Shown here: one piece after another, positions 1 through 64,000 of the stretch
How positions within the stretch are numbered: position 1 is the first letter of the stretch
How the letters are laid out: each line of letters starts with the position of its first letter
Notes under the pieces: model-generated
What the model was told of the DNA's origin: nothing
What the model saw: only the letters and a program-made list of their open reading frames with translations
The model's database searches: none
Assembly (NCBI GenBank): GCA_016715465.1
Contig: JADKAA010000027.1
Location: 1,548-65,547, forward strand
Length of the DNA stretch: 64,000 bases
Source: Saprospiraceae bacterium
GTDB taxonomy: Bacteria; Bacteroidota; Bacteroidia; Chitinophagales; Saprospiraceae
Direction of reading: 5' to 3'
Made by a program: the position numbers and the translations under genes

Positions 1-2
1 CC

Positions 3-410
3 GGAATGGTGATGGAGCATCTTACTTCTAAACCCTGCTATATCATTGATGCCATTGACAGTATAACCCCTAAAATCACCTTTATCAAAATGGCGTATGA
101 AAGTGGTTTGCCTTTAGTCAGTAGTATGGGTGCAGGAGCTAAAGTGGATCCTACTAAACTGCAGGTGGTTGATATTTCAAAAACATATAACTGTCCTTTT
201 GCACAGCAAATCAGGAAACAGCTTAAGAAAAATAATATCCGAAAGGGTATAAAAGTGGTTTTTTCACCGGAAGAGCCCATTAAAGAAAGCCTGATGTTAA
301 CTGATGGTAAGAACTTCAAAAAATCTGCATACGGCACCATTTCTTATTTGCCTGCAGTATTCGGTGCTGTGGCCGCTTCGGTGGTGATCAGGGATTTAAT
401 TAAAAAATGA
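3..410 (+). CDS. tcdA: ThiF/MoeB-fold tRNA threonylcarbamoyladenosine dehydratase (TcdA-like), C-terminal part; 5' end lies outside the window
   Basis: The ORF is open to the window edge. The peptide IDAIDSITPK...SSMGAGAKVDPTKLQVVDISKTYNCPFAQQIRKQLKK matches the TcdA/CsdL C-terminal pattern as I recall it. Confidence 0.7.
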   Translation, partial: GMVMEHLTSKPCYIIDAIDSITPKITFIKMAYESGLPLVSSMGAGAKVDPTKLQVVDISKTYNCPFAQQIRKQLKKNNIRKGIKVVFSPEEPIKESLMLTDGKNFKKSAYGTISYLPAVFGAVAASVVIRDLIKK

Positions 411-618
411 AAGGAATCAATTCAGCGATCTTTCTTTTTGGAAAATAAAAAAATGATCAGGGTGATGATGACCAGGCTGAGCGAACCATATACCACATAA
501 CTGAAAGGCATGGAGAAAGATTGTATATGAAAGTAAACTTTTCCGTTTTTACAGCAATAAACCTCCCATCAAAAAATGATACTGCTGGCCATATCCATTC
601 GCATGCCAGGTGAACCAG

Positions 619-1965
619 TCACATACCAAAAGGATAGGTTTCCGGCATCTGTTGCCCGTCAGGTTCTATGTGCAAAGGGTGTAAAGCCCTTGATTCATCA
701 AAGAAGATAAATGCATCATAACGTAACGGCATGATGCTGGGTACATAGTTACCATATTCCCGTTGAGGATTATAGACAACTCCAATGGCACGATGACCAA
801 TTTCTTTTTTATCCAACACATCTTTCACCTCTTTATTCATCAGCATCAGCCGGTCTGTGGCCCCTGCATTATGCATAATGTATTCCCAGCTATTGGCTAT
901 GGCCGGTGGAACAACCATCTTACGCATCACATCATTCCAGTGACGACCGGCTATTACAGATCCTTTGTAAGATCCAAAGCCTACGGCAAATACTCCATCA
1001 TGATAATGCATTTCATTCACCAGTTGTCCCACATTTACCATACCATCCAGTCGCATATCAGTAGCCCTGGCATCACCAATATGAGTATTATGTTCCCATA
1101 CAATGGCTTTGGCATGTATACCATGAAAATCCATCAGCTTGTTTAAAGTATCAACCATGTGATGATCCCGGATATTCCAGCTATAGGGTCCGCCTTTCAT
1201 CATCGCCCGATAGTATTTCTCTGCATTTACTGCAATCATAGCATTGCGTTCTACATTCAGCACGGCTTCGGGATCAGTATTGTATTGCTGCATTTTATTC
1301 CGGACCTCCAGCAGCAGGTCCACCACTTCTGCTTCACAGGATGCCGGCACCCACGAATGGGCTGTTGCCCTTGCATAAGATTGTCCCTCTTCCTCAATAT
1401 AAGGTTCGAAGCAATGCCAGGCCTGCATAGCCACTTCTTTTGCTTGCTTGTCTGTTTTATCCAGGTAATTGATAATGGCTTCCAGGCTCTCCCACAAACT
1501 GTAAACATCCAACCCATAGAAGCCAACCCGTTTGTTTACCGGCTGTGCTGCGTTATGCTTTCGCATCCATTCAGTCAGTGCCACTATTTCCCAATTGGCC
1601 CACATCCAGGTAGGCCAGCGGTTGAATGCAGACAGAACGTCTTTGGCACTGCTGCCTGCATCAGTATAACCTTTTACATACCGGTTTACCCGGTAACAGT
1701 CCGGCCAGTCACCTTCTACGGCAATAAAAGAGAATCCTTTTTCCAGTATCAGCCGCCTGCTGATCACTGACCGCCAGGTATAATATTCATGTGTGCCGTG
1801 GGACGCTTCACCCAGTAACACATATTTCGCATCCCCGATGGCATCCATCAACTTATCAAGATCCTTTGTATTGTTAAGATCAATGGAATGATCATGGATG
1901 AATCTTGTAAGGTCTATACTTTCACCCTTATCTTCTTTTAAATAGGTGATACGCATATAATTCAA
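619..1965 (-). CDS. erythromycin esterase family protein
   Basis: 448-aa ORF with LLGEASHGTHEYYTWR and a WEHNTHIGD-type motif, both typical of the Ere/ChaN-like family. Confidence 0.8.
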   Translation of the reverse strand: MNYMRITYLKEDKGESIDLTRFIHDHSIDLNNTKDLDKLMDAIGDAKYVLLGEASHGTHEYYTWRSVISRRLILEKGFSFIAVEGDWPDCYRVNRYVKGYTDAGSSAKDVLSAFNRWPTWMWANWEIVALTEWMRKHNAAQPVNKRVGFYGLDVYSLWESLEAIINYLDKTDKQAKEVAMQAWHCFEPYIEEEGQSYARATAHSWVPASCEAEVVDLLLEVRNKMQQYNTDPEAVLNVERNAMIAVNAEKYYRAMMKGGPYSWNIRDHHMVDTLNKLMDFHGIHAKAIVWEHNTHIGDARATDMRLDGMVNVGQLVNEMHYHDGVFAVGFGSYKGSVIAGRHWNDVMRKMVVPPAIANSWEYIMHNAGATDRLMLMNKEVKDVLDKKEIGHRAIGVVYNPQREYGNYVPSIMPLRYDAFIFFDESRALHPLHIEPDGQQMPETYPFGM

Positions 1966-2127
1966 TTTAATAATTCAAGTAACAATAATTCACTCCCTGA
2001 ACCTATGATAAGGTTCATTCATTTATATGAGTGAACTCACCGAAAACGGCGATGATGCCTATGTAAATTCACAACATGAAATAAAGTGCAGGTATATGTT
2101 TATAGCCTGCTTTTTGTAAGTGAATGA

Positions 2128-2850
2128 TTGATATTTTTTTATCAGGCGGTAGAAGTGTATAAAGATGAAAAAGAGATTCGGGAAGATGTGTTTATTCCGG
2201 TAGGTTCTGTCACGGTTGAAGGGCATCTGGGTTTGCCTGATAAAGCGGATAGTATTGTTATCTTTTCTCATGGTAGCGGCAGCAGCCGTTTTAGTCCCCG
2301 CAATAAGTATGTAGCTGATGTTTTAAATGAGCAAAATATTGCCACGCTGTTAGTTGATCTGCTCACATCGAAGGAAGATTTGAATTATGCTTCACGGTTC
2401 GATATTAACCTGCTTACCCAGCGGTTGGTGGGTGTTTCCAAATGGGTAGCAGAGCAACCGGTTTTTAAAAATTTTCAAATAGGTTACTTCGGGGCCAGTA
2501 CGGGTGCTGCCAGTGCATTAAGAGCTGCGGCTACACTGGAAGAGAGAGTTAAAGCAGTTGTGTCAAGAGGTGGCCGGCCGGACCTGGCCATGCAGGTACT
2601 GCCATTTGTAAAAGCTCCCACTTTGTTAATTATTGGTTCATTGGATGACCAGGTGATTGAATTGAACCAGGAAGCATATGACCAGTTACGATGCAAAAAA
2701 GAAATGATGATTGTAGAAGGCGCTTCTCATTTGTTTGAGGAACCCGGCAAGCTGCAGGAGGTGGCCGTATTAGCTGCGGATTGGTTTAAAAAATACCTGG
2801 TGAATACTGATTCTTATCTTGATAAAGCCGGTATTGTGCTTAAAAATTAA
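2128..2850 (+). CDS. dienelactone hydrolase family alpha/beta hydrolase
   Basis: Contains IVIFSHGSGSSRFSPRN and a nucleophile elbow GYFGASTGA, with a C-terminal GASHLFEEPG. The TTG at 2128 or the in-frame GTG at 2155 are both possible starts. Confidence 0.7.
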   Translation: MIFFYQAVEVYKDEKEIREDVFIPVGSVTVEGHLGLPDKADSIVIFSHGSGSSRFSPRNKYVADVLNEQNIATLLVDLLTSKEDLNYASRFDINLLTQRLVGVSKWVAEQPVFKNFQIGYFGASTGAASALRAAATLEERVKAVVSRGGRPDLAMQVLPFVKAPTLLIIGSLDDQVIELNQEAYDQLRCKKEMMIVEGASHLFEEPGKLQEVAVLAADWFKKYLVNTDSYLDKAGIVLKN

Positions 2851-2855
2851 GCTAT

Positions 2856-3492
2856 ATGTATTTCAACGACCGATATGATGCCGCCATGCAACTAGCTCCG
2901 CTTCTGGAGAAGTATAAAAATGAAAAAGGTGTTATCCTGGCTGTGCCGAGAGGTGGAGTACCAATTGGTTATTACCTGGCCAAATACCTTGACTTTCCGT
3001 TGGATCTGCTGATGACCAAAAAATTAGGACATCCCGGTAATGAAGAATTTGCCATTGGTGCAGTAAGCCTTGAAGGAAGTATTATAGAGGGAAACCACGG
3101 GTGTACCGGAACAATATATCAGGGAGGAAACCCGGCGTATCAGGGAGCAGCTGAAAGAACGGTACATAAAATTCATGGGTAATAAAGAGCCAGTTGATAT
3201 AAAGGGAAAAATAATCATTGTGGTGGATGATGGTGTGGCAACGGGACGAACTATACTATCGACAATAAAAATCCTTCGCAATAAAGAACCCCGAAAGATT
3301 GTGGTGGCTGTCCCGGTTGCATCTGAAGAAGCCGCGGATAGAATTAGAGAAGTGGTGGATGATTTTATCTGCCTGCATACACCTTATCCATTTTATGGTG
3401 TGGGCAGGTTTTATGCCGATTTTACACAGGTGGAAGATGAAGATGTCCTGCTGTTGTTGAATGAATTAAACACCAGGGGAAAAGTGGCATAG
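2856..3492 (+). CDS. phosphoribosyltransferase family protein, split by an apparent 1-nt indel near 3098
   Basis: ORFs 2856-3182 and 3175-3492 together give one PRTase with AVPRGGVPIGY and the PRPP loop IIIVVDDGVATGRT. The alternate frame reads GVPEQYIREETRRIREQLKERYIKFMGNKEP across the break. Confidence 0.75.
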
Positions 3493-3498
3493 TCATAG

Positions 3499-4199
3499 TT
3501 GCTGTTAGGGCAAAGCCTTATTTTCGGTTGTTGGTTAATCTCCCAGGTTTACAACAACTCAATTATATTATTTGTGAACAGCCCCAAACACCAATTGAGC
3601 TATTATGTCATCAATGGTATTACCCTGTACAGAATTGTTACAGCTCCTCTTTTATTACTTCTCCTCTTTAGTGGTCATTATGATTTATTCAAATGGTTGC
3701 TTGGAATTAGTTTTTTCACTGATTTAATTGATGGTTACCTGGCGAGAAAATTCAACGTAACCAGTATAATGGGCACAAAGCTGGATTCTATCGGGGATGA
3801 TTTAACTGTTGCCGTTGCAGTGATCGGTTTATTTGTCATTTTCCGGACTTTATCAGGCAGGAGAAATGGGTGTTTATCATTCTCCTTGTTTTTTTTCTGC
3901 TTCAGACTGTCTCTGCTTTTATCCGGTATGGCAGAATGACTAATTTTCATACCTGGCTGGCCAAGACAGCAGCTTTGCTGCAGGGTGTATTCCTGCAGTT
4001 GACTTTCTTTATGGGTAAACCATTTTTGCCTTTGTTTTATACAGCCGTCACCATTACACTACTGGAACTGGCAGAAGAAATCATATTGGTTTATATTTTA
4101 CCAGTATGGGAGGCGAATATAAAAGGATTGTATTGGGTATTGAAGAGAAAAAACCGGCGGGCACAAAGTAACAGGCCGGCTGCTTACAGTCGCGGGTGA
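3499..4199 (+). CDS. CDP-alcohol phosphatidyltransferase family protein, split by an apparent indel near 3840
   Basis: Carries the DLIDGYLARKFNVTSIMGTKLDSIGDDL signature (DGx2ARx8Gx3Dx3D). The multi-TM continuation lies in ORF 3870-4199. The likely true start is the GTG at 3574. Confidence 0.7.
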
Positions 4200-4394
4200 C
4201 ATTTATTTGGTGAATCAATGAGTATAATCATTATTTATGATGGCATAAACCGCAATCTTGCATGCTGAACTGATAAGTTACAAGCACTAACCTTTTCCAA
4301 TATCTGCAAAATATCCCCATACCGGGTTCAGCGATGATGAAACAGCTTTCAATAATTCCGGAATCAATTAACTTACAAGTAAATCCCTTGCTAT

Positions 4395-4885
4395 ATGTCG
4401 AAACGTAATAAAACCTTTATGGTTAAAGCAAATGAGTTTGTTTTCTCTTTTGACCAGGAGGAGATCGATAAGGCAGACTTTATAAAAAAAATCCAGCGGA
4501 ATTTAATCTTATTAAAGACAACCGCTCCGTAAATGCCAAACTACTGGAATCAGATATTGCCGGTAAAAATTTAAAGATCGAAGTGGATGGAGAAACTTTC
4601 GAACTGGTAATAAAAGATGAACTGGACCAGCGGCTGGACAGTATGGGATTCAGCAGTACTTCCACCAAACATATCAAAGAAATAAAAGCTCCTATGCCCG
4701 GCCTGGTGCTGGAGGTGGCTGTGAAAGAGGGCCAGGAAGTAAAAGAAGGTGAAAGGATACTGATTCTGGAAGCTATGAAGATGGAGAACAGTATCATGAT
4801 ACATACTACTGCAATAATCAAAAGAATAGCTGTAACACCTGGACAGGCGGTGGACAAGGGGCAGGTGCTGGTAGAGCTGGAATAA
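4395..4885 (+). CDS. biotin carboxyl carrier (biotin/lipoyl attachment) protein, frameshifted at the A-run 4487-4494
   Basis: Biotinylation motif EAMKMEN in ORF 4583-4885. The N-terminal part (MSKRNKTFMVKANEFVFSF...) from the ATG at 4395 is in another frame. Confidence 0.8.
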
Positions 4886-4907
4886 TTCAACAATCAAAAT
4901 CAATCAG

Positions 4908-6383
4908 ATGAAAAAAATATTAGTTGCCAACCGGGGAGAAATTGCGTTGCGTATCATGCGGACCATCCGGAAGATGGGAATAAAATCAGTAGCGGTATAC
5001 TCTGATGCAGACCGTCATTCTCCCCATGTGTTATTTGCTGATGAAGCTGTTTGTTTGGGTCCGGCTCCGTCCAGTCAATCCTACCTGAATGGAGATAAGA
5101 TCATTGCATTCTGTAAAGAACTTGGTGTGGATGGAATTCACCCGGGCTATGGTTTCCTGAGTGAGAATGCAGAGTTTGCACAGAAAGTAACTGATGCCGG
5201 CATTGAATTTATTGGACCTACGCCTGAAGCAATGCGAATCATGGGTTCAAAGCTGGCCGCAAAGGAAAGTGTAAAAAAATATAATATCCCGATGGTACCC
5301 GGTATTGACAGGGCCATTGACGATGTGAACCTGGCAATTGAAATAGCAGACAAAATTGGTTACCCGGTATTGATAAAAGCTTCTGCAGGTGGTGGTGGTA
5401 AGGGAATGCGGATCGTTGAGAAAGCTGATGATATGCAGGAACAAATGGAAAGGGCTATCAGCGAAGCAAAATCTTCTTTTGGGGATGGCTCAGTATTCCT
5501 GGAAAAATATGTTACCTCACCCCGGCATATAGAAGTGCAGGTGGTGGCAGACAAATATGGTAATGTAATTCATGGCCTGGAGAGGGAATGTAGTATCCAG
5601 CGGCGTCACCAGAAAGTAATTGAGGAAACACCTTCTGCTATTGTTACCCCGGAAATGCGGGAAAAAATCGGTGATGCGGCAGTGATGGTGGCTAAATCCT
5701 GCAACTATGTTAGCACCGGTACGGTAGAATTCCTGGTGGATGATAAACTGAATTTTTATTTTTTGGAAATGAATACCCGCCTGCAGGTGGAACACCCGGT
5801 TTCTGAAATGATCATCGGGCTTGATCTGGTAGAGCAACAGATCAGGATAGCAAGAGGTGAAAAATTAGGTATTACCCAGGATGACATCAAACCCAACGGC
5901 CATGCTATTGAACTCAGGGTCTATGCGGAAGATCCGCTTAATAACTTTCTGCCTTCCATCGGCACCTTAACGAAATATGAAAAACCAACCGGTGAAGGGA
6001 TACGGGTAGATGATGGGTATGAGGAAGGAATGACGATACCGATTTATTATGATCCCATGATCGCCAAACTGGTAGTGCATGGCAAAACAAGAACAGAAGC
6101 GATTCAGAAAATGTTACAGGCTATTAAGGAGTATAAGATCGAAGGTGTCGCTACCACCTTACCTTTTGGTACGTTTGTTTTTGAGCATGATGCATTCTTC
6201 TCCGGGAAATTTGACACTCACTTTGTAAAGAATTACTATACACCTGAAAAAATAAAAGCAAAACAAAAAGCGAATGCAGAGATTGCTGCCATTGTTGCGA
6301 TAAAATACTGGCAGGAAAGAAAGAGAATGCTTATTCCTGTAGAACATAAATCCACCAGTTGGAAACGTCGTTTGGCACATTGA
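4908..6383 (+). CDS. accC: biotin carboxylase subunit of an acetyl/propionyl-CoA carboxylase
   Basis: 491 aa with an N-terminus of MKKILVANRGEIALRI, an ATP-grasp KASAGGGGKGMR loop and EMNTRLQVEHPVSE. Confidence 0.92.
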   Translation: MKKILVANRGEIALRIMRTIRKMGIKSVAVYSDADRHSPHVLFADEAVCLGPAPSSQSYLNGDKIIAFCKELGVDGIHPGYGFLSENAEFAQKVTDAGIEFIGPTPEAMRIMGSKLAAKESVKKYNIPMVPGIDRAIDDVNLAIEIADKIGYPVLIKASAGGGGKGMRIVEKADDMQEQMERAISEAKSSFGDGSVFLEKYVTSPRHIEVQVVADKYGNVIHGLERECSIQRRHQKVIEETPSAIVTPEMREKIGDAAVMVAKSCNYVSTGTVEFLVDDKLNFYFLEMNTRLQVEHPVSEMIIGLDLVEQQIRIARGEKLGITQDDIKPNGHAIELRVYAEDPLNNFLPSIGTLTKYEKPTGEGIRVDDGYEEGMTIPIYYDPMIAKLVVHGKTRTEAIQKMLQAIKEYKIEGVATTLPFGTFVFEHDAFFSGKFDTHFVKNYYTPEKIKAKQKANAEIAAIVAIKYWQERKRMLIPVEHKSTSWKRRLAH

Positions 6384-6428
6384 TTCATTAATTGAACAGA
6401 AACCTTATTTCATTCAAAAAAATAATAC

Positions 6429-7970
6429 ATGAAACCGAAAGTTGAAATATTAAGAGAGAAGATAGAAGAAGGAAAATTGGGAGGAGGAGTAAAAAGAATA
6501 GAAGCGCAGCATAAGAAAGGAAAACTGACTGCCAGGGAAAGGGTAGAGCTACTGATGGACCCGGGATCTTTTGAAGAGATCGGGGCATTGGTCACACACC
6601 GGACTAAAGATTTCGGCATGGAAAACCAGAAGTATTATGGGGATGGTGTCATCACTGGTTTTGGAACCGTCAACGGAAGGTTAGTGTATGTCTTTGCACA
6701 GGACTTTACGGTATTTGGAGGAGCCTTGTCTGAAACTCATGCTGAAAAAATTTGCCGCATTATGGATATGGCTATGAAATCAGGTGCGCCGTTGGTTGGA
6801 TTGAATGACTCAGGCGGTGCAAGGATACAGGAAGGTGTCCGGTCATTAGGCGGGTACGCAGATATTTTTTACAGGAATGTACAGGCATCAGGTGTGATCC
6901 CGCAAATTTCAGCCATCATGGGGCCCTGTGCCGGTGGCGCTGTTTATTCACCTGCTATGACTGATTTTACTATCATGGTGGAGAACACCAGTTATATGTT
7001 TGTAACGGGACCCAATGTAGTGAAGACGGTAACGAATGAAGAAGTAAGCTCAGAAGAACTGGGTGGCGCCTCCACTCACTCTACCAAATCAGGTGTTACA
7101 CATCTCACTGCGGTGAATGATATGGACTGCATCACACAGGTAAAAAAATTGCTGAGCTATATGCCGCAAAACTGTGAAGATGTGGTGATGAAACAGTCGT
7201 ACACATTGGGAGATGAAACAAGGGAAGTGCTGGAAACGATAGTACCCGCCAGTGCCAGCCAGCCCTATGATATAAGGTCAGTAATTGAGGGAATATGTGA
7301 TACAGATTCTTTCTTCGAAGTTCATAAAGAGTATGCGGATAATATTGTGGTGGGATTTGCTCGGTTGGCCGGAAGAAGTTTGGGTATTGTAGCCAATCAG
7401 CCGATGAGCCTCGCCGGGGTATTGGATATTGCTAGTTCCAAAAAGGGTGCAAGATTTACTAGGTTCTGTGATTGCTTCAATATTCCTTTATTGGTATTGG
7501 TGGATGTGCCGGGCTTTTTACCGGGTACCGACCAGGAATGGAATGGGATCATCACAAACGGTGCAAAATTGTTATATGCACTGAGTGAGGCTACGGTGCC
7601 CCGTTGTACTGTTATTACCCGTAAAGCATACGGAGGTGCTTATGACGTGATGAACTCCAAACATATTGGTGCCGATATGAATTATGCATGGCCGTCAGCA
7701 GAAATTGCAGTGATGGGAGCAAAGGGAGCCAGTGAGATCATTTTCAAAAATGAAATTGCGGCCGCAGAAGATCCTGCAAAAAAATTGCTGGAGAAAGAAG
7801 CGGAGTATGCGGAATTATTTGCCAATCCCTACACTGCAGCTGAAAGAGGATTTATAGATGAAGTGATCGAACCAAGAGAAACAAGGAAAAAACTGATCAA
7901 AGCATTTGCGATGCTGGAGAATAAAGTAGCAAAGCGGCCGAGAAAGAAGCATGGAAATATACCGTTATAA
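6429..7970 (+). CDS. acyl-CoA carboxylase carboxyltransferase (beta) subunit, propionyl-CoA carboxylase / methylmalonyl-CoA carboxyltransferase type
   Basis: 513 aa with [32 protein letters not shown] and [11 protein letters not shown] motifs. Confidence 0.9.
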
Positions 7971-7978
7971 AAAAGGGC

Positions 7979-8359
7979 TCAGATTAATTCTTTGTTAACA
8001 GCTCCCAGGAAACACAGGCCGATAAGCAGCGATGGTAAACCGTATACCAACGCCATTCTGGTATCTCCGTTACTAAGAAAATAAACGGCCATCAGCACTG
8101 CACCTGCCATCAGCAACCGGCCGCCCCACAGCGGCTGGAACCAGGCAATGATAAAGCCGGCAATTGTAAGCAGGGTGAAAGGAAGGAAATGTAGCAATTC
8201 TTTACCCATACCATTCATGATATCAGGTAAACCTTCCCCAATAAAGAAACTAAGAAAAAGGCCGTAACCAGTATGCCACCGATACGGCCTGTCCACAAAA
8301 GTAATTTGTGCTGTTGCATACAATTTCTTTAAACAGTTTGACTCACTGCATCTATTCAC
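7979..8359 (-). CDS. small integral membrane protein, function unknown
   Basis: 126-aa ORF with about 4 hydrophobic spans. Its start overlaps the stop of the upstream minus-strand gene by 4 nt. Confidence 0.45.
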   Translation of the reverse strand: MNRCSESNCLKKLYATAQITFVDRPYRWHTGYGLFLSFFIGEGLPDIMNGMGKELLHFLPFTLLTIAGFIIAWFQPLWGGRLLMAGAVLMAVYFLSNGDTRMALVYGLPSLLIGLCFLGAVNKELI

Positions 8360-9019
8360 ATTGCTTTCAGTACAGGTTGCTCTTTCAGGTTAACCAGTAC
8401 ATGTTGCTTTACTAAATCCGTTGCGATCATTTGCCCGTACTCATGCCCGAGGCTTTCGGAAGATGAAGGGTCGAAGGATTGGCTCTGTGCAGAGTAGACC
8501 AGGTCATTCGTTGCCAGGTCGTACAGGTTAGTTTCCCAGAAGTACTTGGTATCTTCTGTATAGTAACCTTCTGAATAGATCCTGCCATAGATAGTTCTTG
8601 AATAGCCCCAGAAACGGTTGTAATAAATAGTATACGGAGTGTACTGCACCCGACCCGGAACATAATATCTCTCCCGTGTTTTATCCAGCAGCACTACGGT
8701 AAGTACTGCATCTACACCAGAGTTGCGCAGTTTGCTGATCGCCTGTTCTTCATTCATATTCTCAAAGGTCTTGGGATTGTATTCATCACAGGAGCAGGTC
8801 GCATCATAACCGAGGTCCTTCAGATCAGCTACCAGGTGTTGTTCCATTTTTTCTCTCAGTGTTCTGTCTGCATCCCGGATAAGACCCAATACGACAATCC
8901 TGTTATACTTTTTAGGCTGTATATTTTCTGCTTTCCATGAACTGGTGATGCGGGAAGAAGGTCCGCAACCAACCAGCAGGAATAAAAAACACTACAGCCA
9001 TGGTTAATAGCTGTTTCAT
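8356..9019 (-). CDS. putative lipoprotein (DUF4136-like), frameshifted at the homopolymer 8984-8989
   Basis: The ATG at 9019-9017 gives MKQLLTMAVVFFI. After a 1-nt shift the lipobox LLVGCG and ...KKYNRIVVLGLIRDADR join ORF 8356-8889. Confidence 0.55.
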
Positions 9020-9112
9020 ATAGATTGTTTTACTCCTTGTAAGTTACTGCTGCCTGGTGTCTGTTGTTACTGATAGCTGTCACGGGTTGTATTGATAGCT
9101 GTCAATGGCAAT

Positions 9113-9144
9113 AAAAAACCCGGCAAAAATTGCCAGGTTTTTTT
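9113..9144 (-). terminator. hairpin plus T-run directly 3' of the displaced tRNA end
   Basis: On the minus strand, cctggca/tgccggg forms a stem (one G-U pair) followed by TTTTTT. Confidence 0.45.
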
Positions 9145-9177
9145 GCTCCCCTGTTGGACTTGAACCAACGACCCTCT
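9145..9177 (-). repeat. tRNA 3' fragment (T-arm plus acceptor 3' strand); left att-type direct repeat
   Basis: gctcccctgttggacttgaaccaacgaccctct is repeated at 12835-12868 with one extra C. The reverse complement reads GTTGG-TTCAAGT-CCAAC, a T-arm. Confidence 0.8.
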
Positions 9178-9466
9178 TACATGATAATCAAAGAGTTATA
9201 AAAATGAAAAGAGTTATGTCCACCAATAGGACACCTTATGCTATATTATTAAAGAGGTTCACCCAAAGCTAATAGGGATAAAATACCCCTCAAAACTGGC
9301 TTTTCTGCCACCTCCTTTCTCTTTCACCAATGTAGAAATTTTGCTTTTTAAAAGGACAGGATATATCAATTGATTTTTTTCCTCAAAGACATACCCCATC
9401 CTCCGTTGTTGCTACGCTACACCTCCGGGAGTTGTCTATGAGGTGGGGGTCTTTTCCATTCATCTA

Positions 9467-9949
9467 TCAAAGTTTTGAGATTGGCAATTGTATTGACAAA
9501 ATACTATCTAAAAGCGAATAGACAATTTTAATATTATCAAAAACATACTGAGCATTTTCTTCACAGCTCTTTTTGTGTATGCTCCAAGTTATACTTGTTT
9601 CAGACTGCTTTTCAGCATAGGTGCTATCTTCTTTCAGTTTAGGTAGCTTGATTGTGGTTTCTTTAAATATTGTGTATCTATTTTCAAAAAGTTCTCTTAC
9701 CCTAAGAAGAGCTGACGGTTTAAAGTAAAATGGGAATGAAGGAAATGAAAAAATAAGAATCAGTTCAAAAGTTCTTAACTGATTATCATTCTCTCTTTTC
9801 TTTACAACTATTCGAGACCACCATTCTTTGTCGTTTTTGCTACGTCCACCACCATTCTCACTGCTAAATTTGTATTGAGAAGGAAGATTTGAAATAACTT
9901 TTTTCACGACTTCATTAAGTGAATAGTTGTATCGGCTATCATTCCACAT
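9467..9949 (-). CDS. hypothetical protein
   Basis: 160-aa ORF with no recognisable motif. A long imperfect hairpin lies just 3' of it, around 9393-9455. Confidence 0.4.
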   Translation of the reverse strand: MWNDSRYNYSLNEVVKKVISNLPSQYKFSSENGGGRSKNDKEWWSRIVVKKRENDNQLRTFELILIFSFPSFPFYFKPSALLRVRELFENRYTIFKETTIKLPKLKEDSTYAEKQSETSITWSIHKKSCEENAQYVFDNIKIVYSLLDSILSIQLPISKL

Positions 9950-9967
9950 TTGTAGGGTTGGTTATTT

Positions 9968-10354
9968 TTACTTTATGTCCTGAAGACTTACTTGTACTGT
10001 TGGTCCTAATCCCAAAACTTTATCTTCTGCACTCTTAATAAGGTTGCCATCTACATAAATGTTTATCTTAACCCAAACCTTTGCAGCTTTCATTTTTCTT
10101 GCTGTTTCTCCACCTACTGTAGAAACCTGAATGTTTTGATTTTTGTTTGTAGTGGTGAAAGTGTAAACCCAAGATTCGCTGGCAGTAGCTCCAGCATTTT
10201 TTTCTTCTTTATCAAAGTAATTAACCAAGATTTTTTCACCCTTCTTTGTTAATACTTCATATTTAATTAAATACTCCTTTTTAGCTGTGCCGGATTGCGA
10301 ATAGGTAGAATATGAAAATAGTGATACGAGAAATAATAGAATAATTGGTTTCAT
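9968..10354 (-). CDS. hypothetical secreted protein
   Basis: 128 aa with an N-terminal signal-like MKPIILLFLVSLFSYSTYSQ. Confidence 0.5.
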   Translation of the reverse strand: MKPIILLFLVSLFSYSTYSQSGTAKKEYLIKYEVLTKKGEKILVNYFDKEEKNAGATASESWVYTFTTTNKNQNIQVSTVGGETARKMKAAKVWVKINIYVDGNLIKSAEDKVLGLGPTVQVSLQDIK

Positions 10355-10445
10355 GGTGATTTATTTCCCCCAAAATAATACTCTTTTTTAGAAATTGGGA
10401 TTATAATCCCAACATATTTTTATTGTTCTGCTTTCACTTTGAAAT

Positions 10446-10688
10446 GTGAAGGGTAAAAAGAAAATAAAACATTTTCGGAAAGACGAGCAGTTAAAAATTA
10501 TTGGTGAAAACATCAGGAAATTTCGCAGGGCTAAGAAACTTTCTCAAAATGAATTAGCCTTTCGCTGTAACGATAAAGACTGGTCTCAAATTAGCCGAAT
10601 GGAAAGAGGGCTGGTTAATTTTTCAATTTCCTATCTTCTATTAGTTGCCGAAGTTTTGGAAGTGCCTCCAAAAGAACTACTACCATAA
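10446..10688 (+). CDS. XRE-family helix-turn-helix protein
   Basis: 80 aa with a GTG start. LSQNELAFRCN...SQISRMERG is a typical HTH_3 pattern. Confidence 0.75.
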   Translation: MKGKKKIKHFRKDEQLKIIGENIRKFRRAKKLSQNELAFRCNDKDWSQISRMERGLVNFSISYLLLVAEVLEVPPKELLP

Positions 10689-11411
10689 TAAATACAACAC
10701 TTCATTTTCCCATATAGAAGAACTAACGATTGAAAATTTAGTTTCGTGTTTTTCTCCCATGTGGATTTTTTTTACTCAATACTTTTAGTACCTGGCTTTT
10801 TGATATACCATCCCCATAGACAAAATTTTCATTTCATCTTAGAGGCTAATTTACATCAACCCGTTAACTTTTAATTTCGTTCTCTGCTGTACGTCAAATG
10901 ATGTTAATCACTTTTACACCCACACGAAGCTAAAACCCCTGTTGATTCAGGACACCTTTACCCATTGTGTATTGCTTCGTCCAGTGAACTTATATAAAAA
11001 AGCTATTTTCGGAATTATCGGGGACTCCTCTTTCGCTATGAATGTCTCTTATTTCAAGACTGCAAAATACTACCCGACTTCTATGCCAAAAGTTCCAAGG
11101 TCTTTAAATTGTTCTCTTGTGGCTGTAAATGCTTTGAGGAATTTACAAAGCACTATTCCTATTTGTTATTTGTAGAAGTGAGTACAAATTTACTTCAAGG
11201 ATTAATACAAAGCATCAATTTTAGAAAATAAAAATTAATCAATTTAGTGATAAAAAGATTTTTTAATCAGAATAGTGATTTTCCTTATAAGTCAATACTG
11301 GTAAGGGTTTCAACAGACTGTATGCCTACATAATTTTTCAAATAAAATTTGGAAGTAACAATCAAGTACTGAAAAGAAAAGTCATCTTTTCAAGATGACC
11401 TTTCTTGTGTT

Positions 11412-12632
11412 TCATTGTAGTATTTCCTTTAATCGCTGCATATCTTCTGATAGCTTTAAATCAGTAACCACCGCATAGATTTGAGTAACCTTTGTACTGC
11501 TATGTCCTAATACCTTCGAAATAGTTTCTAATCCTATTCCATTGGCAAGAGCTATGGTAGTGGCAAAAGTTCTTCTTCCCACATGGCTGGTAAGATTCTT
11601 GTTTATCTCACATAGTTCAGCAATCTCATGCAGATAACTGTTGAATTTTTGAATACAGAAACATGGTAAAAGTTTATCGCTTTCATTATCCCTGTACTTT
11701 TCAATAATTCTTAAAGCCTGTGGTAAAAGAGGGATTGCACTCCGGGTATCAGTTTTCTTCCTCCTGATTGAAATCCATTGATTGCTGTCTATTCCTTTTG
11801 AAATATCACCTTTAGTCAGTTTTGCCATATCACAAAAAGCTAATCCCGTATAACATTGAAATAGGAAAATATCTTTTGCAATTTGCAATCTTTGCAGTTT
11901 AAAAGATTTGGCCTCTATTGCCATTAATTCAGACTTTGACAAATAAACCCTATCCACTTCCTTGTAACTGGCTTTATAACCCTGAAAGGGGTTAGATTCA
12001 ATCCAGTTATTTGAAACAGCTACATTGAGTATTTTCTTCAAATTCTTGCAATACTTGGTAGTTGTATTATGATCGTTTTTATGGACTGATTTCAGGTAGT
12101 AATCAAATTCTGATATAAACCTATGGTTAAGTTCTTTCAGCCTAAAATCTGGCTTCTTATAGTGGTCTAAGAGGAAACTTTCAAGCCTTCTGGCTGTGAT
12201 GTCATACTTCTCATAAGTAGAGAAAGCAAAATCAATTCCTATCCGGGATTTAAAGTTCTCATTGTGGTACTTCACCAGTTGTAACAAAGTAATTGTTTGT
12301 TCATCTTTCCCCAAAAATCTGTCTGCTAACCTGTCCAAAGAAATATCCTCATTTAAAACCATATCCCTAAAAATGGACATGATTTTGGCTTTGGTTTCAT
12401 CAATGTACTGGTTAATCTGATTGGCTTCTTGGGTCTTAATTTTTACTCTGTATCTGGTTTTATCCCACTTGGATGGCTCTAAACTAAAGCCTGTACTAAA
12501 CTCTTTACGTTGCTGATTATAGCTTATCCGAAGCATTAAAGGAGCTACCCCTTTTTTGTTTATCCTGCTGCTTTTAAGCCAAAACAGGATGCTGACATTG
12601 TTTGCCATTTGGTAGGTTTTAAAAATGTCCAC
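11412..12632 (-). CDS. tyrosine site-specific integrase (Bacteroidetes type)
   Basis: 406 aa with SHVGRRTFATT, LGHSSTKVTQIYA (R..HxxR..Y catalytic pattern) and an N-terminal arm-type domain. Confidence 0.9.
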   Translation of the reverse strand: MDIFKTYQMANNVSILFWLKSSRINKKGVAPLMLRISYNQQRKEFSTGFSLEPSKWDKTRYRVKIKTQEANQINQYIDETKAKIMSIFRDMVLNEDISLDRLADRFLGKDEQTITLLQLVKYHNENFKSRIGIDFAFSTYEKYDITARRLESFLLDHYKKPDFRLKELNHRFISEFDYYLKSVHKNDHNTTTKYCKNLKKILNVAVSNNWIESNPFQGYKASYKEVDRVYLSKSELMAIEAKSFKLQRLQIAKDIFLFQCYTGLAFCDMAKLTKGDISKGIDSNQWISIRRKKTDTRSAIPLLPQALRIIEKYRDNESDKLLPCFCIQKFNSYLHEIAELCEINKNLTSHVGRRTFATTIALANGIGLETISKVLGHSSTKVTQIYAVVTDLKLSEDMQRLKEILQ

Positions 12633-12834
12633 CTATTCAGAGGTGGGTTAAACAATTGGGTTAATTGTTTCATTTCTATAACCTTTGACAATCTGTATTT
12701 TGAGCCTAAAAAGTGTACACCTGCTTCTTTAAGACTGTACACCAATCGGCCACCTTTGGCGTGCTTTATGCTATTAGCATTTTGCAGGTAAGAAAACAAA
12801 AAAGCCCTTAGAATTTGACTTCTAAAGGCTTTCC

Positions 12835-12893
12835 GCTCCCCCTGTTGGACTTGAACCAACGACCCTCTGATTAACAGTCAGAACTACCATCAC
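12835..12893 (-). tRNA. tRNA-Asn(GUU) 3' portion only (anticodon arm, variable loop, T-arm, acceptor 3' strand); not an intact gene
   Basis: The minus strand reads tctga-CTGTTAA-tcaga gggtc gttgg-ttcaagt-ccaac aggggga. The 5' acceptor strand (tccccct) and a pairing D-stem are absent upstream. Confidence 0.7.
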
Positions 12894-13044
12894 TACATGT
12901 TTTCTCTTGCCTATTCTTTATTTCATAACTATATGATATTCAATATTTATTTTTCTCTTATTTTCCTTTATTACTACATTATTTAGCAATTATTAGTATC
13001 TTTGAGGTCACATTTGAGGTCACATTGAACCCGATGTAGTAATT

Positions 13045-14265
13045 ATGGAACAGGAAAAAGTAACCGTCAGTTTCTTTCTCGATGCCAGTCGCCCCAATTC
13101 AGAAGGCAAGTGTTTAATCAAACTCAATATCTACCAGCGGCCTATCAAAAAGCGGTATGCTACAAAGTACCATGCCACCCAGGAGGAATGGAAAAAGATC
13201 AATGCCTCTAACCTGCGGGATGAAGACCTCAAGAAGATCAAGAAAGGCCTTCATGATATTTCCTCCAAAGCGGAAAAGGTGATTGCCAAGCTGGTACCCT
13301 TTTCATTTGTTGCATTTGAAGAAGCCTTTTTCAATAAGGAAGCTGCCAAACACAGCACTACCCTTAAATACTGGTTTGATAAATACATTGAACACTTGAA
13401 ACACACAGGGCAAATAGGCACTGCTATTTCTTACAACACTACGCTGAACTCCATCAATGATTTCCGGAAAAACCTCAGCCTGCATGATATTACACCGGCG
13501 CTGCTGAACGATTACGAAAATCACCTGCTTAAAAATGGCAAGTCCATCAGCACAGTAGGCATTTACATGCGCCAGCTTCGGGCCATCATTAACCAGGCTA
13601 TTGATGCCAATGTGATTTCATCCGATAAGTACCCGTTCAAAAAGTACCAGAGTCCCGCCGGGCGCAATATCAAAAAAGCGTTGAGTGAGGCTGACCTGAA
13701 CAAGCTGCTTGCTTATAAACCCACCACAGCAGATAAGCAAAAGGCAATTGATTTTTGGCTGTTTTCTTACCTGTGTAATGGAATGAACTTCGCTGACATT
13801 ATCGAACTCAAACCCGATAACATCAGCGGCAACTTTTTGCATTTCATCAGGGCAAAAACCAAACGCACCAAGAAGAAAGACCTTCGCCCTATTCGTGTAG
13901 GTCTTAATGCCAGGGCTCTTGAAATTATCAGTCGTCAGAAAAACACAGACCCTGCCAATCCATATTTATTCCCCATATTGGAAGAAGGATTAACGCCATT
14001 AACGGTGAAACACCGCTGCCAGCGTTTTATCAAATGGGTAAACAACAAGATGGAAAGCATCCGCAAGGAATTGGAAATTGAACAAAAGATAGGAACTTAT
14101 TCAGCCCGTCACTCTTTCTCCACTGTATTGAAGCGCAAAGGTGTTTCCACTGAGTTCATCAAAGAATCACTGGGGCACAGTTCCTTGGTTACCACCGAAA
14201 ATTATTTAGATAGCTTTACAGATGATGTGAAGCTGCAATATGCAAACCTGTTAACCCAACTATGA
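13045..14265 (+). CDS. tyrosine site-specific integrase
   Basis: 406 aa with ARHSFSTVL and LGHSSLVTTENYL. A SAM-like core-binding region is present (TISTVGIYMRQLRAIIN). Confidence 0.9.
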   Translation: MEQEKVTVSFFLDASRPNSEGKCLIKLNIYQRPIKKRYATKYHATQEEWKKINASNLRDEDLKKIKKGLHDISSKAEKVIAKLVPFSFVAFEEAFFNKEAAKHSTTLKYWFDKYIEHLKHTGQIGTAISYNTTLNSINDFRKNLSLHDITPALLNDYENHLLKNGKSISTVGIYMRQLRAIINQAIDANVISSDKYPFKKYQSPAGRNIKKALSEADLNKLLAYKPTTADKQKAIDFWLFSYLCNGMNFADIIELKPDNISGNFLHFIRAKTKRTKKKDLRPIRVGLNARALEIISRQKNTDPANPYLFPILEEGLTPLTVKHRCQRFIKWVNNKMESIRKELEIEQKIGTYSARHSFSTVLKRKGVSTEFIKESLGHSSLVTTENYLDSFTDDVKLQYANLLTQL

Positions 14266-15758
14266 TAAAATTCACAATCCTCAACAGCATTCTTAATGGC
14301 GACCTAATTCCCTGGCTAAACGCTAACGAACAGGTTGTCGGTAAAATTGATCCATGCTATTTAAAAGCGACTGCCTCAGTGCCGGTTAACGATACAGAGT
14401 TGCATGAGCAGGTAGCAACATTAGTTCAACCCTTTCCGATTTTATCAGACTATTTAAAGACGCATACCCCGGCATATCCATCAAAACTAATTCCATCATT
14501 TTATTCCATTAGGCTTCCACAGCATACAGATACTTTTACTGCATATTACTATTTGACTTTCCGGCAGGAAACGCTTCGATTGTTCAATCTCATCATCAAC
14601 AAATACAGTGAAATGGATGATGAAATGAAATCGTTCCTGGTGAATGAAAATCTAAAAGAATTAAAATATCTGGCTTTATCTCTCACGGAAAAAATGAATG
14701 AAAGAGGATTTACCCAAACTCCCAATCCTCACTCAGAGCCTGTTCTATATGCATTATATGTAGCACGATATTTTGTGATACATCTGTTCTTTGAACTACA
14801 GGAATTATTTGCCGATGTTGTGAAGTCGCCAGTAATTCCAAAAGCTTTCTTTCAAACCTTTTTAAAAGAATTGTACAATGAAGACTATTTGAATCCCGCC
14901 TGGGCATTCTATGAGTTCAGATTAATGTTTTACATTGATAACAATCTCTTTTCATATGAATCAGTCAGGAAAATATTTGATCAGCTAAAAGCAGAAAAAA
15001 GCCTGGAACAAAAAGAACAGGTAGTGGCTAAATATGAAAATGCAATCTACCTGCATTTACTTGGCCATAATCCGGCCGAAATTCAAAACCTGTTAAATAA
15101 TACGTTAGTATCTGAGCTATTCAATCATCAAAAGACGACTATTCAAAACAGGTTAAACAGCCTTTCACTTGGGTTGGATAGGCTTGATCTTGTTAATGAT
15201 GAATTGAACAAATTGTATTATACAGACACAACCACAAAAAATCATCATTCAGTCCCTTCACTGCTTTACCATTGGTTAACAACACAGGCAACCGTCTACA
15301 CCAATGCTGCCAGTAATGTTTTTACAGCCGTTGCAGCGAAAGAATCAGGCACAGAACCCAAAGTAATTATACAGAAAATTAATGTCGAGGAACAAAAAGC
15401 TACGGCATACCGGCATCTTGCTTTCTTTCAGGGCGTAAATGCGCAGAACGAAAAAATAATGACCGCAGACCAGTTTCAAAAACTTATTACAGCAGTTAAT
15501 TCTCTGATTGAATTTAACCTTGTACCTGCAATAGAGAAACCTTTACCACAAATTAACCTGCCTACAAACTACATCCGCTACACATTTTATTTATTGCACA
15601 AAAGCCTTTATACTTCTAAAGCAATCCGTGATACCTGGATCAATTTCCTGCATGATATGTTTGCTCAGTTTGGTAACGCAGAAAGAAAGACAACAAAAAC
15701 AAAATTCTCTGAAAAGCCCCCTCTTTACGATACTGACTTACAACAGTTTAAAAAGTAA
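14262..15758 (+). CDS. hypothetical protein of the integrative-element backbone
   Basis: 498-aa ORF. Its ATG overlaps the integrase TGA (ATGA). No recognisable motif. Confidence 0.5.
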   Translation: MIKFTILNSILNGDLIPWLNANEQVVGKIDPCYLKATASVPVNDTELHEQVATLVQPFPILSDYLKTHTPAYPSKLIPSFYSIRLPQHTDTFTAYYYLTFRQETLRLFNLIINKYSEMDDEMKSFLVNENLKELKYLALSLTEKMNERGFTQTPNPHSEPVLYALYVARYFVIHLFFELQELFADVVKSPVIPKAFFQTFLKELYNEDYLNPAWAFYEFRLMFYIDNNLFSYESVRKIFDQLKAEKSLEQKEQVVAKYENAIYLHLLGHNPAEIQNLLNNTLVSELFNHQKTTIQNRLNSLSLGLDRLDLVNDELNKLYYTDTTTKNHHSVPSLLYHWLTTQATVYTNAASNVFTAVAAKESGTEPKVIIQKINVEEQKATAYRHLAFFQGVNAQNEKIMTADQFQKLITAVNSLIEFNLVPAIEKPLPQINLPTNYIRYTFYLLHKSLYTSKAIRDTWINFLHDMFAQFGNAERKTTKTKFSEKPPLYDTDLQQFKK

Positions 15759-15847
15759 TTATGGTAAAGTAATATTACCGCTGTTTCACCTTTCCCTTAC
15801 TTGCTCTTTTTGTTTTCGAGTCCTGACAAAACAGGATTCCGAAAACA

Positions 15848-16144
15848 ATGAATACAGATAATTTAATCCTCGACAAGCTCACCGAAATTGCTAACAAGCT
15901 GGATGAGCAAAACCTGTTACAAAAAGCAACCCTCAATTTCAACGAGGCTTGTAAGTACCTTGACGTAAGCCCCTCCCACCTCTACAAGCTTACCAGTACA
16001 AAACAAATTCCCCATTTCTGCCCCCAGGGTAAAAAACTCTACTTCAAAAGAGAAGAACTCGATGCCTGGCTGCAGCGCAACCGCCAGAGCGCCGATGAAA
16101 GTACCGATGCTGCCGACCTCGTTATGCGCAGCCGCAGAAGCTAA
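15848..16144 (+). CDS. excisionase/MerR-type helix-turn-helix DNA-binding protein
   Basis: 98 aa; LNFNEACKYLDVSPSHLYKLTSTKQIPHFCPQGKKLYFKREELDAWL is a typical HTH_17 (Xis-like) pattern. Confidence 0.7.
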   Translation: MNTDNLILDKLTEIANKLDEQNLLQKATLNFNEACKYLDVSPSHLYKLTSTKQIPHFCPQGKKLYFKREELDAWLQRNRQSADESTDAADLVMRSRRS

Positions 16145-16175
16145 CCCTTTGTTTAACATTTTAAAGAACTGTAGA

Positions 16176-18488
16176 ATGGCATCAGTAACACTATTTAAAC
16201 ATTTCAGTACACCGGTTGAGGATGTTTCTTTGATCATTCTTTCCAATTGGCTGGCATCTGACAAATACAAAAAGCAGGTAGAAGAAATTCGGGACATGTT
16301 TGCACAGGGCAAAAAAGAAGAAGCCCAGGCATTGAAGCAGCAGCTACCTGCCTTTACTCCATCCGCAACCTTTAAGGAAAAGCGGTTGCTGCCGAATATG
16401 GAGCAATACAGCGGCTTCGTACATCTGGACTTTGATAAACTGCAACCACAGCAACTGGAAGCAGCTTTTAAAACCGTCAGCGAGCTACCCTTCACATTTC
16501 TATGCTTTAGAAGCCCCAGCGGTATTGGGCTCAAAGTGTTTGTGGAAGTAACCACCGGCCCTGAACACCACGAAACCGCTTACCGGCAGGTAAAAGAGTA
16601 CTATGAAAAGGCAACCGGCCTAAAGGCCGATGAAAAATGTAAAGACATCACAAGACTTTGCTTTGTGAGTCACGACCCGGATCTGTACAAGAATATTAGC
16701 AACCAAAAGTTTCAGATAATGGATGTGCCGTTATCTGTGTCAACATCTGGTATATCAGTAACAAAGCCCACTATACAGGATAATCCTGAGCAGGATAACT
16801 ATCTGTTCAGGTTCCAGCAACAAATAACATTCACCAATCAAAAAATGGAATACACAAATGGAAACCGTAACAATTATATGTATCTGCTGGCATCAAATTG
16901 CAACCGTGCCGGTATTCCCGAGCAGGACACTTTGGTGCTATGTCTGCAACAGTTTGACCTTTCTGAAAAGGAAATAAGAGCTTCCGTCCGCAGTGCCTTT
17001 ATGCACCACAAACAGGAACATGCAAAGTTTGCAAACGCAGCAAACTTGCAAATACCGGAACAGCAGGAAACAGAAGATTACCTCAAAAACACCCCTTCCA
17101 TTACTGAAGAATTGTATAACCACATGCCCGACCTGTTACAGGAAGGCGCAAGAGCCTTTACCGATGCCAGGGAAAGGGATGTGTTTCTTACCGGGGCCTT
17201 AGCCATCCTCAGCGGATGCCTGCCCGGTGTAAAAGGAGTATATGCAGGTAATGAAGTATTTCCTAACCTCTTTTCATTCGCCATAGCACCCGCCGCCAGC
17301 GGCAAGGGAGCCTTGAAGTTTGCCAAGATGATGGCCGATGAATACCACAGCATGGTACTGCGTTCAAGCAAAGAATCAGAACAGCAGTACAACCAGCAGG
17401 TGGCAGAACATAAACAGAAAATGTTTGGCAAAAAGAATCAAACTGCACCACCTGAAGAACCACCGGCAAAACCTCCCTTTCGGGTAGTATATATTCCGGC
17501 CAATACCAGCTATGCCAAAATCCTTTGGCACATGGAGCAGAATGAGGGCACCGGCATTATTTGTGAAACCGAAGCCGACACATTGGGCAATGTGTTCAAA
17601 CAGGAATGGGGCTCTTATTCTGATATGCTCCGCAAATCCTTCCACCACGTAAGATTGGCCAGCTCTCGTAAAGGCAATAATGAGTTTACCGAAGTAAACA
17701 CACCCAGCCTGTCCATTGCTTTATCCGGTACACCCAACCAGGTTACTGGATTAATCGCTTCATCTGAAGATGGCCTTTTCAGCCGCTTTATGTTCTATGC
17801 CTTCAAAGTAGAGCAGCAATGGAAAGATGTTTCACCCAATGCACACAGCATTAACCTGACAGAGCATTTCAAAAACTTATCCTACCGGGTGTACAGAATG
17901 GTTTTATTCCTTCAAAAGGAAGAAACAACCATAACGCTAACATCAGAGCAGTGGCAGCAGCTTAACCAAACCTGCGAAGCTTGGTTACAGGAAGTAACGA
18001 TGTTCACCGCCGAAGAAGCCGCCAGTATCGTAAAACGGCTGGGCCTTATCTTGTTTCGCATGGCCATGCTTTTTACAACTCTTCGCAAATTTGAAATGAG
18101 CCACCAAAATAATAACTACAATACTGGCTCATTCGATGCCACCACTGGAGAAATTTATGAATATCGGCATCAAAACGGTGAATCTGCTACAAAACTTGAA
18201 TGTACCAACGAGGATTTCAGCACCGCCCTTCAACTGGCAGGCATTTATCTCCAGCACAGCCTGCTCATGTTCAATAACCTCCCCAAGCAATCCGAATCCA
18301 CCCATTTCAAAGCCGGAGGCAACAAACGTCAATTCTTTGAAGCCCTGCCGCAGGAGTTCACCCGACACCAGGCCGTGGATCTGGGCAAAACCTTTGACCT
18401 GGCAACCCGTACGGTTGACGACCTGCTCCGCAACGGTTTGGGCAAACTGCTTGACAAGCCCAAACCTGGTCTCTACCGTAAGTTGTAA
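16176..18488 (+). CDS. primase-like / DUF3987-type replication protein of an integrative element
   Basis: The start is taken at the in-frame ATG at 16176 (MASVTLFKHF...). The N-terminal BT4734-like region includes VHLDFD and ITRLCFVSHDP. The C-terminal half resembles DUF3987. Confidence 0.65.
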   Translation: MASVTLFKHFSTPVEDVSLIILSNWLASDKYKKQVEEIRDMFAQGKKEEAQALKQQLPAFTPSATFKEKRLLPNMEQYSGFVHLDFDKLQPQQLEAAFKTVSELPFTFLCFRSPSGIGLKVFVEVTTGPEHHETAYRQVKEYYEKATGLKADEKCKDITRLCFVSHDPDLYKNISNQKFQIMDVPLSVSTSGISVTKPTIQDNPEQDNYLFRFQQQITFTNQKMEYTNGNRNNYMYLLASNCNRAGIPEQDTLVLCLQQFDLSEKEIRASVRSAFMHHKQEHAKFANAANLQIPEQQETEDYLKNTPSITEELYNHMPDLLQEGARAFTDARERDVFLTGALAILSGCLPGVKGVYAGNEVFPNLFSFAIAPAASGKGALKFAKMMADEYHSMVLRSSKESEQQYNQQVAEHKQKMFGKKNQTAPPEEPPAKPPFRVVYIPANTSYAKILWHMEQNEGTGIICETEADTLGNVFKQEWGSYSDMLRKSFHHVRLASSRKGNNEFTEVNTPSLSIALSGTPNQVTGLIASSEDGLFSRFMFYAFKVEQQWKDVSPNAHSINLTEHFKNLSYRVYRMVLFLQKEETTITLTSEQWQQLNQTCEAWLQEVTMFTAEEAASIVKRLGLILFRMAMLFTTLRKFEMSHQNNNYNTGSFDATTGEIYEYRHQNGESATKLECTNEDFSTALQLAGIYLQHSLLMFNNLPKQSESTHFKAGGNKRQFFEALPQEFTRHQAVDLGKTFDLATRTVDDLLRNGLGKLLDKPKPGLYRKL

Positions 18489-18500
18489 CCTTACACCCAC

Positions 18501-18545
18501 TTTGCAAAGTTTGCAATGTTTGCAAACTTTGCAGCCTTTGCAATT
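18501..18545. repeat. five in-phase 9-bp tandem repeats, TTTGCAnnn (iteron- or operator-like)
   Basis: The units are tttgcaaag tttgcaatg tttgcaaac tttgcagcc tttgcaatt. The core TTTGCAAA is palindromic. Confidence 0.85.
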
Positions 18546-18711
18546 TCGTCGCTCATGCCCTCAAAACCGTCCTTTGTATGTCAGGCTGAATTCTTGCATT
18601 TCTCTTTTTTTATCAGGTTATTTCCTGCCTTTCTTTTTTCATCTTCCCATAAGTAATAATACCTTCTTATTATTGTTTATGTTTGCCAATATTTGACAAG
18701 TCAACAAATAA

Positions 18712-19020
18712 ATGATGGATAGCCAATTTGGGGAGAAAATACGGGCACTCAGAGAAAAACAAAATCTGTATTTACGACAGGTAGCCCCATTGCTCGAAAT
18801 GGATACAGCCCAACTGAGCAAAATCGAAAAAGGTACCCGGCAACTCAAAAGAGAGCAAATACCCATTATAGCAAATATTCTGAAAACCGATGCTGATGAA
18901 TTACTCACTCTTTGGTTAGCCGACCAGCTTTATGCTGTGGTAAAAGGTGAGAAATTGGCAAATCAAGCCATACAGGTAACAGAGAAGAAATTAAACCTTA
19001 GAAAAAGTAGAAATGACTAA
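18712..19020 (+). CDS. XRE-family HTH transcriptional regulator
   Basis: 102 aa; IRALREKQNLYLRQVAPLLEMDTAQLSKIEKGTR. Its 3' end overlaps the SNF2 helicase start by 8 nt. Confidence 0.8.
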   Translation: MMDSQFGEKIRALREKQNLYLRQVAPLLEMDTAQLSKIEKGTRQLKREQIPIIANILKTDADELLTLWLADQLYAVVKGEKLANQAIQVTEKKLNLRKSRND

Positions 19021-21862
19021 CAAGAATCTTAAACCCGGCATAATCGTTAACATGCGAAACCGTTTATGGAGGATAGATGAATTTGATGGTATTGAGGTAG
19101 TGGCTACTCCTATTACAGGCGATTCAAATGACCAAAGGGTATTTTTAGCAGATGTAGAAAATATAAAGGAGGAAAGATTTGAAAAAATAAACGCTGAACT
19201 ACCTGGTGATTTATCAGCACAGCGTTTGTTATTGAGAGCATACCAGTTTGATTTGATACACGGTTCTGCTCCCTTTCTTAGTTTGCATCGCTCTTCCGTA
19301 GTGCCATACAATTACCAAATGGTGCCGCTGGTACTGGCTCTTGAAAAACCCAATACGAGAATGTTAATTGGCGATGATGTGGGTTTGGGTAAGACAGTAG
19401 AAGCAGGACTTATTATTTCGGAATTAATACAAAGAGGTAAAATAAAAAGAGTAGTCTTCCTTACACCTGCCAACCTAAAACAACAGTGGAAAGAAGCACT
19501 CGATTATTTCTTCCACATTAAGGCAACAATTATTGATTCATTTTCCCGGAAAGAGTTTGAAAAAGAATTACCTGCTGGTGCAAATCCCTGGCAATATTTT
19601 CAATTTGTGATTGCATCCGTGGATTATGCAAAGTCTCCCGACATAAAACAGCAAATACAGGAACAACCCTGGGATTTACTATTGGTGGATGAAATACATT
19701 TATGTGCAAGACCCCATAGCAATGTAAAGGCAAGCAAGCAACAAAAGCGTTATGAGTTGGTAAAAGACCTCAGCAAAAAAATTGAAAATGTCTTGTTTTT
19801 AACAGCTACTCCGCACAATGGCTATTCCGATTCATTTGCCAGTATTCTGGAAATGATTAACCCTGAAATTGTTCGGTATAGTGGAAACGGATCTATCACA
19901 TTCGACAAGTCAAATGCTCGTTACAATGTTATTCAGCGTAACCGGAAGAAACTAGAAGCCTGGTACGAAAAACAAGGAAAAAAATCTCCCTTCCCACAAC
20001 GGGATCAAAAAGAAGTTATCATTGATCCAAAGCCAAACGGAAAACTCATTCAATTACTGGATGCTGTTGAACGCTATGGTGATTTCATTCTAAAATCAGC
20101 GAAAGAAAAAGACTCTAAGAAAGTACGAAACATAGCCAATTGGGTAGCCATCCATTTGCAAAAGAGAGCCATCAGTTCGCCTTATGCAGTTTTGAAATCA
20201 TTGGAGAACAGGATTTCCACCATTGAAAATAAAGTTGACAACCTGAGCGAAAGCGAAGAAGAAACCCTCGAAAACTATGTGTATGATTTGTTTTCTGATG
20301 ATGAACGTATATCAGAGGAAATGGCTTCACTCCGTCTGGACTTTGAAGCATTAAGCCAGGATGAAATTACAGAACTGAAACGCATTATTGAGTTCGGTGA
20401 AACACTGACTCCAAAGGATGATGAAAAATTACAGAAACTTAAAAATGATATACTGCCGGAGTTAATTGCCAAAGACCCGAAAGTTATCCTGTTTACCAAG
20501 TACAAAGACACTTTAGATTACCTGGAAAAGAATCTCAAAACAAAAGACTTTGAAATTTTTGTGATGCATGGCGATATGAGCCTGAATGCCAGAACAGAAA
20601 TCTTTGGAAAATTTGACCGTGCCAAAAAAGCTATTCTTATTGCAACGGATGTAATTTCTGAAGGGTTGAACCTGCAACGCCTTGCCTCTAATGTGGTACA
20701 TTATGAATTACCCTGGAATCCAAATCGCTTAGAACAACGAAATGGCCGTGTGGACAGGATTGGTCAAAAAAGAGACATCGTTAATATCCGGACATTGGTA
20801 GTTGACAAATCAATGGATAAAGAAATATTGGATTTGTTGCTGGAAAAACAAAGAACTATTGAAATGGACCGTGACTATTCGGCCGCTTATTTTGGCGATG
20901 AGGAGTCGTTAAAGAGTATTGTCCTTGAAGCCTCTGCCAAAAAGAAGAGCAAAAAGAAAGCTGTTGACCCCAACATGCCAGACCTGTTTTCTGCTGCTGG
21001 TTTGGAAGAAACTAAAAAAGCGGTACGCCAGGCATTTAGTTCCCCGGAGGAGGACAGAAAACGTAAGAAGAAAATCGAGGAAGAATCATTCTATAGCAGC
21101 CTGGATATTGAGTTGCCTGAAATTGATAAAAGAATTGAAGAAACCAAACGTATCGTTGGTTCACAGGAAGAAGTTTTGTCCTTTGTAAAGTCAGCATTAG
21201 CCCGGTTTAATTCAGCACTGATTGATAAAGGCTCTGGTTTTTATGAAATAAGTATCAACGATCCAAAGCTGATCCTGCAACGATTTGGCAATACCATTAA
21301 GAAAGTAACCTTCGACCCCGAATTGGCATTGACTCATCCGGACGCTGTCATCTTGGATGCCGGGCATCCTTTCATTCGTAAAATGATTGAACTGGTTAAG
21401 GCAGCATTTTTTACCAATAAAGGTTTATATGGCCGTAACGCCTATTTCTTCTCTGCTGAAGCGGAAGCCGTAACATGGCAATATAATTTCCTTGTTCGTT
21501 TTACAGTTGGATTAAAAGAAAAAAGGGTAATTGAGGAGTTGATCACCATTAATGTGGATAGCTATTCAGAAAAAGCTATTCCAAATAAGAGTTTTACGGC
21601 AGCTCAAACCACCCGGAATTGATCCCAATCCGATTTAACAGAACAAATAAATGAAGCACTGGCCTTCAAAGGGCTGGATAAACTGGTGCAAGAAAAAATA
21701 AAGGAACGCAGGTTTAAACTGATTGAGGAAAGGCAGGAGTTGTACAATAAAATTTTGATAGAAAGTAAAGATGCAAAACAACCAGCCTGGTTAAATGACA
21801 TTATTCATATAGAGGAAGCGGGACATGATTTGTTAACCCTAACTATTATTCAACCGCTTTAA
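19013..21862 (+). CDS. SNF2-family helicase (DISARM DrmD-like) with an in-frame TGA at 21620-21622
   Basis: Contains GDDVGLGKT, LLLVDEIHLC, LFLTATPHNG and helicase-C NPNRLEQRNGRVDRIGQ. About 80 further sense codons continue in the same frame to the TAA at 21860-21862. Confidence 0.8.
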
Positions 21863-21874
21863 TTATACAACAGC

Positions 21875-24800
21875 ATGGCATTAAGTTTTATAAAATCAAG
21901 CGGCAATATTATTACAGAAGACTTTTGTATGGCGCTGGCCAGCGAAACAAAGGCCGACTATGTAAAAGATAAAAGCTTCGGCACGGACATGAAAAAAGTA
22001 GATGAAGTAATAGCATCAACTTTTGAAAAACTCCGGGAACGATGGGAAGAAAACAGGCTTAATATTATTGATAATAAATTCGACAATTCAGAACTAAGAA
22101 ACAAATGGATTATACCCTTCCTCAAATCATTGGGGTATGCACCAAAACATATCGGCTCTGTTAGCAGTAAATCGGACATTGAATACCATATACCCTATAA
22201 GGGCTGGGATAGTGAGTATGCACCGGTAGTTCACATGGTAAACTCCGCACAGGATTTTGACACTAAGGACAAGCACAGCATTGCCCACAGTAAAAAAAGC
22301 CCACAGGATTATCTGCAACAGTTTCTCAACACCACCCACCACCAATGGGCCATTTTAATCAATGGAAAAAAAGTACGGCTGTTGCGTGATTTCTACCATT
22401 CTATTACCAAAGGTTTTCTGGAATTTGACCTGGAAAGCATTTTTGAAACAGCCAATACAGAGCAGTTCCGGGTGTTGTTTAGAATTTTACATCGTTCAAG
22501 AATAGAGAATCAATACCAGGGTGAGCAGGTAACAGAATACGATGAAGAAGGAAACCCCATTGAAGTAGAAGACAATTGTTTACTGGAAAGCTTTCATAAA
22601 AAATCAAAAGAAACAGGTGTAAAGGTTGGCAACAAACTGCGTGACCAGGTAATTGAAGCCATCGAAAAGCTGGGCAATGGTTTTGCAGAAAATCTTAATC
22701 CCGATGAATTTCAAAATGGGAAAGTAAAAGGTTTTTACGGCGAAATCCTGAACATCATCTATCGCCTGCTCTTCCTCATGTTTGCCGAGCAGAAAGGCTG
22801 GTTGCCTGTCCGCAACAGTATTTATGCCCGAACCTACAGCTTAAATGCGTTAAGAGAAATGGCGGAGAAAGGCAATTACAGCCACGATGAAGAACATGAT
22901 TTATGGGAAGGCTTAAAAATCACTTTCAAATTGGTAGCCAATGGCTATGAATTTAATAACGGGGATAAAATAAATGCTTTTGGCGGTCAATTATTTTCCG
23001 ACAAGAAAATTGCTGTCATTAAAGACCTATCGCTAAAAAATAAGTTTTTACTGGATGCCATTTACCGCCTCAGTTATTTTAAGCTGGACAACCTGAGCAA
23101 CCGCATCAATTACGCTAACCTGGCTATTGATGAATTGGGCTCGGTGTATGAAAGCTTGCTCGACTATGAACCCAAACTGGCAAAGGAAAACTTTACGCTG
23201 GGTAAACGGGAAATTAAGAGAGGAGAATTTTACTTAGACGACAGGGGAACCGACCGTAAAACCACCGGCTCTTATTACACCGATAGCCGGCTGGTGGCAC
23301 AGTTGATCGAATCTGCCTTAGTGCCGGTAATAGAGAATGCGCTAAAAGATAAAACTACACAGGCTGAAAAAGAAGAAGCACTACTCAACTTAAAGGTAGC
23401 CGATATTGCCTGCGGCAGTGGGGCCTTTATTTGTGCGGCGCTGGAAAAGCTGGGTGAAACACTTGCCTTAATACGCATGGGCGACGAAGAACGCCCCACC
23501 GAAGACCAGCTAAGGGAAGCCAAACGGGATATACTGTTGCATTGCATTTACGGTGTGGATTTAAACCCCATGGCTTTGGAACTGGCAAAATTCTCTTTAT
23601 GGATTACCGCCTCCCTGCCTGATATGCCGCTGACCTTTTTAGACCACAAACTGAAATGCGGTAACTCCCTCATTGGAGCTACGCCGGAATTAATTAAGAA
23701 AGGAATACCGGAAGAAGCCTATAAACCTGTTGGTAATGATAACCCTGCTATTTGCACGGAACTGAAAAGGAAAATAAGAAAGCAACTCGAAAACCTGAAT
23801 AAGGTAAATGAACCCCAGGCTCAATACGGCTTACAATTTAAACGCAATGAAACCGATGAATTATTGAGACTGCGGGAAGCCTTGAACAACCGTAAACAGG
23901 AACAGGTAAGCGATGTGGATTTAGCAGAAGAAGAATACCTGCAATTAGAAAAAATGGAACGCCGGTTTAAAGACTGGCTGATGGCTGATGTATGGACTGC
24001 TGCTTTTTTTATAAAGAAAACAGAGACTGATTTATTGTTATATCCTACGAATGCTACACTGGAGCAATTACGGGAAAATGAAAAAGTGAATGAAACGCTG
24101 ATTGAACGGGTTTTGAAAACTGCCGACCAACACAATTTTTTTCATTTTCATTTGGAATTTCCAGAGGTTTTTAACAAAGGAGGATTTGATTGTCTTTTGG
24201 GAAATCCTCCATGGGAAAAAGTGCAGCCCGAAGAAGTTAAATTTTTTAAGGGGAAAGATGACAATATTTCTGTATCAAAAGGTGAGATAAGAAAAAAACT
24301 AATTGAAGCTTTAAAACAAGAAAATAAGCTCCTTTTCTATGAGTGGGAAAAGTATAAAACTGAAATAGAGCTCTTTTCGAAATTTATAAAGGGTTCAAAT
24401 GAATATGAAAGTGTTAAGAAAGGAAATCTTAATACTTACGGAATTTTTACGGTAAAGGGTATTAACATTACAAACAGTAATGCTACATGGGGCTTAATTG
24501 TACAATCAGGATTTGCAACCGATGATACTTACAAGACATTATTCACAAGATGCATTGATGAAAACCTAATTGTAAGTTTATTTGACTATGAGAATAAGAA
24601 CGAATTATTTGATGCCGAACGTAATCTACGGTTTGTTCTAGTCACTTTTTCGAAGTGCAAATCTGATAGAAAGATTAAAATAAAATTTGGTTTACGGCAG
24701 CCGGAGGAAATTCTTCGAAATGATTACTATTTTCTTGAGACAACTGATTTTAAGTTGTTTAATCCTAACACAAATAATTGCCCTGCATTTAATTCACAAA

Positions 24801-25825
24801 AAGATGTTGAAATTACCCGGCGCTTATATAATAGCAATGTGACGATCATAAATGAAACCGATGATGTTGAGATTAGTAATGAATTTCAAATTGATCTTTA
24901 TTGTGAGGCTTTTAATATGACACGGGCGAGCCATTTATTTAAACAATTTGAAACCCTACAAGAGGAAGGCTACCAATTATCCAAGAACCAATTTCATTAT
25001 TCTGACAATATTTATTTGCCTTTATATGAGTCAAAACTTATTTACTTATTGAATTCACGATATGGCTCATTTAAAAACGTTCCTAGAGAAGTTAGATTTA
25101 ACACAAAAGCTCAACCTATATACTCCACTACAGAAGAACTTAAAAAAACTGATTTTTCTATATTTCCGAGATATTGGGTTAATCAATCAGAAGTAGATAA
25201 GGTTTTCGGGAAATGGACTAATAAAAAATGGTTCTATGGATTTAGAAACATTTGTAGAGGCTTAACAGATTACCGCACTGCTATTTTTTCTGTTATACCT
25301 TATTCTGCGGTAGGTAATTCAATTACATTGATTTTTCCTCGGGAAAATGATTACTCAAATTTTTATCTTTTCATTGCAAATTCAGTATCACTTCCGTTTG
25401 ACTACATAGTTCGGCAAAAATTGGGCGGGTCAAATTTAAACTTCTTTGTATTTAAGCAACTGGCAATAGTTCCGCTTGTAAAATATACACAACGAGTGAA
25501 GGATTTAATTCGAAAAAGTATTGTTGAGATTGTTTGTGATAATGAAGATTTACAGCAATTCGGTGAAGAGTATTTTGAAGAAGTCAGGCTTTCTAATTAC
25601 TCCGATATAAATCGGTTCAATCTGTTTTGTTCGCTAGATGCCATCTATGCCCACCTTTACGGCTTGGAGAAGGAGGAAATGGATTATATCCTGGAAACCT
25701 TCCCTATCGTAAAGCGTAAGGATATAGATAAATACGGCAGTTACCGCACTAAAGAAACCATTTTAAGGCTTTATGATGAGTTTGCCTGGGTAAGGGAGGA
25801 GATGAAGGAAGTCGCCAATAAGTGA
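21875..25825 (+). CDS. large Eco57I/PglX-like N6-adenine DNA methyltransferase (DrmMI-like)
   Basis: 1316 aa with SAM motif VADIACGSGAF and catalytic LLGNPPWEK (24203-24214). Confidence 0.85.
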   Translation: MALSFIKSSGNIITEDFCMALASETKADYVKDKSFGTDMKKVDEVIASTFEKLRERWEENRLNIIDNKFDNSELRNKWIIPFLKSLGYAPKHIGSVSSKSDIEYHIPYKGWDSEYAPVVHMVNSAQDFDTKDKHSIAHSKKSPQDYLQQFLNTTHHQWAILINGKKVRLLRDFYHSITKGFLEFDLESIFETANTEQFRVLFRILHRSRIENQYQGEQVTEYDEEGNPIEVEDNCLLESFHKKSKETGVKVGNKLRDQVIEAIEKLGNGFAENLNPDEFQNGKVKGFYGEILNIIYRLLFLMFAEQKGWLPVRNSIYARTYSLNALREMAEKGNYSHDEEHDLWEGLKITFKLVANGYEFNNGDKINAFGGQLFSDKKIAVIKDLSLKNKFLLDAIYRLSYFKLDNLSNRINYANLAIDELGSVYESLLDYEPKLAKENFTLGKREIKRGEFYLDDRGTDRKTTGSYYTDSRLVAQLIESALVPVIENALKDKTTQAEKEEALLNLKVADIACGSGAFICAALEKLGETLALIRMGDEERPTEDQLREAKRDILLHCIYGVDLNPMALELAKFSLWITASLPDMPLTFLDHKLKCGNSLIGATPELIKKGIPEEAYKPVGNDNPAICTELKRKIRKQLENLNKVNEPQAQYGLQFKRNETDELLRLREALNNRKQEQVSDVDLAEEEYLQLEKMERRFKDWLMADVWTAAFFIKKTETDLLLYPTNATLEQLRENEKVNETLIERVLKTADQHNFFHFHLEFPEVFNKGGFDCLLGNPPWEKVQPEEVKFFKGKDDNISVSKGEIRKKLIEALKQENKLLFYEWEKYKTEIELFSKFIKGSNEYESVKKGNLNTYGIFTVKGINITNSNATWGLIVQSGFATDDTYKTLFTRCIDENLIVSLFDYENKNELFDAERNLRFVLVTFSKCKSDRKIKIKFGLRQPEEILRNDYYFLETTDFKLFNPNTNNCPAFNSQKDVEITRRLYNSNVTIINETDDVEISNEFQIDLYCEAFNMTRASHLFKQFETLQEEGYQLSKNQFHYSDNIYLPLYESKLIYLLNSRYGSFKNVPREVRFNTKAQPIYSTTEELKKTDFSIFPRYWVNQSEVDKVFGKWTNKKWFYGFRNICRGLTDYRTAIFSVIPYSAVGNSITLIFPRENDYSNFYLFIANSVSLPFDYIVRQKLGGSNLNFFVFKQLAIVPLVKYTQRVKDLIRKSIVEIVCDNEDLQQFGEEYFEEVRLSNYSDINRFNLFCSLDAIYAHLYGLEKEEMDYILETFPIVKRKDIDKYGSYRTKETILRLYDEFAWVREEMKEVANK

Positions 25826-25908
25826 TTTTATCACTTAAAAAGCTAAAAAATCCCATATAATTTGTATTTTTTCTCATTTTATTCTATTTTGCGTGAAAAT
25901 ATCACGCA

Positions 25909-27221
25909 ATGCTCATAAGATTCCTCGTCAAGAACCTGTTTTCCTTTAAGGAGCTCACAGAGTTTAACATGCTTCCCGGCAGGTTTAACCGTATGCCTTA
26001 CCATGTGTATGAGGCCGATGGCATTTCGCTGCTTAAACTTAATGCCATGTATGGGGCCAACGGGGCGGGCAAAAGCAATCTTATTAAGGCATTGGCTTTA
26101 TTGGGCCAGTTTGTAGAAACCGGTAATCTTCCTATTGAGCTTTTGATTGAAACCTTCAAGTTCGATAAAGAAAGCCGCAAAAAGGATGTGTACCTCGGTG
26201 TGGAATTTATCAAAGATGAAGTTCCTTTTTATTATGGCATTACCGTTAACCAGGGCATTATTGTAGAAGAGGAACTGCAATTCAGTGGCGTCGGTAAAAA
26301 AGAAGACTACATATTGTTTACCAGAACTGACAAGCCCGATGATAAAGAGCTTCAATTGACCTTTTGTAAAGAGGTAATGGAAGACAAAGAAGCATCTGTT
26401 TTCCCTTTCTTTTTAAAAAATGAAATATTGGAAAGAAACAAGCCTGTATTGTTTCACATGGCCAGCCGCAAGAATAAGGTCTTCGATAATTTCAAAAAAG
26501 CCTTGCAGTGGTTCACACATGATTTAGTTCCAGTAATGCCCAATGCAAGGCCAACGGGTTTAACCATACACCTGGAAGAGGATGCTGGTTTTTATCAATT
26601 TGCATCACAGGTAATGCAGTCGTTCAATACGGGTATTAAAAGCATAAATGTGGATACCATTCCCATTGAAGATTTTTTTGGAGAGGATGATAAGCAGCAA
26701 GCAGAACGCATAACCGCAGAGTTAAAGGCAAATCCCGATAAAATAAGGCCATTCTTAACCGCACATGAAGAAATATTGTTTGTGTTACGGCAAAACAAAG
26801 TGGTGGCAAAGCGGCTGTATTTTTTGCATGATACAGATGGTGGCGAAGCAAAATTTACTGCTGCTGAAGAATCAGATGGCACAAGGCGCTTGCTGGATTA
26901 TTTACCTGCCTTTTATGCAGCCATCAAATCAAAACGGGTGTACCTGGTAGATGAAATAGAAAGAAGCATTCATCCGCTGTTGATTAAAGAACTCATCAAT
27001 AAATTTTCGCATGATGAAAAAACGCATGGGCAATTAATATTCTCCACCCACGAATCAAACTTATTGGATCAAGATATTTTCCGGCCCGATGAAATCTGGT
27101 TTGCCGAGAAGAATAAAGAAGGTGCTACGGAAATATATGCATTAAGTGAGTTTAAAGAACACCACACCATTGACATCAGAAAGGCTACCTGAATGGTCGC
27201 TATGGAGGCATCCCTTTTTAG
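25909..27221 (+). CDS. AAA_15/21-type ATPase (AbiLi/RloA-like); last ~12 codons shifted by an indel
   Basis: Walker A GANGAGKSNL, Walker B VYLVDEIERSIHP and STHESNLLD. The family-typical end GYLNGRYGGIPF is in another frame after 27180. Confidence 0.75.
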
Positions 27222-27250
27222 GGAATTTAAAGACTTAAACTGGGAGAAAT

Positions 27251-27898
27251 ATGCCGAAGCCAACTAAGTTCACCTACGAAAAGAAAGCACCCTTCAGGGA
27301 TGCCTTTCTTTTTATTATTGTTTGCGAAGGCACCAACCGGGAGCCTGACTACTTCCGTTTTTTTGATGGCATGTCGTCCAGAGTAAAGGTAGTTCCGCTG
27401 CAAAGTGTTGGTGGCAGTGCCCCCAATCAATTGGTTGGAGTGGCCTTAGCTGCTGAACAGGAATTATCAGTAGACCCTGCGGTTGATAGGTTGTGGTTTG
27501 TAATTGATACCGACAGATGGCGTAATCATTTACATACCATCAGGCAGCAGTGTGCTCAACATCCTAATTGGCAGGTTGCACAAAGCAATCCCTGTTTTGA
27601 AGTATGGCTTTATTTCCATGCAAAGGCACAGCTGCCAGTATTGGCCAATATTGGGCAATGCAACAACTGGAAGCCTCACCTGCCAACTGTTATTCAGGGC
27701 GGGTTTAACCCGGATTTTCATCCTATTGCCATTGAAACGGCCACGGTAAATGCCAAGGCAGCTTACCAGGCAACGGGTTATTTTCCAGATGCCGGCAGCA
27801 CCCAGCTTTGGGAATTAGGGGAGGAATTGATTCCATTGATTAAAAAGGAGTTGGATGTTTTAAAACATAGGTTTCCGGCACCTGTGGTGATTGGATAG
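27251..27898 (+). CDS. RloB-like protein (AbiLii-like)
   Basis: 215 aa. The N-terminal FLFIIVCEGTNREPDYFRFF matches the RloB hallmark (ivCEGekTEpnYF). Confidence 0.7.
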   Translation: MPKPTKFTYEKKAPFRDAFLFIIVCEGTNREPDYFRFFDGMSSRVKVVPLQSVGGSAPNQLVGVALAAEQELSVDPAVDRLWFVIDTDRWRNHLHTIRQQCAQHPNWQVAQSNPCFEVWLYFHAKAQLPVLANIGQCNNWKPHLPTVIQGGFNPDFHPIAIETATVNAKAAYQATGYFPDAGSTQLWELGEELIPLIKKELDVLKHRFPAPVVIG

Positions 27899-28023
27899 CT
27901 TATTGACCTTAGATCACCTTATTTAGGACACTTGTCTTTTCTTAGACATATTTAAGCAAACTATTGATATTGAGGCTGTTATTTTTTCATGTAAGTTAGA
28001 CAGAAACCTATATTTTGTCAATA

Positions 28024-28070
28024 ATTCGTATTTTAATAGCATAATGTACAATATTCGTATTTTAATACGA
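28024..28070. promoter_or_regulatory. operator-like repeats upstream of the SatD-like gene
   Basis: The 15-mer attcgtattttaata occurs at 28024-28038 and 28053-28067. The second copy contains a perfect palindrome, tcgtatt-tt-aatacga (28055-28070). Confidence 0.4.
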
Positions 28071-28139
28071 TATTTTTGAATTATCTACTTTTTAGCGATA
28101 AATTGTATAATTCGCCAAAAAGAACTATATCTTTAATGT

Positions 28140-28787
28140 ATGATAGTTCTGGGTGCCGTTATTACAGCCGATATTGTTAACTCAACAGCCATGGGCAGCA
28201 AAGCTGCCGGAGAGCTTCGTTCCATTCTGGAGCAGCTGATCAATGCCAACCAAGCAAAATTCCTTTCTTTTTACCGGGGCGACAGTTTCCAAAGCTACCT
28301 GGTGGACCCTTACCCGGCTTACAAGCTGGCCCTCCGCCTTCGTACAGCTGCCCGGATTTTCGAAAATCAGCTTCCGGACATAAAGACCGACCTTAAAATT
28401 TCTATTGGCATCGGCAGCATCGAAACACCGGTAACACAGATAAAAACAGCACAGGGGGAAGCATTTCTGCTATCGGGCAGGGGACTGGATGAACTGGAGA
28501 AAACGGGACGCAGGTTAATTATCCGCTGCGGGGATGAAAAGGTAAACACAACACTGGAAACCATCAGCCTGTTTACCGACTACCTCTTTGACGCCTTAAC
28601 TTATAAACAGGCGGAAGTGTTGCAGCATTTGCTGAACAACCGCACTCAAATAGAAACAGCTAAAGTGTTGGATAAATCCCAGTCAACTGTAAACAGGCAT
28701 GTACAGTCGCTTGGGTGGAAACAGATGGAGGAGTTGCTGAGGCTGTATAACCAAAGCATACAACAAACCACCCCCATAAATGGATAA
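28140..28787 (+). CDS. SatD-family protein: nucleotidyl-cyclase-like N-domain plus C-terminal sigma70-r4/LuxR-like HTH
   Basis: VITADIVNSTAM ... FYRGDSFQ resembles the two metal-Asp motifs of class III cyclases. LTYKQAEVLQHLLNNRTQIETAKVLDKSQSTVNRHV is an HTH. Confidence 0.6.
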   Translation: MIVLGAVITADIVNSTAMGSKAAGELRSILEQLINANQAKFLSFYRGDSFQSYLVDPYPAYKLALRLRTAARIFENQLPDIKTDLKISIGIGSIETPVTQIKTAQGEAFLLSGRGLDELEKTGRRLIIRCGDEKVNTTLETISLFTDYLFDALTYKQAEVLQHLLNNRTQIETAKVLDKSQSTVNRHVQSLGWKQMEELLRLYNQSIQQTTPING

Positions 28788-29487
28788 TGCAATCATTTGG
28801 CTCATCCGGCTGCTGGCCGCACATTTAGTTACCGACTTTGTACTGCAACCCACCAGCTGGGTAGAGGCAAGAAGAACAGCCCACCATAAGGCAAAACAAT
28901 TTTGGTATCACATTTTACTTACTGCACTGGTAGCCGGATGGTTCACCTGTTTCGACACCTGGTGGGTGCCGCTGGTAATACTTGTCAGTCATGGCCTCAT
29001 TGACTGGTGGAAGAGTTATCGGGAAAACAACGTATTGTATTTTGCCATTGACCAGCTGCTCCACTTGCTGGTGATATTTATTATATGGTGGGTCAAATTT
29101 CCTGAAGTTATATCCCTGAAACAGGTGTTCCAGGCTTGTATGGTTGATGAAAAAATATGGGTGGTGGGTATTGCATTGGTATTCCTCACAAGCCCTGTCG
29201 GTATTCTTATCGGTATGATTACAAAATCATTCAGAGACCAGATACCAAACCATAATGAACAAAGTTTGGAAAATGCAGGTGCGTGGATAGGTATTTTGGA
29301 AAGGCTGATCATTTTCTTTTTGGTATTGATTAGTCAATACGAAGCCATCGGCTTATTGGTAGCAGCAAAATCTATCATTCGTTTAAAAGAAGGTGAGCAA
29401 AAAATGAGTGAATATGTATTGGTAGGTACGCTTATCAGTATATCCGTAGCCCTGCTTACAGGCTATATTGTTTCAAAGTCTATTTAG
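28780..29487 (+). CDS. DUF3307-like polytopic membrane protein
   Basis: 235 aa with about 6-7 TM spans and conserved-looking AHLVTDFVLQ and SHGLIDWW. Overlaps the SatD-like gene by 8 nt. Confidence 0.55.
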   Translation: MDNAIIWLIRLLAAHLVTDFVLQPTSWVEARRTAHHKAKQFWYHILLTALVAGWFTCFDTWWVPLVILVSHGLIDWWKSYRENNVLYFAIDQLLHLLVIFIIWWVKFPEVISLKQVFQACMVDEKIWVVGIALVFLTSPVGILIGMITKSFRDQIPNHNEQSLENAGAWIGILERLIIFFLVLISQYEAIGLLVAAKSIIRLKEGEQKMSEYVLVGTLISISVALLTGYIVSKSI

Positions 29488-29492
29488 TTATT

Positions 29493-32400
29493 ATGGATCC
29501 ATTCAAGATATACCAGGAGGTAAAAGATCAGTATTATTCTTTTATCAAAACCTTCCAGGTTTTTAAGAATAAAGAAATTGAGGCCTTTGTTGCAAACGCC
29601 GTGGCCAACAGGCAAATGCTGTGGCAGGAACCTATTATCCAGATTACTAAGCGCTTTAAAAGCGGGTTGACTATAAAGGAACTGATTGCCAAAAAATTGT
29701 TGCATCCGGCAACAGAATCCATTTTTAAAATTGATCCCTATTCACATCAGGAAAAAGCAGTAGACATAACCTGCGGTAAAGAACAAAACCTGGTTGTAAC
29801 CACCGGAACAGGTTCGGGTAAATCGTTGACTTTTGAATTACCGGTAGTAAATTATTGCTTGCATGCAAAGGATAAAGGACTGACGGGCATCAAAGCCATT
29901 GTTATTTACCCCATGAATGCGTTGGCAAACTCTCAATACCAGGAACTGGCTAATAAACTGGAAGGTACTGGGTTAAAGATTGGCCTTTATACAGGCGATA
30001 CAGAGGAAGAGGGAGGAGCTGCTTTAACGGCGTATAAAAAAATATTTGGTGACGATGCAGTTCCGAAAGACTCAGAAATTATAGACCGCCAGCAATTAAG
30101 AAGAACGCCACCTGATATTTTGATCACCAACTATGTTCAGTTGGAGTTAATGTTGACAAGAATACAGGACAACAGCTTGTTTAGTGAAGGAAAGAAAGAA
30201 AACCTGCGTTTCCTGGTATTGGATGAAATACATACTTATAGCGGTAAGCAGGGAGCAGATGTAGCTTTTCTCATTCGGCGATTAAAGCAGAAGACTAATA
30301 CAAAAGGTAAATTGTTATGCATTGGCACTTCTGCTACCATGGTAAGCGATAAAGCTGATGGCAAGTCAAGTGAAGCCGTTTCCGGCTTTGCTTCGAGATT
30401 ATTTGGAGAAGAATTTCTTCCCGAAAATGTTGTCACAGAAGAAGAAGACAAATCAGTTTGGTTTGATGGAAAACGACTTAGCGATAGGATAACAATTACG
30501 GAAGAGGAGTTGAACGCTTTTGACTTACAAAACACACAAACCGCCTTGCCCTTATTTAAGGCAATAATGGGCTTTGAGTATAACGGTGAGTTAAGCAGAA
30601 GAGGACTGGGGGAATCATTAAAAGATTCGCTGTTGTTATCATTTCTCGAACGGTCTTTGAAGGAAGTAAAGGATTTAGGAACCCTTATCCAGGAATATCA
30701 GCAGGGTTATCGTAGTAATGAAACAAAAGATAAATGCCGGATAGAAATTCATGCAGGGCTATTACTCGGTATGGCAGGCACCGTAATATCAGGAATGGGA
30801 AGAGAAGTGCCAAGGTTTGTACCCAAAGTTCATGCATTTTACAATCAGGGCTCAGAACTGAAAGGTTGTTTGATAGATGGATGTGGCTACCTGAGTGATA
30901 CCGGGGAAACTACCTGCCCTAAATGCGAAGAAGAAGGGAGGCCAGAGGCAACCTTATATCCTTTGCACTTTTGCAGAACCTGTGGCCAGGAGTATTACGG
31001 AATGACTTATGATAAAGACAACGGTAAAACAACACCCTGGAGTTTTAACGATGATAAATCCAAAGGGATTGCCGGGTACTATTCCAAAGAACATAAAGAA
31101 ACATCAACCGACCTTCCTGAAAATTGGCTTACTCCCAAGAAACGAGAATTAAAGAGCCAGTATAAAGATAGAAAACCATTATTAGGCAAATTGGATTCTA
31201 CAGAAAACAGGTTTACACCTTATTTTGAAGACGAAGAAGAGCGGGGAACATTGGTTCCGCAACCATTACCCTATTGTTTAAATTGCCGTACTTATCATTC
31301 AGGCGCATCAACGGAATATTCAAAGCTCTTCCAGCTCAATTCAGTAGGCAGGGCAACCGGTACAGACGTTATTGTAAGTGCTTCATTAAATGCCTCACCC
31401 AAGTTAGAAAGAAAAGTAATTGGGTTTACCGATAACCGGCAGGATGCCGCATTTCAGGCTGGGCATATGGATCACTGGTATAACCAGATATATTTCCGCA
31501 GGGCATTGTATAACATCTTAAAGGATCAGCAGGATTACATTCCGGTTAATGAACTTCCCAAGTTGCTATATCCGCTAATCATTCATGACGAGTCTAATAT
31601 CCCATTTGTCCAGAGAAGAATTTTCAAAAATAAATTTCTGGAATACCTTGAAACATACCTGTATGTAGAAATACGGGGAACCAAACGATTCATATCAATT
31701 AACCTGGAGGATGTTGGCTTATTAGAAGTCGGATATGAACAATTGGCGGAAGCCATCAACCAGCCTGAAATTGAAAAATTTGACTTCTTAAAGCACATAT
31801 CAAAGCCATTGTTGCATGACTATGTCAAAGGTTTTCTTGAAATATTCCGGAGAGAAATGGCTATCGGTCATTCTAACTTAATTGACAGGGCAACTTTCAA
31901 ACAGCAAACAATTAATGTTATTCAAAACTATGCTCCCGAAAAGCGAATATTTGAAGCGGTAGAGGATACAAATGTGGGGGTATTTACAAATGCTGATAAA
32001 GACACATTTAGATTTAGTGATTTCACCTTCCATGCGTTGGATAATTCAAGGGCATTAACTACATGGATAAAAAAGTGCTTTGAGCTTGAGCACTCACAAC
32101 AAATTGTTTCCTTAATTCAGGAAACAATTTCCTTCCTGAAGCAGATTGGATATATCACCTTACAACGGTTTAAGGGACATGACATATACTACCTTGACCC
32201 GGTAATGATTTTAGTGAAAGCTCCTAAACAGGAATTTAAAAAAGAGTGTAAAAAATGCGGTTCAAAATACAATTGGAATGAAGTAAACTACTGTCTTAAA
32301 TCAACTTGTAAAGGAACACTGGAAGAAGCAAAGCTGGAAGAGAATTATTACTACCATCAATACACCTTGCCTTTTGATGGTTCAGAGAATATTGTTTCGG

Positions 32401-34648
32401 AAGATCACTCAGGTCAGGTGGATGGCCAAACGAGAAAGGAAAGAGAAAACAAGTTTAAGAAAACTCCCCCGAGATTCAATTTCTGGTAGCTACTCCTACA
32501 ATGGAGTTAGGCATTGACATTGGTACGCTTTCTTCCGTGTATTTGAGGAATGTTCCTCCAAGTCCAAGCAATTATGCTCAAAGAGCTGGTAGGGCTGGTC
32601 GTAGTGGCCAGGGCTCAATTGTGCAAACTTTTTGTGGTAGCGGTCCGGGAAGAGGAGCACATGATCAATACTATTACAGGCGTCCAGTTGAAATTGTATC
32701 AGGTAAAATTGCAGTACCAAGATTTAATCTCTCCAATGCCTCCTTATTTTCTGCACATATTAACTCTTTGGTTTTACAGGTTATATCAGAAAAAATCTGG
32801 GCACGGCCATCAGAGTTTATTGATTTCAGCGACTTTAATGAATTGCCTGTTATCAACAGTTATCTTGAATCATTGCTAAAGGCAGTTCAGGATAATAAGA
32901 CGAAGATTTTGCAGAACATAAAAGAAGCTTTTGGAAAGGAAATAGAGGATTCTGAAAGACAAATAACATGGAATGAGGTGGAGGAACAGATTGGGGAGTT
33001 TGTTTACAGATTTGACAGGGCTTTTGATAAAATGAGAAGTGATTACCGGGAATCACTAAAAGAAATTCTCGAAATCAATAAAATGAAAATTGATGATAAA
33101 GCCCATGACTTTGTGCTTTCAAGCCGGAGAGAAGCATTAGAAAAAAGGAATGAAAATATTAAAAATGGCAAGGAAGAATTTTATGTGTACAGGTATTTGA
33201 GCCAGGTGGGTTTCTTACCAAATTATGCATTTCCTCAAAAGGTCACTTCCATTAAATTCCTCCACCAAAAGGAAGAGGAAGAGTTGGTACGAGACCAGAA
33301 TATTGCTATCAGGGAGTTTGCTCCTCATAATACACTTTATTTTGGTGGGTTGAAATATGCGGTACAGTATGTAAGTAAAGAAACCGACCCAAATAATGTT
33401 ATTAGTACGGCAGTTTGTCCGGACTGTGAGCATATAGAATTACTCTCCAATTCGAGTCCGTTTCCCACTAATTGTCCTAACTGTGGTACAGTTTGGGAAT
33501 CAAACAGACCCTTCGCTGCATTGAAATTTCCAAGAATGAGAGGAGAAAGAAGAACGAGGATTACCGCCGATGAAGAGGAGAGACTGAAAGGTGGATATAA
33601 GATTATAAACAGCTATAAGCCTACTTCCAAAGCAGTTGTCAAAGAGATAAAGATGAATGGGAAACCCATCTGTAAACTGGCATTTGAAAGGAGTGCTCAG
33701 ATGCGTCATTTAAATATGGGGCAGATGGCAGATTATTCCGAACAACGCATTGGATTCAATCTTGATCCGGTAAATTTCAAATGGGTGCAGTTTTCCAAAC
33801 TGGATGAACACTGCAAAGAGAAGAATCTGAGCAAAGGCCAGATGCGAACAAATGTCTCGCTGCTTACGGAGTCAAAGAATGATGTTATTGTCCTGCAATT
33901 AACAGAGTCCTTTGTTGGTAATGAAGAAATATTTGCCAAAACCCTTTTAAACGCTTTTATACAAAGCCTTTGCACCGTATTGAATCTGGATGATGATGAG
34001 ATCAATGGTTTATACCAGCCCATTCTGGGGCAAAATGGAAAGATGATTATTTATGAGACTTCAGAAGGGGGAACTGGAACGCTGTCTGCAATTGCAAATG
34101 ATATTCATTTATTGAAGAGAATAAGCAATAAGGCATTAGAATTACTGCATTTTGATGCTCAGGGTAATGATGTTGAAGGAGCTTGTTTGAAATCCTGTTA
34201 TTCCTGTATTTGCAATTTCTATAACCAGAGAGACCATAGATTATTTGATAGGAGTACCGTAAAAGATTTCCTGCTTCAGCTCACTGTTACAGATGATATG
34301 TCCTCTACTATTGACGACAATGTTCAATTCGATACGTTTATGCAACATGAACTTTCTACACTGGAGAAAAAAGTTCTGGTTGTGATGAAAGAGATAAAAA
34401 TTAGAATGCCTGAAGAACTGCATAAAATTATCTTTAAAGACGATGACCCCATTGCTGAAGCGGACTTGTTTTACAACCCCAAAATATGTGTATTTATTGA
34501 TGGCCCTGATCATGATAAAGAACATATAAAGCTGGATGATGAAAGAAAAAGGACAAAGTTGAAGAAATTGGGGTATAAAGTAGTGGTGATTCATCATGCC
34601 AACATACAAAAGGGAATTGAACTATTACAAGCATCTATCATAAACTAA
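29493..34648 (+). CDS. fused DEAD/DEAH helicase + DUF1998 (DrmA-DrmB / DruE-like) + C-terminal DUF559/Vsr-like endonuclease domain; 1-nt indel at the C-run 32464-32468
   Basis: [20 protein letters not shown], then across the break ...[21 protein letters not shown] and [10 protein letters not shown]. Zn-ribbon CPDCEH..CPNCG, EGGTGTL and [19 protein letters not shown] are DUF1998 marks. [19 protein letters not shown]...[17 protein letters not shown] is the DUF559-like part. Confidence 0.8.
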
Positions 34649-34674
34649 ATTTGTATTAATTGTAAATAAATTTG
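34646..34674 (+). promoter_or_regulatory. two Bacteroidetes -7-type boxes (TAnnTTTG) in the 41-bp gap upstream of the pAgo gene
   Basis: TAAATTTG occurs at 34646-34653 and 34667-34674. The second is about 16 nt upstream of the TTG start at 34690. Confidence 0.4.
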
Positions 34675-34689
34675 GGAAAACAATAATTT

Positions 34690-36741
34690 TTGCAAACCCT
34701 TCAACTCAATATCATCCCCTTCGCCCCACCGGCCACAACCAAAACCTTTGCGTTTTACAAAGAGTGGTTCCAGGGTGCGTATGCGGTATATATCAGTGAA
34801 GAGCTGTTGCCGGTAGTGCAGCATTTTCACAAACCCGACCCTGCAAAAGCAGAAACACATTGGTTGTACAGCGATTTTCTGCCGCTTCGGGATGGAGGCA
34901 TAGAGTTGGAGATCGACCTAACGGTACACTTGCAGTTTGCGGAACATTATTACCGCTTTTTAATCAGTAATCACTTCCGGGATATCGCACCCATCATGCG
35001 GCGCAATTTTACGCAGGAAGTAGAATTGTGGATGTTCGATACCACACTCAAAGGCAAAGAGTACAACCAATACTACAAGTTTACATTGGCAGTGCAGCAC
35101 AGCATTCATAAAACACCTGAATTGATTATATCCTATGACGGCAATTCAAGAGTACTTAAAAAGAGTATGGCAGAATTGCCGGGCTTAGACACCCTGATTT
35201 ATCGCTGGATGAATTACAAAGGGCTGCTTTACCATTGGGGCGAATCTTTTCCTGACGAAGCATTACGCAACCAGCATGAAGTATTTCCTGTAATCAGCAA
35301 CGAATTAGGAACAGAACTTGAAATCATTTTTCCAAAGTCAGATAGGGATAACCGATACCCAACCTTTTTCAAACTCATTACCGGTTTTTATACCAAGTAC
35401 CTGAACAATGATGATTTCAGGAAAGTGATTCCCCTCTCACCAGATGGCTTTTTAATAAGGAACGAAGGCGAGTTTCATCGCATTGATTCCAATGCCAGTT
35501 TACTGGAATACGGAAATAAAGGAACCGGAATCGATCCGCACAACGACATAAAGGAGTATGGTCCATATAAAACAATTGAGCATCCACATAACGTAAAATT
35601 GTTTTTTGTCTATCAAAAATCTGATGCAGCCATAGTAAAGAATTTAAAAGACTGCTTCGATAATGGCTTCAAAAATGCACAGTCATTAAATGAATATGTA
35701 AAACTTCCTTATACCTATAAAGATGAATGGAGTATTGCATTTGATAGCCTGAATGATGCTGTTAAAACCTGCTATCATGCTTTAGAAAACAGGCAAAAGG
35801 AACATAATGTAAGGTATCTGGTAATTTACCTTAGCCCGGTTTCAAAAGATGATGCTACGCAGGAGGAAAAAAGAATTTATATCCGGTTAAAGGAAATGTT
35901 CTTGTTCTATGGCTACCATTCACAGGTGGTATTCAAAGGCAAGGTCAGCCGGGCGGATTTCAATTTCGCACTGCCAAACATACAAATAGCCATGCTGGCT
36001 AAGCTCGGAGGTGTTCCCTGGCGGCTTAACCGGGAACCTGCAAAGGAGCTCATCGTTGGTATTGGGGCTTCCAAAGTCCGTTTCGCCAAAAGCAAAATGC
36101 TGGGCTCTGCCTTTTGTTTTGACAACGATGGAAAGTTCCGGCATTTCGATTGCTTCCCTGCTGATAATACACAAGCCCTTTCAGTTTCCATCCGGCTCGC
36201 CCTGCTTGATTTCAGAAAGAAAAATCCGGAAGCCAAACGGCTGGTTATTCACTTTTATAAGCTCATGAGCAAAAAGGAACTGAAACCGGTGCTGGATATG
36301 CTCTACGACCTCAAAGTGGATATACCGGTCATTATTTTAACCATCAACAAAACAGTATCAAAAAACATATTAGCCTTTGATATAGCCGCCCCGGACACTA
36401 TGATGCCCTTAACCGGCACCTATGTTCAGATAGCGGAAAGGCAGTATTTGCTGTACAACAACATCCGTTACACAGAAAACTCTTTTGTCAAGAAAACGAA
36501 ATACCAGTTCCCGGTAAAAATTAAGATGACCTCAACCCAACTTGAATTGTTGGATGACCCGGCGCTGGTCGATTTACTGATTGACCAGGTATATCAATTT
36601 AGTCGTATGTACTGGAAATCTGTTGCCCAGCAGAACCTGCCGGTAACCATCCTGTACCCCCAGATGGTGGCCGAGATATTCCCCTTCTTCAAAACCCCGG
36701 TTCTTTCGGATTTTGGGAAGGAGACGTTGTGGTTTTTGTAG
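34690..36741 (+). CDS. prokaryotic Argonaute (pAgo), catalytically inactive, with reduced or absent PAZ (long-B-like)
   Basis: The PIWI C-terminus is QNLPVTILYPQMVAEIFPFF...GKETLWFL. A MID-like YIRLK..SQ..AKLGGVPWRL is present. The slicer positions read GIGAS (36058-36069) and HFYK (36249-36260) instead of GxDx and HRDG. Confidence 0.8.
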   Translation: MQTLQLNIIPFAPPATTKTFAFYKEWFQGAYAVYISEELLPVVQHFHKPDPAKAETHWLYSDFLPLRDGGIELEIDLTVHLQFAEHYYRFLISNHFRDIAPIMRRNFTQEVELWMFDTTLKGKEYNQYYKFTLAVQHSIHKTPELIISYDGNSRVLKKSMAELPGLDTLIYRWMNYKGLLYHWGESFPDEALRNQHEVFPVISNELGTELEIIFPKSDRDNRYPTFFKLITGFYTKYLNNDDFRKVIPLSPDGFLIRNEGEFHRIDSNASLLEYGNKGTGIDPHNDIKEYGPYKTIEHPHNVKLFFVYQKSDAAIVKNLKDCFDNGFKNAQSLNEYVKLPYTYKDEWSIAFDSLNDAVKTCYHALENRQKEHNVRYLVIYLSPVSKDDATQEEKRIYIRLKEMFLFYGYHSQVVFKGKVSRADFNFALPNIQIAMLAKLGGVPWRLNREPAKELIVGIGASKVRFAKSKMLGSAFCFDNDGKFRHFDCFPADNTQALSVSIRLALLDFRKKNPEAKRLVIHFYKLMSKKELKPVLDMLYDLKVDIPVIILTINKTVSKNILAFDIAAPDTMMPLTGTYVQIAERQYLLYNNIRYTENSFVKKTKYQFPVKIKMTSTQLELLDDPALVDLLIDQVYQFSRMYWKSVAQQNLPVTILYPQMVAEIFPFFKTPVLSDFGKETLWFL

Positions 36742-38117
36742 GGATAACTTCGGATAACTGGGTTAATAATAGTTTTGACAAAGTAAAAATAAAGGACATA
36801 GTGTTTATTTCAGGAAATAACATAACCTTCTCTTATCAATCTGATAAGCAAGTACTTAATAGTATTGGTTTTTCACTGGATAAGGCCGACACTTTAGCTA
36901 TTGTTGGTCCCTCTGGGTGCGGAAAATCCACATTATTACGCATTCTCTCAGGATTGTTATCAAGTTCTTCAGGAAATCATTTGACTGGTGACGTGGTAAT
37001 AGACAGCCTTACTTCAAACGAGTATAGGGAAACAGGTAAACTGGCTTTTATGTTTCAGGATGCTACACTTCTGCCTCACCTTTCCGTAAGGCAAAATATA
37101 GGACTGCCATTGAAAATAAAAGGCATTGATGAAAACGGAAAAGTCGAAAGCCTGATTAAGGCAGTTGGTTTGGAAGATGCTGCTGATTATTTGCCCAAAC
37201 AATTATCAGGTGGTATGAGAACAAGGGTGGCTTTGGCAAGGGCTTTTGTAACAGAGCCTGAACTGTTATTACTGGATGAACCATTTTCAGCTTTGGACAT
37301 TGCTTGGAAAAGCAAACTGTACATAGAACTTGAAGAACTCAGAGAACTATATAATACTACCGTAATTATGGTTACTCATGATGTACAGGAAGCCATTTTG
37401 CTTTCCGATAAAATAATTGTACTAAACCGATTTGGACAAATACAACCTCCGGAACATCCTGTTGTGTCCACAATGTCTCATTCAGAACGAGTAAATAACA
37501 TTAGTGGATTTCTGCAACAGGAGCACTACCAAAAACTATTTGTCTCAATTCAGGACATTATCTTAAAAGATGGTAAAAGATTCAACATATCAAAAAAAGA
37601 AGCGCTGCATCTTATTGATAATATCATCCGGATAGCAGGAGACGAAAGAAACGAAAAGTCTTTATCTAAAAACGAATTGGATGCAATAAGAGATTTTTCA
37701 AATGATGTTGAAATAAACGCAAAACTGTTAACTGCCTTTGCTAAAGCGGAAACAGACTACCTCAAATACCAGCTTATTTGGGATATTCTTGAATTTGACG
37801 CACTGCCTGGGTCAGTACATGATGAAATATTTGCTTACTATTTTAAAAATATTGAAACTTTCTCCGAATACTCAAGACAATGGTATGCTCTGCATGACGA
37901 TGAAAGATTTTTTAATATTCTTAAAGGAAGAATTGAAAGCAATAAAGGATATAACTCAAAAAAGAAATGGATTTATTTGTGTGACTTGTATGCAGTAAAG
38001 AAATTACCTGAATTAAGTTCCTTTCTTGAAGATGTAATTGAAGCCAAAATAGAACAGTTAAATTATCCATTTGCTAAAGAGGTCGCAAAACAGGTTAAAG
38101 CAAAAATTAAAGAATGA
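36729..38117 (+). CDS. ABC transporter ATP-binding protein (NitT/TauT-type) with a ~210-aa uncharacterised C-terminal extension
   Basis: GPSGCGKSTL, LSGGMRTRVALARAF and LLLLDEPFSALD. The start is either the GTG at 36729 (overlapping the pAgo stop) or the GTG at 36801, which gives more typical spacing to Walker A. Confidence 0.8.
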   Translation: MVFVGITSDNWVNNSFDKVKIKDIVFISGNNITFSYQSDKQVLNSIGFSLDKADTLAIVGPSGCGKSTLLRILSGLLSSSSGNHLTGDVVIDSLTSNEYRETGKLAFMFQDATLLPHLSVRQNIGLPLKIKGIDENGKVESLIKAVGLEDAADYLPKQLSGGMRTRVALARAFVTEPELLLLDEPFSALDIAWKSKLYIELEELRELYNTTVIMVTHDVQEAILLSDKIIVLNRFGQIQPPEHPVVSTMSHSERVNNISGFLQQEHYQKLFVSIQDIILKDGKRFNISKKEALHLIDNIIRIAGDERNEKSLSKNELDAIRDFSNDVEINAKLLTAFAKAETDYLKYQLIWDILEFDALPGSVHDEIFAYYFKNIETFSEYSRQWYALHDDERFFNILKGRIESNKGYNSKKKWIYLCDLYAVKKLPELSSFLEDVIEAKIEQLNYPFAKEVAKQVKAKIKE

Positions 38118-38854
38118 AGAATAAGATACTTTACATACTGCTTGGTGTCCTGTTGTTGGTTGCATGGCAATATTTTGGAAGCACCAGCCAAACGGTGAGG
38201 CTGTTGCTTTCTTCTCCATCGTTAGTAGCAAACTATTTTGGAGAGAATTATACTGCACTGTTACAGGCATTGCAAGCTACTTTTATTGAAGCTGTTGCTG
38301 GTTTATTGATAGCAATTATTTTCAGTTTTGGAACCATGATACTTTGTTTTCATTTTCCGAAGTTGATGGATTTTGTATTACCCATTATGATAACATCACA
38401 GGTAATACCATTGATTGTGTTAGCACCTTTTTTTATTATTCTTTTTGGCATTGGCCTGAGTTCTAAAGTTGCGATGGCGGCCCTAATGTGTTTCTTTCCA
38501 ATCTTTGTAAATTTTGCTCAGGGTTACAAGGCTATCAACCAAAACATCCATGAACTTATGCACATTTACAATGCGGGTACATGGACAAGAATACGACAAG
38601 TGTATTTCCCTCTTTCTATGCCCAGCATAATGGCAGGTTTGAAAATAAGTGCAACGCTGGCAGTGATTGGGGCAATTGTGGCGGAGTTTAACGGAGCAAA
38701 AGTTGGGTTAGGAAAAAACTTATACTTAGCTGCAAAACGATTGGAACCTGATATGATGATGAGTTCTTTGTTGCTTTCGGCATTACTTGGCGGTGTGGTC
38801 TATCTCTGTATAAGTATCATAGAAAATAAATTAGGTAAATGGTACAAGGCGTAA
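38114..38854 (+). CDS. ABC transporter permease (binding-protein-dependent inner-membrane component)
   Basis: 246 aa with about 6 TM spans and an EAA-like loop (YNAGTWTRIRQVYFPLSMPSIMAGLK). ATGA overlap with the ATPase gene. Confidence 0.75.
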   Translation: MKNKILYILLGVLLLVAWQYFGSTSQTVRLLLSSPSLVANYFGENYTALLQALQATFIEAVAGLLIAIIFSFGTMILCFHFPKLMDFVLPIMITSQVIPLIVLAPFFIILFGIGLSSKVAMAALMCFFPIFVNFAQGYKAINQNIHELMHIYNAGTWTRIRQVYFPLSMPSIMAGLKISATLAVIGAIVAEFNGAKVGLGKNLYLAAKRLEPDMMMSSLLLSALLGGVVYLCISIIENKLGKWYKA

Positions 38855-39543
38855 ATACATATTGGACAAAAGAAGCTGGTGATTTTCATAAAATTGATAA
38901 TGTAGAAAGGGATATTCTATTGCCTTATGTGGCTCAGATAATTAATGATTTAAATCCGAAAAAACTACTTGATTATGGTTGCGGCAGTGGTTATTTGGCT
39001 TGGCTGATTAAAAGGAATACTGAAATTTCATTGTACGACATTAATCCTCAGGTAATAGATGAATATCAACAATGGAATATCACTAACGTTGTGATTCCCG
39101 TAAAAGACAAAAGCCAGATAAGGGACAATTATTACGATGTAGTAGTGCAGACATCTGTATTAATGTGTGTTCCTGTAATTGAGGGAATAAGAGAGATTTT
39201 TAAAGACAATTATACGGCATTGAAGTCAGGCGGGAGCCTCGTAGTTGTCATTACACACCCTTGTTTTCTGCAATATCATTTCGGGCACTATTATACATCT
39301 CTCAATCAAGACAACTTTAATTACTTGGAGAACACAACGAAGTATCAGGTGTATATGAAACAGCCTGATAAAAACCCTATTGTATTCACTGACTATAACT
39401 GGAACTTATCAACTATAATAAATGAAATTATCAAGGCAGGATTTTCACTAACTAAAATGGTTGAGCATCCTGATTTAAAATCAAAATATTTTGAACCTAA
39501 TAACCTTGTATCGCCTTGGTTATTTTTAATCGCTAAGAAGTAA
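38839..39543 (+). CDS. class I SAM-dependent methyltransferase
   Basis: LLDYGCGSGYLAWL (motif I), DVVVQTSVLMCV, GGSLVVVITHP. Confidence 0.7.
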   Translation: MVQGVNTYWTKEAGDFHKIDNVERDILLPYVAQIINDLNPKKLLDYGCGSGYLAWLIKRNTEISLYDINPQVIDEYQQWNITNVVIPVKDKSQIRDNYYDVVVQTSVLMCVPVIEGIREIFKDNYTALKSGGSLVVVITHPCFLQYHFGHYYTSLNQDNFNYLENTTKYQVYMKQPDKNPIVFTDYNWNLSTIINEIIKAGFSLTKMVEHPDLKSKYFEPNNLVSPWLFLIAKK

Positions 39544-40249
39544 ATGAGTTTTAAAGACACATATTGGAGCACAGAGGAAGTAGAACGGCTGTATAAAGCG
39601 GAAAATCCCGAACAGGCTATAATACAACCTATCATAGCCAAACAGGTTGTGGAGTTGAACCCTGCACATATACTTGATTATGGCTGCGGTGATGCTTATA
39701 TGGCTAAAATTTTACCAGACAACATCAACATTGATTTATACGACAGAAACCAACAATCTTTAGAAAAGTATTTCAAACACTTAATAAGCCAAACTGTAAA
39801 AGATTGTATGATGAAAGTGATTTTCAAAATGATTTTTACGACTGCATAGTTTTAAGTTTTGTATTGTGTGTGTGGATAGTTTGGAAGACCAATACAGAAT
39901 TTTAAGAAAACTTAAAACCGCTTTAAAAAAATCTTCGGGAAGGTTGATTATTACCAATTCTCATCCTTGCTTCTTACAGTATGAGTTTACCGCTTTTAAA
40001 ACAAATCTAAGTCCTGAAAATTTCAATTATTTCAATAACGGAATTCCGTATGAAGTTTCTATAAAACAACCCAACGGAAACCCTGATGTAACCTTTACAG
40101 ATTACCAATGGCAATTATCCGTTTGGATAAATATGGCTATTGAGTGTGGCTTTGCATTGCAGGAAATGATAGAAGTTACCGACCAACCTTACAAAGATTT
40201 AAATGAAAACAAATTATATCCACCATTTTTAATACTAAAATTCAAATGA
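39544..40249 (+). CDS. class I SAM-dependent methyltransferase, tandem paralogue of the previous gene; frameshifted around 39780-39870
   Basis: ILDYGCGDAYMA in ORF 39544-39849. SGRLIITNSHPCFLQYEF...TFTDYQWQL in ORF 39866-40249 parallels ITHPCFLQYHF...VFTDYNWNL of the paralogue. Confidence 0.65.
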
Positions 40250-40250
40250 T

Positions 40251-41225
40251 ATGAAACGACTGATCATACTTCTTCCGTTCATTTTAGCTCTTCTGGTTGG
40301 TTGCGACAACCACAGGCGAGGAGATATTCAAAAAGTAAATCTTCGCCAGGAATGGTTTGCCAATGCGAGTTATTTGGGGGAAGTGGTCGCCATTAATGAA
40401 ACAGATTCGTTGAACGGATTGGATATTAACCTAATTGAAGGGGCCGACGATGTTGACCCGATTAAAATGGTGATTTCGGGTAATGATAAATTTGGTGTAT
40501 GTGGGGCCGACAGGGTTTTTACTGCAAATGAAAACGGGGCTGATTTGGTCGTGATTGGTGTAGTGAACTATATAAACCCAACAGTCTTTATAGCTAAGGA
40601 AAATTTAAATGTTCGTATGCCTAAAGATTTTGAAGGTAAAAAGGTTGGTGTATTTACTGGTAATAATACCGAAATGATATACCGTACATTGGTGAGAAAG
40701 GCAGGCTTGAACAAAAACAAAATAACAGAAGTGGAAGCACCTTTTGATTTGGGTTCTTTCATAGCAGGTGCTTATGATATAAGACCAGCTTACATTTTTG
40801 ATGAAACAGTTTCTTTAGATAAAGAAGGAATCAAATACACAGTTGTAAAACCACAGGATTACGGAGTTTCATTTATTGGAACTGTATATTTTACTAAACG
40901 AAGTACAATTGAGAAAGAACCTGACCTGGTACAGGAATTTATTAATTCAATAGCACAAGGTTGGAAGATCGCATTGAATAATCCTGAAAAAGCACTCAGC
41001 TACTTAGCAGCCTACAATAAGACCATTGACATAAACAGGGAAAGGGCGTCATTTAAAGCAGGGATTGATTATTTCAGGGGTGAAAATGGCAAAGTGCTGA
41101 CATCTGACATTCAGAAATGGAAACAAATGGGTAGCGACTTAAAAGATTTAGGTGTTATCAAAGCCTTTGATGCGGATAAGTTTATTAATAGCACTTTTAT
41201 TAATAAATATCACGACAAAAATTAG
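40251..41225 (+). CDS. ABC transporter substrate-binding lipoprotein (NMT1/THI5-like)
   Basis: 324 aa with a lipobox (ILALLVGCDN) and overall SsuA/NMT1-like architecture. Confidence 0.65.
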   Translation: MKRLIILLPFILALLVGCDNHRRGDIQKVNLRQEWFANASYLGEVVAINETDSLNGLDINLIEGADDVDPIKMVISGNDKFGVCGADRVFTANENGADLVVIGVVNYINPTVFIAKENLNVRMPKDFEGKKVGVFTGNNTEMIYRTLVRKAGLNKNKITEVEAPFDLGSFIAGAYDIRPAYIFDETVSLDKEGIKYTVVKPQDYGVSFIGTVYFTKRSTIEKEPDLVQEFINSIAQGWKIALNNPEKALSYLAAYNKTIDINRERASFKAGIDYFRGENGKVLTSDIQKWKQMGSDLKDLGVIKAFDADKFINSTFINKYHDKN

Positions 41226-41227
41226 TT

Positions 41228-42787
41228 ATGACCCAAGAAGACGAACAAATACTGAAGCAGATTAATAGTATCTGGCGAAAAACGGATGCTTTTTTGGTAA
41301 ACCATGACAATAGTTTGCTGTTGTTTGATTTTACAACTGTATCGCATTTTGAAAATAGTGATGAGAAAAGAATCAAATCCATCTATCAGTACAAAATAAG
41401 AAATTACAAGAATTTATTATTAGAATATTTTGAGGAATATGGATACTCGATTCCCCAAAATGCTTCTGGCAATAAGCCATCTATTTATAATGTAAAAGAG
41501 TATTCCGAACCTCTTGTATTAAGTGCTCCGATTCCTGATATCTATCCTGAAACTGTAAATCAAAAGAAAGAAGTGCCACTAGATACCTGGGAGGCCTTTG
41601 TCGAGAATAAAAAGATTGCAGGGGCCTCATGGATATTATTCAAGGATTTTTATAGTAATGAAGAAACAAAAGAACGCATAGAAGTTGGAGTATATATTCT
41701 TTTGCACAAACCTGTTGCATTATGGGATGAAGATAAATCTCAACAAGAGGATGAAATTAACAAGTTTATACACTTTGAAGTTATACAATTTTTATATGAC
41801 AATAGTATCGCTTATATGTCAAAACAGTATGTGAAGGAAAAGTTCGAAAAAAAACAACTCAATCGTGAAAAGATGCTTTATGTTGGCATGGGGCACTACA
41901 TAAAAAATAGTACGCTTGGATTAGAAGCACACGAAAATGAAATTATACAGTATTTGAAATCGCTAACAAATACAGATACTAAAATTCTTGTAACCGCTCA
42001 ATTACAGAAGCTTATTTATAGTTTAATCCGGCTTTATCTTCAAATACGGCAGATTGCAGGTTCGGGTGTTATTGACGTAAAGGTTATACAAACAAAAGTT
42101 CAGGTTAATTTGTATAATTTAATTAATCTAATTTACCTCCATATCATTATTACAAGGGGAAAATTTTATATATCCTTGGATAACCCCAATAATCTTGATT
42201 CTATAAAAAACATAGTTACACATCAAAATGAAATAATCGGAAAACTGACTGAGTTATTGCAAAATCAAACGTTTGAGCAAGCGGATATTGATGCTGTCTT
42301 ATCAAAAAATGATGAGATTGATTCATTTCATTCGTTAGCAAAAAGCGGATACGAAATACTCATAAAAATTGACCCGATCTTGAAAATGAAAGTAGAGTTA
42401 AACAGCATTCAATTCAAATATTTATATACAGTATTTGCAGAAATATTCGATAACTGTTTTAGTAACAAACATTCTCCGGGTTCAAGAACTGCATATTTGT
42501 ATTTTGGAAATGATTATCAGGATTACAATACAATTACAGTCAGTTCCAGGGATTCTTCCATAGATATGGATAATTTATTCAAATTTGAAGATAGTGAATT
42601 ATGTAGCGATTGTGCTTCAACAGGAAACGGAGTTAAGATTGTACAATCTGCATTGGACAACGAATATTTGAAATCTAAGTTATTGATTCCAAAGGACTCT
42701 AAATCTAAATCATTCACAATGTCCAATGGGGGAGAAATAAGTGTATTTGAGTATCGAGTTAAACTGAACAAAAATCTTTTTATATGA
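41228..42787 (+). CDS. soluble histidine-kinase-like protein (H-box plus GHKL ATPase)
   Basis: 519 aa with no TM span. The candidate H-box is GMGHYIKNSTLGLE (His codon 41894-41896). The N-box-like motif is FAEIFDNCFSNK and the G-box-like motif is STGNGVKIVQSAL. Confidence 0.6.
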   Translation: MTQEDEQILKQINSIWRKTDAFLVNHDNSLLLFDFTTVSHFENSDEKRIKSIYQYKIRNYKNLLLEYFEEYGYSIPQNASGNKPSIYNVKEYSEPLVLSAPIPDIYPETVNQKKEVPLDTWEAFVENKKIAGASWILFKDFYSNEETKERIEVGVYILLHKPVALWDEDKSQQEDEINKFIHFEVIQFLYDNSIAYMSKQYVKEKFEKKQLNREKMLYVGMGHYIKNSTLGLEAHENEIIQYLKSLTNTDTKILVTAQLQKLIYSLIRLYLQIRQIAGSGVIDVKVIQTKVQVNLYNLINLIYLHIIITRGKFYISLDNPNNLDSIKNIVTHQNEIIGKLTELLQNQTFEQADIDAVLSKNDEIDSFHSLAKSGYEILIKIDPILKMKVELNSIQFKYLYTVFAEIFDNCFSNKHSPGSRTAYLYFGNDYQDYNTITVSSRDSSIDMDNLFKFEDSELCSDCASTGNGVKIVQSALDNEYLKSKLLIPKDSKSKSFTMSNGGEISVFEYRVKLNKNLFI

Positions 42788-43998
42788 AGCGCTTTGAAAT
42801 CGCAATTATAGATGACCAGGGCCTTGATACCGGGTTTGGCAGATTCTTGGCATTGTTGTATAAGAATCAATACTTGTCATCTAATGATTTTGCATTGGTG
42901 CAAAAAAAAGATTATACAGATGGATTGGGAAAAAATATGATACAAAACTCAATTGCTTTTCAGATATACACCCATAATTACGGTAATCAGGGTTTTAAAA
43001 AATGTTTTTGTGAAGCATTTAGTGACTTTGATAGTAGAAAAGATCAATTTGATATTTATATTTTTGACCTCAATTTTATTGAGCAGGACAATAACTCATT
43101 TTATCCGTTACATTCCAAAAATCAATGCGACACAAGTAAGAAATTTAAGAAAGGATTGACCTTAGATAAGGTGAATGACTCAGACAAATCAACCTTAATT
43201 GCGGGGCTTGAATTTTATCATTGTTTAAAGCCCTCATTTAAGCCTAAAATAATTTATTCGGCAGCACAAGAAACGGCAGTACTTCGTAGCTCAGTCAAAC
43301 TGTTTAATTCAAGGCTCTACGATACATTTATAGTAGATGTTACCGCCCCGGCAGAAGTAAGAAATGATAGCAATGACCCTTTCGAGAATATGGGAGATGT
43401 GTCAAGGACATTTGATGCTATAGATATCTACTTTCAATCCCGTCAAATAGCCATTATCAACAGCCAATTATTAGACAAAGTACAATTGTTAAGCAAAATT
43501 GTTAAAGAGTGGAATGGAAAAGTGGAAAATGCAGATGAACCTTTAATACCTGATAACGGAACCGACTCTAATCCTGCAAATTGTTGGAGTTTAAGAACGT
43601 TGTTTCCAAAGCAGGTAAACAGGATTGAGTTGGGGATTGATGTGGAGGAGAATACAACTAAAATATTGGAAACGATAGGCAACTTGAATTTCCCTTCTAT
43701 TTACAAATTCTTAGTTCATGACCATGGAAATTTAAACGGTATGGAATATGAAAATGTAAAAAATGAACCAATCGTTATAAATAGATTTCCTGCAATACTT
43801 GATTTGGAGTTTAATACTACCGAAAAAGTAACATATGAAAAATTTAGTGAGATTGTCCCTAATCAATCAGCCTATAGTCATAAGACTATAAGAAGGAAGA
43901 TTTATGATATTAATTTTGATGTTCAGAATCAAACAGTTTACAAAGAGTCAAACGGAACTCTTGAGGAAAAAAAACCTCTAGAATTGTTACTGGATTAA
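42784..43998 (+). CDS. receiver (REC)-domain protein with an unknown C-terminal region
   Basis: IAIIDDQG (acidic pair), IYIFDLNF (Asp codon 43066-43068) and KIIYSAAQ. ATGA overlap with the kinase gene. The stop sits just after the A-run 43967-43974. Confidence 0.55.
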   Translation: MKRFEIAIIDDQGLDTGFGRFLALLYKNQYLSSNDFALVQKKDYTDGLGKNMIQNSIAFQIYTHNYGNQGFKKCFCEAFSDFDSRKDQFDIYIFDLNFIEQDNNSFYPLHSKNQCDTSKKFKKGLTLDKVNDSDKSTLIAGLEFYHCLKPSFKPKIIYSAAQETAVLRSSVKLFNSRLYDTFIVDVTAPAEVRNDSNDPFENMGDVSRTFDAIDIYFQSRQIAIINSQLLDKVQLLSKIVKEWNGKVENADEPLIPDNGTDSNPANCWSLRTLFPKQVNRIELGIDVEENTTKILETIGNLNFPSIYKFLVHDHGNLNGMEYENVKNEPIVINRFPAILDLEFNTTEKVTYEKFSEIVPNQSAYSHKTIRRKIYDINFDVQNQTVYKESNGTLEEKKPLELLLD

Positions 43999-44033
43999 CC
44001 GAAGATGGTCGGATTAGTCAAGCAGTTCGGAAA

Positions 44034-44501
44034 ATGGCTGAGTATGGTTTCTATCTCGGAGATTTAAAGCTTATCTACTTAATAATTGATTCTAACTCAA
44101 AATATAATTTTAGTGATACCTATAAAGAGGCTAAGAAAACGAATGGCGAAGAGCTGCCAAAGCCCAAACTAACAATTTCCTATTTCTCTCAAGAGGTAAT
44201 AGTAAATATTAGTTACGATTCTGATAATGAATATTACACGCAATCTAATTTGCATATTAATCCTATTTATGAAGGAATTAAAAAGTTATTGCAAAACAGA
44301 CAAGATTGGAAGATAATCGACCAATTAGGCCCCACCCAAATATTTAAAATCCTGGCGTACCGCTATAACACAGAATTCGAAGTTAGAGTAGGGAAATTAT
44401 CTTTTTCTGCTGGTCGTTTCGGGATTACTGATATTCAAACTAATGATGATGGAGACAAAACTTATTTTCAATTCAAATTACCGACTCTAATAAAATCTTA
44501 A
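44034..44501 (+). CDS. hypothetical protein, possibly the C-terminal part of the preceding gene
   Basis: The reading frame stays open upstream of the ATG, back to the A-run 43967-43974. The end, DDGDKTYFQFKLP, weakly resembles the last strand of GHKL ATPases. Confidence 0.4.
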   Translation: MAEYGFYLGDLKLIYLIIDSNSKYNFSDTYKEAKKTNGEELPKPKLTISYFSQEVIVNISYDSDNEYYTQSNLHINPIYEGIKKLLQNRQDWKIIDQLGPTQIFKILAYRYNTEFEVRVGKLSFSAGRFGITDIQTNDDGDKTYFQFKLPTLIKS

Positions 44502-44513
44502 AAGGAGAATAAT

Positions 44514-45047
44514 ATGAATTACATAGTAATTGACTCAGTCGACACTCGGGCAAATAAATTAATTCAAAGATTAAATAATACTGCTGTAAAATGGCAATAT
44601 ATTGATTTTCTGTCTGAGAATGACAAACCTGATAATAATACGCTGTATTTGATTCATCACAGTGATGGGTATGTAGGAGAATTTGCCATGAAAATAAATT
44701 CATTGGAAAATGCTTTTGTGCTATTTTATTCAGGAGGCGGGCTTTCAGCAGATGAACTGAAAGCACAAGGAGATAAGATATTTTTTTATGCTGGCGGATT
44801 AAATTCTGGTGTAGATGAAAAAGCTATAAATATAATAAATGAAATTGTTTCAGTCATAAGCAAAGAAGACAACGTAACAAAAGTCATTGTACAAATAAAG
44901 AAAGTGCTTGGTTTTGATGAGCAACTCGAAAAATTACTTGAACCCTTCGCAACAGCAAATCCATTTAAAACGGAAAGCTCAAATGGAGAAAACTTAAAAC
45001 AAGCCAAAGAAGCATTGAACAAATACATTAATAGCAAGGCATTATGA
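44514..45047 (+). CDS. stand-alone pseudo-receiver-like protein
   Basis: 177 aa. LYLIHHSDGY ... VLFYSGGG parallels the N-terminal domains of the next two proteins (VYVIDVHCVF..VVFYSPIS and VYLINAHLNW..FIFYSPIQ). Confidence 0.45.
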   Translation: MNYIVIDSVDTRANKLIQRLNNTAVKWQYIDFLSENDKPDNNTLYLIHHSDGYVGEFAMKINSLENAFVLFYSGGGLSADELKAQGDKIFFYAGGLNSGVDEKAINIINEIVSVISKEDNVTKVIVQIKKVLGFDEQLEKLLEPFATANPFKTESSNGENLKQAKEALNKYINSKAL

Positions 45048-46957
45048 ATAAGGTATTTATATCAAATACAAAAGTTCAGAATACTGAAACAGATATTGTT
45101 TTCTGTCCAACCAATCGCCTTAGCGAGAAGTTGGAAGCTGTTGATACATCTGGCAAAACTGTATATGTTATAGATGTTCATTGTGTTTTTACAAATAATA
45201 AAAAGCAACTAAAATTACAAGACCAGGGCGGTGTAACAATCTACCGCCAATTACTGCAAAAATTCGATGGTAATCAGGATAAACTAAAAGTAGTTTTCTA
45301 CTCACCAATCTCTCAGGAGGATTTAGTAAAACTAAAGCCCGAAAACTATGTGCTAAGTTTGTTACCGTTGGTGGAATGTAAATATGAAGAAGGCCAGTTT
45401 GAAAGTGAGCTTGCCAGAATTATTTCTGACAATAAATTTCCGCTGTTTAATAACGCTTCAGAGAATTTGTTAAGTGGATGGGCGTTATTTAGAGCAGACA
45501 ATAACAGAAAGGAAAATGACTTTGTCGAAACACAATACAAACATAAAACCCCCACAGATAAGCCAAGGGTAATAACTTTTATAGACGATGAAATCAATGA
45601 GTGGAGAGAAACCTATTCCAAAATATTTGAGCAAGGGAAAAATATAAGATTGATAATGTACCAAAAAGAGAAACATCCATTTTGGGAATTTAGTGAGGAA
45701 AAAATTGACAATCTTAAAAATCATGTGATGCAGTCGGCTCTGATTGTTTCAGATTTCTATTTGCAGGAAAATCATGCTCCAAATACATGGTTGAGCAATA
45801 AGCAACTTGAAGATAAAAGCGGTTTTAAATTATTTAATGCAATTAAAGGTGGCGGCTACAAAGATGGTATTCATAAAGGTGTTCCATATATTATGTACAC
45901 ATCAAGCAATAAAATCCAGTATTATCAGTATTTGGATGCACATGGCATTGATAATTGGTTGGTAAAAGATGTTCGACCTAATGCTACTGCTTTTGAAAAG
46001 AAAGATGGCTTTTATACATTTAAAAAGGTTATTGAGGAGTTTACTCATCAGGAAAGCTCTCACTTGTATGCCATACTCAAGTTGTATTGGGAACGGATAC
46101 AAAAGCTGGAGGCTCGAATTAAGGAAATGGATTATGATAGGATTTCAAACTGGTGGTATTCTCTATCGGGGCAAAATGAAGAAGATAGGGAGGAAATTCA
46201 AGTGAAATCTAGCTGGGAAAAGTGTAAAAAAGCAAGTAGTGAAAATGTTGATGAAGTTATCGGATTGCTAAAAGATTCATGGATGGCTATTCGTGCAAAC
46301 ATGAACCGGGAAACTGTTTTTGCCGAAAGTGTAGGAAGCATGGATAGGCATTTTACCGCAGCATCAGTATGTTCAAATTTAGGTAAGCTATTTGAGTTTT
46401 TCAATTTCACTCAAGGCATGAAATTGAATACTTACTTTAAGTTCCTCTTTTGCATAAGAAACATTGGAAGCCATTATAAGCAATATAAAAGCATAGAATT
46501 GGAGGATGCACTAATTTATTTTGACTGTTGGCTAACTGTCTTAGAAAAGAAGGAAGTGAGAGTATTTGAAGCTTTCAAGCCCCTATTAAATGTAGAAGAG
46601 TTTATCTTTCAAGGGAAAACGCTCAATACCAGTGATACCTTTGTATATGCACTATTGTATGGGTACATTCAATTTATAAATGGGTTTCATCTAAAAGAAA
46701 GCAGCCTGGCAAATGTCCTGATTAAGAAAAGGGTATCAGAAATACTATTTAATGCAGATAAAAAAATACTTGCTGCTGAATTAGAAACGGATTTCTTTGG
46801 AGAATTTGGAAATAAAATATTTTTAAAAAAGCATAGAAACAACAGAACTAATTCGCCAAATGCCAATAGAATTGTGAGCAACTGGAAGTCTGGCGGAACT
46901 AACTATGGAATAATTATCGAACAAGATGGAAGAATGTACATTACAAATAATGCCTAA
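45044..46957 (+). CDS. dual receiver-like protein with a C-terminal HEPN-like (Rx4H) helical domain
   Basis: REC2 has ITFIDDEINEW, ALIVSDFYL (Asp 45752-45754) and YIMYTSS. The C-terminal FLFCIRNIGSHYKQY gives R 46457-46459 and H 46472-46474. Confidence 0.55.
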   Translation: MNKVFISNTKVQNTETDIVFCPTNRLSEKLEAVDTSGKTVYVIDVHCVFTNNKKQLKLQDQGGVTIYRQLLQKFDGNQDKLKVVFYSPISQEDLVKLKPENYVLSLLPLVECKYEEGQFESELARIISDNKFPLFNNASENLLSGWALFRADNNRKENDFVETQYKHKTPTDKPRVITFIDDEINEWRETYSKIFEQGKNIRLIMYQKEKHPFWEFSEEKIDNLKNHVMQSALIVSDFYLQENHAPNTWLSNKQLEDKSGFKLFNAIKGGGYKDGIHKGVPYIMYTSSNKIQYYQYLDAHGIDNWLVKDVRPNATAFEKKDGFYTFKKVIEEFTHQESSHLYAILKLYWERIQKLEARIKEMDYDRISNWWYSLSGQNEEDREEIQVKSSWEKCKKASSENVDEVIGLLKDSWMAIRANMNRETVFAESVGSMDRHFTAASVCSNLGKLFEFFNFTQGMKLNTYFKFLFCIRNIGSHYKQYKSIELEDALIYFDCWLTVLEKKEVRVFEAFKPLLNVEEFIFQGKTLNTSDTFVYALLYGYIQFINGFHLKESSLANVLIKKRVSEILFNADKKILAAELETDFFGEFGNKIFLKKHRNNRTNSPNANRIVSNWKSGGTNYGIIIEQDGRMYITNNA

Positions 46958-48473
46958 AATATATTACCATATCTGTAACCCTTCCACACCTGAGCAACCA
47001 GGTATTAAAAACGTATATTCTTTAAAGGATTTACAAAAGGTGAAAGAGGATGCCACTACTGTTTACCTGATTAATGCTCATTTGAATTGGGAGGGAAGAA
47101 GATTGAGTGGTAATTACGGGTTTGATATTTCCAATGAATTGAGAGCAAAGTTAAAATCCAAAGCCCCTTTTATTTTTTATAGCCCAATACAAGTAAAATA
47201 CTTTGAGCAAGAGAGTAAAAATGACATTAGGTATAAAATTCTTTTTGGTAGCGGGTCAGCATTTATAAATTTTCCGTTTACATACCAGGAGCTGAGGGAT
47301 ATTTCTGAAAAATTAAAGCCATTAAGTAATGCAGGCTTGCATGACGTAGTTACCATGTTATGTAATGTAAAAGGATTGATAATTGACAAGCTCAATCATA
47401 ATTTAAAATGGGGAGTTGATAGCGAAAAAATAATTGCTCAAATCAAGCCCTACCTTTCCATTGAACAGCAAAGAACAATTGATTTTGATGTCTTTTCAAA
47501 TGCTCTCAGCAAAGCATCAGGGAAACAAGATTTTGATGCTGTAGTACAAAACTGGGTAGAGGTATGTACTTCACGTCTCACAGAGGATGTACAGAACTAT
47601 TCATATACTACTAACTTCCCGTACAAAGTATTATTGGTTGATGATGTTCAGGAGTATTTGGACAAAGCAAAGCAGTATTTGTCAAGCGACTTTGATATTC
47701 TTACGACCAAGTCTTGTGAAGAGGCTATACAAATATTAGCTAAAGATGGTGATAATAAAATTCTGGCAGTAATTGCCGATTGGCGCTTATATGATACTAC
47801 AAATCCGGATTATTGGCAAGCTATGCAGGGTTATGAAGTGCTTGCTTTTGCAGCTAGGAATGGTATACGCAGTTTAATAGCCCTGACATCCCAGTCTGAA
47901 TATATTGTACATAGACTGCGGGAACTCCTTGGTATTTGGTTTTCTTTGTATAAGAAACAACACTTAGAGAAGCAGGAGCAATGGCAGTTATTTTCTAATA
48001 TGCTTGCCGATGCCTGCCTGCGTACAAATGAAGCTATACTTAACAGGCCAACTGCAACAAACTGGACATCTAATAGAAGAAAGGACATCGTTAGTGAATT
48101 TTCTCCAAAAGAGATTTATGCAATTTTTAGGAGTAATGGAAAACTGTCCGAAATAGAAGATAAAGCAGATATTATCTGGCAGTCCTATTTAGATAAACAT
48201 CAAATTCGCTACCGGCTAAACGAGTTAAGCACTACTTATATTACGTTTGATACAACGGAAGAAATGCTGGTTCAACGAAGAATTTTCCTTGGCTTGTATC
48301 ATAGCGAATTTTCAATAGACGACATTTGCTGTGAAATGTCAAAGGACCCTAAAAAAGGACCCGGTAAAAACGACATAACCCAATTGAAAAGTAAACTCTG
48401 CATTAAGAACGAAGATTTAACCGGCGGTAAGATTTTAATTGAAGAAACAGCCTGGCTCAAAAATGGGGTTTAA
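46950..48473 (+). CDS. dual receiver-like protein, paralogue of the previous gene, with an unknown C-terminal domain
   Basis: The canonical REC has KVLLVDDVQEYL, LAVIADWRLYD (Asp 47778-47780) and LIALTSQS. The start is taken at the ATG at 46950, which overlaps the upstream stop by 8 nt. The ORF is open from 46926. Confidence 0.55.
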   Translation: MPKIYYHICNPSTPEQPGIKNVYSLKDLQKVKEDATTVYLINAHLNWEGRRLSGNYGFDISNELRAKLKSKAPFIFYSPIQVKYFEQESKNDIRYKILFGSGSAFINFPFTYQELRDISEKLKPLSNAGLHDVVTMLCNVKGLIIDKLNHNLKWGVDSEKIIAQIKPYLSIEQQRTIDFDVFSNALSKASGKQDFDAVVQNWVEVCTSRLTEDVQNYSYTTNFPYKVLLVDDVQEYLDKAKQYLSSDFDILTTKSCEEAIQILAKDGDNKILAVIADWRLYDTTNPDYWQAMQGYEVLAFAARNGIRSLIALTSQSEYIVHRLRELLGIWFSLYKKQHLEKQEQWQLFSNMLADACLRTNEAILNRPTATNWTSNRRKDIVSEFSPKEIYAIFRSNGKLSEIEDKADIIWQSYLDKHQIRYRLNELSTTYITFDTTEEMLVQRRIFLGLYHSEFSIDDICCEMSKDPKKGPGKNDITQLKSKLCIKNEDLTGGKILIEETAWLKNGV

Positions 48474-48994
48474 CCGAATAGCTCTCAGATAAGCAAAGAA
48501 AAGTGATTTTCACTCAATAGAGTTTGCCGGTTTGTAAGGGTTCATTACTTTTACACCAGTTCTTAGAAATACTTCATGTCAATTTGATTTGTGATGAAGC
48601 TTTGACCAATGTCAAAGTAAATGCTTGTAAAATTTCATCATTTAATCAACTGATTATGACAAAGTATTTCTGGACAATTATCTTAAACCCAGGCAAAGCT
48701 GATTACGATATCAGCCACCACTGGCCTGGGAAAATCAATAAACAACACCACCTTCTGGGGTGTGTTGTTATCATCTATGTCTTATTGGTTGCCGTTTCAG
48801 GCAAAAGCATTGTTTACTACCACACAAGTTTATTAGCCATCGTTTTTGCGGCGGACATTTTTTTTCCTTTCAGGGCAGCTTTAGCCAATTTCTTTCCTGC
48901 TACTTTTTTATGGAGTTGTTTGTTTCAGGTAAAGGATTATTCCTTCTCAACACAAATAATATTCACACATTTTCACCTCTAAAAAGTCATTGAT

Positions 48995-49273
48995 ATGCGA
49001 ACCTTTTTAACCATGTTTCTTATACTCTGCATAGTAGCCCTGATTATCGCAGTGATTTACGATTACCTGACACCTAGCGGCGCTGCCGTTGGCGGCGTGG
49101 CACTTAGGCTTGTTTTGTTTGAACTGAGAAGAATCCTGGTAGTCATTGCGGTTGTGTTGGTAATTGCATTTTTCTTGAAATACGGCGGCGACATTCAGAA
49201 GGCAAAAGCCATAATTGAAGATGCAAGAGGGTTGGTTAATTCAGGGGTTAAATATTTAGAAGTATATAAATAA
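48995..49273 (+). CDS. small two-TM membrane protein
   Basis: 92-aa ORF with two hydrophobic spans, positioned 5 nt upstream of the DUF4407-like gene. Confidence 0.45.
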   Translation: MRTFLTMFLILCIVALIIAVIYDYLTPSGAAVGGVALRLVLFELRRILVVIAVVLVIAFFLKYGGDIQKAKAIIEDARGLVNSGVKYLEVYK

Positions 49274-49278
49274 ACATT

Positions 49279-50427
49279 ATGAAATCTATTAAAACATTTT
49301 TGTTCCGCCTGGCCGGTGTTGATTACGCTGTAATCAGACTTCTATCAGCGAAAACTAAATTTCGCTATGTGGCCATTGCATTCTCAACGCTTATCCCGTC
49401 AGCCTTCGCCTTCATTGGCGGGTTCGACATCGCCAAAAACTTCAATGCCGGCTTGGGCATTTCTGTACTTGTTGGCATCTTTTGGATGCTGGTAATCGCC
49501 GGGTTTGACTTTATTATCATCAATTATGGTAAGGCCTCCGGTTTTTTAAGAACCATACGAATAGCAGCCGGTGTAAGCAATGTTCTTATTACCACAATTT
49601 TCCTTTTCACTTTCCTTAACCATAGCAGCATTAATAACAAAATTAATGGTGCTAATGCAAAAGAGGTTACGGCCTGCGATTCGACTTACCTCGTCCAAAA
49701 GGAAACCCGGTATGCCGAAGTAACCAGCAAAAGGCAGCAAAAGGATTTGTACCACCAAAACAATTGCGCCCCCGAAGCAGCAAGGATAAAACCTGGCCCG
49801 CTATACGCCGAGAAACATTCTTACTGTATTGCCCAGGATTCAGTGATAAGAAATGAGGAAGCTAAGATTGATAGCGCCGAAATGCTGTACCGGGACGCAT
49901 ACCTTGTACAGAAAAATGAAATTTTAAACAGGACAAGCAACGATCCATTTTATAAGGCTGATGTGCTGTTTAGCCTGATATTGGGTAGTTTTTCAAAATT
50001 CTTCCTTGCACTCATTTTTCTGATAGCACTTATTACCCTGGAATTACTACCGCTTTATTTAAAATTCAATATTGATCCTAAAACTGACGGGGCACAAATA
50101 GCGGAGGAGAATCACGACCAGATGTGCAATAATGCAGCTGACCAAAAAATAAAAGACATGGTCGAACATTCAGATAAAATGGATAGTCTGAAAAAGAAAA
50201 AGGAGGAGAGGGAAGCCCTAATGAAATGGGCTAATGAAGAACTTTTGAATACCCATAAAAGGGCTCCGCTTTTTTACCGCCTAAAAGAGTATAAAAGAAT
50301 TTACAGGGAAAACGGCCTGTATGAAGCTGCTGACGAGATTAATAAAATCCAGAATGCAATTACCAATAATGATGAGGAGGTAGAAAAACTGCTGAATCAG
50401 GCTATTAATAAAAGGAATAAAAATTAG
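49279..50427 (+). CDS. DUF4407-like membrane protein with a coiled-coil C-terminus
   Basis: 382 aa. The N-terminal LAGVDYAVIRLLSAKTKFRYVAIAFSTLIPSAFAFIGG pattern and the TM layout are as in DUF4407. Confidence 0.5.
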   Translation: MKSIKTFLFRLAGVDYAVIRLLSAKTKFRYVAIAFSTLIPSAFAFIGGFDIAKNFNAGLGISVLVGIFWMLVIAGFDFIIINYGKASGFLRTIRIAAGVSNVLITTIFLFTFLNHSSINNKINGANAKEVTACDSTYLVQKETRYAEVTSKRQQKDLYHQNNCAPEAARIKPGPLYAEKHSYCIAQDSVIRNEEAKIDSAEMLYRDAYLVQKNEILNRTSNDPFYKADVLFSLILGSFSKFFLALIFLIALITLELLPLYLKFNIDPKTDGAQIAEENHDQMCNNAADQKIKDMVEHSDKMDSLKKKKEEREALMKWANEELLNTHKRAPLFYRLKEYKRIYRENGLYEAADEINKIQNAITNNDEEVEKLLNQAINKRNKN

Positions 50428-50430
50428 GTT

Positions 50431-50661
50431 ATGAAAAAACTGTTTACAAAACTATCCAGCTTTTTTAAAAGAAAAGGGTATCAGCCTGATCAGGCGGATA
50501 TGCCCGTTTTTGACGAGTCCTCAACCAGCGAAGAAGCGCAGCCATCAGAAGCAAACGCCCCTGTTCAGGAATTTAACCTTGTCGAAGAACTGAAAAAAGC
50601 CAAAGCTGAAATAGCGGAGGTGAACAAGGCATTCAAAGAAGAACCATACCATCAGGCATAA
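50431..50661 (+). CDS. small acidic hypothetical protein
   Basis: 76-aa ORF tightly packed between its neighbours. Confidence 0.35.
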   Translation: MKKLFTKLSSFFKRKGYQPDQADMPVFDESSTSEEAQPSEANAPVQEFNLVEELKKAKAEIAEVNKAFKEEPYHQA

Positions 50662-52959
50662 TGAAAAGAAAATTATACATACTTACTGCGCTGGCCTTAG
50701 CCACCATTCTTTTTGGCTCATACAGCTTGTACAACATGGTGCTGCAATGCCGCACCCCGTATTATATTGAATGTGCAGGCAAGAAATTAGACAGCACTAC
50801 AGTTATTGCCATAAGCAATAGTAAGTCGGCCGGGGCCGATACTTTAAATTTCAATTTTGAGCAATCAAAAGTGATTATGCCAACAACACTGGCACATCTG
50901 CATTTTAATAATACAAAAGGACAATTTGAATTGAAGAACAATGCCCAGCATATTCAATGCCGCCAAAACAGTGCCGGAGAACTATTTTTTACCTTTTTGC
51001 CATACGCTGACTGATAACTGGCGGCAGAAAGGAATATATTTTGGCAGTGATGCCCCCATTGATGAAAGTATTCTTTCAACCCGTGGCCTGAAGTGGAATA
51101 CGGCCGCCGGGGACAGAAATACCAGGGTAAGCCTTCAACTCTTTAAAAATGCAGGAAACACTTTCATTCGCTTTAATGTCGATGGTATAAATTGCAAGTA
51201 CCTAATTAAAAAGAAAGATAAAAATGTCTTTGATATTTTTATTAATCAGCCGGTTATTTCCGAAAATGCCTTTGTCTTCAAGTTTGATAACACCAGCTTA
51301 GACACGGGGAAATACTCCTTTGAAATTACCGCATCCACATTCAAAGCAAATAGCACCCTGAAAGACGAAGCAGGGAATATCATATCCCAAACCAGCGGTT
51401 CGGATTTTTATGTAATGGCCGGAAATTACTTATTCCACATTACGCCAAAATATTCATTCAAATTCTTCATCTTTTATCTTGGGTTCTTTATCATCTTGCT
51501 AGCATTCCAGTTTTATTTCATTCTTACTGCGGCAAAGGCTGTCAACTCAATAATATTCTCCCTGTCCTCTGTCAGGATATTGATTAACTGTATCATTTTT
51601 TTGGCTACCCCATTATTTTTAACTGCATACTACCTGGGGGCAAACAGGATATGGTACCTCGTACTAATCCTTTTTCTGAATGCTTCATATTTCACTCCTA
51701 AAACAATTTTACATAATCTCAACTTAAAGGCACAAGCAAAATGGGTCCTCTATGTATTATGTGCTATCATCATTGCCGCAACAGTTCTTATAAAACCATT
51801 TACGGTGAATGAGAACCTGTTTGGGCGAATTCCTGTTCTTCATGTACAAAAGTTCCTGCTGTTAATGCTTGTTTTGGTAACACAAAGAAGATTGTTCCAT
51901 AAAATCAAATACGGCAATTGGTATCGGATAATAATAGTATTGGCATACTCATTTTTACTTAGCATTTTGACATCCGATATTGGCTCTGTTTTATATGCCG
52001 GACTTGCCTTGTTGATCGTTGAGTTAATCCGAAAGACTCTCAGCATAAAAAAAGCAGTAATAGGCGCAGGGCTATTTGTAGCAACAGTAGTCATTGCTTA
52101 TAATATTTCACCCGGTAGCGTTTGTAAATATAAAGGCTATAGGCTGCTTGCACCTTACACAAACCCGGCAAGCGATAAGCTAATTGAAGCAGAAGAAAGG
52201 GACAGGGAAACATACGCCGCACTCACTCTCAACTTAAAGAGTTTGTTTTATGAAAATACCCCCCGGTTTAATGAAGTATCTATTCCTGCCAACATGAGAA
52301 CGACCATACACACAGACTATGCAATGATGGGGGGCTACACGTTAGGCGGCTTTAACTTTCTGCTGTTATTTGTGCTGGTTCTGTTTTACCTGGTTAAGGA
52401 ATTATTTTTACTCCTGTTTTTTACTATCCGAAAGATCAGGGTTAATAAAACAGTTACTTATTCATTACCTAATTCAAGCGAAGCGGAACTTTTAAGGATT
52501 TTCCTGGCCTTCTCGATAGTACAATTTTGTTACCCTTTATTCAGCAACCTCTTACTCCTGCCTGTTACTGGCCAGTCTTTGCCAGGGCTGAGCATAAGTA
52601 ACATTGAAATAATTTTCCTGATACTGCTTTTGGTCCCTGTCGGCAGTATATTTTCCAATGCCAAATACTATTCAAACGCCACGCCATCAAATTATTTATA
52701 TGGCGATGCTGTAAAAAGCCTGAATTTTGGAATGTTTCTCCTCGCTTTACTATTTATCATAGGGATAACCATTAAAGCTGTTGCTTTATACCGGACAGAT
52801 AATATAATACAATGGACTAAGCAGGTATCTGATAAAGGTATTACACCGGAAACAAACATTCCCATAGCAGCAAATAAACAGGGCTTAATTAGCTATGCCA
52901 AAACAATAATTGGGGATGAAAAAATTTATAACGTATCAGCAGAAAAAAACCAATTTTAA
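50661..52959 (+). CDS. divergent SEDS (FtsW/RodA-like) polytopic membrane protein with an N-terminal anchor and extracytoplasmic domain; indel near 50985-51000
   Basis: ORFs 50661-51014 and 50941-52959. SEDS-like motifs are IPVLHVQKFLLL (cf. iQPsEfaK), LTSDIGSVL (cf. pDlGt), HTDYAMMGGYTLGGF (cf. HTDFIFAvigEElG) and LPVTGQSLPGLS (cf. P.tG..LPf.S). Confidence 0.6.
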
Positions 52960-53252
52960 AGGAACTGTCAGGCCTGTATTATTCAAATAAACCATATTCG
53001 CAAACAGTTTTTGAATCAAAAACATTTGAACAAAGTATAACCCGGTTACTGCGGCAAACAACCGTTGATTCTGCCTTTACTGTAAATAAGAAAGTCATAT
53101 CCGGGACCTACGAACCTTTCGGCAAAGTATATGCTGTTTCCCAAAAAGTTAATGACAAACCAAGTATCTCTGTTACCAATTCTTATTATGCTTCAATACC
53201 TGCAAATGCTGAAACTATACAGGGGGATCTGACAGCCGAAATTACCAGGGCA

Positions 53253-54140
53253 TTGGAACAGCATTTGACAAAAATTGGAGTTGCCTCAAATATCGGCTCT
53301 GTATGGATAACCGACTATAACACAGGTAATATAATTGCCAACAGTAGCTGCCCGGTAAATGCAGAAATCAATACCGCAGTAGTCCATTATCTCACGGGCA
53401 GTGTAAAGAAAATGCTATTGGCCTATACAGCTTTGAAAATAAACCCGGCTATAAATGACACCAGATATTATAGTACTAAATTTAACCGGGACATTTCTTT
53501 TACTGAATTTATCAAGTGGAGCGATAATGACTATGCGGCAAACCTGCTCAGTTATTTATTGCAAACAAATGGGGAAGAATTAGGTAAAATTCTACAAGCC
53601 GATTTTGACCTGCCGCTTTATAGTGTTACAGACGATAGTTACTTTGACTTGCTGCCAACTGAAAGAGATTTTGCAAAAAAATTAGACAGGAACAACGTCA
53701 TCTACCGGTTGGCTGTCGGGCAAGAGAAACCCTATAAGTTTTCTCAGGTAATGCAATGGTATAACCGTTTTGCATCCGGTAAAAAAGTGAATTTAAAATA
53801 CAGCTTCGAAGACAGAAAGGCAGATAATATTTCAATGAATGCCGATGATTTAAAGTATCTGCAAAACTGCTTTAACAGTGTTCTATATGGCACAGCTGCC
53901 AAAGTAAGGCAACCGCTTATTAATAATGGCATAGATATTCATAATTTATTCTGCAAAACCGGGACCGCTGAAAGCCAGAATGGAAAAGGAAACTCTTCAA
54001 GCAGCTTTATCATTTGCAGCCAAAAATATTGTATCGGGATTCAGCTTAAAGGCCGGATTCCGGAGAGTAAAGAAAACTACTCTGCGAAGGATCTATTTAT
54101 TCAGTTGATTCCAATATTTAAAAAATATGCCATCCTTTAA
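53253..54140 (+). CDS. penicillin-binding-protein transpeptidase-like domain protein; frame open from 52932 and probably fused to the SEDS ORF
   Basis: SxxK = SVKK (53400-53411), SxN = SDN (WSDNDYAANL) and KTG = KTGTA (Lys 53955-53957). The A-run 52943-52949 separates it from the SEDS frame. Confidence 0.65.
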   Translation: MEQHLTKIGVASNIGSVWITDYNTGNIIANSSCPVNAEINTAVVHYLTGSVKKMLLAYTALKINPAINDTRYYSTKFNRDISFTEFIKWSDNDYAANLLSYLLQTNGEELGKILQADFDLPLYSVTDDSYFDLLPTERDFAKKLDRNNVIYRLAVGQEKPYKFSQVMQWYNRFASGKKVNLKYSFEDRKADNISMNADDLKYLQNCFNSVLYGTAAKVRQPLINNGIDIHNLFCKTGTAESQNGKGNSSSSFIICSQKYCIGIQLKGRIPESKENYSAKDLFIQLIPIFKKYAIL

Positions 54141-54938
54141 ACAATAAGCATAAAAAAAATTCCACGTTACCCATCGCCAACGAACTATTAAGCTGCACCA
54201 ATCCATTTGAAAAAATAAAATACACATGCAAGATAGCTCCGGGAAAACGGGGCATCCAAAAGCTTACGGCATAAAGCAGTATTGCATATCCTCATCGATA
54301 TATCCTGCACAAGCCATATCAAGTAGCTCAACTAAACCAATCCACGCATTTATTCCGTTTCCTTTTGGAGTGCAAAGACACCCGTTTCCCTTCGCTGACA
54401 ATAGCATATTATTTTATTTTTTCATTTTAAATGTATTGCTATGTCAGTTCTTGTTCAGCGTTGGCTTGTTGGCAGCATCTGGGTTAGCTGCTGGTTCGTT
54501 TCTCCCAGTGTGTTTGTTTTTTCATCACAGTTAGGCCATTCATTTACTTCGTCATGTGAGCCTCCTTGGTAGGGGGCTTTCTTTTTGATTTTATACATTG
54601 GATAAGAAACTGAAATGATTCCGTACTGCCTACAGGCCACCTTCTTCATTTCGTTCGTTTGCTCCGTTCCCTCCGCTGCACTCACTCATTCAGTCGGTAG
54701 CCTTCCGGCATTCAACATCCTGCTCCGATTGCCCAAACGGCAACATCCCGGAGCCACACACAAATCCAGACCGGGTAGCTGGCAGCCATCGCTTCTTTTC
54801 AGATTGATTGATTCCCAATTCCACGATATAATCAATGGGTCATTTATAGTAAAATTTTCGTAACATCCTGTTCCTCAATTAACAAATCATGTTTATATTG
54901 TAAGAGATTTTATCGGTAAAATGAGTCATTGAGGCTGA

Positions 54939-55073
54939 ATGTATTGGAAAAGCGTAAGCCAGCAGATTCTGCCGGTTACCATCAAATACCCCGAAATGGT
55001 GGCCGAGATATTCCCTTACTTCACCCACGATAAACTACCCGACCACGGCAAGGAGAGCCTGTGGTTTTTGTAA
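54939..55073 (+). pseudogene. remnant of a second pAgo gene (last 44 codons only)
   Basis: MYWKSVSQQILPVTIKYPEMVAEIFPYFTHDKLPDHGKESLWFL* is collinear with the last 44 codons of the intact pAgo (36607-36741). They share the 20-mer atggtggccgagatattccc. Confidence 0.85.
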
Positions 55074-55088
55074 AAACAACAATACACT

Positions 55089-58000
55089 ATGGCAGAATTT
55101 ACAAGGAAACCACAGACAGGAAATATTTTTGAAGGAACTTCTGATGAAGAAATTGAAGTGTTTCTAAAAATCAAGGAGGATTTTGGTGCCCGTTATGATC
55201 GTAATGAAAATAATGAGTTCAAATTTTTAAAGGCTATAGAAATTATTCAATCAAGACCTCATATTTGTTATTTTCAGAAGCAAAAGGAATTTACCAATAC
55301 TAATAAGGTCACTGGCAAAATATTTACAGAATCCAATCATAAAATTATTATACCTCTTGAAAGAGACAAATCATTTGAGATAATTGTTTCTTTAAGGGAG
55401 GACAGGATAAATACGTTTACTCAATTGTACTCTTATAGAATAGTAAAATTTAAAGAAGCAACATTTACTAATGAGCCTAAAAATCCTATAAGAAGAAATT
55501 GCACCTTTCGAATAATTCCATTAGAAGATAAGAATGGTTCAGGTTCAGAAAGATTCAAAGAACTTTATTCTCTGGTGGAGGCAAGCGTAATCCCTGTAGT
55601 TGACATCAACAAAGAAAAAGACAAGCAAATTTGGCACAACTACGTTTTGGCCATGAAAAAGTTGGTGAAGCAAAAGGAACAGGTATGGAAAATTCAAAAA
55701 ATTAGCCATCCTTATTCTGAAATACAAGGAAAAGATGAAGAACGAGCCAATTATATTGATGTTTACATCAATGAGAAAGAACTGATTGATCAGCTAATAG
55801 ATGACATTGAAGGCCTTTTTAATCCTGATGAATTAGAAGATTATGGAGTTAGTGATGAAAAGGCATTTATTGAATTTAAAAATTATCGGGAGTTAAGCCA
55901 GGGGGAATTAAACCAACTAAAGGAATTAGGTGAAGAATTATTCTATGAACTTTCTGCTACATCCCCTATCCATTATATTTCCGGTGAGATACAATTCAAA
56001 TACACTGATAATGCGTCAAAAGATGAAATATACACTGCAATAAAAGCAAAGCTGAGTGCTGACTACCAACTCGATACTGAAATCAACAAGGACGGACACA
56101 TTAATCTGAGTGATAATGATATACCACATTTGCAAAAAAATACTTGCAGATAATTACAACAACTTAATATCCCTACACAAGGATAATCTTGTTCAGCTAA
56201 AAGTAGAGTTTAGTTCCGGTAAAGATTTAGTACTGCTGAAAGATAAAGTCAAAGGTATTCTTGATGCGGATGGATTAACAAGAAGCACAGTTTCTATTTC
56301 ACAGGATAAGAAGCATATTATTGTCGAAGCAGAAGTGTTTATCCATCCTAAAAAGTTCAGTAATGAAAATTTGGAATTTGTTTACACTATTTCACGTTTT
56401 TCACCAAGTAAATACATTCAATTTAAAGAGATTGAAGGGTTGGAGATTGTAGGTAACTCATATCAGATAAAGAGTGAGAATAGAGAGGAGTATGATGTAG
56501 CCTTCAATGCTCTAAGGCAGAATTTTCCGGGTCTTTATTTTCATAGAAAACCTTCTCAATATTACTTTAAAAAAGGTAACAGGGTTGATGTTCAAGTTCT
56601 ACGGAACTTCAAAACAACAACAGACTTGCAGGGAAAATCCGAATTTGTTTTTGCCAATTCAATATTAAATGTGCTTGCTGAGAATGCTGAGGATTATAAC
56701 GGACAAATAAAAAGGATAAAAGAGGCGTTTCCTGAAGCAACTCTGCAAGTCAAACCTTTTAAGCCCACCTACCAAATACAATTTAGAACTGATGTAGGAT
56801 CAAAAAGACAGGATTTTATTAATAAGTTTAAAAACGAAATAAGAAATGCAGTAAGTGGAAAGGCGGAATTTGATGTTATAAAAAATCAAACAAAGGTGCT
56901 TTTTTCTTACAACTTTAATTCTGATGAGGAAAGAGATAGATTCAAACAGGCTGTTTCTGAAGCATGTACTCCTAATCTGGATATAGTTTCCTTTTCATTC
57001 GAGAGTGAGCTGGGAAGAACAATTTATGAGCTGCATAAAAATGAAACTCTTGAAATTGAAAAAGAACGGGAAGTTGCTGGTAATATCAGGTCTGCTACAT
57101 TTATTTATTTAACTCCAGAAGAAAAAAAACAACTTGGTTATGAAATTGAGTTAAAGGGCGATGAGGCCTATTTCAGAGGAGGTATTCAAATAGGGAAATT
57201 GATAAGAAAAGAAAGAGATCGACTAAAGTTTCGCATTACAGATGAATTTGATGAAAGAATTAATGCAAGAGAAGAAGACCGGATAGATTTAACTGAAATA
57301 AAGCAAGGCTATATCAAACCGATTTTCCCGGGGAATTAACAAACATTGGCAGGATGATAAGGGCAATGAAAAAGTTACTGAACCTGGTGGCCGTGTAGGG
57401 TATCCTGTGAACAGAAACCTTTCCAATTTCTTGTTTGATCCGAATGAGGCAAGGCAATCAGCAACTGATATTGAAGTAGAAAAATTAAAAGTAATTGCTG
57501 ATTTAAATGAGCCATTATTAAAGGAGCAACAAAAACAGCTTGAAGCAGTTGCAAAGACACTAATTGCAAAAGACTTGGCATTAATACAAGGTCCTCCCGG
57601 CACTGGTAAAACAACTGTAATTGCTGAGATTATCTGGCAAACACTGCTCCGTGAACCACAGGCTAAATTGCTGATCACTTCTCAAACCAACCTTGCGGTT
57701 GATAATGCACTGGAAAGGATTAAAGGAAAGAAATTAGTTCGCCCAATACGCATTGGTAACATTGATAAGTTCGAGGACGAAGGAAAAGTTTATTCAAGTG
57801 ACAGGATTAAGAAATGGCTACAAGCAAAAACAAATTCTAATGAAGAAGGACTGTATGCAGAAAATGCAGTTTGCCAATGGATAGAAAATGTTCAGGCAAA
57901 ATGCAGCACAGAAGAGAAGTATGCCAAAGCGGTTGAAAAATGGAAAACCGGCTTATATGAGAAAGATATACTGATTAAGACAACTTTCGCAAATGCTTAT

Positions 58001-59035
58001 TACAAGTATGTAAATGTATTTGCCGCTACATGTAGTGAGTGTGGTAGCAAAAATTTTAGTGAAACCTATCAAACTACTTTTCAGAGAAACTCCGAAAGCC
58101 CAGTAGAACCTGAATTTGATTTGGTAATTATGGATGAGGCAAGTAAGGCCACACCTCCTGAATTGGTTTTGCCACTTACTTTAGGCAAAAAGGTAGTTAT
58201 TATAGGTGACCATAAGCAGTTGCCACCAATGATTGATGAAAGGGATTTTGAAGAAGCGTTGGAAGCAGTAGGTGCAAAGAAACTAATTGAAGATTGGACG
58301 AGTTCGGACTATAAAATCTCTCAGTTCGAAAATTATTTAAAAAATGCTCCAAAGAATTTTGTTGCCAGTCTTGATACGCAGTTTCGGATGCATGAACAGA
58401 TAATGAACTGTATTTCTCAATTCTATACGGACCAAGAGGAACTGGAGCACGGTTTAATATGTGGAATCAAAAATGAAATGAATATTGATGATTTCAATGT
58501 AAAAGCAAGTAGGTGGCATGGTATAGATATTAAGCCATTTGTCTCTAAAAAAGATCATGCAATCTGGTTAAATGTAGATGGCCCAGAAATACAGGAAGGA
58601 GAACATCTATATTCCAATGATAGGGAAGTTGATGCTATCTACAACGTTTTGAAATTGCTTTCCTCAGACGAATCGTTTAAGGAATATCAACAATTTATGA
58701 AAACTCAACGAGAAGAGAATCAAGAGATTGGTGTAATTACGTTTTATGGGCCACAAAAGAACAAAATTGGCCGGAAGTTATATCCACATTTACAGCCAAA
58801 AGATTGGAAGGAATTTGAAAAGCATAAATATGAGAATGAATTTGGGATACCATTCCGGATTAATACAGTTGATAAGTTTCAGGGTATGGAGAAGAACATA
58901 ATAATTATTTCAACAGTTAGGAGCCATAAACAAATAAAGATTGATTCAAAAGGCAAGAGTATCAATAGGACAAATCATAAATTAGGTTTTGCAAAAGAAC
59001 ATCCTCGTATAAATGTTGGTTTTTCAAGAGCCTGA
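55089..59035 (+). pseudogene. giant DNA2/UPF1-like SF1 helicase with a ~750-aa N-terminal region, broken by at least 3 indels
   Basis: Made of ORFs 55089-56153, 56110-57339 and 57407-59035. Breaks lie at the A-run 56141-56147 and twice within 57325-57390. Motifs include LIQGPPGTGKTT, IMDEASKA, GDHKQLPP, VDKFQGMEKN and NVGFSRA. Confidence 0.7.
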
Positions 59036-60001
59036 CGAAGATCCTAATGAATCATTCTCAGATGAGATTGTTGAGGTAATTGAAAATAATTTCCCGGCAT
59101 TCATAGCTGAAAAAAGTAAAGATTATCAAAAGCAATCTCCGAAATCCAATAAAACAAAGAAAGAAGAAGTCCCTGTATCTGATCAGGTCCCGTTAGAATT
59201 AAGAATCATTGAAGCAGGTAGCAAGGAGAAAAAACTAATTGAAAGAATTATTGGTTTCACCGAGTTTGATTGGAATTTCACTGTTGCTAAATATAGAGGG
59301 GAATGCTCCCAGCCTGTTGAGTTCAACTTATTTGATGAAGTGCTTTGCGACTTATTGTTGACAGAGCAAATGTCTGCAAGTAAAATTGGTGATGTACTCG
59401 GTCTGGATATTCAAAAAGACCCAGCCGAGAAAGAGATTTTACTAAAAGCAATACAGGATTTGAAGGATGATAAAATGCTTGAAGGAGATGAAAGCATTAT
59501 GTGGCTTTCTGCTACCGGAATAGATTACGCTAAAAATGGCGTTAAATTCTCAACCTTTACAAGAAACTTTGAATTGTATTTTGATTTAGTTGGTAGTACA
59601 GCAGCAATGTGAAAAGTGTTTTTAGCAAGCTAAAGAGTGAGAAGACACAATCTCAGGTTTCAAATCTCCCTGACAGTTTGCAGGAAATTAGACGGTTGGC
59701 TGAGCACCAGGCACAAGAAATTCACTACCCCGAAAAGAATTACCTATTGCAATCCGCAGAGTTTATTTCTGCTGATAGTTACAAAGCTAAAGTTTGGGTT
59801 ATATTATTGGAAAATTTTAGAGAGAATACATTGAGGGCATTAGTTTATGACGAAAAGCAAAACATTGTCATTGATTCATTGTCAGAAGCATTGGACAAGC
59901 AAGAGCATATAAAAATGGAATTGCTTGAAAAATTGGTGAAGGTTGATGATGCTATTGAATTTACTGAAGAAGAAAAAGAAAACCGACCAGATTCAAATTG
60001 A
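59013..60001 (+). pseudogene. uncharacterised segments between the helicase core and the PLD-like region (two ORFs)
   Basis: ORFs 59013-59612 and 59609-60001, same strand. The helicase motif VI region ends abruptly, which suggests a deletion. Confidence 0.35.
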
Positions 60002-60151
60002 ATCCTGAATTGATTCAAAAGCAGATTGAGATTGATGAAGCAATCAAGACACAGGATGTAGGTAAGATCAAAGAAATTCAGAAAGAGGTTGATGCCATAA
60101 AGCGGCATTTCAATTCACTTGAATTTGAAGTGGAACTGAAACGGTTGTTCG

Positions 60152-60696
60152 ATGATACTGCAAAATGACCTTTGGATAATTAGCCCTTGGATTAAGAATG
60201 CAACTTTCAAGCGTATTCCTTTCTTTGAAAAGTACCTGAAAAAGGAGGCAGAATATTTATTGCCTATTCAGAACCCGGAAGAACCTGGGCAGGTAATGGC
60301 TTATGATGAACCACTAAACAAGCTCTTGGATTTAGAAAAAGGTATCAGAATTTTACCCGCATCAACTACCGGCTTTCCATTACAAGAATGTATGGTTGCG
60401 AAAGAATATGAAGTAATTTGTACTATACCGGCAGTTACAATATTCTATCATTCTTTGTTAGTCAGGGCTTGCAAAAGGTTAGGCAGGAGAAAATGACACG
60501 TATGGATTGGAATGAAGAAGTTCAGGAGGAATTTGCTGATGTAATAAGGCAGTTCGGATTAAAGTATGCCAATAAAGCTATTGAGGATTTCAATACACTT
60601 TGCCAAAATCCACCGGAAATAATTGACAGGTCATATCTGCAAAAACTGAAGACAGTAGATTACAGCAAATTGAAACCTTTCATCAATCAGGCATAG
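60152..60696 (+). pseudogene. PLD-like (HxK) nuclease domain remnant, multiply frameshifted
   Basis: DLWIISPWI in one frame, FHYKNVW (HxK) and GSYNILSFFVSQG in others. Confidence 0.45.
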
Positions 60697-61002
60697 AGCA
60701 GTTTGATACTGCTTATGATGCACTCGAAGATAACAAGTTGGAGAATCTGAATTACTATAGGAAAAGTACTTTGAGGGTAAGATTGCTGATTATCGAAAAC
60801 AGGCTGAAGAACTTTCAAAGCAATCCATTTCACCGGATAGGAAGAAAAGTTTAGTGAGCGAATTTGAGAATTTAAGGGATGAGTTTATGGATTTCCTTGA
60901 AATACAAATGACTGGTGCAAAAGAAGTAGTAGAAATGATTGCAGGGTTAAGAACGTTCAATTTTTCAGCACAACAAAGAAATAATCCCAAAAGAAGATAA
61001 CT

Positions 61003-61455
61003 ATGTCATGTTTTGAAACATCCACTTTTGCCAAAAATCCTGATGTAATGAATCAGGAAGTTCTTGTTCAGGCTTGTACTAAGCTGGGTTGAAATTTTGC
61101 AAAGACTGCCAATGAACTTACCATATTTCAGTTAAATGCAAATGAGAATTTGCGTGGTGAATATGCAATGAAGATTGTCGGTAATAAAGTTACTTACAAC
61201 ACATATTACTTAAAGAATGCAAGGAGCAAGGTTAATGAGTTGCAGTCGGTTTTCTATGAATTGAATGTAAAAGTATGCAGAGGAATCCATTATCAGGGAG
61301 TTCAAGAAACAAGGCTGGTCTTTTTTAAGAGTAACGACAAGTTCAAAGCAAATGTTGAAGAGAAGGTCAGCTTCTATGTGGTGGGAAGCAAATTACAGGA
61401 GGAATCGGAAAAGGTTGCTCAAATCAAATTTACGATTCTAAAGGACGATCTCTAA
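61003..61455 (+). pseudogene. DUF1257-like protein (running into a DUF2997-like segment) with an in-frame TGA at 61090-61092 and later shifts
   Basis: MSCFETSTFAKNPDVMNQEVLVQACTKLG*NFAK... The stop sits where a Trp (TGG) would fit. IKFTILKD(G) continues in another frame. Confidence 0.45.
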
Positions 61456-61628
61456 AAACGGACAGTGATTATATTCCGAGAGATATTATGAATTAGCAGA
61501 TAAAGCTATGTTTGAATTGGAAAGTATCACGGGTTCAAAGAGAGATAATAGCAAGGAAATACCTTTGAAATACAAACACAAAACATTTTGTGAGAAAAAA
61601 AAAACAATATCATTAAAACAAGAAATAA

Positions 61629-63242
<1,614 letters not shown>

Positions 63243-63465
63243 TATCTATAATCACAAATAGAGCCATTAAATACAGTATTTTTAAAATGCTTGTTCATGG
63301 CATTAATGATTCCTTACAAAACCATTCGATACCTACAGAAGAAGGGGAATTGGCTGTTTTTCTGCATTAGAATCAAGGTTACATTTATTTTGTGACTTTT
63401 CTGGTTTTTGTGTACCGAGTGATTGAAACATAGGAGCCCTAATAAATTATAACTTCAAATTAATT

Positions 63466-64000
63466 ATGTATTTCATCACAGAACAAGACCCTAACTATTC
63501 GATAAAAGGTTCCCGTGATTCATTGGGATTTCAGGTAGTTTACAGGCGGCTGGCAGAAAGCTTCCATGTACCACATCTTTCAACAGTATCAGGAAGTATT
63601 AAAGATTTTCAAATTTTGTGCTTATTTATGTTAAAAAGTGAATTAAAATTGAAGACAAACAGTTTGAACCTTTCTTTGCGTTTTGAACAGATGATGGCGT
63701 ACACCCGGTATAAAAGCTATCCAAAAGAAGGATTTAACGGAGTAGATAAAGTGAGAAAGTTGATGTCGGGTAACCCCGGCATCTGTGAGAATTTCATCAG
63801 CAATAGCTGACCAGCTATTATCAAATCATCAAAAAGCATACGGTATATGGTAAATACAACAGCCCATTTACAGAAATGGAGCTAATAGAAATGCTTCTGA
63901 ATATTCAAATGTCTTTTTTCCTAAAGTTTTGTGAAATAATGATGCATTTCTTCGCCAGGCCACTTTACTGAGTAAAAAAGAGATGCTCAACCTGCATATA
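63466..64000 (+). CDS. hypothetical protein, frame broken near 63800 and cut by the window end
   Basis: ORF 63466-63810 (MYFITEQDPNYSIKGSRDSLGFQVVYRRLAE...). A plausible continuation lies in another frame. Confidence 0.3.

Follow-up and report, generated by a model that had tools for sequence, protein, structure and literature searches.

Organization of the locus

The analysed DNA, referred to below as the window, is a 64-kb stretch in which an Argonaute (pAgo) gene is preceded and followed by genes encoded on the same strand, in the order: integrase, DUF6617, Xis, PrimPol/DUF3987, variable defence cargo, pAgo, and more variable cargo (Table 1). The integrase shares 69% identity with the integrase cluster of related loci, and the PrimPol-DUF3987 protein shares 62% identity with its own cluster (c1) and was recognized in Pfam searches by BT4734-like_N (E = 7e-37) and DUF3987 (E = 4e-59). 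The window copy of the DUF6617-like gene gave no Pfam match, and no tRNA genes were found in the 64-kb window.

Table 1. Coordinates of the genes, domains and sequence elements distinguished in the window.
Feature	Position	Strand	Evidence and remarks
Tyrosine integrase	13045..14265	+	Pfam Phage_integrase, SAM_5, Arm-DNA-bind_5
DUF6617-like backbone gene	14262..15758	+	tblastn to cluster c8; Pfam DUF6617 on the cluster representative
Excisionase-like HTH_17 gene (Xis)	15848..16144	+	tblastn, Pfam
Fused BT4734_N (VirE_N AEP PrimPol) and DUF3987 helicase, equivalent of AgaPP and AgaPH	16062..18488	+	Pfam
Variable cargo between backbone and pAgo	18712..29487	+	Pfam, PADLOC; opens with an HTH gene
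DrmD-like SNF2 helicase	19013..21622	+	variable cargo
DrmMI-like/Eco57I-type methyltransferase	21875..25825	+	variable cargo
AbiLi and AbiLii	25909..27898	+	variable cargo
HTH protein	28140..28787	+	variable cargo
DUF3307 protein	28780..29487	+	variable cargo
DruE-like SF2 helicase with MrfA Zn-binding (DUF1998) region and weak DUF559-like end	29493..34648	+	PADLOC, Pfam
Two TAAATTTG (Bacteroidota -7-type) boxes	34646..34674	+	at 34646 and 34667, in the 41-bp spacer before pAgo
Long-B-type, catalytically inactive pAgo gene	34690..36741	+	683 aa, TTG start; Pfam, PADLOC, AF2/Foldseek
Reduced PAZ* (aa ~157-238)	35158..35403	+	annotation of relative L060 and AF2 model; putative boundaries
MID domain (aa ~295-445) with canonical YK-type 5'-end pocket	35572..36024	+	limits from homologue annotation
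PIWI* domain (aa ~446-683), slicer tetrad lost	36025..36738	+	motif alignment
ABC importer operon	36729..41225	+	Pfam; cargo
Relic of a different, second pAgo gene (last 44 codons and stop)	54939..55072	+	aligns with pAgo residues 640-683 at 73% aa identity
MkoA-like (Mokosh) SF1 helicase ORF downstream of the relic	57407..59035	+	C-terminal half of a ~1290-aa gene

The gene directly upstream of pAgo encodes a large DruE-like helicase (approximately 1713 codons); one nucleotide is deleted from a C-run near position 32466, so that the gene now reads as two ORFs. Both ORFs match the PADLOC DruE model (E = 1e-56 and 1e-58), and Pfam searches revealed DEAD, Helicase_C and MZB domains together with a weak DUF559 match. 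The preliminary description of this DNA gave the distance to pAgo (41 bp) correctly, but the upstream ORF that it reported (32501..34648) is the C-terminal part of this larger, frameshifted gene. It also credited pAgo with TAnnTTTG boxes of its own: two are indeed present in the spacer, but they are lineage-specific and not a feature of the family, as such boxes were found at 2 of 73 other loci and equally often (2/73) in the control, and a conserved private pAgo promoter was rejected. Across the loci, the median gap between pAgo and its upstream gene is 26 bp.

On the downstream side, the ORF of an ABC ATPase (GTG at 36729) overlaps pAgo by 13 nt, as originally noted, and a third box, TAGTTTTG, is found at 36770, ahead of the ABC gene. 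The ATPase, whose C-terminal region of ~230 aa has no Pfam match and which shows weak PADLOC matches to the defence ATPases mad3 and AriA, is followed by genes for a permease, a methyltransferase, two small ORFs and an NMT1/THI5 binding protein.

The last 33 nt of the relic of the second pAgo gene are identical to the 3' end of pAgo genes of the L027/L017 type. Together with the MkoA-like ORF, it represents in the window a relic of the Mokosh arrangement (54939..59035). Such pAgo 3'-end relics (72-170 bp) recur downstream in four loci, and between the window and its closest relative, L001, homology ends at position 36741, i.e., at the pAgo stop codon. Given this recurrence and the sharp break at the stop codon, cargo modules might preferentially recombine with, or insert at, the end of the pAgo gene. 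The 18-kb segment from pAgo to the relic was considered as a self-mobile insert; ten of its ORFs were scanned, none of them encoding an integrase or transposase, and the lengths of the relics would be equally consistent with the relics having been kept as promoter-bearing remnants of the old gene. The pAgo 3' end was also considered as the element's own att site, and this was rejected: no copy lies near the integrase end and the sole other copy is that at 54939.

The pAgo protein

The TTG codon is the earliest possible start of the pAgo ORF, and the resulting N-terminus fits the family consensus MxQxLQLNIIPF. The Piwi domain of Pfam matches residues 392-663 (E = 6e-12), and the PADLOC pAgo model PDLC02385 matches the ORF from end to end (E = 4e-227). 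The AF2 model of the protein (pLDDT 85.6, pTM 0.80) gave 171 Foldseek matches in the PDB at E<=0.001, the best 50 of which are all Argonaute/PIWI structures; the best of them is RsAgo (5awh_A; E = 2.5e-26, TMq 0.71), aligned over its full length. In HMMER comparisons with PDB sequences, the protein matched AfAgo (3e-25), EcAgo of the BPAN system (2e-20) and RsAgo (5e-14), while the match to the long-A AaAgo (2.5e-7) is at least seven orders of magnitude worse than the top ones. A relative sharing 43% identity with the window pAgo (WP_086102656.1; IBVUCB2, locus L060) is classified in the pAgo table of Ryazansky (2018) as longB, YK-putative, with a "small" PAZ at residues 158-238. Assigned by these best matches and by the label of this relative, rather than by a formal reference tree, the window protein is classed as an intact, slicer-dead long-B pAgo with the layout N-L1-small PAZ*-L2-MID-PIWI*. 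The same table lists the representative of Seonamhaeicola as "longA", and the clade assignment at this node is therefore not unanimous.

The family comprises 487 tblastn-confirmed loci in species-representative genomes; the 80 loci that were examined are all from Bacteroidota and nearly all encode full-length proteins. Judged from sequence comparison, this abundance of full-length copies is indicative of purifying selection.

Catalytic inactivity and the presence of a MID-like 5'-end pocket, both proposed in the preliminary description, were borne out by an alignment with 24 relatives (42-87% identical to the window pAgo). The pocket residues Y397, K401, Q412, N430 and K438 (motif Y397-I-R-L-K401) are invariant in 24/24 sequences, as is the C-terminal LWFL, and the sequence alignments with AfAgo and RsAgo span the MID region. 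In PIWI*, the first and second catalytic positions (D1 and D2) are occupied by G459 (GIGAS) and Y523 (HFYK), both invariant in the 24 relatives together with G457, A460 and the rest of H521-K524, so that loss of the slicer site is common to the whole set. The fourth position corresponds to Q658 (YPQ replacing YA[H/D]), and the glutamate-finger region (A491-D492-N493) is not conserved among the relatives. These positions were mapped approximately, at the level of motifs and coordinates and not by residue-by-residue superposition on an active Argonaute; the HMMER coordinates of the AaAgo and Siwi matches place G459, by interpolation, at their first catalytic Asp, and RsAgo likewise has G at D1 in the sequence alignment. 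A DEDX tetrad hidden at shifted positions was also looked for and rejected: the sole invariant acidic residues of the domain are E453 and D632, neither of which is at an RNase H catalytic position, and therefore no shifted tetrad is visible. We conclude that the protein is a catalytically dead pAgo with an intact guide pocket.

The N-terminal half had been thought too short for N-L1-PAZ-L2, and this was overstated. Structure prediction, proposed as a way to confirm the missing PAZ, instead pointed to a small one: between the L1 hairpin and the L2 helix, the AF2 model has ~65-80 residues at the PAZ* position, with no more secondary structure than two short helices and three short strands. Since the fold matches full-length RsAgo and the catalogued 43%-identical relative is a long-B protein with a small PAZ, we regard the domain as reduced rather than absent.

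Genes adjacent to pAgo in related loci

No adjoining gene family exceeds ~12% in the 80 related loci. The commonest upstream family is HsdR (9/75) and the commonest downstream family is MkoA-like (7/74); by Pfam, AraC (10) and SF1 helicase (6-8) domains are the commonest among the 61 downstream proteins. Neither SIR2 nor TIR is among the 25 Pfam families with most matches in these immediate downstream neighbours, nor is any shared nuclease of the bAgaN type, GmrSD (3 members) being the sole nuclease family listed. Effectors of the BPAN/BPAS/BPAM or short-pAgo types (SIR2, TIR, nuclease or membrane protein) were not found with two or more members in this screen, which covers membrane proteins only as far as they carry Pfam domains. 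Neighbours differ even among closely related pAgos, and on the basis of this survey the family is considered to have no conserved adjacent partner. The original reading that the window pAgo has no canonical effector of these types next to it was upheld, and it survived the inspection of the closest homologues, which do not adjoin a standard effector.

The complete MkoA-like gene of ~1290 aa lies directly after pAgo in seven related loci, where the encoded Mokosh-type helicase could be a genuine partner within that sublineage; it is followed there by a PLD, PIN or DarT gene.

Linkage of pAgo to the mobile-element backbone is of a different kind. In at least 38 of 62 eligible loci PrimPol-DUF3987 is encoded within 10 kb upstream of pAgo, without exception in the same orientation; this value (61%) is a minimum, limited by the 10-kb flanks, and linkage was not seen in the other 24. 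The intervening cargo (restriction and toxin genes) varies across loci. The divergence of pAgo tracks that of backbone genes (r = 0.30, p = 0.001, for PrimPol-DUF3987, and r = 0.81), and its correlation with the HsdR cargo is not significant (r = 0.14). These comparisons suggest that pAgo is a backbone gene of integrative, self-replicating elements of Bacteroidota, placed between a region of defence cargo and a second cargo region, and that the genes flanking it are interchangeable; the degree of confidence is that given below jointly for this view and the proposed mechanism.

Possible mode of action

The pAgo would load small 5'-phosphorylated guides in its YK-type MID pocket and, so armed, base-pair with invading nucleic acid, be it that of a plasmid, a phage or a rival element. 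Because it is unable to cut, it would interfere by binding, occluding replication or transcription; alternatively, the target could be passed to non-dedicated nucleases, either host enzymes or the restriction and helicase-nuclease cargo of the element. Such a mechanism has been proposed for the stand-alone long-B RsAgo, and the carrier element would benefit from it. By analogy, we infer that the protein most likely acts as RsAgo does, binding targets under the direction of a guide, needing no dedicated effector, and to the advantage of the element. The whole explanation, i.e., an inactive long-B pAgo belonging to the element backbone, acting by binding and flanked by cargo, is given a probability slightly above one half (about 0.55). 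A non-adjacent or trans-acting effector of the element, such as the DUF6617 protein or the PrimPol-helicase, may nevertheless take part.

Which flanking gene, if any, is the effector had earlier been posed as a question, and neither is supported as the candidate. That pAgo and the DruE-like helicase constitute a two-gene system of the DdmDE type, in which the guided pAgo recruits a helicase-nuclease to shred the target, is suggested by their position on the same strand 41 bp apart, by the MZB domain and weak DUF559 match of the helicase, and by DdmDE itself, a precedent for a pAgo-like protein acting with a helicase-nuclease as outlined in 10.1101/2024.05.10.593530. The pairing is also retained, with intact helicases of 1733 and 1718 aa, in L001 and L081, but it is kept only there, where pAgo is at least 94% identical (94 and 97%, respectively). 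According to tblastn searches with the window neighbours, the helicase adjoins pAgo in 1 of the 80 genome loci and is missing beside pAgo in the other 79; it additionally adjoins pAgo in L081, different genes occupying its place in other close relatives. At 88 and 82% identity the upstream gene is a type IIG or type I-like restriction gene, and at 88% or less the neighbours are other restriction, toxin or regulator genes. Moreover, the helicase is frameshifted in the window while pAgo is intact, the helicase has other plausible partners 8-15 kb further upstream, encoded in the same orientation (the DrmD-like SNF2 helicase and the DrmMI-like methyltransferase, with which it resembles a DISARM/Druantia-like set), and pAgo has no PADLOC DdmE-model match at E<=0.01. 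We regard such a system as very unlikely and the helicase, judging by its distribution, as interchangeable cargo and not a dedicated partner. More improbable by far is a role of the ABC ATPase as an effector or sensor partner of pAgo. The closeness or overlap of the two ORFs on the same strand, the ~230-aa region without a Pfam match and the weak mad3 and AriA matches would speak for it; yet an ATPase followed by a permease and, further on, an NMT1/THI5 solute-binding protein makes up a standard NitT/TauT-type importer, the TAGTTTTG box suggests a separate start for the ABC gene, homology with L001 stops at the pAgo stop codon, L001 and L081 both carry other genes directly after pAgo, and an ABC ATPase is immediately downstream in just 1 of 74 other loci. 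The ATPase is accordingly rejected as a partner and predicted to be cargo.

Among readings that involve genes further away, the possible, albeit doubtful, one is that pAgo works with the PrimPol-helicase of the element, either by taking up its primers as guides or by acting at replication intermediates of the element. It draws on the same-strand linkage in at least 61% of the eligible loci and in the window, on the correlated divergence of the two proteins, and on the co-evolution of pAgo, AgaPP and integrase and the ability of AgaPP to make DNA and RNA primers (Fu et al., 2025; PMC11724360). Against this, linkage and correlation, the latter modest, are explicable by co-inheritance on one element without a functional tie, and the two genes lie 1.3-16 kb apart, with freely exchanged cargo between them. 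There is a chemical objection as well: primase products bear 5'-triphosphates, whereas YK-type MID pockets, like that of this pAgo, typically bind 5'-monophosphates. Broader and unlikely is the idea that pAgo, rather than defending on its own, functions at the core of a family of integrative replicative elements, together with enzymes that these elements encode and that need not be adjacent. If the PrimPol-helicase supplied guides or substrates, this would represent a new route of guide biogenesis; in the Mokosh sublineage, a PIWI protein, a MOV10L1-like helicase and a Zucchini-like nuclease would form a piRNA-like module. Abortive infection triggered through an effector of the BPAN/BPAS/BPAM type encoded elsewhere in the genome or element is, in our opinion, quite unlikely: EcAgo of BPAN is among the closest characterized sequence relatives of the window pAgo and most studied long-B pAgos act in this way (Song et al., 2023; PMC10620215), but the 80 loci share no nuclease, SIR2 or membrane orthogroup beside pAgo, the effector-bearing subclades are separate from the VirE_N-linked one (PMC10620215), and abortive infection was judged less likely from the gene context (PMC11724360).

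The workings of inactive long-B Argonautes that have a toxin-like effector next to them are by now understood, whereas the subclade of integrase/PrimPol elements has no visible effector. For the window pAgo, the immediate neighbours can be set aside as partners, and natural variants with and without the helicase-nuclease or the Mokosh helicase beside pAgo could be compared experimentally. If this subclade silences rivals by binding alone, or makes use of the element primase, the range of known mechanisms of Argonaute immunity, and of competition among mobile elements, would widen; the piRNA-like module, if real, would give bacteria an equivalent of the piRNA machinery of animals.

Comparison with known systems

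The best match of the MID-PIWI part among solved structures is AfAgo of Archaeoglobus fulgidus (AF1318), with which the window pAgo shares the C-terminal region ...LPVT..YP..VA...; however, AfAgo is a MID-PIWI protein of 427 aa, while the window pAgo has its own N-L1-PAZ*-L2 half. RsAgo of Rhodobacter sphaeroides, the top full-length structural match, shares with the window pAgo the G at D1, the YK-type MID and the reduction of PAZ, and reportedly acts without a characterized dedicated effector (Olovnikov et al., 2013). It differs in being ~95 aa longer, in its low identity (~15% in the structural alignment), in coming from another phylum, and in that a mobile-element backbone context is not reported for it.

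The BPAN, BPAS and BPAM systems belong to the same clade of inactive long pAgos as the window pAgo, and EcAgo is among its best sequence matches in the PDB. They are co-evolving operons of 2-3 genes with the effector directly downstream of pAgo (PMC10620215), namely a nuclease (og_15; bAgaN beside EcAgo), SIR2 (og_44) or membrane (og_100) protein, in place of which the window has an ABC ATPase; in relatives the downstream gene varies. The DdmDE system of Vibrio cholerae, as far as it is outlined in the source cited above, is superficially alike in that an inactive pAgo lies beside a large helicase-nuclease; in the window, however, the helicase is DruE-like (DUF1998) and frameshifted, its pairing with pAgo is confined to near-identical relatives, and no DdmE or DdmD model is among the PADLOC matches.

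The preliminary description assumed that all inactive pAgos known so far have an adjacent effector, but partnerless and element-linked long-B proteins had already been described in two studies. Song et al. (2023; PMC10620215) distinguished, within long-B, a subclade associated with a VirE_N protein (og_54) and found others to be partnerless, and Fu et al. (2025, NAR; PMC11724360) described the integrase-PrimPol-helicase...pAgo layout, leaving its function open. The AgaPP cluster of Seonamhaeicola sp. S2-3 is the closest counterpart of the window. Both have a Bacteroidota host; an integrase, a VirE_N/BT4734_N PrimPol and DUF3987 are encoded upstream in the orientation of pAgo, which follows several genes later, after variable HTH and defence genes, and is in both cases an inactive protein of ~690-700 aa with a small PAZ at ~157-238. 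The Seonamhaeicola protein (WP_076701676.1; 700 aa) has PAZ, MID and PIWI at residues 157-238, 292-457 and 458-680 (Ryazansky, 2018), limits that nearly coincide with those of the 43%-identical relative mentioned above, a likeness read from annotation and not from sequence identity; in the published alignment a few rows separate the PAZ* blocks of the two proteins, and the surrounding Bacteroidota pAgos show the same gapped layout. The systems differ in that AgaPP and AgaPH are two genes there and one fused ORF (808 aa) in the window, and in that the window has no tRNA gene. In the AgaPP-type loci pAgo lies 2-8 genes from PrimPol/helicase (PMC11724360), and the window, with eight genes in between (nine ORFs, because the helicase is frameshifted), is at the top of this range. 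Judged by gene content and order, the window represents the already published AgaPP-associated long-B pAgo arrangement, rather than a new kind of system.

Domain organization and active site of the pAgo

The pAgo of the window is encoded by a genuine gene, whose earliest possible start codon is TTG and whose product begins with (M)QTLQLNIIPF, in agreement with the family consensus in an alignment of 24 relatives. The protein matches the Pfam Piwi family (E=6e-12) and is covered end to end by the PADLOC pAgo model (E=4e-227). Across these relatives (42–87% identity), the five residues of the MID 5'-end pocket (Y397, K401, Q412, N430 and K438) and the C-terminal LWFL are invariant, so the pocket pattern proposed in the preliminary description holds. 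The positions of the first and second catalytic Asp are occupied by G459 (within GIGAS) and Y523 (within HFYK), both invariant in the family, and the D/H position of the tetrad by Q658 (within YPQ), while A491-N493, in the glutamate-finger region, lack conservation. No shifted catalytic tetrad is visible in the PIWI part of the alignment, since its only invariant acidic residues are E453, at the far end of strand 1, and D632, in a late helix. The earlier reading of the protein as catalytically dead is thus confirmed. Pairwise alignment showed that RsAgo likewise has Gly at the first catalytic position. By interpolation from HMMER hit coordinates, G459 falls within a residue of the first catalytic Asp of AaAgo and Siwi.

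An AlphaFold2 model built with the 24-sequence alignment as input (pLDDT 85.6, pTM 0.80) has full-length RsAgo as its top PDB structural match (E=2.5e-26, TM 0.71 on the query), followed by further full-length Argonautes and PIWIs. The overall length is unremarkable, as TtAgo, with a full PAZ, has 685 aa. Among proteins of solved structure, those most similar in sequence are AfAgo, EcAgo (of BPAN, the long-B system with a nuclease effector) and RsAgo, all of them long-B, with the long-A AaAgo far behind. The 2018 pAgo catalogue (PMC6299218, supplementary table) contains a member from Chitinophagaceae bacterium IBVUCB2, found here as locus L060 (with 43% identity to the pAgo of the window) and classified there as longB, YK-type, with a 'small' PAZ (158-238), MID (292-454) and PIWI (455-674). 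On the basis of the RsAgo match and this annotation, the ~295 residues preceding MID accommodate N, L1 and L2 as well as a reduced PAZ*; the statement that they were too few for N-L1-PAZ-L2 was therefore overstated. The same table labels the pAgo of Seonamhaeicola sp. S2-3 'longA', whereas those of IBVUCB2 and Algoriphagus sp. XAY3209, with nearly identical domain limits, are labeled 'longB', so the clade assignment of the source is inconsistent at this node.

Gene neighborhoods of related pAgos

In a survey of one genome per species, 487 loci were found to encode pAgo relatives, the best 80 of which all belong to Bacteroidota. We clustered every ORF lying up to 9 kb from a pAgo and annotated the recurrent clusters. 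The commonest immediate upstream family is type I HsdR (9/75), followed by DUF5655/NucS-like, IrrE/HigB, type III Res, RhuM, type IIG, Fic and Bro-N. Downstream, AraC regulators lead by Pfam (10 of 61 neighbors), and SIR2 and TIR are absent from the 25 best-populated Pfam families of these 61 immediate neighbors. Even closely related pAgos have different neighbors. The proposed lack of a canonical adjacent effector was borne out.

The commonest immediate downstream cluster (7/74) is a ~1290-aa MkoA-like (Mokosh) SF1 helicase, located directly after the pAgo in L016, L017, L019, L027, L036, L037 and L041, and 3.3 kb from it in L066. The gene following this helicase varies, encoding a PLD (L036), a PIN (L017) or a DarT-containing protein (L016), all putative effectors. 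The grouping of a PIWI protein with a PLD nuclease and a MOV10L1-like helicase is reminiscent of the piRNA machinery; the adjacency may equally well be coincidental defense-island cargo.

Mobile-element backbone and cargo

The related loci share a conserved same-strand backbone, composed of a tyrosine integrase, DUF6617, an HTH_17 excisionase-like protein and PrimPol-DUF3987, a ~750-aa fusion of a BT4734_N/VirE_N AEP PrimPol with DUF3987, often accompanied by a small HTH gene. The full backbone is present in the window (see table). It is followed by variable cargo, the pAgo and a second variable cargo region, which carries heavy-metal efflux genes, regulators, Mokosh-like genes or transporters. 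PrimPol-DUF3987 lies within 10 kb upstream of the pAgo in at least 38 of the 62 eligible loci, a lower bound because this distance is 16 kb in the window itself. The divergence of the pAgo correlates with that of PrimPol-DUF3987 (r=0.30, p=0.001) and of DUF6617 (r=0.81); no correlation was found with the HsdR cargo (r=0.14, p=0.065).

A second tyrosine integrase (11412-12632, minus strand) lies beside that of the element in divergent orientation, a sign that another element may have integrated next to it or in tandem. A further region (41228-48473) contains same-strand ORFs of 519, 404, 155, 177, 637 and 515 aa with lower GC content (0.32–0.35). The 519-, 404-, 637- and 515-aa ORFs had no match in Pfam, nor did the 519-, 637- and 515-aa ORFs in PADLOC, and the region could be an undescribed cargo system.

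Features of the pAgo locus and 3' pAgo relics in related loci
Feature	Coordinates	Strand	Basis or remarks
Full backbone	13045..19020		
DruE-like SF2 helicase, two half-ORFs	29493..32489 + 32501..34648	+	Pfam, PADLOC
pAgo	34690..36741	+	683 aa
ABC ATPase	36729..38117	+	Pfam
Second-pAgo relic, last 44 codons and stop	54939..55072	same as pAgo	73% protein identity to the C-terminus of the resident pAgo
Two ORFs between relic and MkoA-like ORF	55089-57339		354 and 409 aa, different frames, 44-nt overlap
MkoA-like helicase ORF	57407..59035		downstream of relic
pAgo 3' relics in other loci	L065:13287-13371; L077:12398-12570; L079:21899-21988		downstream of intact pAgo

Between L001 and the window, homology (87% over 11 kb) stops exactly at the pAgo stop codon (36741), and in nearly every one of the 79 loci compared the sequence after the stop is unrelated, while the last pAgo codons, TGGTTTTTRTAA, are highly conserved. 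The relic of a second pAgo, which is found 18.2 kb downstream of the intact gene, comes from a different pAgo gene; its final 33 nt match without exception those at the 3' ends of L027/L017-type pAgos, which are followed by a MkoA-like helicase. The two ORFs after the relic lack Pfam and PADLOC matches and may, together with the helicase ORF, form a fragmented MkoA-like gene, since their combined length is that of a full gene. The relics of L065, L077 and L079 (~72–170 bp) all terminate at the stop codon or shortly after it; in L079 the duplication also takes in the beginning of the FUR-like gene that follows. Taken with the sharp homology break, these relics point to the end of pAgo as a recurrent boundary for cargo exchange, which may reflect either site-specific insertion or recombination that left a promoter-bearing fragment in place.

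Flanking genes and possible role of the pAgo

Which of the two flanking genes, if either, is the effector had been posed as a question. The upstream DruE-like helicase contains DEAD, Helicase_C, MrfA zinc-binding (DUF1998) and weak DUF559 matches (Pfam). Its frame switches inside '...ENKFK|', in the motif V region, the gene being one base short in a C-run near 32466 (32455-32470) compared with the intact L001 orthologue (1733 aa); the gene may be a true pseudogene, or the missing base may be a sequencing or assembly error in the homopolymer. On one strand lie a DrmD-like SNF2 helicase and a DrmMI-like/Eco57I-type methyltransferase (19013-25825) and the DUF1998 helicase, with an AbiLi/AbiLii pair and an HTH/DUF3307 pair between them. 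This set resembles a DISARM/Druantia-like composite, which would give the helicase alternative partners. Among the best 80 of the 487 loci the helicase adjoins pAgo only in L001 (pAgo 94% identical). In the metagenome contig L081 (97%) the upstream block is kept with an intact helicase (1718 aa) and the downstream genes differ, and in L082 (88%), also a metagenome contig, the genes on both sides differ from those of the window. Besides the window, the adjacency is thus confined, among the loci compared, to L001 and L081, which speaks against the helicase as effector, and we consider a DdmDE-like pairing very improbable. Still slimmer, to the point of being negligible, is the chance that the ABC ATPase is the partner. 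This gene has a ~230-aa C-terminal extension (37430-38117) without Pfam match and a TAGTTTTG box at 36770, ahead of an alternative start. It is followed by a permease, a methyltransferase, two small ORFs and an NMT1/THI5 solute-binding protein (Pfam), the permease and solute-binding protein marking an ordinary importer operon. Among the best 80 of the 487 loci, an ABC ATPase directly follows the pAgo in one. The TAnnTTTG boxes ascribed to pAgo do occur twice in its 41-bp upstream spacer (34646-34674), in a window where the motif is rarer than expected (44 vs. 86 from shuffles); the spacers of relatives are usually ~26 bp long and without it, so the boxes are not a family trait.

In the pAgo, the guide pocket is intact and the active site dead; the protein is strongly conserved, has no dedicated neighbor and is linked to the backbone. 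We propose that it would load 5'-phosphorylated guides and recognize foreign nucleic acid, and that interference may result from binding, or from exposure of the target to non-dedicated nucleases, as proposed for RsAgo; this would help the element to compete against phages, plasmids or rival elements. Cooperation with the PrimPol-helicase of the element, consistent with the backbone linkage and correlated divergence, is unlikely. That the pAgo triggers abortive infection through a non-adjacent effector is more doubtful; for published clusters of this kind abortive infection was judged less likely (Fu et al., 2025; PMC11724360). Guide-directed interference is the reading we prefer.

Comparison with known systems

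The preliminary description held that the inactive pAgos known so far work with an adjacent effector. Such links define the long-B subclades with a nuclease, SIR2 or membrane protein (BPAN, BPAS and BPAM), while another subclade is associated with a VirE_N protein (og_54) and some members have no partner, both being deferred to future work (Song et al., 2023; PMC10620215). Partnerless and VirE_N-linked long-B pAgos were therefore already on record. In the VirE_N-linked clusters, an integrase occurs together with the PrimPol AgaPP and the DUF3987 helicase AgaPH, and a long-B pAgo follows 2-8 genes downstream amid often exchanged defense genes; they were judged to derive from mobile elements, and the function of the pAgo was left open (Fu et al., 2025; PMC11724360). 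The window matches this description of AgaPP-associated clusters, but differs in that no tRNA gene was found within its 64 kb and in that a PrimPol-helicase fusion replaces separate AgaPP and AgaPH. The pAgo is a further member of this known long-B subclade.

Follow-up and report, generated by a model that had tools for sequence, protein, structure and literature searches.

We lean, with modest confidence, towards the view that the five genes following the pAgo gene in the window (the whole 64,000-nucleotide stretch of Saprospiraceae DNA analysed here) are the input module of an autonomous mobile cassette placed 3′ of pAgo and not an accessory of it, and that the cassette would import, methylate and sense a small molecule. 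The cassette extends over about 11.7 kb, from 36743 to at least 48473 (Table 1). The gene content given for the five-gene string by a sequence-only reading is borne out by profile matches. The junctions are indeed tight: an ATGA overlap between the ATPase and permease genes, a 16-nt overlap between the permease and MT1 genes, and then gaps of 0, 1 and 2 nt.

Table 1. Cassette features and left boundary, in window coordinates.
Feature	Position	Strand	Remark
Stop codon of pAgo (TAG); left cassette breakpoint	36739..36741	+	L015 collinearity ends here
Tandem hexamer GATAAC-N4-GATAAC, period 10; candidate operator, response-regulator-type dimer	36743..36758	+	
TAGTTTTG	36770..36777	+	11 nt past candidate operator; fits TAnnTTTG
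ABC ATPase nucleotide-binding domain, GTG start	36801..37475	+	PF00005, E 7e-32
ATPase C-terminal all-alpha domain, about 12 helices	37476..38117	+	AF2 pLDDT 83-88
Permease, BPD_transp_1	38114..38854	+	PF00528, E 2e-24
MT1, class I SAM methyltransferase, family "A"	38839..39543	+	Methyltransf_12/23/11 matches
MT2, paralogue of MT1	39544..40249	+	two 1-nt deletions as assembled
NMT1/ThiY-like substrate-binding lipoprotein	40251..41225	+	PF09084, E 1e-42; lipobox LLVGC
Kinase-like region, two ORFs (519 + 404 aa)	41228..43998	+	homologues in other cassettes
Receiver-type output half, four genes (155, 177, 637 and 515 aa)	44034..48473	+	

The left boundary is defined by a related locus, L015, whose pAgo is 94% identical and which is collinear with window positions 28705-36741 at 87.6% nucleotide identity. 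The homology ends exactly at the pAgo stop codon, beyond which L015 carries other genes and lacks the cassette. The GC content of the pAgo gene (42.8%) equals the genome mean. It drops to 35.6% in the five-gene block, a value that ranks with the lowest 3% among 4.5-kb windows of the genome, and to 33.7% in the kinase/receiver genes. The breakpoint, the GC drop and the existence of pAgo-free copies bear out the earlier suggestion that the A+T-rich block was acquired separately, as a cassette.

An ATPase, a permease, one or more methyltransferases and a binding protein occur together in all 10 loci with genomic context that encode homologues of the ATPase tail, and likewise in L012, L049 and L128; a large kinase-like protein and receiver proteins are encoded downstream. 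Of the two co-occurrences that had been proposed for checking, the link to the kinase/receiver genes, which continue the five-gene block, holds wherever a copy extends far enough, and the link to pAgo in 4 of about 19 loci, one of them with a stub. Copies free of pAgo do exist, which tells in part against the earlier proposal, but none lies in an ordinary metabolic setting, and none lacks the kinase/receiver genes where its sequence reaches that far. The cassette family is extremely rare: 20 clusters represent it among 5.8e9 proteins, it occurs in 2-4 of the 185,579 species genomes, and nine loci come from metagenomes. Its members always lie in defence or mobile contexts (AbiE, R-M, DruE, pAgo, a deaminase and a plasmid).

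The sequence-only reading had placed the ATPase start at GTG 36729, which did not hold, as all homologues and the called product begin at GTG 36801, leaving a 59-nt spacer behind the pAgo stop codon. Nor is a direct wiring of the string to pAgo through a shared stop codon supported; the spacer carries a candidate operator and a box that we take to be a Bacteroidetes −7 promoter element (consensus TAnnTTTG). Of 16 close cassettes, 14 have the tandem hexamer 35-58 nt 5′ of the ATPase start, as either two GATAAY or two (A/C)CTAAC units, both halves switching together. Only four matches to the pair occur in about 1.5 Mb of unrelated loci, and only two exact copies in the 5.31-Mb genome. The variant follows the downstream receiver architecture, and in copies of the CTAAC type the hexamer recurs 5′ of distal receiver-ATPase genes. 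L001 and L049 also show the arrangement of operator, 11 nt and TAnnTTTG, as does L009 at two places, and L002 has a relaxed version of it; the hexamer and the candidate −7 box keep a fixed position with or without an adjoining pAgo. This conserved cis-site suggests that the cassette has a candidate promoter and control site of its own in the spacer.

The ATPase motifs are intact (Walker A GPSGCGKST, LSGGM signature, LLLDEP and H-loop), and the catalytic motifs are invariant across 20 homologues. The previously noted C-terminal tail of ~210 aa (motifs KYxLxWDILE, ILKGRIE and KKWIYxCD) was matched neither in a Foldseek fold search of the PDB (best E 0.07, TM below 0.33) nor in a sequence search against the PDB. 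Its family has 120 representative clusters in 1.84e9 proteins, with about 30 ATPase fusions and about 55 free proteins of ~205 aa. In L134 and L135 the tail homologues (hhalign probability 97%, E 1e-10) are free-standing among signalling genes, and the ATPases themselves have no tail. As an ATPase extension the tail is specific to the cassette; it is dispensable in at least one copy, because the L049 ATPase lacks any tail.

The permease, with about six hydrophobic segments, is the most conserved cassette protein (63-93% identity among cassettes). Its identity to ordinary NitT/TauT permeases is 35% or less, and its clade is set off by a gap, with 41% or more inside and 35% or less outside. All 70 ordinary NitT/TauT loci, in that outer identity range, lack the methyltransferases. 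MT1 has the motifs LDYGCGSG, THPCF and FTDYNW and orthologues in L049 (85%) and L010 (61%). The nearest solved structures are 3G5L (E 6e-7) and ToxA 8RDL (E 3e-6) for MT1, and 4NMY and ThiY 3IX1 (E about 1e-15) for the binding protein; these likenesses are at family level only, and the ligand cannot be named from them.

Inheritance of the cassette is mosaic. The ATPase and permease of the window are closest to those of L001 (79% and 83%), while MT1, MT2 and the binding protein are closest to those of L049 (85, 94 and 90%) and L010 (61, 71 and 78%). L003 and L004 share 89-93% identity in the ATPase and permease but only 51% in the binding protein, and carry different methyltransferase sets; among cassettes, two unrelated methyltransferase families replace one another. 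The N-terminal domains of the kinase-like proteins fall into four groups (the window, L010 and L049; L001, L005 and L006; L004 and L007; L002 and L008), which agree with the nearest-neighbour groups of the binding proteins and with the methyltransferase types, not with the ATPase groups. On these sequence comparisons, the methyltransferases are swapped jointly with the binding protein and with the N-terminal domain of the kinase, independently of the ATPase and permease, as a specificity sub-module.

The two kinase-region ORFs correspond to a single kinase-like protein of 844-1223 aa in other cassettes, whose N-terminal ~240 aa form a putative swappable sensor domain. The protein is termed kinase-like on the strength of its family motifs (H-box-like SHNIGAHV and N-box-like ILENIIRNxAKH) and one weak HATPase_c match, in L010 (E 0.008); a profile search against the PDB gave no match for it. 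In L001, L005 and L006 the kinase carries a fused LOG/SLOG domain, which occurs free in L134 (E 4e-36). L009 and L049 keep homologues of the four downstream genes in unchanged order, and counterparts of these genes in L001, L002 and L009 carry Response_reg Pfam marks. As outputs the cassettes have large proteins of receiver-ATPase or receiver-unknown type, not DNA-binding regulators, and searches of the cassette proteins turned up no DNA-binding domain. Since the kinase-like protein, the ATPase and MT1 have no hydrophobic segment, the signal must enter the cell or pass via the ATPase.

From these data we infer a possible order of events, and with it any role in defence. Outside the inner membrane, the lipoprotein would bind a small molecule, probably a heterocycle; the permease/ATPase pair would bring it in, and one or two cytoplasmic SAM methyltransferases would modify it. 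The soluble kinase-like protein may then read the imported or methylated compound with its variable N-terminal domain and signal to the receiver-domain proteins. The helical tail could serve as a docking domain coupling transporter state to the signalling partner, and a cassette-encoded regulator might act on the tandem hexamer to control the cassette promoter. A nucleobase-type ligand is weakly hinted at by each of the ThiY-like binding protein, the ToxA-like methyltransferase and the LOG/SLOG domain.

The closest known importers are of the NitT/TauT type (SsuABC, TauABC and ThiXYZ with ThiY; TC 3.A.1.16/17), which have the same trio of ATPase, BPD_transp_1 permease and NMT1-type protein, one gene each, and share with the cassette the intact ATPase motifs and, in ThiY 3IX1 and 4NMY, its nearest solved binding proteins. 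The cassette differs in the all-alpha tail of no known fold, in its obligatory methyltransferase genes, in its separate permease clade and in scores far under every named NCBIfam equivalog cutoff (e.g. SaoP 89 vs 295, SsuA family 44 vs 163). Unlike ThiXYZ and SsuABC, it has no thi or ssu genes, and a search for a riboswitch or other Rfam element found none. Transporter-coupled signalling is known from PstSCAB-PhoU-PhoR, BceAB-BceRS and MalK-MalT, in which, as in the cassette, an ABC transporter has a genetic and probably also a physical link to a signalling protein; the extra ATPase domain is a candidate contact surface. The cassette kinase, however, has no membrane segment, and a modifying enzyme is built in. 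Known regulatory ATPase tails (MalK, ModC and MetN) are beta-rich, of TOBE/ACT type, whereas this one is a predicted helical repeat. The cassette also resembles Detocs, which consists of the kinase DtcA, the receiver DtcB and the receiver-effector DtcC (bioRxiv 10.1101/2023.01.24.525353), in its defence-island setting and in having a soluble protein of kinase type ahead of receiver-only and receiver-effector proteins. It adds an importer, methyltransferase and binding protein, its kinase is far more divergent, and the PADLOC Detocs models did not match its proteins.

That the cassette instead works together with the catalytically inactive pAgo, co-transcribed with it as a single defence operon, seems unlikely; target recognition would be relayed to the cassette, or the cassette would supply or regulate what pAgo needs. 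The window pAgo is a long one, inactive with GIGAS and HFYK substitutions, and, as in the long-B systems BPAN, BPAS and BPAM, close co-directional genes follow; inactive long pAgos depend on neighbouring effectors (PMC10620215). A full pAgo sits immediately 5′ of the cassette in three loci (the window, L004 and L049), and in L012 a 25-aa stub of a pAgo tail takes that place. These pAgos are mutually only 38-47% identical, the cassettes beside them fall in different clades, and the junction TAG-GGATAAY is identical in the window and L049. No terminator-like site was found between pAgo and the ATPase, so read-through could couple the two. The adjacency exceeds chance, and a purely autonomous model leaves its recurrence unexplained. 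Against partnership, about 15 of about 19 cassettes have no pAgo or significant stub; the species representatives have about 22 loci of the pAgo clade, all lacking the cassette and followed by a wide variety of genes, some of them housekeeping; and L015, with the closest pAgo, lacks it. Also adverse are the discordant GC contents, the candidate operator and promoter retained behind pAgo, and the pAgo 3′ end as a recombination seam, which would explain the adjacency as well; a ghost pAgo tail at 54939-55072 matches the tails of L015-L017. The partners named for long-B pAgos are a nuclease, Sir2 and TM proteins, with no mention of ABC, transporter or methyltransferase (PMC10620215), in line with the earlier view of an undescribed partner set; those are single proteins, whereas here a unit of roughly 12 genes follows, with a candidate promoter of its own and copies mostly free of pAgo.

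Similarly doubtful is the idea that mobile DNA simply carries an ordinary operon for salvage or detoxification, regulated by its own two-component system, which takes up and methylates a pyrimidine, thiamine-precursor-like or sulfonate-like nutrient. The protein families are of nutrient type throughout (NitT/TauT, NMT1/ThiY-like, TehB/UbiG-like methyltransferases), stand-alone relatives of the family-A methyltransferase occur in unremarkable contexts, and transporter operons with cognate two-component regulators are common. The missed equivalog cutoffs, the lack of a riboswitch, the rarity, the constant defence or mobile setting and the receiver outputs argue otherwise, as do the high rate at which recognition parts are shuffled and a genome search that found neither a second copy nor linked pathway genes. 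We also consider it improbable that the transporter is a co-sensor whose transport cycle is read by the kinase via the ATPase tail, with methyltransferases that target a protein or cell component and not the imported compound. MalK-MalT, PstB-PhoU-PhoR and BceAB-BceS are precedents, and the cassette-specific helical tail, its fused versus free "Rosetta stone" pattern beside signalling genes and the soluble kinase-like protein fit this reading. However, a shared small ligand is indicated by the methyltransferases, which vary in step with the binding protein and the N-terminal domain of the kinase and not with the ATPase; L049 has no tail, and the interchange of unrelated methyltransferase families is easier to picture for a small-molecule step.

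The description of two tandem paralogous methyltransferases holds for paralogy (39% identity) and order, but not for both being functional. As assembled, the MT2 reading frame is split in three relative to the intact orthologues in L049 (97.5% nucleotide identity) and L010, with one A absent from the A5 run at 39763-39767 and one G absent at about 39865. The tract of about 39450-40250, which includes MT2, is 95-99% identical to L049 at the nucleotide level, and its flanks are about 80% identical.

The importer and methyltransferase genes behind the pAgo belong to a separately acquired cassette, as the sequence-only reading had suspected, and they go with the kinase/receiver genes that follow rather than with the pAgo. 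The gene order ATPase, permease, one or two methyltransferases and binding protein is kept in all ten homologues with genomic context and in the further cassette loci L012, L049 and L128. Next in the same cassettes come a large kinase-like protein of 844-1223 aa, which is split in two in the window and in the related locus L009, and then receiver-domain proteins. The genes upstream vary, and include AbiE, Dcm/Vsr, a deaminase, type I or III R-M, a PD-(D/E)XK protein and plasmid Rep/ParA. In metagenomes, scanning with a permease profile gave nine loci at 41% identity or more, the ordinary NitT/TauT permeases lying at or below 35%; methyltransferases, kinase or pAgo were found at 0 of 70 of these ordinary loci.

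The upstream limit of the cassette could be placed by comparison with L015, a Ferruginibacter MAG whose pAgo and helicase are 94% and 95% identical to those of the window. Positions 28705-36741 are collinear with L015 at 87.6% nucleotide identity, and the homology stops at the pAgo stop codon, past which L015 has other genes, a Vut_1 transporter among them, and no cassette. The GC content of the pAgo (42.8%) equals the genome mean, that of the importer/methyltransferase block (35.6%) is in the lowest 3% of genome windows, and that of the kinase/receiver block (33.7%) is in the lowest 0.6%.

Features of the cassette and its surroundings, with positions in the window
Feature	Position	Strand	Remarks
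Break in DruE-like helicase-nuclease gene	32460-32475		one missing T
Second exact GATAAC-N4-GATAAC copy	32849-32864	-	inside the DruE-like helicase gene
Tandem hexamer GATAACTTCGGATAAC	36743-36758		starts two nt past the pAgo stop; candidate operator
ABC ATPase	36801-38117	+	PF00005, E 7e-32
Permease	38114-38854	+	PF00528, E 2e-24
MT1	38839-39543	+	class I SAM methyltransferase
MT2 reading frame	39544-40249	+	MT1 paralogue, broken
NMT1-type lipoprotein	40251-41225	+	PF09084, E 1e-42; lipobox LLVGC
Kinase-like protein, two ORFs	41228-43998
Orphan pAgo 3' end, without body	54939-55072		matches pAgo tails of L015-L017 at 72-82% nt

The relation of the pAgo to the cassette could be explained by a functional link between the two or by insertion of the cassette at a seam in the pAgo 3' end. 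The window, L004 (46% identical) and L049 (38% identical) each have a full-length inactive pAgo immediately 5' of the cassette, and L012 retains a 25-aa stub of the pAgo tail, which makes three full copies and one stub among about 19 cassettes. Chance would give far fewer cases for any single upstream neighbour, yet the pAgo is not obligatory. At pAgo-clade loci in species representatives, the cassette was found in 0 of about 22, and the genes behind these pAgos are very varied, including AraC regulators, an SF1 helicase with a PIN nuclease, and sugar-binding proteins. The proposal that the importer block is a pAgo-associated effector module of the long-B type, which would show consistent co-occurrence with the pAgo clade in one operon, fails, and the block has a putative operator and -7 box of its own. 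A functional link between pAgo and cassette is judged quite improbable.

Insertion at the seam has, in our estimate, slightly better than even chances. The junction, TAG followed directly by GGATAAY, is identical in the window and L049 despite the strongly diverged remainder of their pAgos, and the pAgo-linked copies are not mutual closest relatives in the cassette tree. The orphan pAgo 3' end in the window and the live pAgo tail ending at 36741 bracket about 18 kb. A search 5' of the pAgo-less cassettes gave no significant pAgo-tail remnant, L001 having the TGGTTTTT word only (p ~0.09). The locus offers a concrete case of gene-set swapping at pAgo 3' ends, and a caution that the genes behind a pAgo need not all be partners of that pAgo. 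For this pAgo clade, an SF1 helicase with a PIN protein looks like a likelier true partner set. In the pAgo loci L020, L021, L022 and L026, the genes that begin 15-35 nt behind the pAgo encode an SF1 helicase of 1168-1294 aa (AAA_11/AAA_12) and a PIN-domain protein of 615-717 aa.

ORF listing together with Pfam and NCBIfam scans bears out the co-directional five-gene string, whose first two junctions overlap by 4 and 16 nt, whose later ones are gaps of 0, 1 and 2 nt, and which continues past the lipoprotein into six genes without Pfam matches. The ATPase start first proposed, at 36729 in the long ORF, is unused: both the called product and each of the 20 homologues start at GTG 36801, so a 59-nt spacer follows the pAgo stop. 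As to the two tandem methyltransferases, MT1 is intact and MT2 is broken, its coding sequence being split over three frames relative to the intact orthologues in L049 (97.5% nucleotide identity) and L010, from which it differs by the absence of one A of an A5 run (39763-39767) and of one G near 39865. These breaks are either an assembly error or fresh decay. Several genes hold single-base frameshifts, which makes the assembly doubtful as regards indels. The upstream DruE-like helicase-nuclease is likewise split, into 998 and 715 aa, with CTCC-CCCG in the window and CTCCTCCCG in L015, whose copy of the gene is an unbroken ORF of 1733 aa. The window makes up nearly all of a 65.8-kb contig; the assembly consists of two large contigs and thirty small ones.

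The importer could be assigned to the type I ABC importers of the NitT/TauT family, which are defined by an ABC_tran ATPase with Walker A/B, signature and H-loop motifs, a BPD_transp_1 permease with an EAA-type loop and an NMT1/SsuA-type binding protein; the ATPase motifs are invariant across 20 homologues. In NCBIfam the permease scores best against SaoP, SsuC and TauC, and the binding protein against the SsuA family. The named subfamilies SsuABC, TauABC, ThiXYZ and SaoABP were rejected, every score being far under the curated equivalog cutoff (SaoP 89 against 295, SsuC 65 against 347, SsuA family 44 against 163); SaoABP, the nearest permease model, takes its name from a selenoprotein and organometallic locus. 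No thi or ssu genes were found among the neighbours of the block, and no Rfam elements in 28-50 kb of the window. For MT1, class I membership, defined by a Rossmann-type fold and motif I (hh-D/E-h-G-x-G-x-G/A), is indicated by matches to Methyltransf_12/23/11/25 (E 1e-8 to 2e-6) and the motif LDYGCGSG; motif I of the twice-broken MT2 is LDYGCGDA. Of the methyltransferase families, family B shows generic natural-product methyltransferase similarity only, and the context of family A gives no functional hint because the neighbours of its stand-alone members (L050, L052 and L053) are unrelated.

Trees and identity matrices show two units with separate histories, ATPase/permease and methyltransferases/binding protein. 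The window is closest to L001 in ATPase (79%) and permease (83%) and not in the second unit; L049 (MT1 85%, MT2 94%, binding protein 90%) and L010 (61%, 71% and 78%) resemble it in the second unit and are not closest in the first. Between L003 and L004, ATPase and permease are 89-93% identical and the binding proteins 51%, with different methyltransferase sets. Permease identity between cassettes is 63-93%, and the methyltransferase slot is filled by at least three unrelated families. The first 240 aa of the kinase-like proteins form discrete groups, namely window, L010 and L049; L001, L005 and L006, in which this domain is SLOG/LOG; L004 and L007; and L002 and L008. These groups match the nearest-neighbour groups of the binding proteins and the methyltransferase types, and the ATPase groups differ. 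Because the kinase N-terminal groups follow the binding protein and methyltransferases rather than the ATPase, these three parts travel together, forming a single recognition cartridge on a translocator that is conserved. On a smaller scale, a stretch of about 0.8 kb that coincides with MT2 (39450-40250) is 95-99% identical to L049 between flanks of about 80%, indicating a very recent single-gene recombination event. The N-terminal domain of the window kinase has no PDB match, and its identity as a diverged SLOG was ruled out (hhalign probability 0.1%).

The signalling half of the cassette may be a two-component phosphorelay, a system marked by a HisKA/HATPase_c kinase and Response_reg receivers with a phospho-acceptor Asp. 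Response_reg marks are found on the counterparts in L001-L009, the kinase family consensus contains H-box- and N-box-like motifs, and the kinase-like protein of L010 has a weak HATPase_c match (E 0.008). The window kinase/receiver proteins have no Pfam matches and the kinase-like protein no PDB profile match. The likeness to Detocs (DtcA, DtcB and DtcC) is one of architecture only: PADLOC returned no match for the six downstream proteins.

The C-terminal domain of about 210 aa on the ABC ATPase (the tail) is indeed uncharacterised, as Pfam and PDB profile searches with it return nothing. Its AlphaFold models are all-alpha with about 12 helices (pLDDT 83-88). Known regulatory domains behind the nucleotide-binding domain have a beta-rich OB/TOBE or ACT-like fold, and a MalK/ModC TOBE or MetN C2/ACT-type domain was therefore ruled out. 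Foldseek gave no significant PDB fold match (best E 0.07, TM < 0.33, mostly designed or HEAT-like repeats). As an extra ATPase domain the tail is very rare (20 clusters in 5.8e9 proteins), and an exhaustive profile search returned 120 representative clusters, including about 30 C-terminal ABC ATPase fusions and about 55 free proteins of about 205 aa. The tail represents a new family of helical domains, borne by ABC ATPases and also occurring as free proteins. The ATPase of L049 has no tail whatsoever. Two distant cassettes, L134 and L135, have an ATPase without the tail; one of their downstream genes encodes a free homologue of it (hhalign probability 97%, E 1e-10), next to a free LOG-family protein (Lysine_decarbox E 4e-36), at L134 15270-16493 and L135 9215-9841. 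Because the tail occurs both fused and free, it probably contacts a signalling component. Both distant variants are higher in GC, and L135 carries a different tandem repeat, TCAGTTAC TG TCAGTTCA, 5' of its ATPase gene. The large proteins P0091 and P0145, with an N-terminal tail domain, were ruled out as relatives of the cassette kinase (hhalign probability 0.1%).

The most economical and favoured working model of the cassette would be import, methylation and sensing, with the ATPase tail as the coupling surface. Hints at a nucleobase-like ligand, each weak, come from the ThiY-like binding protein, the ToxA-like methyltransferase and the LOG/SLOG domains, and the genomic context suggests that the cassette may have a defence role. 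In a more far-reaching reading, which we consider unlikely, the cassette would be an outward-listening conflict or defence system: the dedicated importer would take up a nucleobase-like cue, for example from lysed kin or phage-modified DNA, the built-in methyltransferases would convert it, and a cytoplasmic kinase with a matching swappable sensor domain would arm receiver-fused effectors, the inactive pAgos of one Bacteroidota clade having recruited the cassette repeatedly via the seam at their 3' ends. If the favoured working model holds, it would add an input logic not described before in defence islands, with a periplasmic binding protein and importer feeding a cytoplasmic phosphorelay and with the recognition parts exchanged as one cartridge. 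Literature searches gave no account of a gene set combining ABC transporter, methyltransferase and kinase, whether together with a pAgo or within defence islands.

The cassette also has a conserved tandem-hexamer site, a new candidate control element. The sequence TAGTTTTG, 11 nt past the hexamers, fits the Bacteroidetes -7 box consensus, TAnnTTTG, and the ATPase GTG lies 23 nt beyond it. This layout is common to the window, L001, L002, L009 (twice), L049 and L128; in another clade of cassettes the site at -36 is (A/C)CTAAC-N4-ACTAAC, and it recurs there about 35 nt 5' of the distal receiver-ATPase genes, of 250 and 906 aa. Four tandem-hexamer matches came from about 1.5 Mb of unrelated loci. 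The half-sites vary jointly, and the variant tracks the downstream receiver architecture; such joint change is the pattern that a cassette-encoded dimeric regulator would produce, and the site may be an autoregulatory operator of the cassette. No DNA-binding (HTH) domain was found in the cassette proteins, the small ones resembling degenerate receivers, and no terminator-like site in the control region. Exact GATAAC-N4-GATAAC copies number two in the 5.31-Mb genome, inverted and flanking the pAgo; the cassette-less L015 has three mismatches at the equivalent of the second copy, and no extended repeats occur near that copy or near the block. In L009, two tandem operator/-7-box units stand 5' of the ATPase gene, and an extra 329-aa gene upstream (1352-2341) has a hexamer site of its own (1286-1301).

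Follow-up and report, generated by a model that had tools for sequence, protein, structure and literature searches.

The window analysed here is a 64,000-nt stretch of a Saprospiraceae contig (JADKAA010000027.1), in which positions 41228–48473 had been flagged in a preliminary description as a candidate phosphorelay defence module of six genes. This segment makes up the signalling and effector core of a larger conserved cassette of 12–15 genes (about 13–17 kb), whose copy in the window spans 36729 to 54140 with a pAgo gene ahead of it. A module start at 41228 was not borne out, as the conserved unit adds 36729–41225 on the upstream side and 49279–54140 on the downstream side. The parts that had been overlooked, namely a constant ABC importer dependent on a substrate-binding protein (SBP), its accompanying small-molecule enzymes, and a membrane/envelope tail module, change the likely mechanism. 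All window genes given with coordinates below are encoded on the plus strand.

The gene at 34690–36741 encodes a long-B-type pAgo, which may or may not accompany the cassette on its upstream side. It was matched to Pfam Piwi (E = 6e-12) and end to end to the PADLOC model PDLC02385 (E = 4e-227), and its best relatives in the PDB are AfAgo, RsAgo, and EcAgo. The cassette itself opens with an ABC transporter ATPase that is extended at its C-terminus by about 170 aa (36729–38117; ABC_tran, E = 7e-32) and shares 53–61% identity with its counterparts in related cassettes. It is followed by an importer permease of the BPD_transp_1 type (38114–38854), assigned from its 85–89% identity to the PF00528-annotated permeases of the related loci L003, L006, L008, L013, and L018. 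SAM-dependent methyltransferase 1 (38839–39543) shares 82–85% identity with Methyltransf_23/11/12 proteins of related cassettes. Methyltransferase 2 (39544–40249) contains two frameshifts in the window; tblastn with the intact 235-aa protein of L013 located it in frames 1, 3, and 2 with 92–94% identity, and its homologues are intact 235-aa genes. The importer is completed by an NMT1/THI5-family substrate-binding lipoprotein (40251–41225), which shares 77–90% identity with the PF09084 (NMT1) proteins encoded in related cassettes and whose N-terminus (...ALLVGC) resembles a lipoprotein signal. Classical importers of the NMT1/THI5 (ThiY/TauA-like) and Liv (Peripla_BP_6) families likewise consist of an ATPase, a permease, and a lipoprotein SBP, and the cassette proteins bear the normal family signatures. 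What sets the cassette importer apart is its fixed place in an operon that also encodes a kinase, multi-receiver proteins, and effector-like domains. Its type is NMT1/THI5 in the window and Liv in other loci, these two unrelated families being interchangeable ahead of the same output genes; the enzymes are two SAM methyltransferases in the window, and a PLP enzyme or others elsewhere. An SBP-dependent importer with small-molecule enzymes was present in 21 of 21 related loci having upstream sequence, followed in the same loci by a kinase-like protein, whose fold was tested for the window's type only, and then by the receiver set.

The kinase of the window is a 519-aa cytoplasmic sensor histidine kinase (41228–42787), identified from its AF2 model, Foldseek matches, and conserved residues. 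It consists of a PAS-like N-domain (residues 1–160), DHp helices containing His223 (41894–41896), and a divergent CA domain with an N-box (42434–42463) and a G-box (42623–42646). The model was of medium confidence (pLDDT 73.8, pTM 0.55); more than 40 of the 50 top Foldseek matches in the PDB were sensor histidine kinases, with best probabilities of 0.98–1.0 and low TM-scores. His223 and G468 are invariant in the family, N409 is at least 90% conserved, and HATPase_c was weakly matched in three relatives (E = 0.003–0.008). The soluble histidine-kinase-like protein of the preliminary description is hence supported, and its motifs GHYIKNSTL (with His223), EIFDNCFS, and GNGVKIV lie where they had been placed. 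In the kinase position, Liv-type loci encode an alternative protein with an invariant His, and three of its eight members also show N/G1/G2-like boxes.

The next two ORFs (42784–43998 and 44034–44501) are one 572-aa gene (42784–44501), which is split in the window by one missing T at 43978/43979. Two independent short-read-derived contigs (L001 and L002) keep this T and encode the intact gene; the single gap is their sole difference from the window, to which they are otherwise 99.97–99.98% identical. A fused protein of this type is encoded at four other loci with invariant residues in both halves. The flagged ORFs, which are indeed tightly packed on the plus strand at the coordinates reported, therefore represent five genes, not six. 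The middle and C-terminal domains of the 572-aa protein are conserved, and D10, D11, D95, and S159 are invariant in its N-terminus, which appears receiver-like by motif only, a receiver fold having gained no support from Pfam, PDB, or hhalign. The following gene (44514–45047) encodes a conserved small protein of 177 aa directly upstream of the 637-aa gene. A gene of about 156–207 aa occupies this slot at every locus reaching it, and 18 of the 23 cluster with the window protein, the exceptions being L015, L018, L020, L022, and L023. The 177-aa protein aligned with its L008 homologue at 99.9% in hhalign and showed no detectable relation to receiver domains (about 0–2%); apart from such homologues, it gave no match.

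The 637-aa protein (45044–46957), the candidate HEPN-like effector, is composed of an inactive receiver (residues 1–165), a canonical receiver (about 175–330) with the acceptor D237 (45752–45754), and a helical C-terminal domain containing RNIGSH (46457–46474). Its AF2 model (pLDDT 90.9, pTM 0.90) was matched best by Foldseek to CheY and to the tandem-receiver proteins PleD, 3mf4, and PorX, the latter group aligning with residues 1–350. Among 98 homologues, D181, D182, D237, S288, and K308 are invariant, and R472 and H477 are at least 90% conserved. Response_reg was matched in 44 of 78 homologues, and hhalign to a CheY/Spo0F/PhoB/NtrC profile gave 96%. PleD has the architecture REC-REC-GGDEF and PorX that of REC-PglZ. 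The predicted fold of residues 1–350 superposes on such REC-REC proteins, one receiver keeping the acceptor Asp and the other serving as an adaptor, with an enzymatic rather than DNA-binding output. In contrast to PleD and PorX, the inactive receiver comes first, it has invariant motifs peculiar to itself (H46, Y67, R68, and FNNASENLLSGW), and the output domain is unrelated.

The RNxxSH motif is located at a helix end where a loop starts, with a conserved Glu in the helix before, which is the arrangement of the HEPN motif in a survey of this superfamily (PMC3710099). The resemblance to HEPN immune RNases (Abi2/Swt1-like, PrrC/RloC, and Csm6/Csx1) extends to the R-N-x-x-x-H spacing, the all-helical domain, and the attachment of a regulatory sensor domain; the survey lists no protein in which a receiver is fused to HEPN. 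The Rx4H motif proposed earlier is hence present, conserved, and placed as in HEPN proteins, whereas profile searches of PDB, Pfam, and 1.84 billion proteins, together with fold searches, gave no significant match of this domain to any HEPN family. The domain is a likely RNase tip and a candidate HEPN-like effector, with RNase activity as a prediction. The L008 homologue has no domain beyond its receiver and is followed by a cytidine-deaminase gene, while in L006 a deaminase protein occupies the slot of the 637-aa protein; effector-like domains are thus swapped between loci.

The 515-aa protein (46950–48473) similarly contains an inactive receiver, a canonical receiver with the acceptor D285 (47778–47780), and a conserved helical C-terminal domain. 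Its gene most likely starts at 46950, where the homologue-like start MPKIYYHICN gives an 8-nt overlap with the preceding gene, compared with 32 nt for the ATG at 46926. D240, D285, and K344 are invariant and T321 is at least 90% conserved among 13 homologues, six of which matched Response_reg, and the receiver matches those of HupR and CheY in the PDB (E = 2e-4). The N-domains of the 515-aa and 637-aa proteins are homologous (hhalign 95%), and hhalign also linked them to a Pfam iREC-bearing protein that occupies the same slot in L003 (70.6% for the 515-aa protein). All receiver-type motifs read in the preliminary description (IAIIDD/IFDLNF, ITFIDDE/IVSDFYL, VLLVDD/IADWRLY, YVIDVH, YLINAH, and YLIHHSD) were found in place, but its count of five receiver or pseudo-receiver proteins was too high. 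Two proteins, those of 637 and 515 aa, were verified to contain receivers, each with one inactive and one active receiver; the pseudo-receivers are supported by Foldseek in the former and by hhalign in both. No DNA-binding output domain was detected in any receiver protein, and fold, profile, and residue evidence agree on phospho-acceptor receivers fused to other kinds of C-terminal domain.

Downstream, the tail module contains a DUF4407-like membrane/coiled-coil protein (49279–50427; Pfam DUF4407 matched at E = 3.6e-5, short of the gathering score), homologues of which follow the cassette in L010, L012, L014, L020, L022, and L037. The second tail gene (50661–54140) encodes a membrane protein of about 1150 aa that is polytopic and whose C-terminal domain resembles penicillin-binding transpeptidases; it was traced by tblastn with the intact L022 protein through frames 3, 1, and 3 (two frameshifts in the window), its L010 homologue matches Pfam Transpeptidase (E = 5e-5), and it is syntenic in 7 loci. 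Most loci reaching downstream contain a membrane/envelope tail, one of two modules being present in 20 loci, and its proteins include either a transglutaminase-like one or one with a transpeptidase-like domain. The neighbours in the window include DISARM-, Druantia-, and AbiL-like genes and the pAgo, and those of other loci include AbiEii, AIPR, PDDEXK_4, ResIII/RE_endonuc, DUF1016, and pAgo. These neighbours corroborate the defence-island setting, as does the recurrence of a co-directional pAgo directly upstream at three loci (the window, L010, and L013/L042) covering both importer types. The cassette is conserved and often borders defence genes, but some copies adjoin ordinary genes, such as TrmE in L011 and L014. 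It is rare and patchy, with 9 loci among 185,579 species representatives, all of them MAGs; every member comes from an uncultivated bacterium, and plasmids, phages, and viral contigs searched contained none. None of the six flagged ORFs reached a curated Pfam, NCBIfam, or PADLOC threshold, and the literature searched contained no description of the cassette, which is apparently undescribed so far. The input genes are 82–90% identical between loci, whereas the output genes of the same loci share only 23–54%; since synonymous sites have diverged between loci with similar input genes, the output half is fast-evolving or shuffled.

Given the domain folds that were observed, the conservation of catalytic and acceptor residues, the synteny, and the genomic surroundings, the cassette is probably a two-component-style conflict or defence system, in which an importer-linked kinase acts on receiver-effectors. 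The input would be a small molecule brought in by the importer and then modified by the adjacent enzymes. The PAS-like N-domain of the kinase may sense this molecule or its absence, leading to autophosphorylation on His223, and the phosphoryl group would be passed to D237 of the 637-aa protein and D285 of the 515-aa protein, with D95 of the 572-aa protein as a further possible acceptor. Phosphorylation would shift the packing of the inactive and active receivers, thereby releasing or dimerising the C-terminal output domains, namely the HEPN-like predicted RNase and the helical domain of the 515-aa protein, and the downstream membrane/envelope proteins may serve as additional outputs. From the genomic setting, the outcome would be growth arrest or some other response against invaders, which suggests an immune role.

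A physiological regulator would nevertheless be an equally good reading of an SBP importer combined with enzymes of metabolic type and a PBP-like envelope protein, and we know of no defence system that uses an SBP-dependent importer of this kind. A nutrient or cell-wall metabolite would then be imported and processed, and the kinase and receivers would adjust envelope or peptidoglycan synthesis post-translationally via the PBP-like/SEDS-like and DUF4407 proteins, and might adjust RNA turnover as well. This non-immune operon is considered a serious minority possibility. The invariant importer and enzymes, which are under strong purifying selection, the transpeptidase- or transglutaminase-like tail, the housekeeping neighbours, and the lack of a match to known defence models all agree with it. 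It accounts poorly for the rare, MAG-confined distribution, the repeated adjacency of defence genes including a pAgo beside different importer types, the exchange of RNxxSH and deaminase domains along with the rapid divergence of the output half, and the absence of a DNA-binding regulator.

The cassette could also be the effector arm of the pAgo, which would be catalytically inactive and detect invader nucleic acid. Its nearest solved relatives are long-B or truncated pAgos, and long-B pAgos are reported (PMC10620215) to depend on co-encoded effectors (BPAN, BPAS, and BPAM), which similarly lie directly downstream in the same orientation within defence islands. These partners are a nuclease, a SIR2 protein, or a simple membrane effector, unlike the importer-kinase-receiver cassette; the pAgo literature searched mentions no importer or receiver partner. 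Of about 15 loci whose upstream sequence is visible, only 3 have a pAgo, which argues that the cassette is autonomous in most genomes, and the three pAgos share only 38–39% identity, so that we regard this dependence as unlikely. A similarly low probability is given to the cassette being a decaying, non-functional remnant in this genome, as real frameshifts in methyltransferase 2, the 572-aa gene, and the PBP-like gene would imply. The frameshift-free parts are well conserved, the 572-aa gene is whole in L001 and L002, and an unrelated upstream DruE-like gene is split too, which suggests indel errors throughout the assembly; unless the frameshifts are such errors, function in this particular genome is uncertain.

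True membership of Detocs, the defensive two-component system of the DtcA kinase, DtcB buffer receiver, and DtcC receiver-effector (Rousset et al., bioRxiv 10.1101/2023.01.24.525353), is very improbable, because PADLOC matched none of the six ORFs and no sequence relationship was detected. The Detocs-like logic of the preliminary description survives as a fair functional analogy, based on the kinase fold, the receivers on non-DNA-binding domains, the pseudo-receivers, the Rx4H motif, and the defence island. Both systems lie in defence islands, and in both a histidine kinase is paired with a response regulator in which a toxic-type effector domain, exchangeable between loci, replaces the DNA-binding output. 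The sensor is PAS-like in the cassette and TPR in Detocs, and the outputs are RNxxSH or deaminase rather than PNP. Instead of three genes with a stand-alone buffer receiver, which was not verified here, the cassette employs two large proteins with an inactive receiver preceding the active one, within a 12–15-gene unit that includes the importer, small-molecule enzymes, and membrane/envelope tail.

The flagged region (41228–48473), whose first protein is IPN29_09870 in the NCBI records of a Saprospiraceae MAG, carries co-directional and tightly packed open reading frames (ORFs) at the positions reported in the preliminary description, and every motif quoted there was found in its place. The gene count was revised from six to five, namely genes for proteins of 519 aa (41228–42787), 572 aa (42784–44501), 177 aa (44514–45047), 637 aa (45044–46957), and 515 aa (46950–48473). 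Two independent metagenome contigs, which are 99.97–99.98% identical to the window, contain one extra T at 43978/43979, and the 572-aa protein is uninterrupted in both of these short-read-derived sequences. The fused protein is also encoded in four other loci, with invariant residues in either half. As it is intact in the near-identical contigs and fused in the other loci, 42784–43998 and 44034–44501 were assigned to one gene, and the 155-aa ORF at 44034–44501 was ruled out as a gene of its own. The start of the last gene most likely lies at 46950 rather than 46926, which matches its homologues. Two frameshifts each were also detected in methyltransferase 2 (39544–40249; frames 1, 3, and 2), for which intact homologues exist elsewhere, and in the gene of a penicillin-binding-protein-like tail protein of approximately 1150 aa (50661–54140; frames 3, 1, and 3). 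An exact-sequence look-up of the substrate-binding protein (SBP), aimed at methyltransferase 2 in other assemblies, gave no record. A DruE-like helicase gene (29493–34648), which is unrelated to the cassette, is likewise split into 998 and 715 aa. The 572-aa, tail-protein, and DruE-like genes, too, have intact homologues elsewhere. Since the 572-aa gene is intact elsewhere and the DruE-like gene is also split, the frameshifts in the window suggest that a long-read MAG assembly introduced indel errors, and not that the genes are decaying. Single-sequence scans of all six originally called ORFs against Pfam, NCBIfam, and PADLOC gave no significant match, and their only signals were faint Response_reg similarities in the 637-aa and 515-aa proteins. 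Promoter and terminator scans performed no better than on shuffled sequences, and no tRNA was found at the island border.

The five genes belong to a larger cassette of 12–15 genes (36729–54140 in the window), whose coupling to an importer was overlooked in the preliminary description. Homologues were collected through exact-sequence look-ups and by scanning both genome representatives and metagenomes; their neighbourhoods gave 24 usable loci, across which the gene order is fixed. The cassette opens with an SBP-dependent ABC importer, either of the NMT1/THI5 type, which has a single permease and a single ATPase, or of the Liv type, which has two of each together with a Peripla_BP_6 SBP; an importer was present in all 21 loci that reach far enough upstream. 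It is followed by zero to two small-molecule enzymes, which can be two SAM methyltransferases, a PALP enzyme, an SDR-like protein, or unknown proteins. The kinase position is then occupied by a 519-type kinase with a 572-type protein, by a 900–1040-aa protein containing the whole 519-type kinase, by a protein of approximately 590 aa termed c17 (with an invariant His, and N/G1/G2-like boxes in three of eight members), or by a 628-aa protein having no assignment. A protein of approximately 180 aa, a 637-type protein, and a 515-type protein come next, and the cassette ends with a tail module that exists in two versions. One, seen in 7 loci of which the window is one, consists of DUF4407, a small ORF, and the approximately 1150-aa membrane protein, whose C-terminus is transpeptidase-like; the other (13 loci) comprises two unknown proteins, to which a transglutaminase-like protein may be added. 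The synteny with importer, enzymes, and tail module appears obligate, in the setting of a defence island. The ABC ATPase of the window (36729–38117) carries a C-terminal helical extension of approximately 170 aa that is missing from most homologous cassettes (263–269 aa), and a similar one occurs in locus L018 (446 aa). The approximately 1150-aa tail protein (50661–54140; L010:15003–18467) is a polytopic membrane protein whose C-terminal penicillin-binding transpeptidase-like domain retains the SxxK motif; it matches Pfam Transpeptidase at E 5e-5 and has no sequence match in the PDB. In a Chloracidobacterium MAG (L043:7643–8857), the cassette is broken up by a Transposase_mut gene, which separates the small protein from the genes at the kinase position.

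The 519-aa protein, proposed earlier to be a kinase, was accepted as a histidine kinase at the fold level, with a degenerate ATP lid and at medium model confidence. Its family has few members (12 proteins after clustering at 90%, and three longer fusion proteins), with residues 1–200 well conserved and a divergent remainder. His223 and G468 do not vary in this family, and N409 is nearly invariant. In the AlphaFold2 model (pLDDT 73.8, pTM 0.55), the chain runs from an N-terminal α/β domain into a 70-residue helix bearing His223, then through a return helix to a C-terminal α/β domain. His223, invariant in 15 sequences, is located in the long helix 172–245, which precedes helix 251–274, and so takes the part of the conserved DHp His of HisKA/HATPase_c-type kinases. 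When this model was searched against the PDB with Foldseek, over 40 of the 50 top-ranked matches were sensor histidine kinases, with a best probability of 0.98–1.0, including the PAS-DHp-CA proteins YF1 and SB2F1 over 417–516 columns as well as HK853, RetS, WalK, KinB, and EnvZ. GHKL features are represented by the conserved N409 and G468 and by CA-containing kinases among the Foldseek matches, and the G1 (DxGxG) box was not evident. A weak HATPase_c match (E 0.003–0.008) was obtained at the N-box region of three relatives and not in the window protein, and the family profile found nothing in Pfam or the PDB. The stand-alone 519-type kinase was observed only with the NMT1-type importer, with which its conserved N-terminal half is mostly associated, and a longer relative lies behind the Liv-type importer in loci L020 and L022.

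Five receiver or pseudo-receiver proteins had been claimed for this region, of which the 637-aa and 515-aa proteins were verified. The 637-aa family comprises at least 120 clusters, mostly from Chitinophagales, Saprospiraceae, and other Bacteroidota, with some from Acidobacteria. Among 98 sequences, the receiver quintet D181, D182, D237, S288, and K308 is invariant, as are H46, G63, Y67, R68, S139, E140, and G145 of the N-terminal domain. The AlphaFold2 model is confident (pLDDT 90.9, pTM 0.90), and Foldseek ranked the tandem-receiver proteins PleD, 3mf4/3luf, and PorX first over approximately 290–360 columns, followed by single CheY domains at TM values of approximately 0.6–0.7. This ranking indicates that the modeled protein consists of an inactive receiver followed by a canonical receiver, and the receiver fold was also seen in the inactive N-terminal domain. 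Such a pair resembles the PleD-type tandem receivers in reversed order. Of 78 homologues, 44 contain Response_reg (best E 4.6e-7), and the middle domain aligned to a small, hand-made CheY/Spo0F/PhoB/NtrC profile at an hhalign probability of 96%, a comparison that serves as a lead-grade control. The 515-aa protein follows the same plan, with D240, D285, and K344 invariant and T321 nearly so; 6 of its 13 homologues contain Response_reg, and PDB receivers were matched at E 2e-4. Its N-terminal domain and the corresponding part of the 637-aa protein are homologous (hhalign 95%, E 3.6e-8). Both proteins therefore exhibit the residue set and fold of the receiver domain (PF00072), and the window sequences themselves score under the Pfam cut-off. 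In locus L003, the 637-aa slot is filled by a 638-aa protein that matches both Response_reg and the Pfam iREC model ("Inactive Receiver domain", PF22563; E 7e-8), and its N-terminal domain aligned to the 515-aa family at 70.6%. A direct iREC match among the 515-aa homologues was weak and limited to 1 of 13 (E 0.08). The existence of this Pfam model means that the inactive-receiver domain had been noticed before. Complete phospho-acceptor receivers are hence present in two proteins, each behind an inactive receiver, and DNA-binding outputs are absent. For these two proteins, the earlier pseudo-receiver proposal holds.

The two other candidates gave a different result. The 177-aa protein was rejected as pseudo-receiver kin of the 637-aa and 515-aa N-terminal domains, since its hhalign probability against receiver domains was approximately 0–2%; it has no Pfam match. 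The 572-aa protein has invariant D10, D11, D95, and S159, and no receiver fold was found in it by Pfam, PDB, or hhalign profile comparison. Against the PDB, nothing significant was matched by the profile built for the 572-aa family, nor by those of c17 and of the 1154-aa tail protein. A His two residues past the position equivalent to the acceptor was observed in three families: it is invariant among the 98 sequences of the 637-aa inactive receiver (H46 of the VH at 45176–45181), common in the 515-aa family and absent in L003 and L008 (H of YLINAH, 47076–47078), and present in 10 of 13 members of the 177-aa family (HH of YLIHHSD, 44655–44660). A phosphotransfer or ligand-binding role is conceivable for this residue, and the invariant His of the inactive receivers could be an internal Hpt-like phosphotransfer site.

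The C-terminal domain of the 637-aa protein carries the Rx4H motif that had been taken as HEPN-like. In the AlphaFold2 model, R472-N-I-G-S-H477 runs from the end of helix 463–476 into the loop before helix 486–500, and E451 sits where the long helix before it (435–452) ends. E451, R472, H477, and D488 are conserved at 90% or more among the 98 sequences. The same motif placement, with a polar residue after the Arg, was described in a survey of HEPN proteins (PMC3710099), so that both the Rx4-6H motif where helix 3 ends and the acidic residue in helix 2 are in position. Significant similarity to a known HEPN family was detected neither by profile nor, with the full-length model, by fold. The domain profile had no match in the PDB and a single marginal HEPN_Swt1 match in Pfam (E 0.04–0.09, one member). 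A search of 1.84 billion proteins gave 50 relatives only, nearly all of similar length with the domain likewise C-terminal, and in a Pfam scan ten relatives of atypical length matched either Response_reg alone or nothing, with none linked to a known HEPN family. Foldseek of the full-length model against the PDB and BFVD gave receiver-type matches only, as the receiver region filled the lists. We regard the domain as a candidate HEPN, with chances about even or slightly better. An independent line of evidence comes from two loci with deaminases. In L008 (8430–10677), the 637-aa homologue stops after the receiver at 338 aa (hhalign 98.5%) and the next gene encodes a dCMP_cyt_deam_1/MafB19-deam deaminase, and in L006 (9429–11000) a 523-aa deaminase protein occupies the 637-aa slot. 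This arrangement suggests that the C-terminal domain is an exchangeable effector.

To our knowledge from the accessible literature, Detocs is the sole two-component-based defence family. It consists of a kinase with a TPR sensor (DtcA), a buffer receiver (DtcB), and a receiver fused to a cell-killing, swappable effector (DtcC) (bioRxiv 10.1101/2023.01.24.525353). The cassette resembles it in the logic of kinase to receiver: at the fold level its kinase has the phospho-accepting His of DtcA, and its verified receiver is fused to a C-terminal domain with the Rx4H motif, a candidate counterpart of the DtcC effector. However, the cassette sensor is PAS-like rather than TPR, the only small protein (177 aa) is not receiver-related so that no stand-alone buffer receiver was verified, and 12–15 genes replace a three-gene operon. 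No ORF matched PADLOC-DB 2.0.0, a library in which Detocs models were not confirmed. Membership in Detocs thus appears to fail on most defining features. In the literature, with subscription journals partly covered, no description was found of the cassette, of a receiver-HEPN fusion, or of a pAgo having importer or receiver neighbours. Overall, the earlier observation was partly confirmed and its interpretation partly supported; the finding is stronger in the importer-coupled large unit, and weaker in the HEPN assignment, Detocs membership, and the number of receivers.

The two halves of the cassette differ in their rate of evolution. The permease, methyltransferase 1, and SBP of the window were 82–90% identical to their counterparts in loci L013, L003, L008, and L006 (77% for the SBP of L008), whereas in the same comparison the kinase was 34–54% identical in its N-terminal part only, the 572-aa and 177-aa proteins approximately 30%, the 637-aa protein 35%, the 515-aa protein 23–39%, and the pAgo 38%. 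Third-codon identity within identical residues of the conserved input block was only 0.5–0.7, which indicates purifying selection and rules out recent horizontal transfer as the cause of the high importer identity. The closest relatives of the window 637-aa protein (53–60%) lie behind Liv-type importers, so the two halves, input and output, have been recombined. Such a picture, in which the input side keeps its chemistry and the output side evolves fast and is shuffled, is the one expected of a conflict system. The family is rare: 185,579 species representatives contained 9 loci, every one of them in a MAG, and the 637-aa protein was not found in plasmid, phage, and IMG/VR viral-contig collections. 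A fixed housekeeping regulator, which had been named beforehand as one of the outcomes that would speak against an immune role, is excluded by this distribution. The proposed defence island was borne out by the PADLOC assignments upstream of the window cassette, namely PrimPol/DRT-like (16062–18488), DrmD-like SNF2 helicase (19013–21622), DrmMI-like methyltransferase (21875–25825), AbiL/AriA-like ATPase (25909–27192), and DruE-like helicase (29493–34648, split) genes, which are followed by a pAgo gene; such settings recur in other loci. Other cassettes are flanked by AbiEii, AIPR, PDDEXK_4, DUF4420, DUF1016/YhcG, and a ResIII helicase, and a few lie beside ordinary genes such as trmE. The main rival explanation, which holds the cassette to be a physiological metabolite-responsive system acting on the envelope, is considered rather improbable.

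For the preferred reading, a phosphorelay serving immunity or conflict, we infer the following course. The importer and enzymes would deliver or shape a small-molecule signal, which would be read by the PAS-like domain of the kinase. His223 would then phosphorylate D237 and D285, and perhaps D95, by which the receiver pair would be repacked and the C-terminal domains activated. The outcome would be RNA cleavage together with membrane or envelope effects, stopping the invader or the cell. The phosphorelay part of this scheme is quite likely, and for the whole mechanism including an immune or conflict role the chances are a little better than even. A more specific version, which we put forward tentatively and consider doubtful, is a novel immune class triggered by an imported extracellular small molecule that is marked by the enzymes, read by the PAS-kinase, and answered by receiver-gated effectors. 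The trigger might be a compound resembling a pyrimidine or an amino acid that neighbouring cells release on infection or lysis, or else a modified base of phage origin. The effectors would be an HEPN-like RNase, a deaminase, and envelope proteins, alongside a long-B Argonaute in some genomes. If this is true, immunity or another conflict response would be set off by an imported metabolite and not by an intracellular phage component. On the broader reading as a conflict system, the cassette would represent a second, unrelated, and far more elaborate two-component solution to defence beside Detocs. Its pairs of inactive and active receivers would gate non-transcriptional effectors, and one shared core has interchangeable importer types in front of it and interchangeable effector domains behind it. 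The cassette also defines several protein families having no recognisable fold, namely those of the 572-aa protein, of the 177-aa protein, and of the C-terminal domain in either receiver protein.

The pAgo gene of the window (34690–36741) encodes a protein whose nearest solved relatives are AfAgo, RsAgo, and EcAgo, which are of the long-B and catalytically inactive type. Long-B systems obligatorily combine an inactive pAgo with an effector, and the cassette could be a novel kind of long-B pAgo partner; however, the pAgo precedes only 3 of approximately 15 cassettes, and a reading of the cassette as the pAgo effector, which suits this minority of loci only, is very unlikely. Homologous pAgo genes (38–39% identical) are located directly upstream of the cassette in L010, which has a Liv-type importer, and in L013/L042, which have the NMT1 type. 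In these loci, an AAA_15 ATPase or a ResIII/RE_endonuc protein is encoded in front of the pAgo.

Follow-up and report, generated by a model that had tools for sequence, protein, structure and literature searches.

A truncated second pAgo gene in a Saprospiraceae bacterium: probable scar of a decayed cassette at a modular recombination seam

Introduction

Mobile elements of the phage type are mosaics in which remnants of genes are left at the joints between modules. Some integrative elements insert at the 3' end of a gene or tRNA and bring a replacement for that end with them. Long-B prokaryotic Argonautes (pAgos) are defined by the absence of the catalytic DEDX tetrad, that is, by an inactive PIWI domain. 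RND pumps and HsdS, XRE and Schlafen genes have been observed near long-B pAgos, with no conserved operon (Ryazansky et al. 2018, PMC6299218), and in a minority long-B subclade the og_54 VirE-N protein is encoded 2-8 genes upstream, an association whose meaning was left unexplained (Song et al. 2023, PMC10620215). In the Rhs/CDI systems, displacement yields an intact gene followed by 5'-truncated fragments, in each of which a conserved piece of variable length heads a different module (Jackson et al. 2009, PMC2935791). The two parts of these genes, conserved and variable, evolve independently of each other, and homologous recombination within the conserved piece has been proposed as the cause (PMC2935791).

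Here we describe a comparable arrangement around a pAgo gene in a stretch of 64,000 nucleotides from a Saprospiraceae bacterium (the window; coordinates refer to it, and all genes given lie on its forward strand). An intact pAgo is followed in the window by the 3' end of another pAgo, which stands at the head of a different operon. No description of such pAgo 3' stubs was found in the literature. We compared the window with related loci (designated here by L numbers).

Results

The intact gene, pAgo-1 (34690-36741, 683 aa), was recognized by Pfam Piwi, by tblastn and by a full-length match to the PADLOC model PDLC02385 (E = 4e-227). The second pAgo sequence, the pAgo-2 stub (54934-55073), was recognized by its nucleotide and amino acid identity to intact pAgos and contains a 44-codon ORF which with its stop codon occupies 54939-55073, 18,198 nt behind the pAgo-1 stop. 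Ungapped alignment of this ORF with the collinear 3'-terminal block of pAgo-1 (36607-36741) gives 96 of 135 identical nucleotides (71%) and 33 of 44 identical amino acids, with zero indels and a longest exact run of 20 nt, and the in-register flanks are at chance level on both sides (4-13 of 30 positions identical). When intact pAgo-1 was searched with tblastn against the whole window only the gene itself and the stub stretch were found, the latter (E = 2.5e-14) aligned with residues 640-683. The stub also aligns with the final 44 residues of 57 intact pAgos. Directly 5' of it there is an in-frame TGA (TGA GGC TGA ATG); homology to the stub's parent clade begins at 54934, that is 5 nt 5' of the ATG. 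The stop codon is followed by a native 15-nt spacer (55074-55088) and the next gene starts with the ATG at 55089. An earlier note on this DNA, made by eye, had described a collinear pAgo tail without indels, the distance of 18.2 kb, the in-frame TGA and the 15-nt spacer, and all of these are borne out by the alignments. The similarity extends well past the 20-mer and holds at protein level. The divergence had been put at about one nucleotide in five and is actually higher, about 29% or roughly one in 3.5.

There is nothing unusual about the shared 20-mer itself. The motif encoded by it (MVAEIFP) is the most conserved one, and synonymous constraint there is ordinary, so the identity is expected from protein constraint and we rejected the 20-mer as a crossover core. 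Synonymous-codon identity in the final 50 codons of intact genes is 0.57 and 0.47, with a gene-wide range of 0.44-0.58. These ordinary values argue against a hidden DNA element and make the shared 20-mer unremarkable. As Rfam also gave no match at gathering or E <= 1 thresholds, and no tRNAs were found, the candidate of a hidden element in the pAgo tail at DNA or RNA level was rejected as well.

A DNA-level scan with one genome per species gave 559 related stretches, nearly all from Bacteroidota, and the best 80 of the 559 are mostly full-length pAgos of ~685-693 aa. These full-length proteins are only 40-51% identical to pAgo-1 in amino acids, but over their final 44 residues they reach 98% identity with the stub. 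The 3' end of L016 (Sediminibacterium sp. C3) shares 130 of 135 nucleotides with the stub (96%, five differences), and the identity is 95% for L008, 93% for L017 and 87% for L005; at amino acid level the stub is 98% identical to L009-L017. No part of the pAgo-1 body switches its affinity toward this parent clade. Both pAgo-1 and the pAgos of the parent clade match the same PADLOC model PDLC02385 over its full length, together with Pfam Piwi, and among solved structures (PDB) AfPiwi and RsAgo are closest to them in sequence. It is from this proximity, and from the agreement with the og_54 subclade (PMC10620215), that we class them as long-B-like. Judged by these identities, the stub is not derived from pAgo-1 and represents the 3' end of another pAgo, one of a widespread long-B-like clade of Bacteroidota. 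The suggestion that a second pAgo had lost its 5' ~1.9 kb is thus supported (96% nucleotide identity to L016 against 71% to pAgo-1).

Full-length copies of the parent clade stand directly 5' of a homologous operon in L017, L001 and L115, although these pAgos are frameshifted, so that the arrangement of a complete second pAgo followed by a homologue of the gene at 55089 does exist. The 15-nt spacing and the start sequence ATGGCAGAATTTACAAGGA are identical in L017 and L001, there 3' of the full-length pAgo. Pairs of an intact pAgo and an intact MkoA-like helicase are present in L015, L010 and L022.

The order of the operon can be read from an intact relative, L116: a 557-aa gene, a 778-aa MkoA-like SF1 helicase, a 713-aa MkoB-like gene, a 230-aa gene and an AAA/IetA-like ATPase. 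The remains of all five were located in the window by tblastn. The 557-aa family gene (55089-56772; homologues 506-594 aa) changes from frame 3 to frame 1, compared with L116, at a frameshift near 56122-56138. The MkoA-like SF1 helicase gene (56806-59038; 778 aa when intact), which also carries Pfam AAA_11/AAA_12, is disrupted over frames 1, 3 and 2; PADLOC MkoA matches its L116 orthologue with E = 2e-109, the L005 protein with 5e-106 and the L010 protein with 9e-120. The MkoB-like/PIN_4-family gene (59034-60700; 713-717 aa when intact) is in at least four pieces in frames 3, 2, 1 and 3. Its L116 counterpart has a weak MkoB match (E = 9e-8) and its L005 homologue a PIN_4 domain and no PLD domain. 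The remains of the 230-aa gene (61003-61446) and those of the AAA/IetA-like ATPase gene (61646-63239), the latter also supported by PADLOC IetA, are likewise disrupted, both with changing frames in comparison with the intact proteins of L116, L005 and L017. What had been taken for one giant SF1 helicase/PLD gene at 55089 is therefore two separate genes, the 557-aa gene and the 778-aa MkoA-like helicase, and no PLD domain was found.

All of the operon genes in the window change frame repeatedly in relation to the intact proteins of L116, L005 and L010, and in comparison with L001 there are 50 indels not divisible by three within 4.2 kb, many of them outside homopolymers. Most large ORFs at 13-53 kb are unbroken (e.g. 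1316, 869, 808 and 683 aa), so that the decay of the cassette behind the stub appears to be genuine. Divergence of the stub tracks that of the operon: in relation to L017 it is 93% identical in the stub and 85-90% in the operon, and in relation to L001 it is 74% in both. Stub, spacer and operon are therefore one inherited block, whose common source had a layout resembling that of L017, L001 and L115. In L114, where it follows a BREX system, and in L116, where it follows an HTH gene, the operon is free of pAgo, which indicates that the helicase operon is not an obligate partner of pAgo.

The surroundings of both pAgo sequences are those of a mobile element. Its left arm (13045-19020) was defined by Pfam and by the presence of the same module (clusters c70, c42, c39, c2 and c7) 5' of pAgo in many related loci. 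It consists of a tyrosine integrase (13045-14265) followed by a gene without assigned function, an HTH_17 excisionase-like gene (15848-16144), a BT4734_N(VirE_N)/DUF3987 primase-like gene (16062-18488) and an XRE regulator (18712-19020), all assigned with Pfam. Defence genes (SNF2 with an Eco57I-type enzyme, AAA_21 and a DruE-like helicase) lie between the left arm and pAgo-1. The cargo behind pAgo-1 (36729-54140), also annotated with Pfam, is entirely co-oriented and includes an ABC ATPase, a permease, a methyltransferase, an NMT1-like binding protein and about 12 genes without assigned function, with a class-D beta-lactamase-like ORF (53253-54140) at its end. The ORFs scanned at 36729-54863 gave no match to an integrase or transposase domain. 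Only three cargo genes are weakly shared with L024, and for this reason the cargo was rejected as a conserved partner module of pAgo. The earlier note had proposed two tandem cassettes, each of a pAgo and its partner; the 18 kb behind pAgo-1 contain no demonstrable partner.

Dozens of loci have their pAgo set in this backbone, and beyond a highly variable cargo slot the related loci share a right arm (DUF6943, c12, SNase and others). The start of this arm is present in the window as a truncated, non-coding segment (54198-54800), recognized by 92% identity to L054 19739-20130, which is the DNA 3' of the last cargo gene of L054. The segment occurs after cargo in 20 metagenome loci, where c12(-), c94(-) and c63 come 1.5-2.5 kb later. 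The ~800 bp before the stub indeed hold no credible ORF, as had been observed, but they are a conserved right-arm segment and not junk. A scan of viral contigs for the segment gave no matches, and a scan for sigma-70 promoters and terminators stayed at background level. As a candidate structured RNA the segment has no Rfam match, a single-sequence z of -3.6 and a weak consensus fold. From its domains and shared backbone, the island is an integrative element in which the integrase is followed by defence genes, then by pAgo-1 with its 18 kb of cargo, and the truncated right arm closes this first unit.

The right arm breaks off at about 54800, and it is joined to the stub by a spacer (54781-54933, non-stranded) delimited by alignment with L113. 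Its first part (54781-54905), which includes the ~100 nt past the break, is common only to the window and L113, and its last part (54906-54933) could represent further stub sequence that has decayed (permutation tests: p = 0.04 against pAgo, p = 0.17 against L113). L113 has the same junction of right arm, spacer and stub, with a longer, heavily decayed stub and a different downstream gene. In comparison with L113 the window is 87.7% identical in the flank and only 59% in the stub (p = 9e-13), which indicates that the stub and its flank have different histories.

The contexts of the peptide search and the genome scan revealed at least 15 independent stubs, each before very different genes: MkoA operons, liv-type ABC transporters (a cluster which has an intact-pAgo counterpart in L055), a 2OG-oxygenase/DUF1848/UvrD set, a TPR-LytTR gene and a pyridine-nucleotide oxidoreductase. 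Identity of stubs to the nearest intact gene is, by bin from the stop codon, 0.86, 0.87, 0.86, 0.66 and 0.47, i.e. it is flat over the final 135 nt and drops sharply at 136-225 nt, where pairs of intact genes used as controls still have 0.88 and 0.81 (0.89-0.81 across all bins). A gradient of decay from 5' to 3', as repeated refreshing of stubs would give, is not supported as a general rule by these pooled bins. The 5' breakpoints cluster ~120-225 nt (or, taken more widely, ~90-225 nt) from the stop codon, with a full spread from ~87 nt (L061) to ~228 nt and outliers at 609 and 714 nt; since the searches needed at least ~110-135 nt of stub, this clustering may partly be the tail of a distribution of junctions at the gene boundary. 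Longer pAgo fragments are present in L021 (203 aa) and L062 (238 aa), and frameshifted full-length pAgos are common (L001, L008, L017, L035, L042, L052, L068, L077 and L115).

The ratio pN/pS is 0.14 in stubs and 0.05 in intact genes. Older stubs are damaged: L005 has Y to D, P to K and W to R changes at invariant residues, L081 and L113 have lost starts or stops, L002 has a premature stop and L061 a frameshift. Such substitutions point to neutral decay of the stubs, with the 44-aa peptide not under selection. The peptide search returned 28 small proteins of 42-74 aa, many of exactly 44 aa, but a free-standing family of small genes was rejected, as the DNA-level scan shows abundant full-length parents and the candidate collection of that search explains the sizes.

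Arrays of pAgo, cargo and stub recur in L003 (where the cargo is a restriction-modification cassette), in the L081 family (11 genes) and in L061 (one gene). The L003 stub is 71% identical in nucleotides to the intact upstream pAgo, whose body is unrelated at nucleotide level, so the two belong to different clades; the L081 stub is 91% identical to the 3' end of the locus's own pAgo. We also compared L005 (DUF87, stub, helicase) with L008 (DUF87, full pAgo). The junction contains ~70-100 nt of unmatched filler, and deletion mediated by repeats or microhomology was not recovered as a clean mechanism.

The behavior of the tail in the whole family is best seen in pairs of loci with at least 85% identity over the last 300 nt of pAgo. 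In 98 of 113 such pairs the DNA is unrelated from the stop codon on, and L016 shares essentially only the pAgo ORF with most of its relatives. In L045 and L048 the pAgo bodies are ~50% identical in nucleotides, but at about -180/-150 nt the identity rises to 95-100% and stays there into the cargo, to +1500 nt or beyond. Such a profile marks an in-frame crossover, placed where the 5' boundaries of stubs are also concentrated; L045/L048 is the only clean chimeric pair among four or five independent cargo-sharing pairs. Several pairs show a significant discordance between the synonymous identity of the last 100 codons and that of the rest of pAgo, and members of the L081 family, with ~96% identity in the body, reach 100% in the 3' block and the cargo. 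The idea that the conserved 3' end served as an anchor for recombination thus has support at the level of the family (98 of 113 pairs, L045/L048), but the 20-mer shared within the window is no evidence for it.

Discussion

The comparisons show that stub and operon are relics of a second pAgo cassette, no longer functional, and that the stub lies where a truncated right arm meets this cassette. The explanation as a whole, in which the conserved tail of pAgo acts at family level as a modular recombination seam, we consider probable (roughly 60%). The ancestral cassette would have consisted of pAgo-2, the 557-aa gene, the MkoA-like helicase, the MkoB/PIN-like gene, the 230-aa gene and the AAA ATPase, carried in an integrative element of Bacteroidota. 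Two related cassettes or elements would have come into tandem, and the DNA from within the first right arm to about codon 640 of pAgo-2 would then have been lost or replaced. The last ~150-200 nt of pAgo would be a seam of homology, passed on with the cargo behind it and entering further pAgo genes by recombination, and stubs would be displaced or left-over seams, still usable as landing sites. The pristine 3' part of the stub in the window probably arrived by crossover together with the operon, after the junction of right arm and stub already existed. The stub could accordingly combine an older 5' portion with a fresh 3' one, but the similarity of 54906-54933 on which this depends is weak (p = 0.04 and 0.17). 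A second right arm would be expected behind the operon, past the end of the window at 64 kb. In the window and in L003 the intact pAgo and the stub belong to different clades, and simple displacement by a single crossover is therefore insufficient; an illegitimate joint or deletion is needed as well.

The apparent order of the family-wide data could also be produced by erosion, with no role for homology. Dead pAgos would be trimmed from their variable upstream side until selected cargo would suffer, stubs would be the end-stage relics, and sharp borders at the stop codon would reflect selection on modules after illegitimate recombination, as in phage mosaicism. This is a serious rival, which we regard as possible, though the less likely explanation; our searches were blind to stubs shorter than ~110 nt. 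Nine loci with frameshifted full-length pAgos (L001, L008 and L035 among them), the longer fragments in L021 and L062 and the shorter stub of L061 (~87 nt) speak for it, relaxed constraint in stubs is in accordance with it, and L005 compared with L008 resembles an internal loss with unmatched filler at the joint. However, trimming leaves unexplained how unrelated bodies in L045 and L048 came to be fused in frame to the same 3' block and cargo, why synonymous identity is discordant between 3' end and body, and why stub and flank of the window have different histories in relation to L113. The operon of the window is moreover dead, so that no present selection would halt the trimming there.

A stronger form of the preferred reading, that the conserved last ~150-200 nt of the pAgo family are a dedicated capture "socket" for acquiring, stacking and swapping cassettes, in which stubs are still active, seems doubtful to us. 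Stimulation of homologous recombination by pAgos has been reported elsewhere, and for that reason we consider that exchange at such a socket might be promoted by pAgo itself.

Another explanation starts from a single resident pAgo. An insert of 18.2 kb, entering its 3' end by site-specific or Campbell-type integration, would have brought 36607-36741 as a surrogate end and displaced the original end to 54939-55073. In the window, L003, the L081 family and L061 co-oriented cargo does lie between direct repeats of the tail, the L081 stub is 91% identical to its own locus's 3' end, and Rhs genes offer a precedent (PMC2935791). For this window the explanation is nevertheless largely refuted, and we give it very little credence. 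The pAgo-1 body is only 40-51% identical (aa) to the parent clade of the stub with no switch of affinity, and the intact pAgo and the stub of L003 are likewise of different clades. There is no integrase at 36.7-54.9 kb, and breakpoints varying from 87 to 228 nt indicate that the event is not site-specific. The only exact match between the two copies is 20 nt long and is explained by protein constraint, and the sequence that adjoins the stub on its left belongs to the element family's right arm and is not where a discrete insert ends.

It is similarly improbable that the 44-codon ORF has a function, either as a small protein derived from the PIWI C-terminus or as a translated leader coupled to the operon 15 nt downstream. 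The start ATG is conserved and the ORF is intact in the window, L003, L032, L043, L044, L072, L074 and L092; many database entries are exactly 44 aa long, and four stubs end no more than 10 nt 5' of the conserved ATG. The length is however trivial, since it follows from the conserved Met once the upstream sequence is gone. The raised pN/pS (0.14 against 0.05), the hits at invariant residues and the lost starts and stops, premature stop and frameshift of older stubs speak against selection, intact genes have no extra synonymous constraint in the region, and the operon that would be served is pseudogenised in the window. We therefore conclude that the stub in the window is without function of its own. 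As for chance similarity or an assembly chimera at a conserved repeat, metagenome assemblers can join at conserved sequences and several related contigs (L001, L017) end near pAgo, but chance comes nowhere near the similarity found (E = 2.5e-14), the non-pAgo sequence on the left of the stub is not what a misjoin at a repeat would leave, and both the independent contig L113 with the same junction of right arm, spacer and stub and the many other independent stubs make an artefact hardly credible.

Compared with described systems, the MkoA-type SF1 (Upf1-like) helicase behind the stub is a feature of Mokosh type I, although the copy in the window is frameshifted. Mokosh type I also has a MkoB partner, a nuclease of the PLD family; the third gene of the operon matches MkoB weakly (E = 9e-8), and its L005 homologue carries PIN_4 and no PLD domain. 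The 557-aa, 230-aa and AAA/IetA-like genes of the operon are not part of canonical Mokosh. As in elements targeting the 3' end of genes, a direct repeat of a gene's 3' end brackets DNA in the window, but the bracketed DNA has no integrase, breakpoints vary and the intact gene is not the parent of the stub. With phage-type mosaicism the pAgo loci have in common sharp breaks of homology at gene borders, a conserved gene beside unrelated modules and occasional scars of partial genes at the joints. They differ in that the joints recur at the tail of one gene and that in-frame chimeras are found inside it, which suggests exchange guided by homology rather than purely illegitimate.

The loci also resemble the og_54 long-B subclade in that a VirE_N/DUF3987 gene lies a few genes upstream and RND, HsdS, XRE and Schlafen genes are neighbors, with no conserved operon; the published accounts (PMC10620215, PMC6299218) report these associations without explaining them and describe no 3' stubs. 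In the loci surveyed here the VirE-N, RND, HsdS and XRE neighbors are backbone and interchangeable cargo of one family of integrative elements, in which pAgo is the hinge between defence genes and cargo, and this accounts for both patterns. It also calls for caution with guilt-by-association, as genes directly 3' of these pAgos are mostly passengers.

The closest known analogue of the stub arrays is C-terminal displacement in Rhs genes (PMC2935791). The analogy is incomplete, because the variable part consists here of whole downstream genes and not of the C-terminal domain of the same protein with its immunity gene, because the arrays are short, with one stub, and because Rhs tips match the clade of their locus, as the crossover needs high identity. 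Here such a match is seen only in L081 (91%), the stub clade of the window and of L003 being different from that of the intact gene. On the other hand, as in Rhs, an intact gene is followed by a 5'-truncated fragment heading another module in the window, L003, the L081 family and L061, and the conserved piece with its module is decoupled from the body of the gene (L045/L048, synonymous discordances, the L081 family). The pAgo tail in this way offers a concrete and testable case of homology-guided cassette exchange outside toxin systems.

Mobility of the pAgo tail and its cargo

Five MAGs/genomes (related loci L081, L082, L084, L085 and L088) carry the same prokaryotic Argonaute (pAgo) with an 11-gene cargo, that is, the variable genes between pAgo and the conserved right arm of the element, and a stub, the leftover 3' end of a second pAgo. 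Their hosts are assigned to differing genera, namely Kriegella, Aquimarina, Phaeodactylibacter and Mesoflavibacter, plus a Flavobacteriales bin. In this family the pAgo body is ~96% identical, while identity is 100% over the tail of the gene and for 1.5 kb or more 3' of it; this indicates a very recent spread of tail plus cargo. When L016 (8094-10136) is compared with L009-L024, homology between loci starts abruptly ~7 nt past the pAgo start codon; the pAgo ORF behaves as a discrete module delimited at its start as well as at its stop.

Genes in the window

Just 5' of the intact pAgo lies a DruE-like helicase (DEAD, Helicase_C, MZB/DUF1998 and DUF559 domains) in two ORFs of differing frames (29493-32489 and 32501-34648), the break falling within Helicase_C; either the gene is a frameshifted pseudogene or the sequence has a local error. 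Two paralogous tyrosine integrases (11412-12632, minus strand, and 13045-14265, plus strand; Arm-DNA-bind_5, SAM_5 and Phage_integrase domains) are arranged back to back, which suggests that two elements abut here by their integrase ends or that the attachment region is duplicated. In the cargo, three consecutive ORFs of 234, 101 and 127 aa (38839-40249), the first of which matches methyltransferase domains, cluster with each other by BLASTP and are either tandem paralogues or pieces of a duplicated gene. The last cargo gene ahead of the right arm, a 295-aa ORF (53253-54140), weakly matches the Transpeptidase family, which includes class D beta-lactamases.

The right-arm segment (window 54198-54800; L095, L097, L100, L111) is modular, conserved and non-coding, and its block 54253-54368 has a second copy 1-3.5 kb farther downstream in several loci. 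On the plus strand the segment folds more stably than shuffled sequences (z = -3.6), with a terminator-like hairpin at 54558-54579, and it has no match in Rfam. The segment may function as a cis site (oriT or att) or, alternatively, as an sRNA. In one related element, L025, the conserved right-arm region contains a Flavo-1 sRNA (Rfam RF01705, 63 bits; 17666-17739, minus strand).

pAgo and the MkoA-like helicase operon

Among ~52 independent loci there are about 9 where pAgo directly precedes, with a gap of 15-37 nt, an operon of an MkoA-like (Upf1/MOV10-type) helicase (L010, L015, L019, L022, L025/L028, L041, L017, L001 and L115; window 55089-59038). The operon is also present without pAgo, in L114 and L116. 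Mokosh proteins have been likened to piRNA-pathway factors (PMC11291487) and, by this analogy, the PIWI-domain protein, the adjoining MkoA-like helicase and the PIN/MkoB-like nuclease may be functionally linked.
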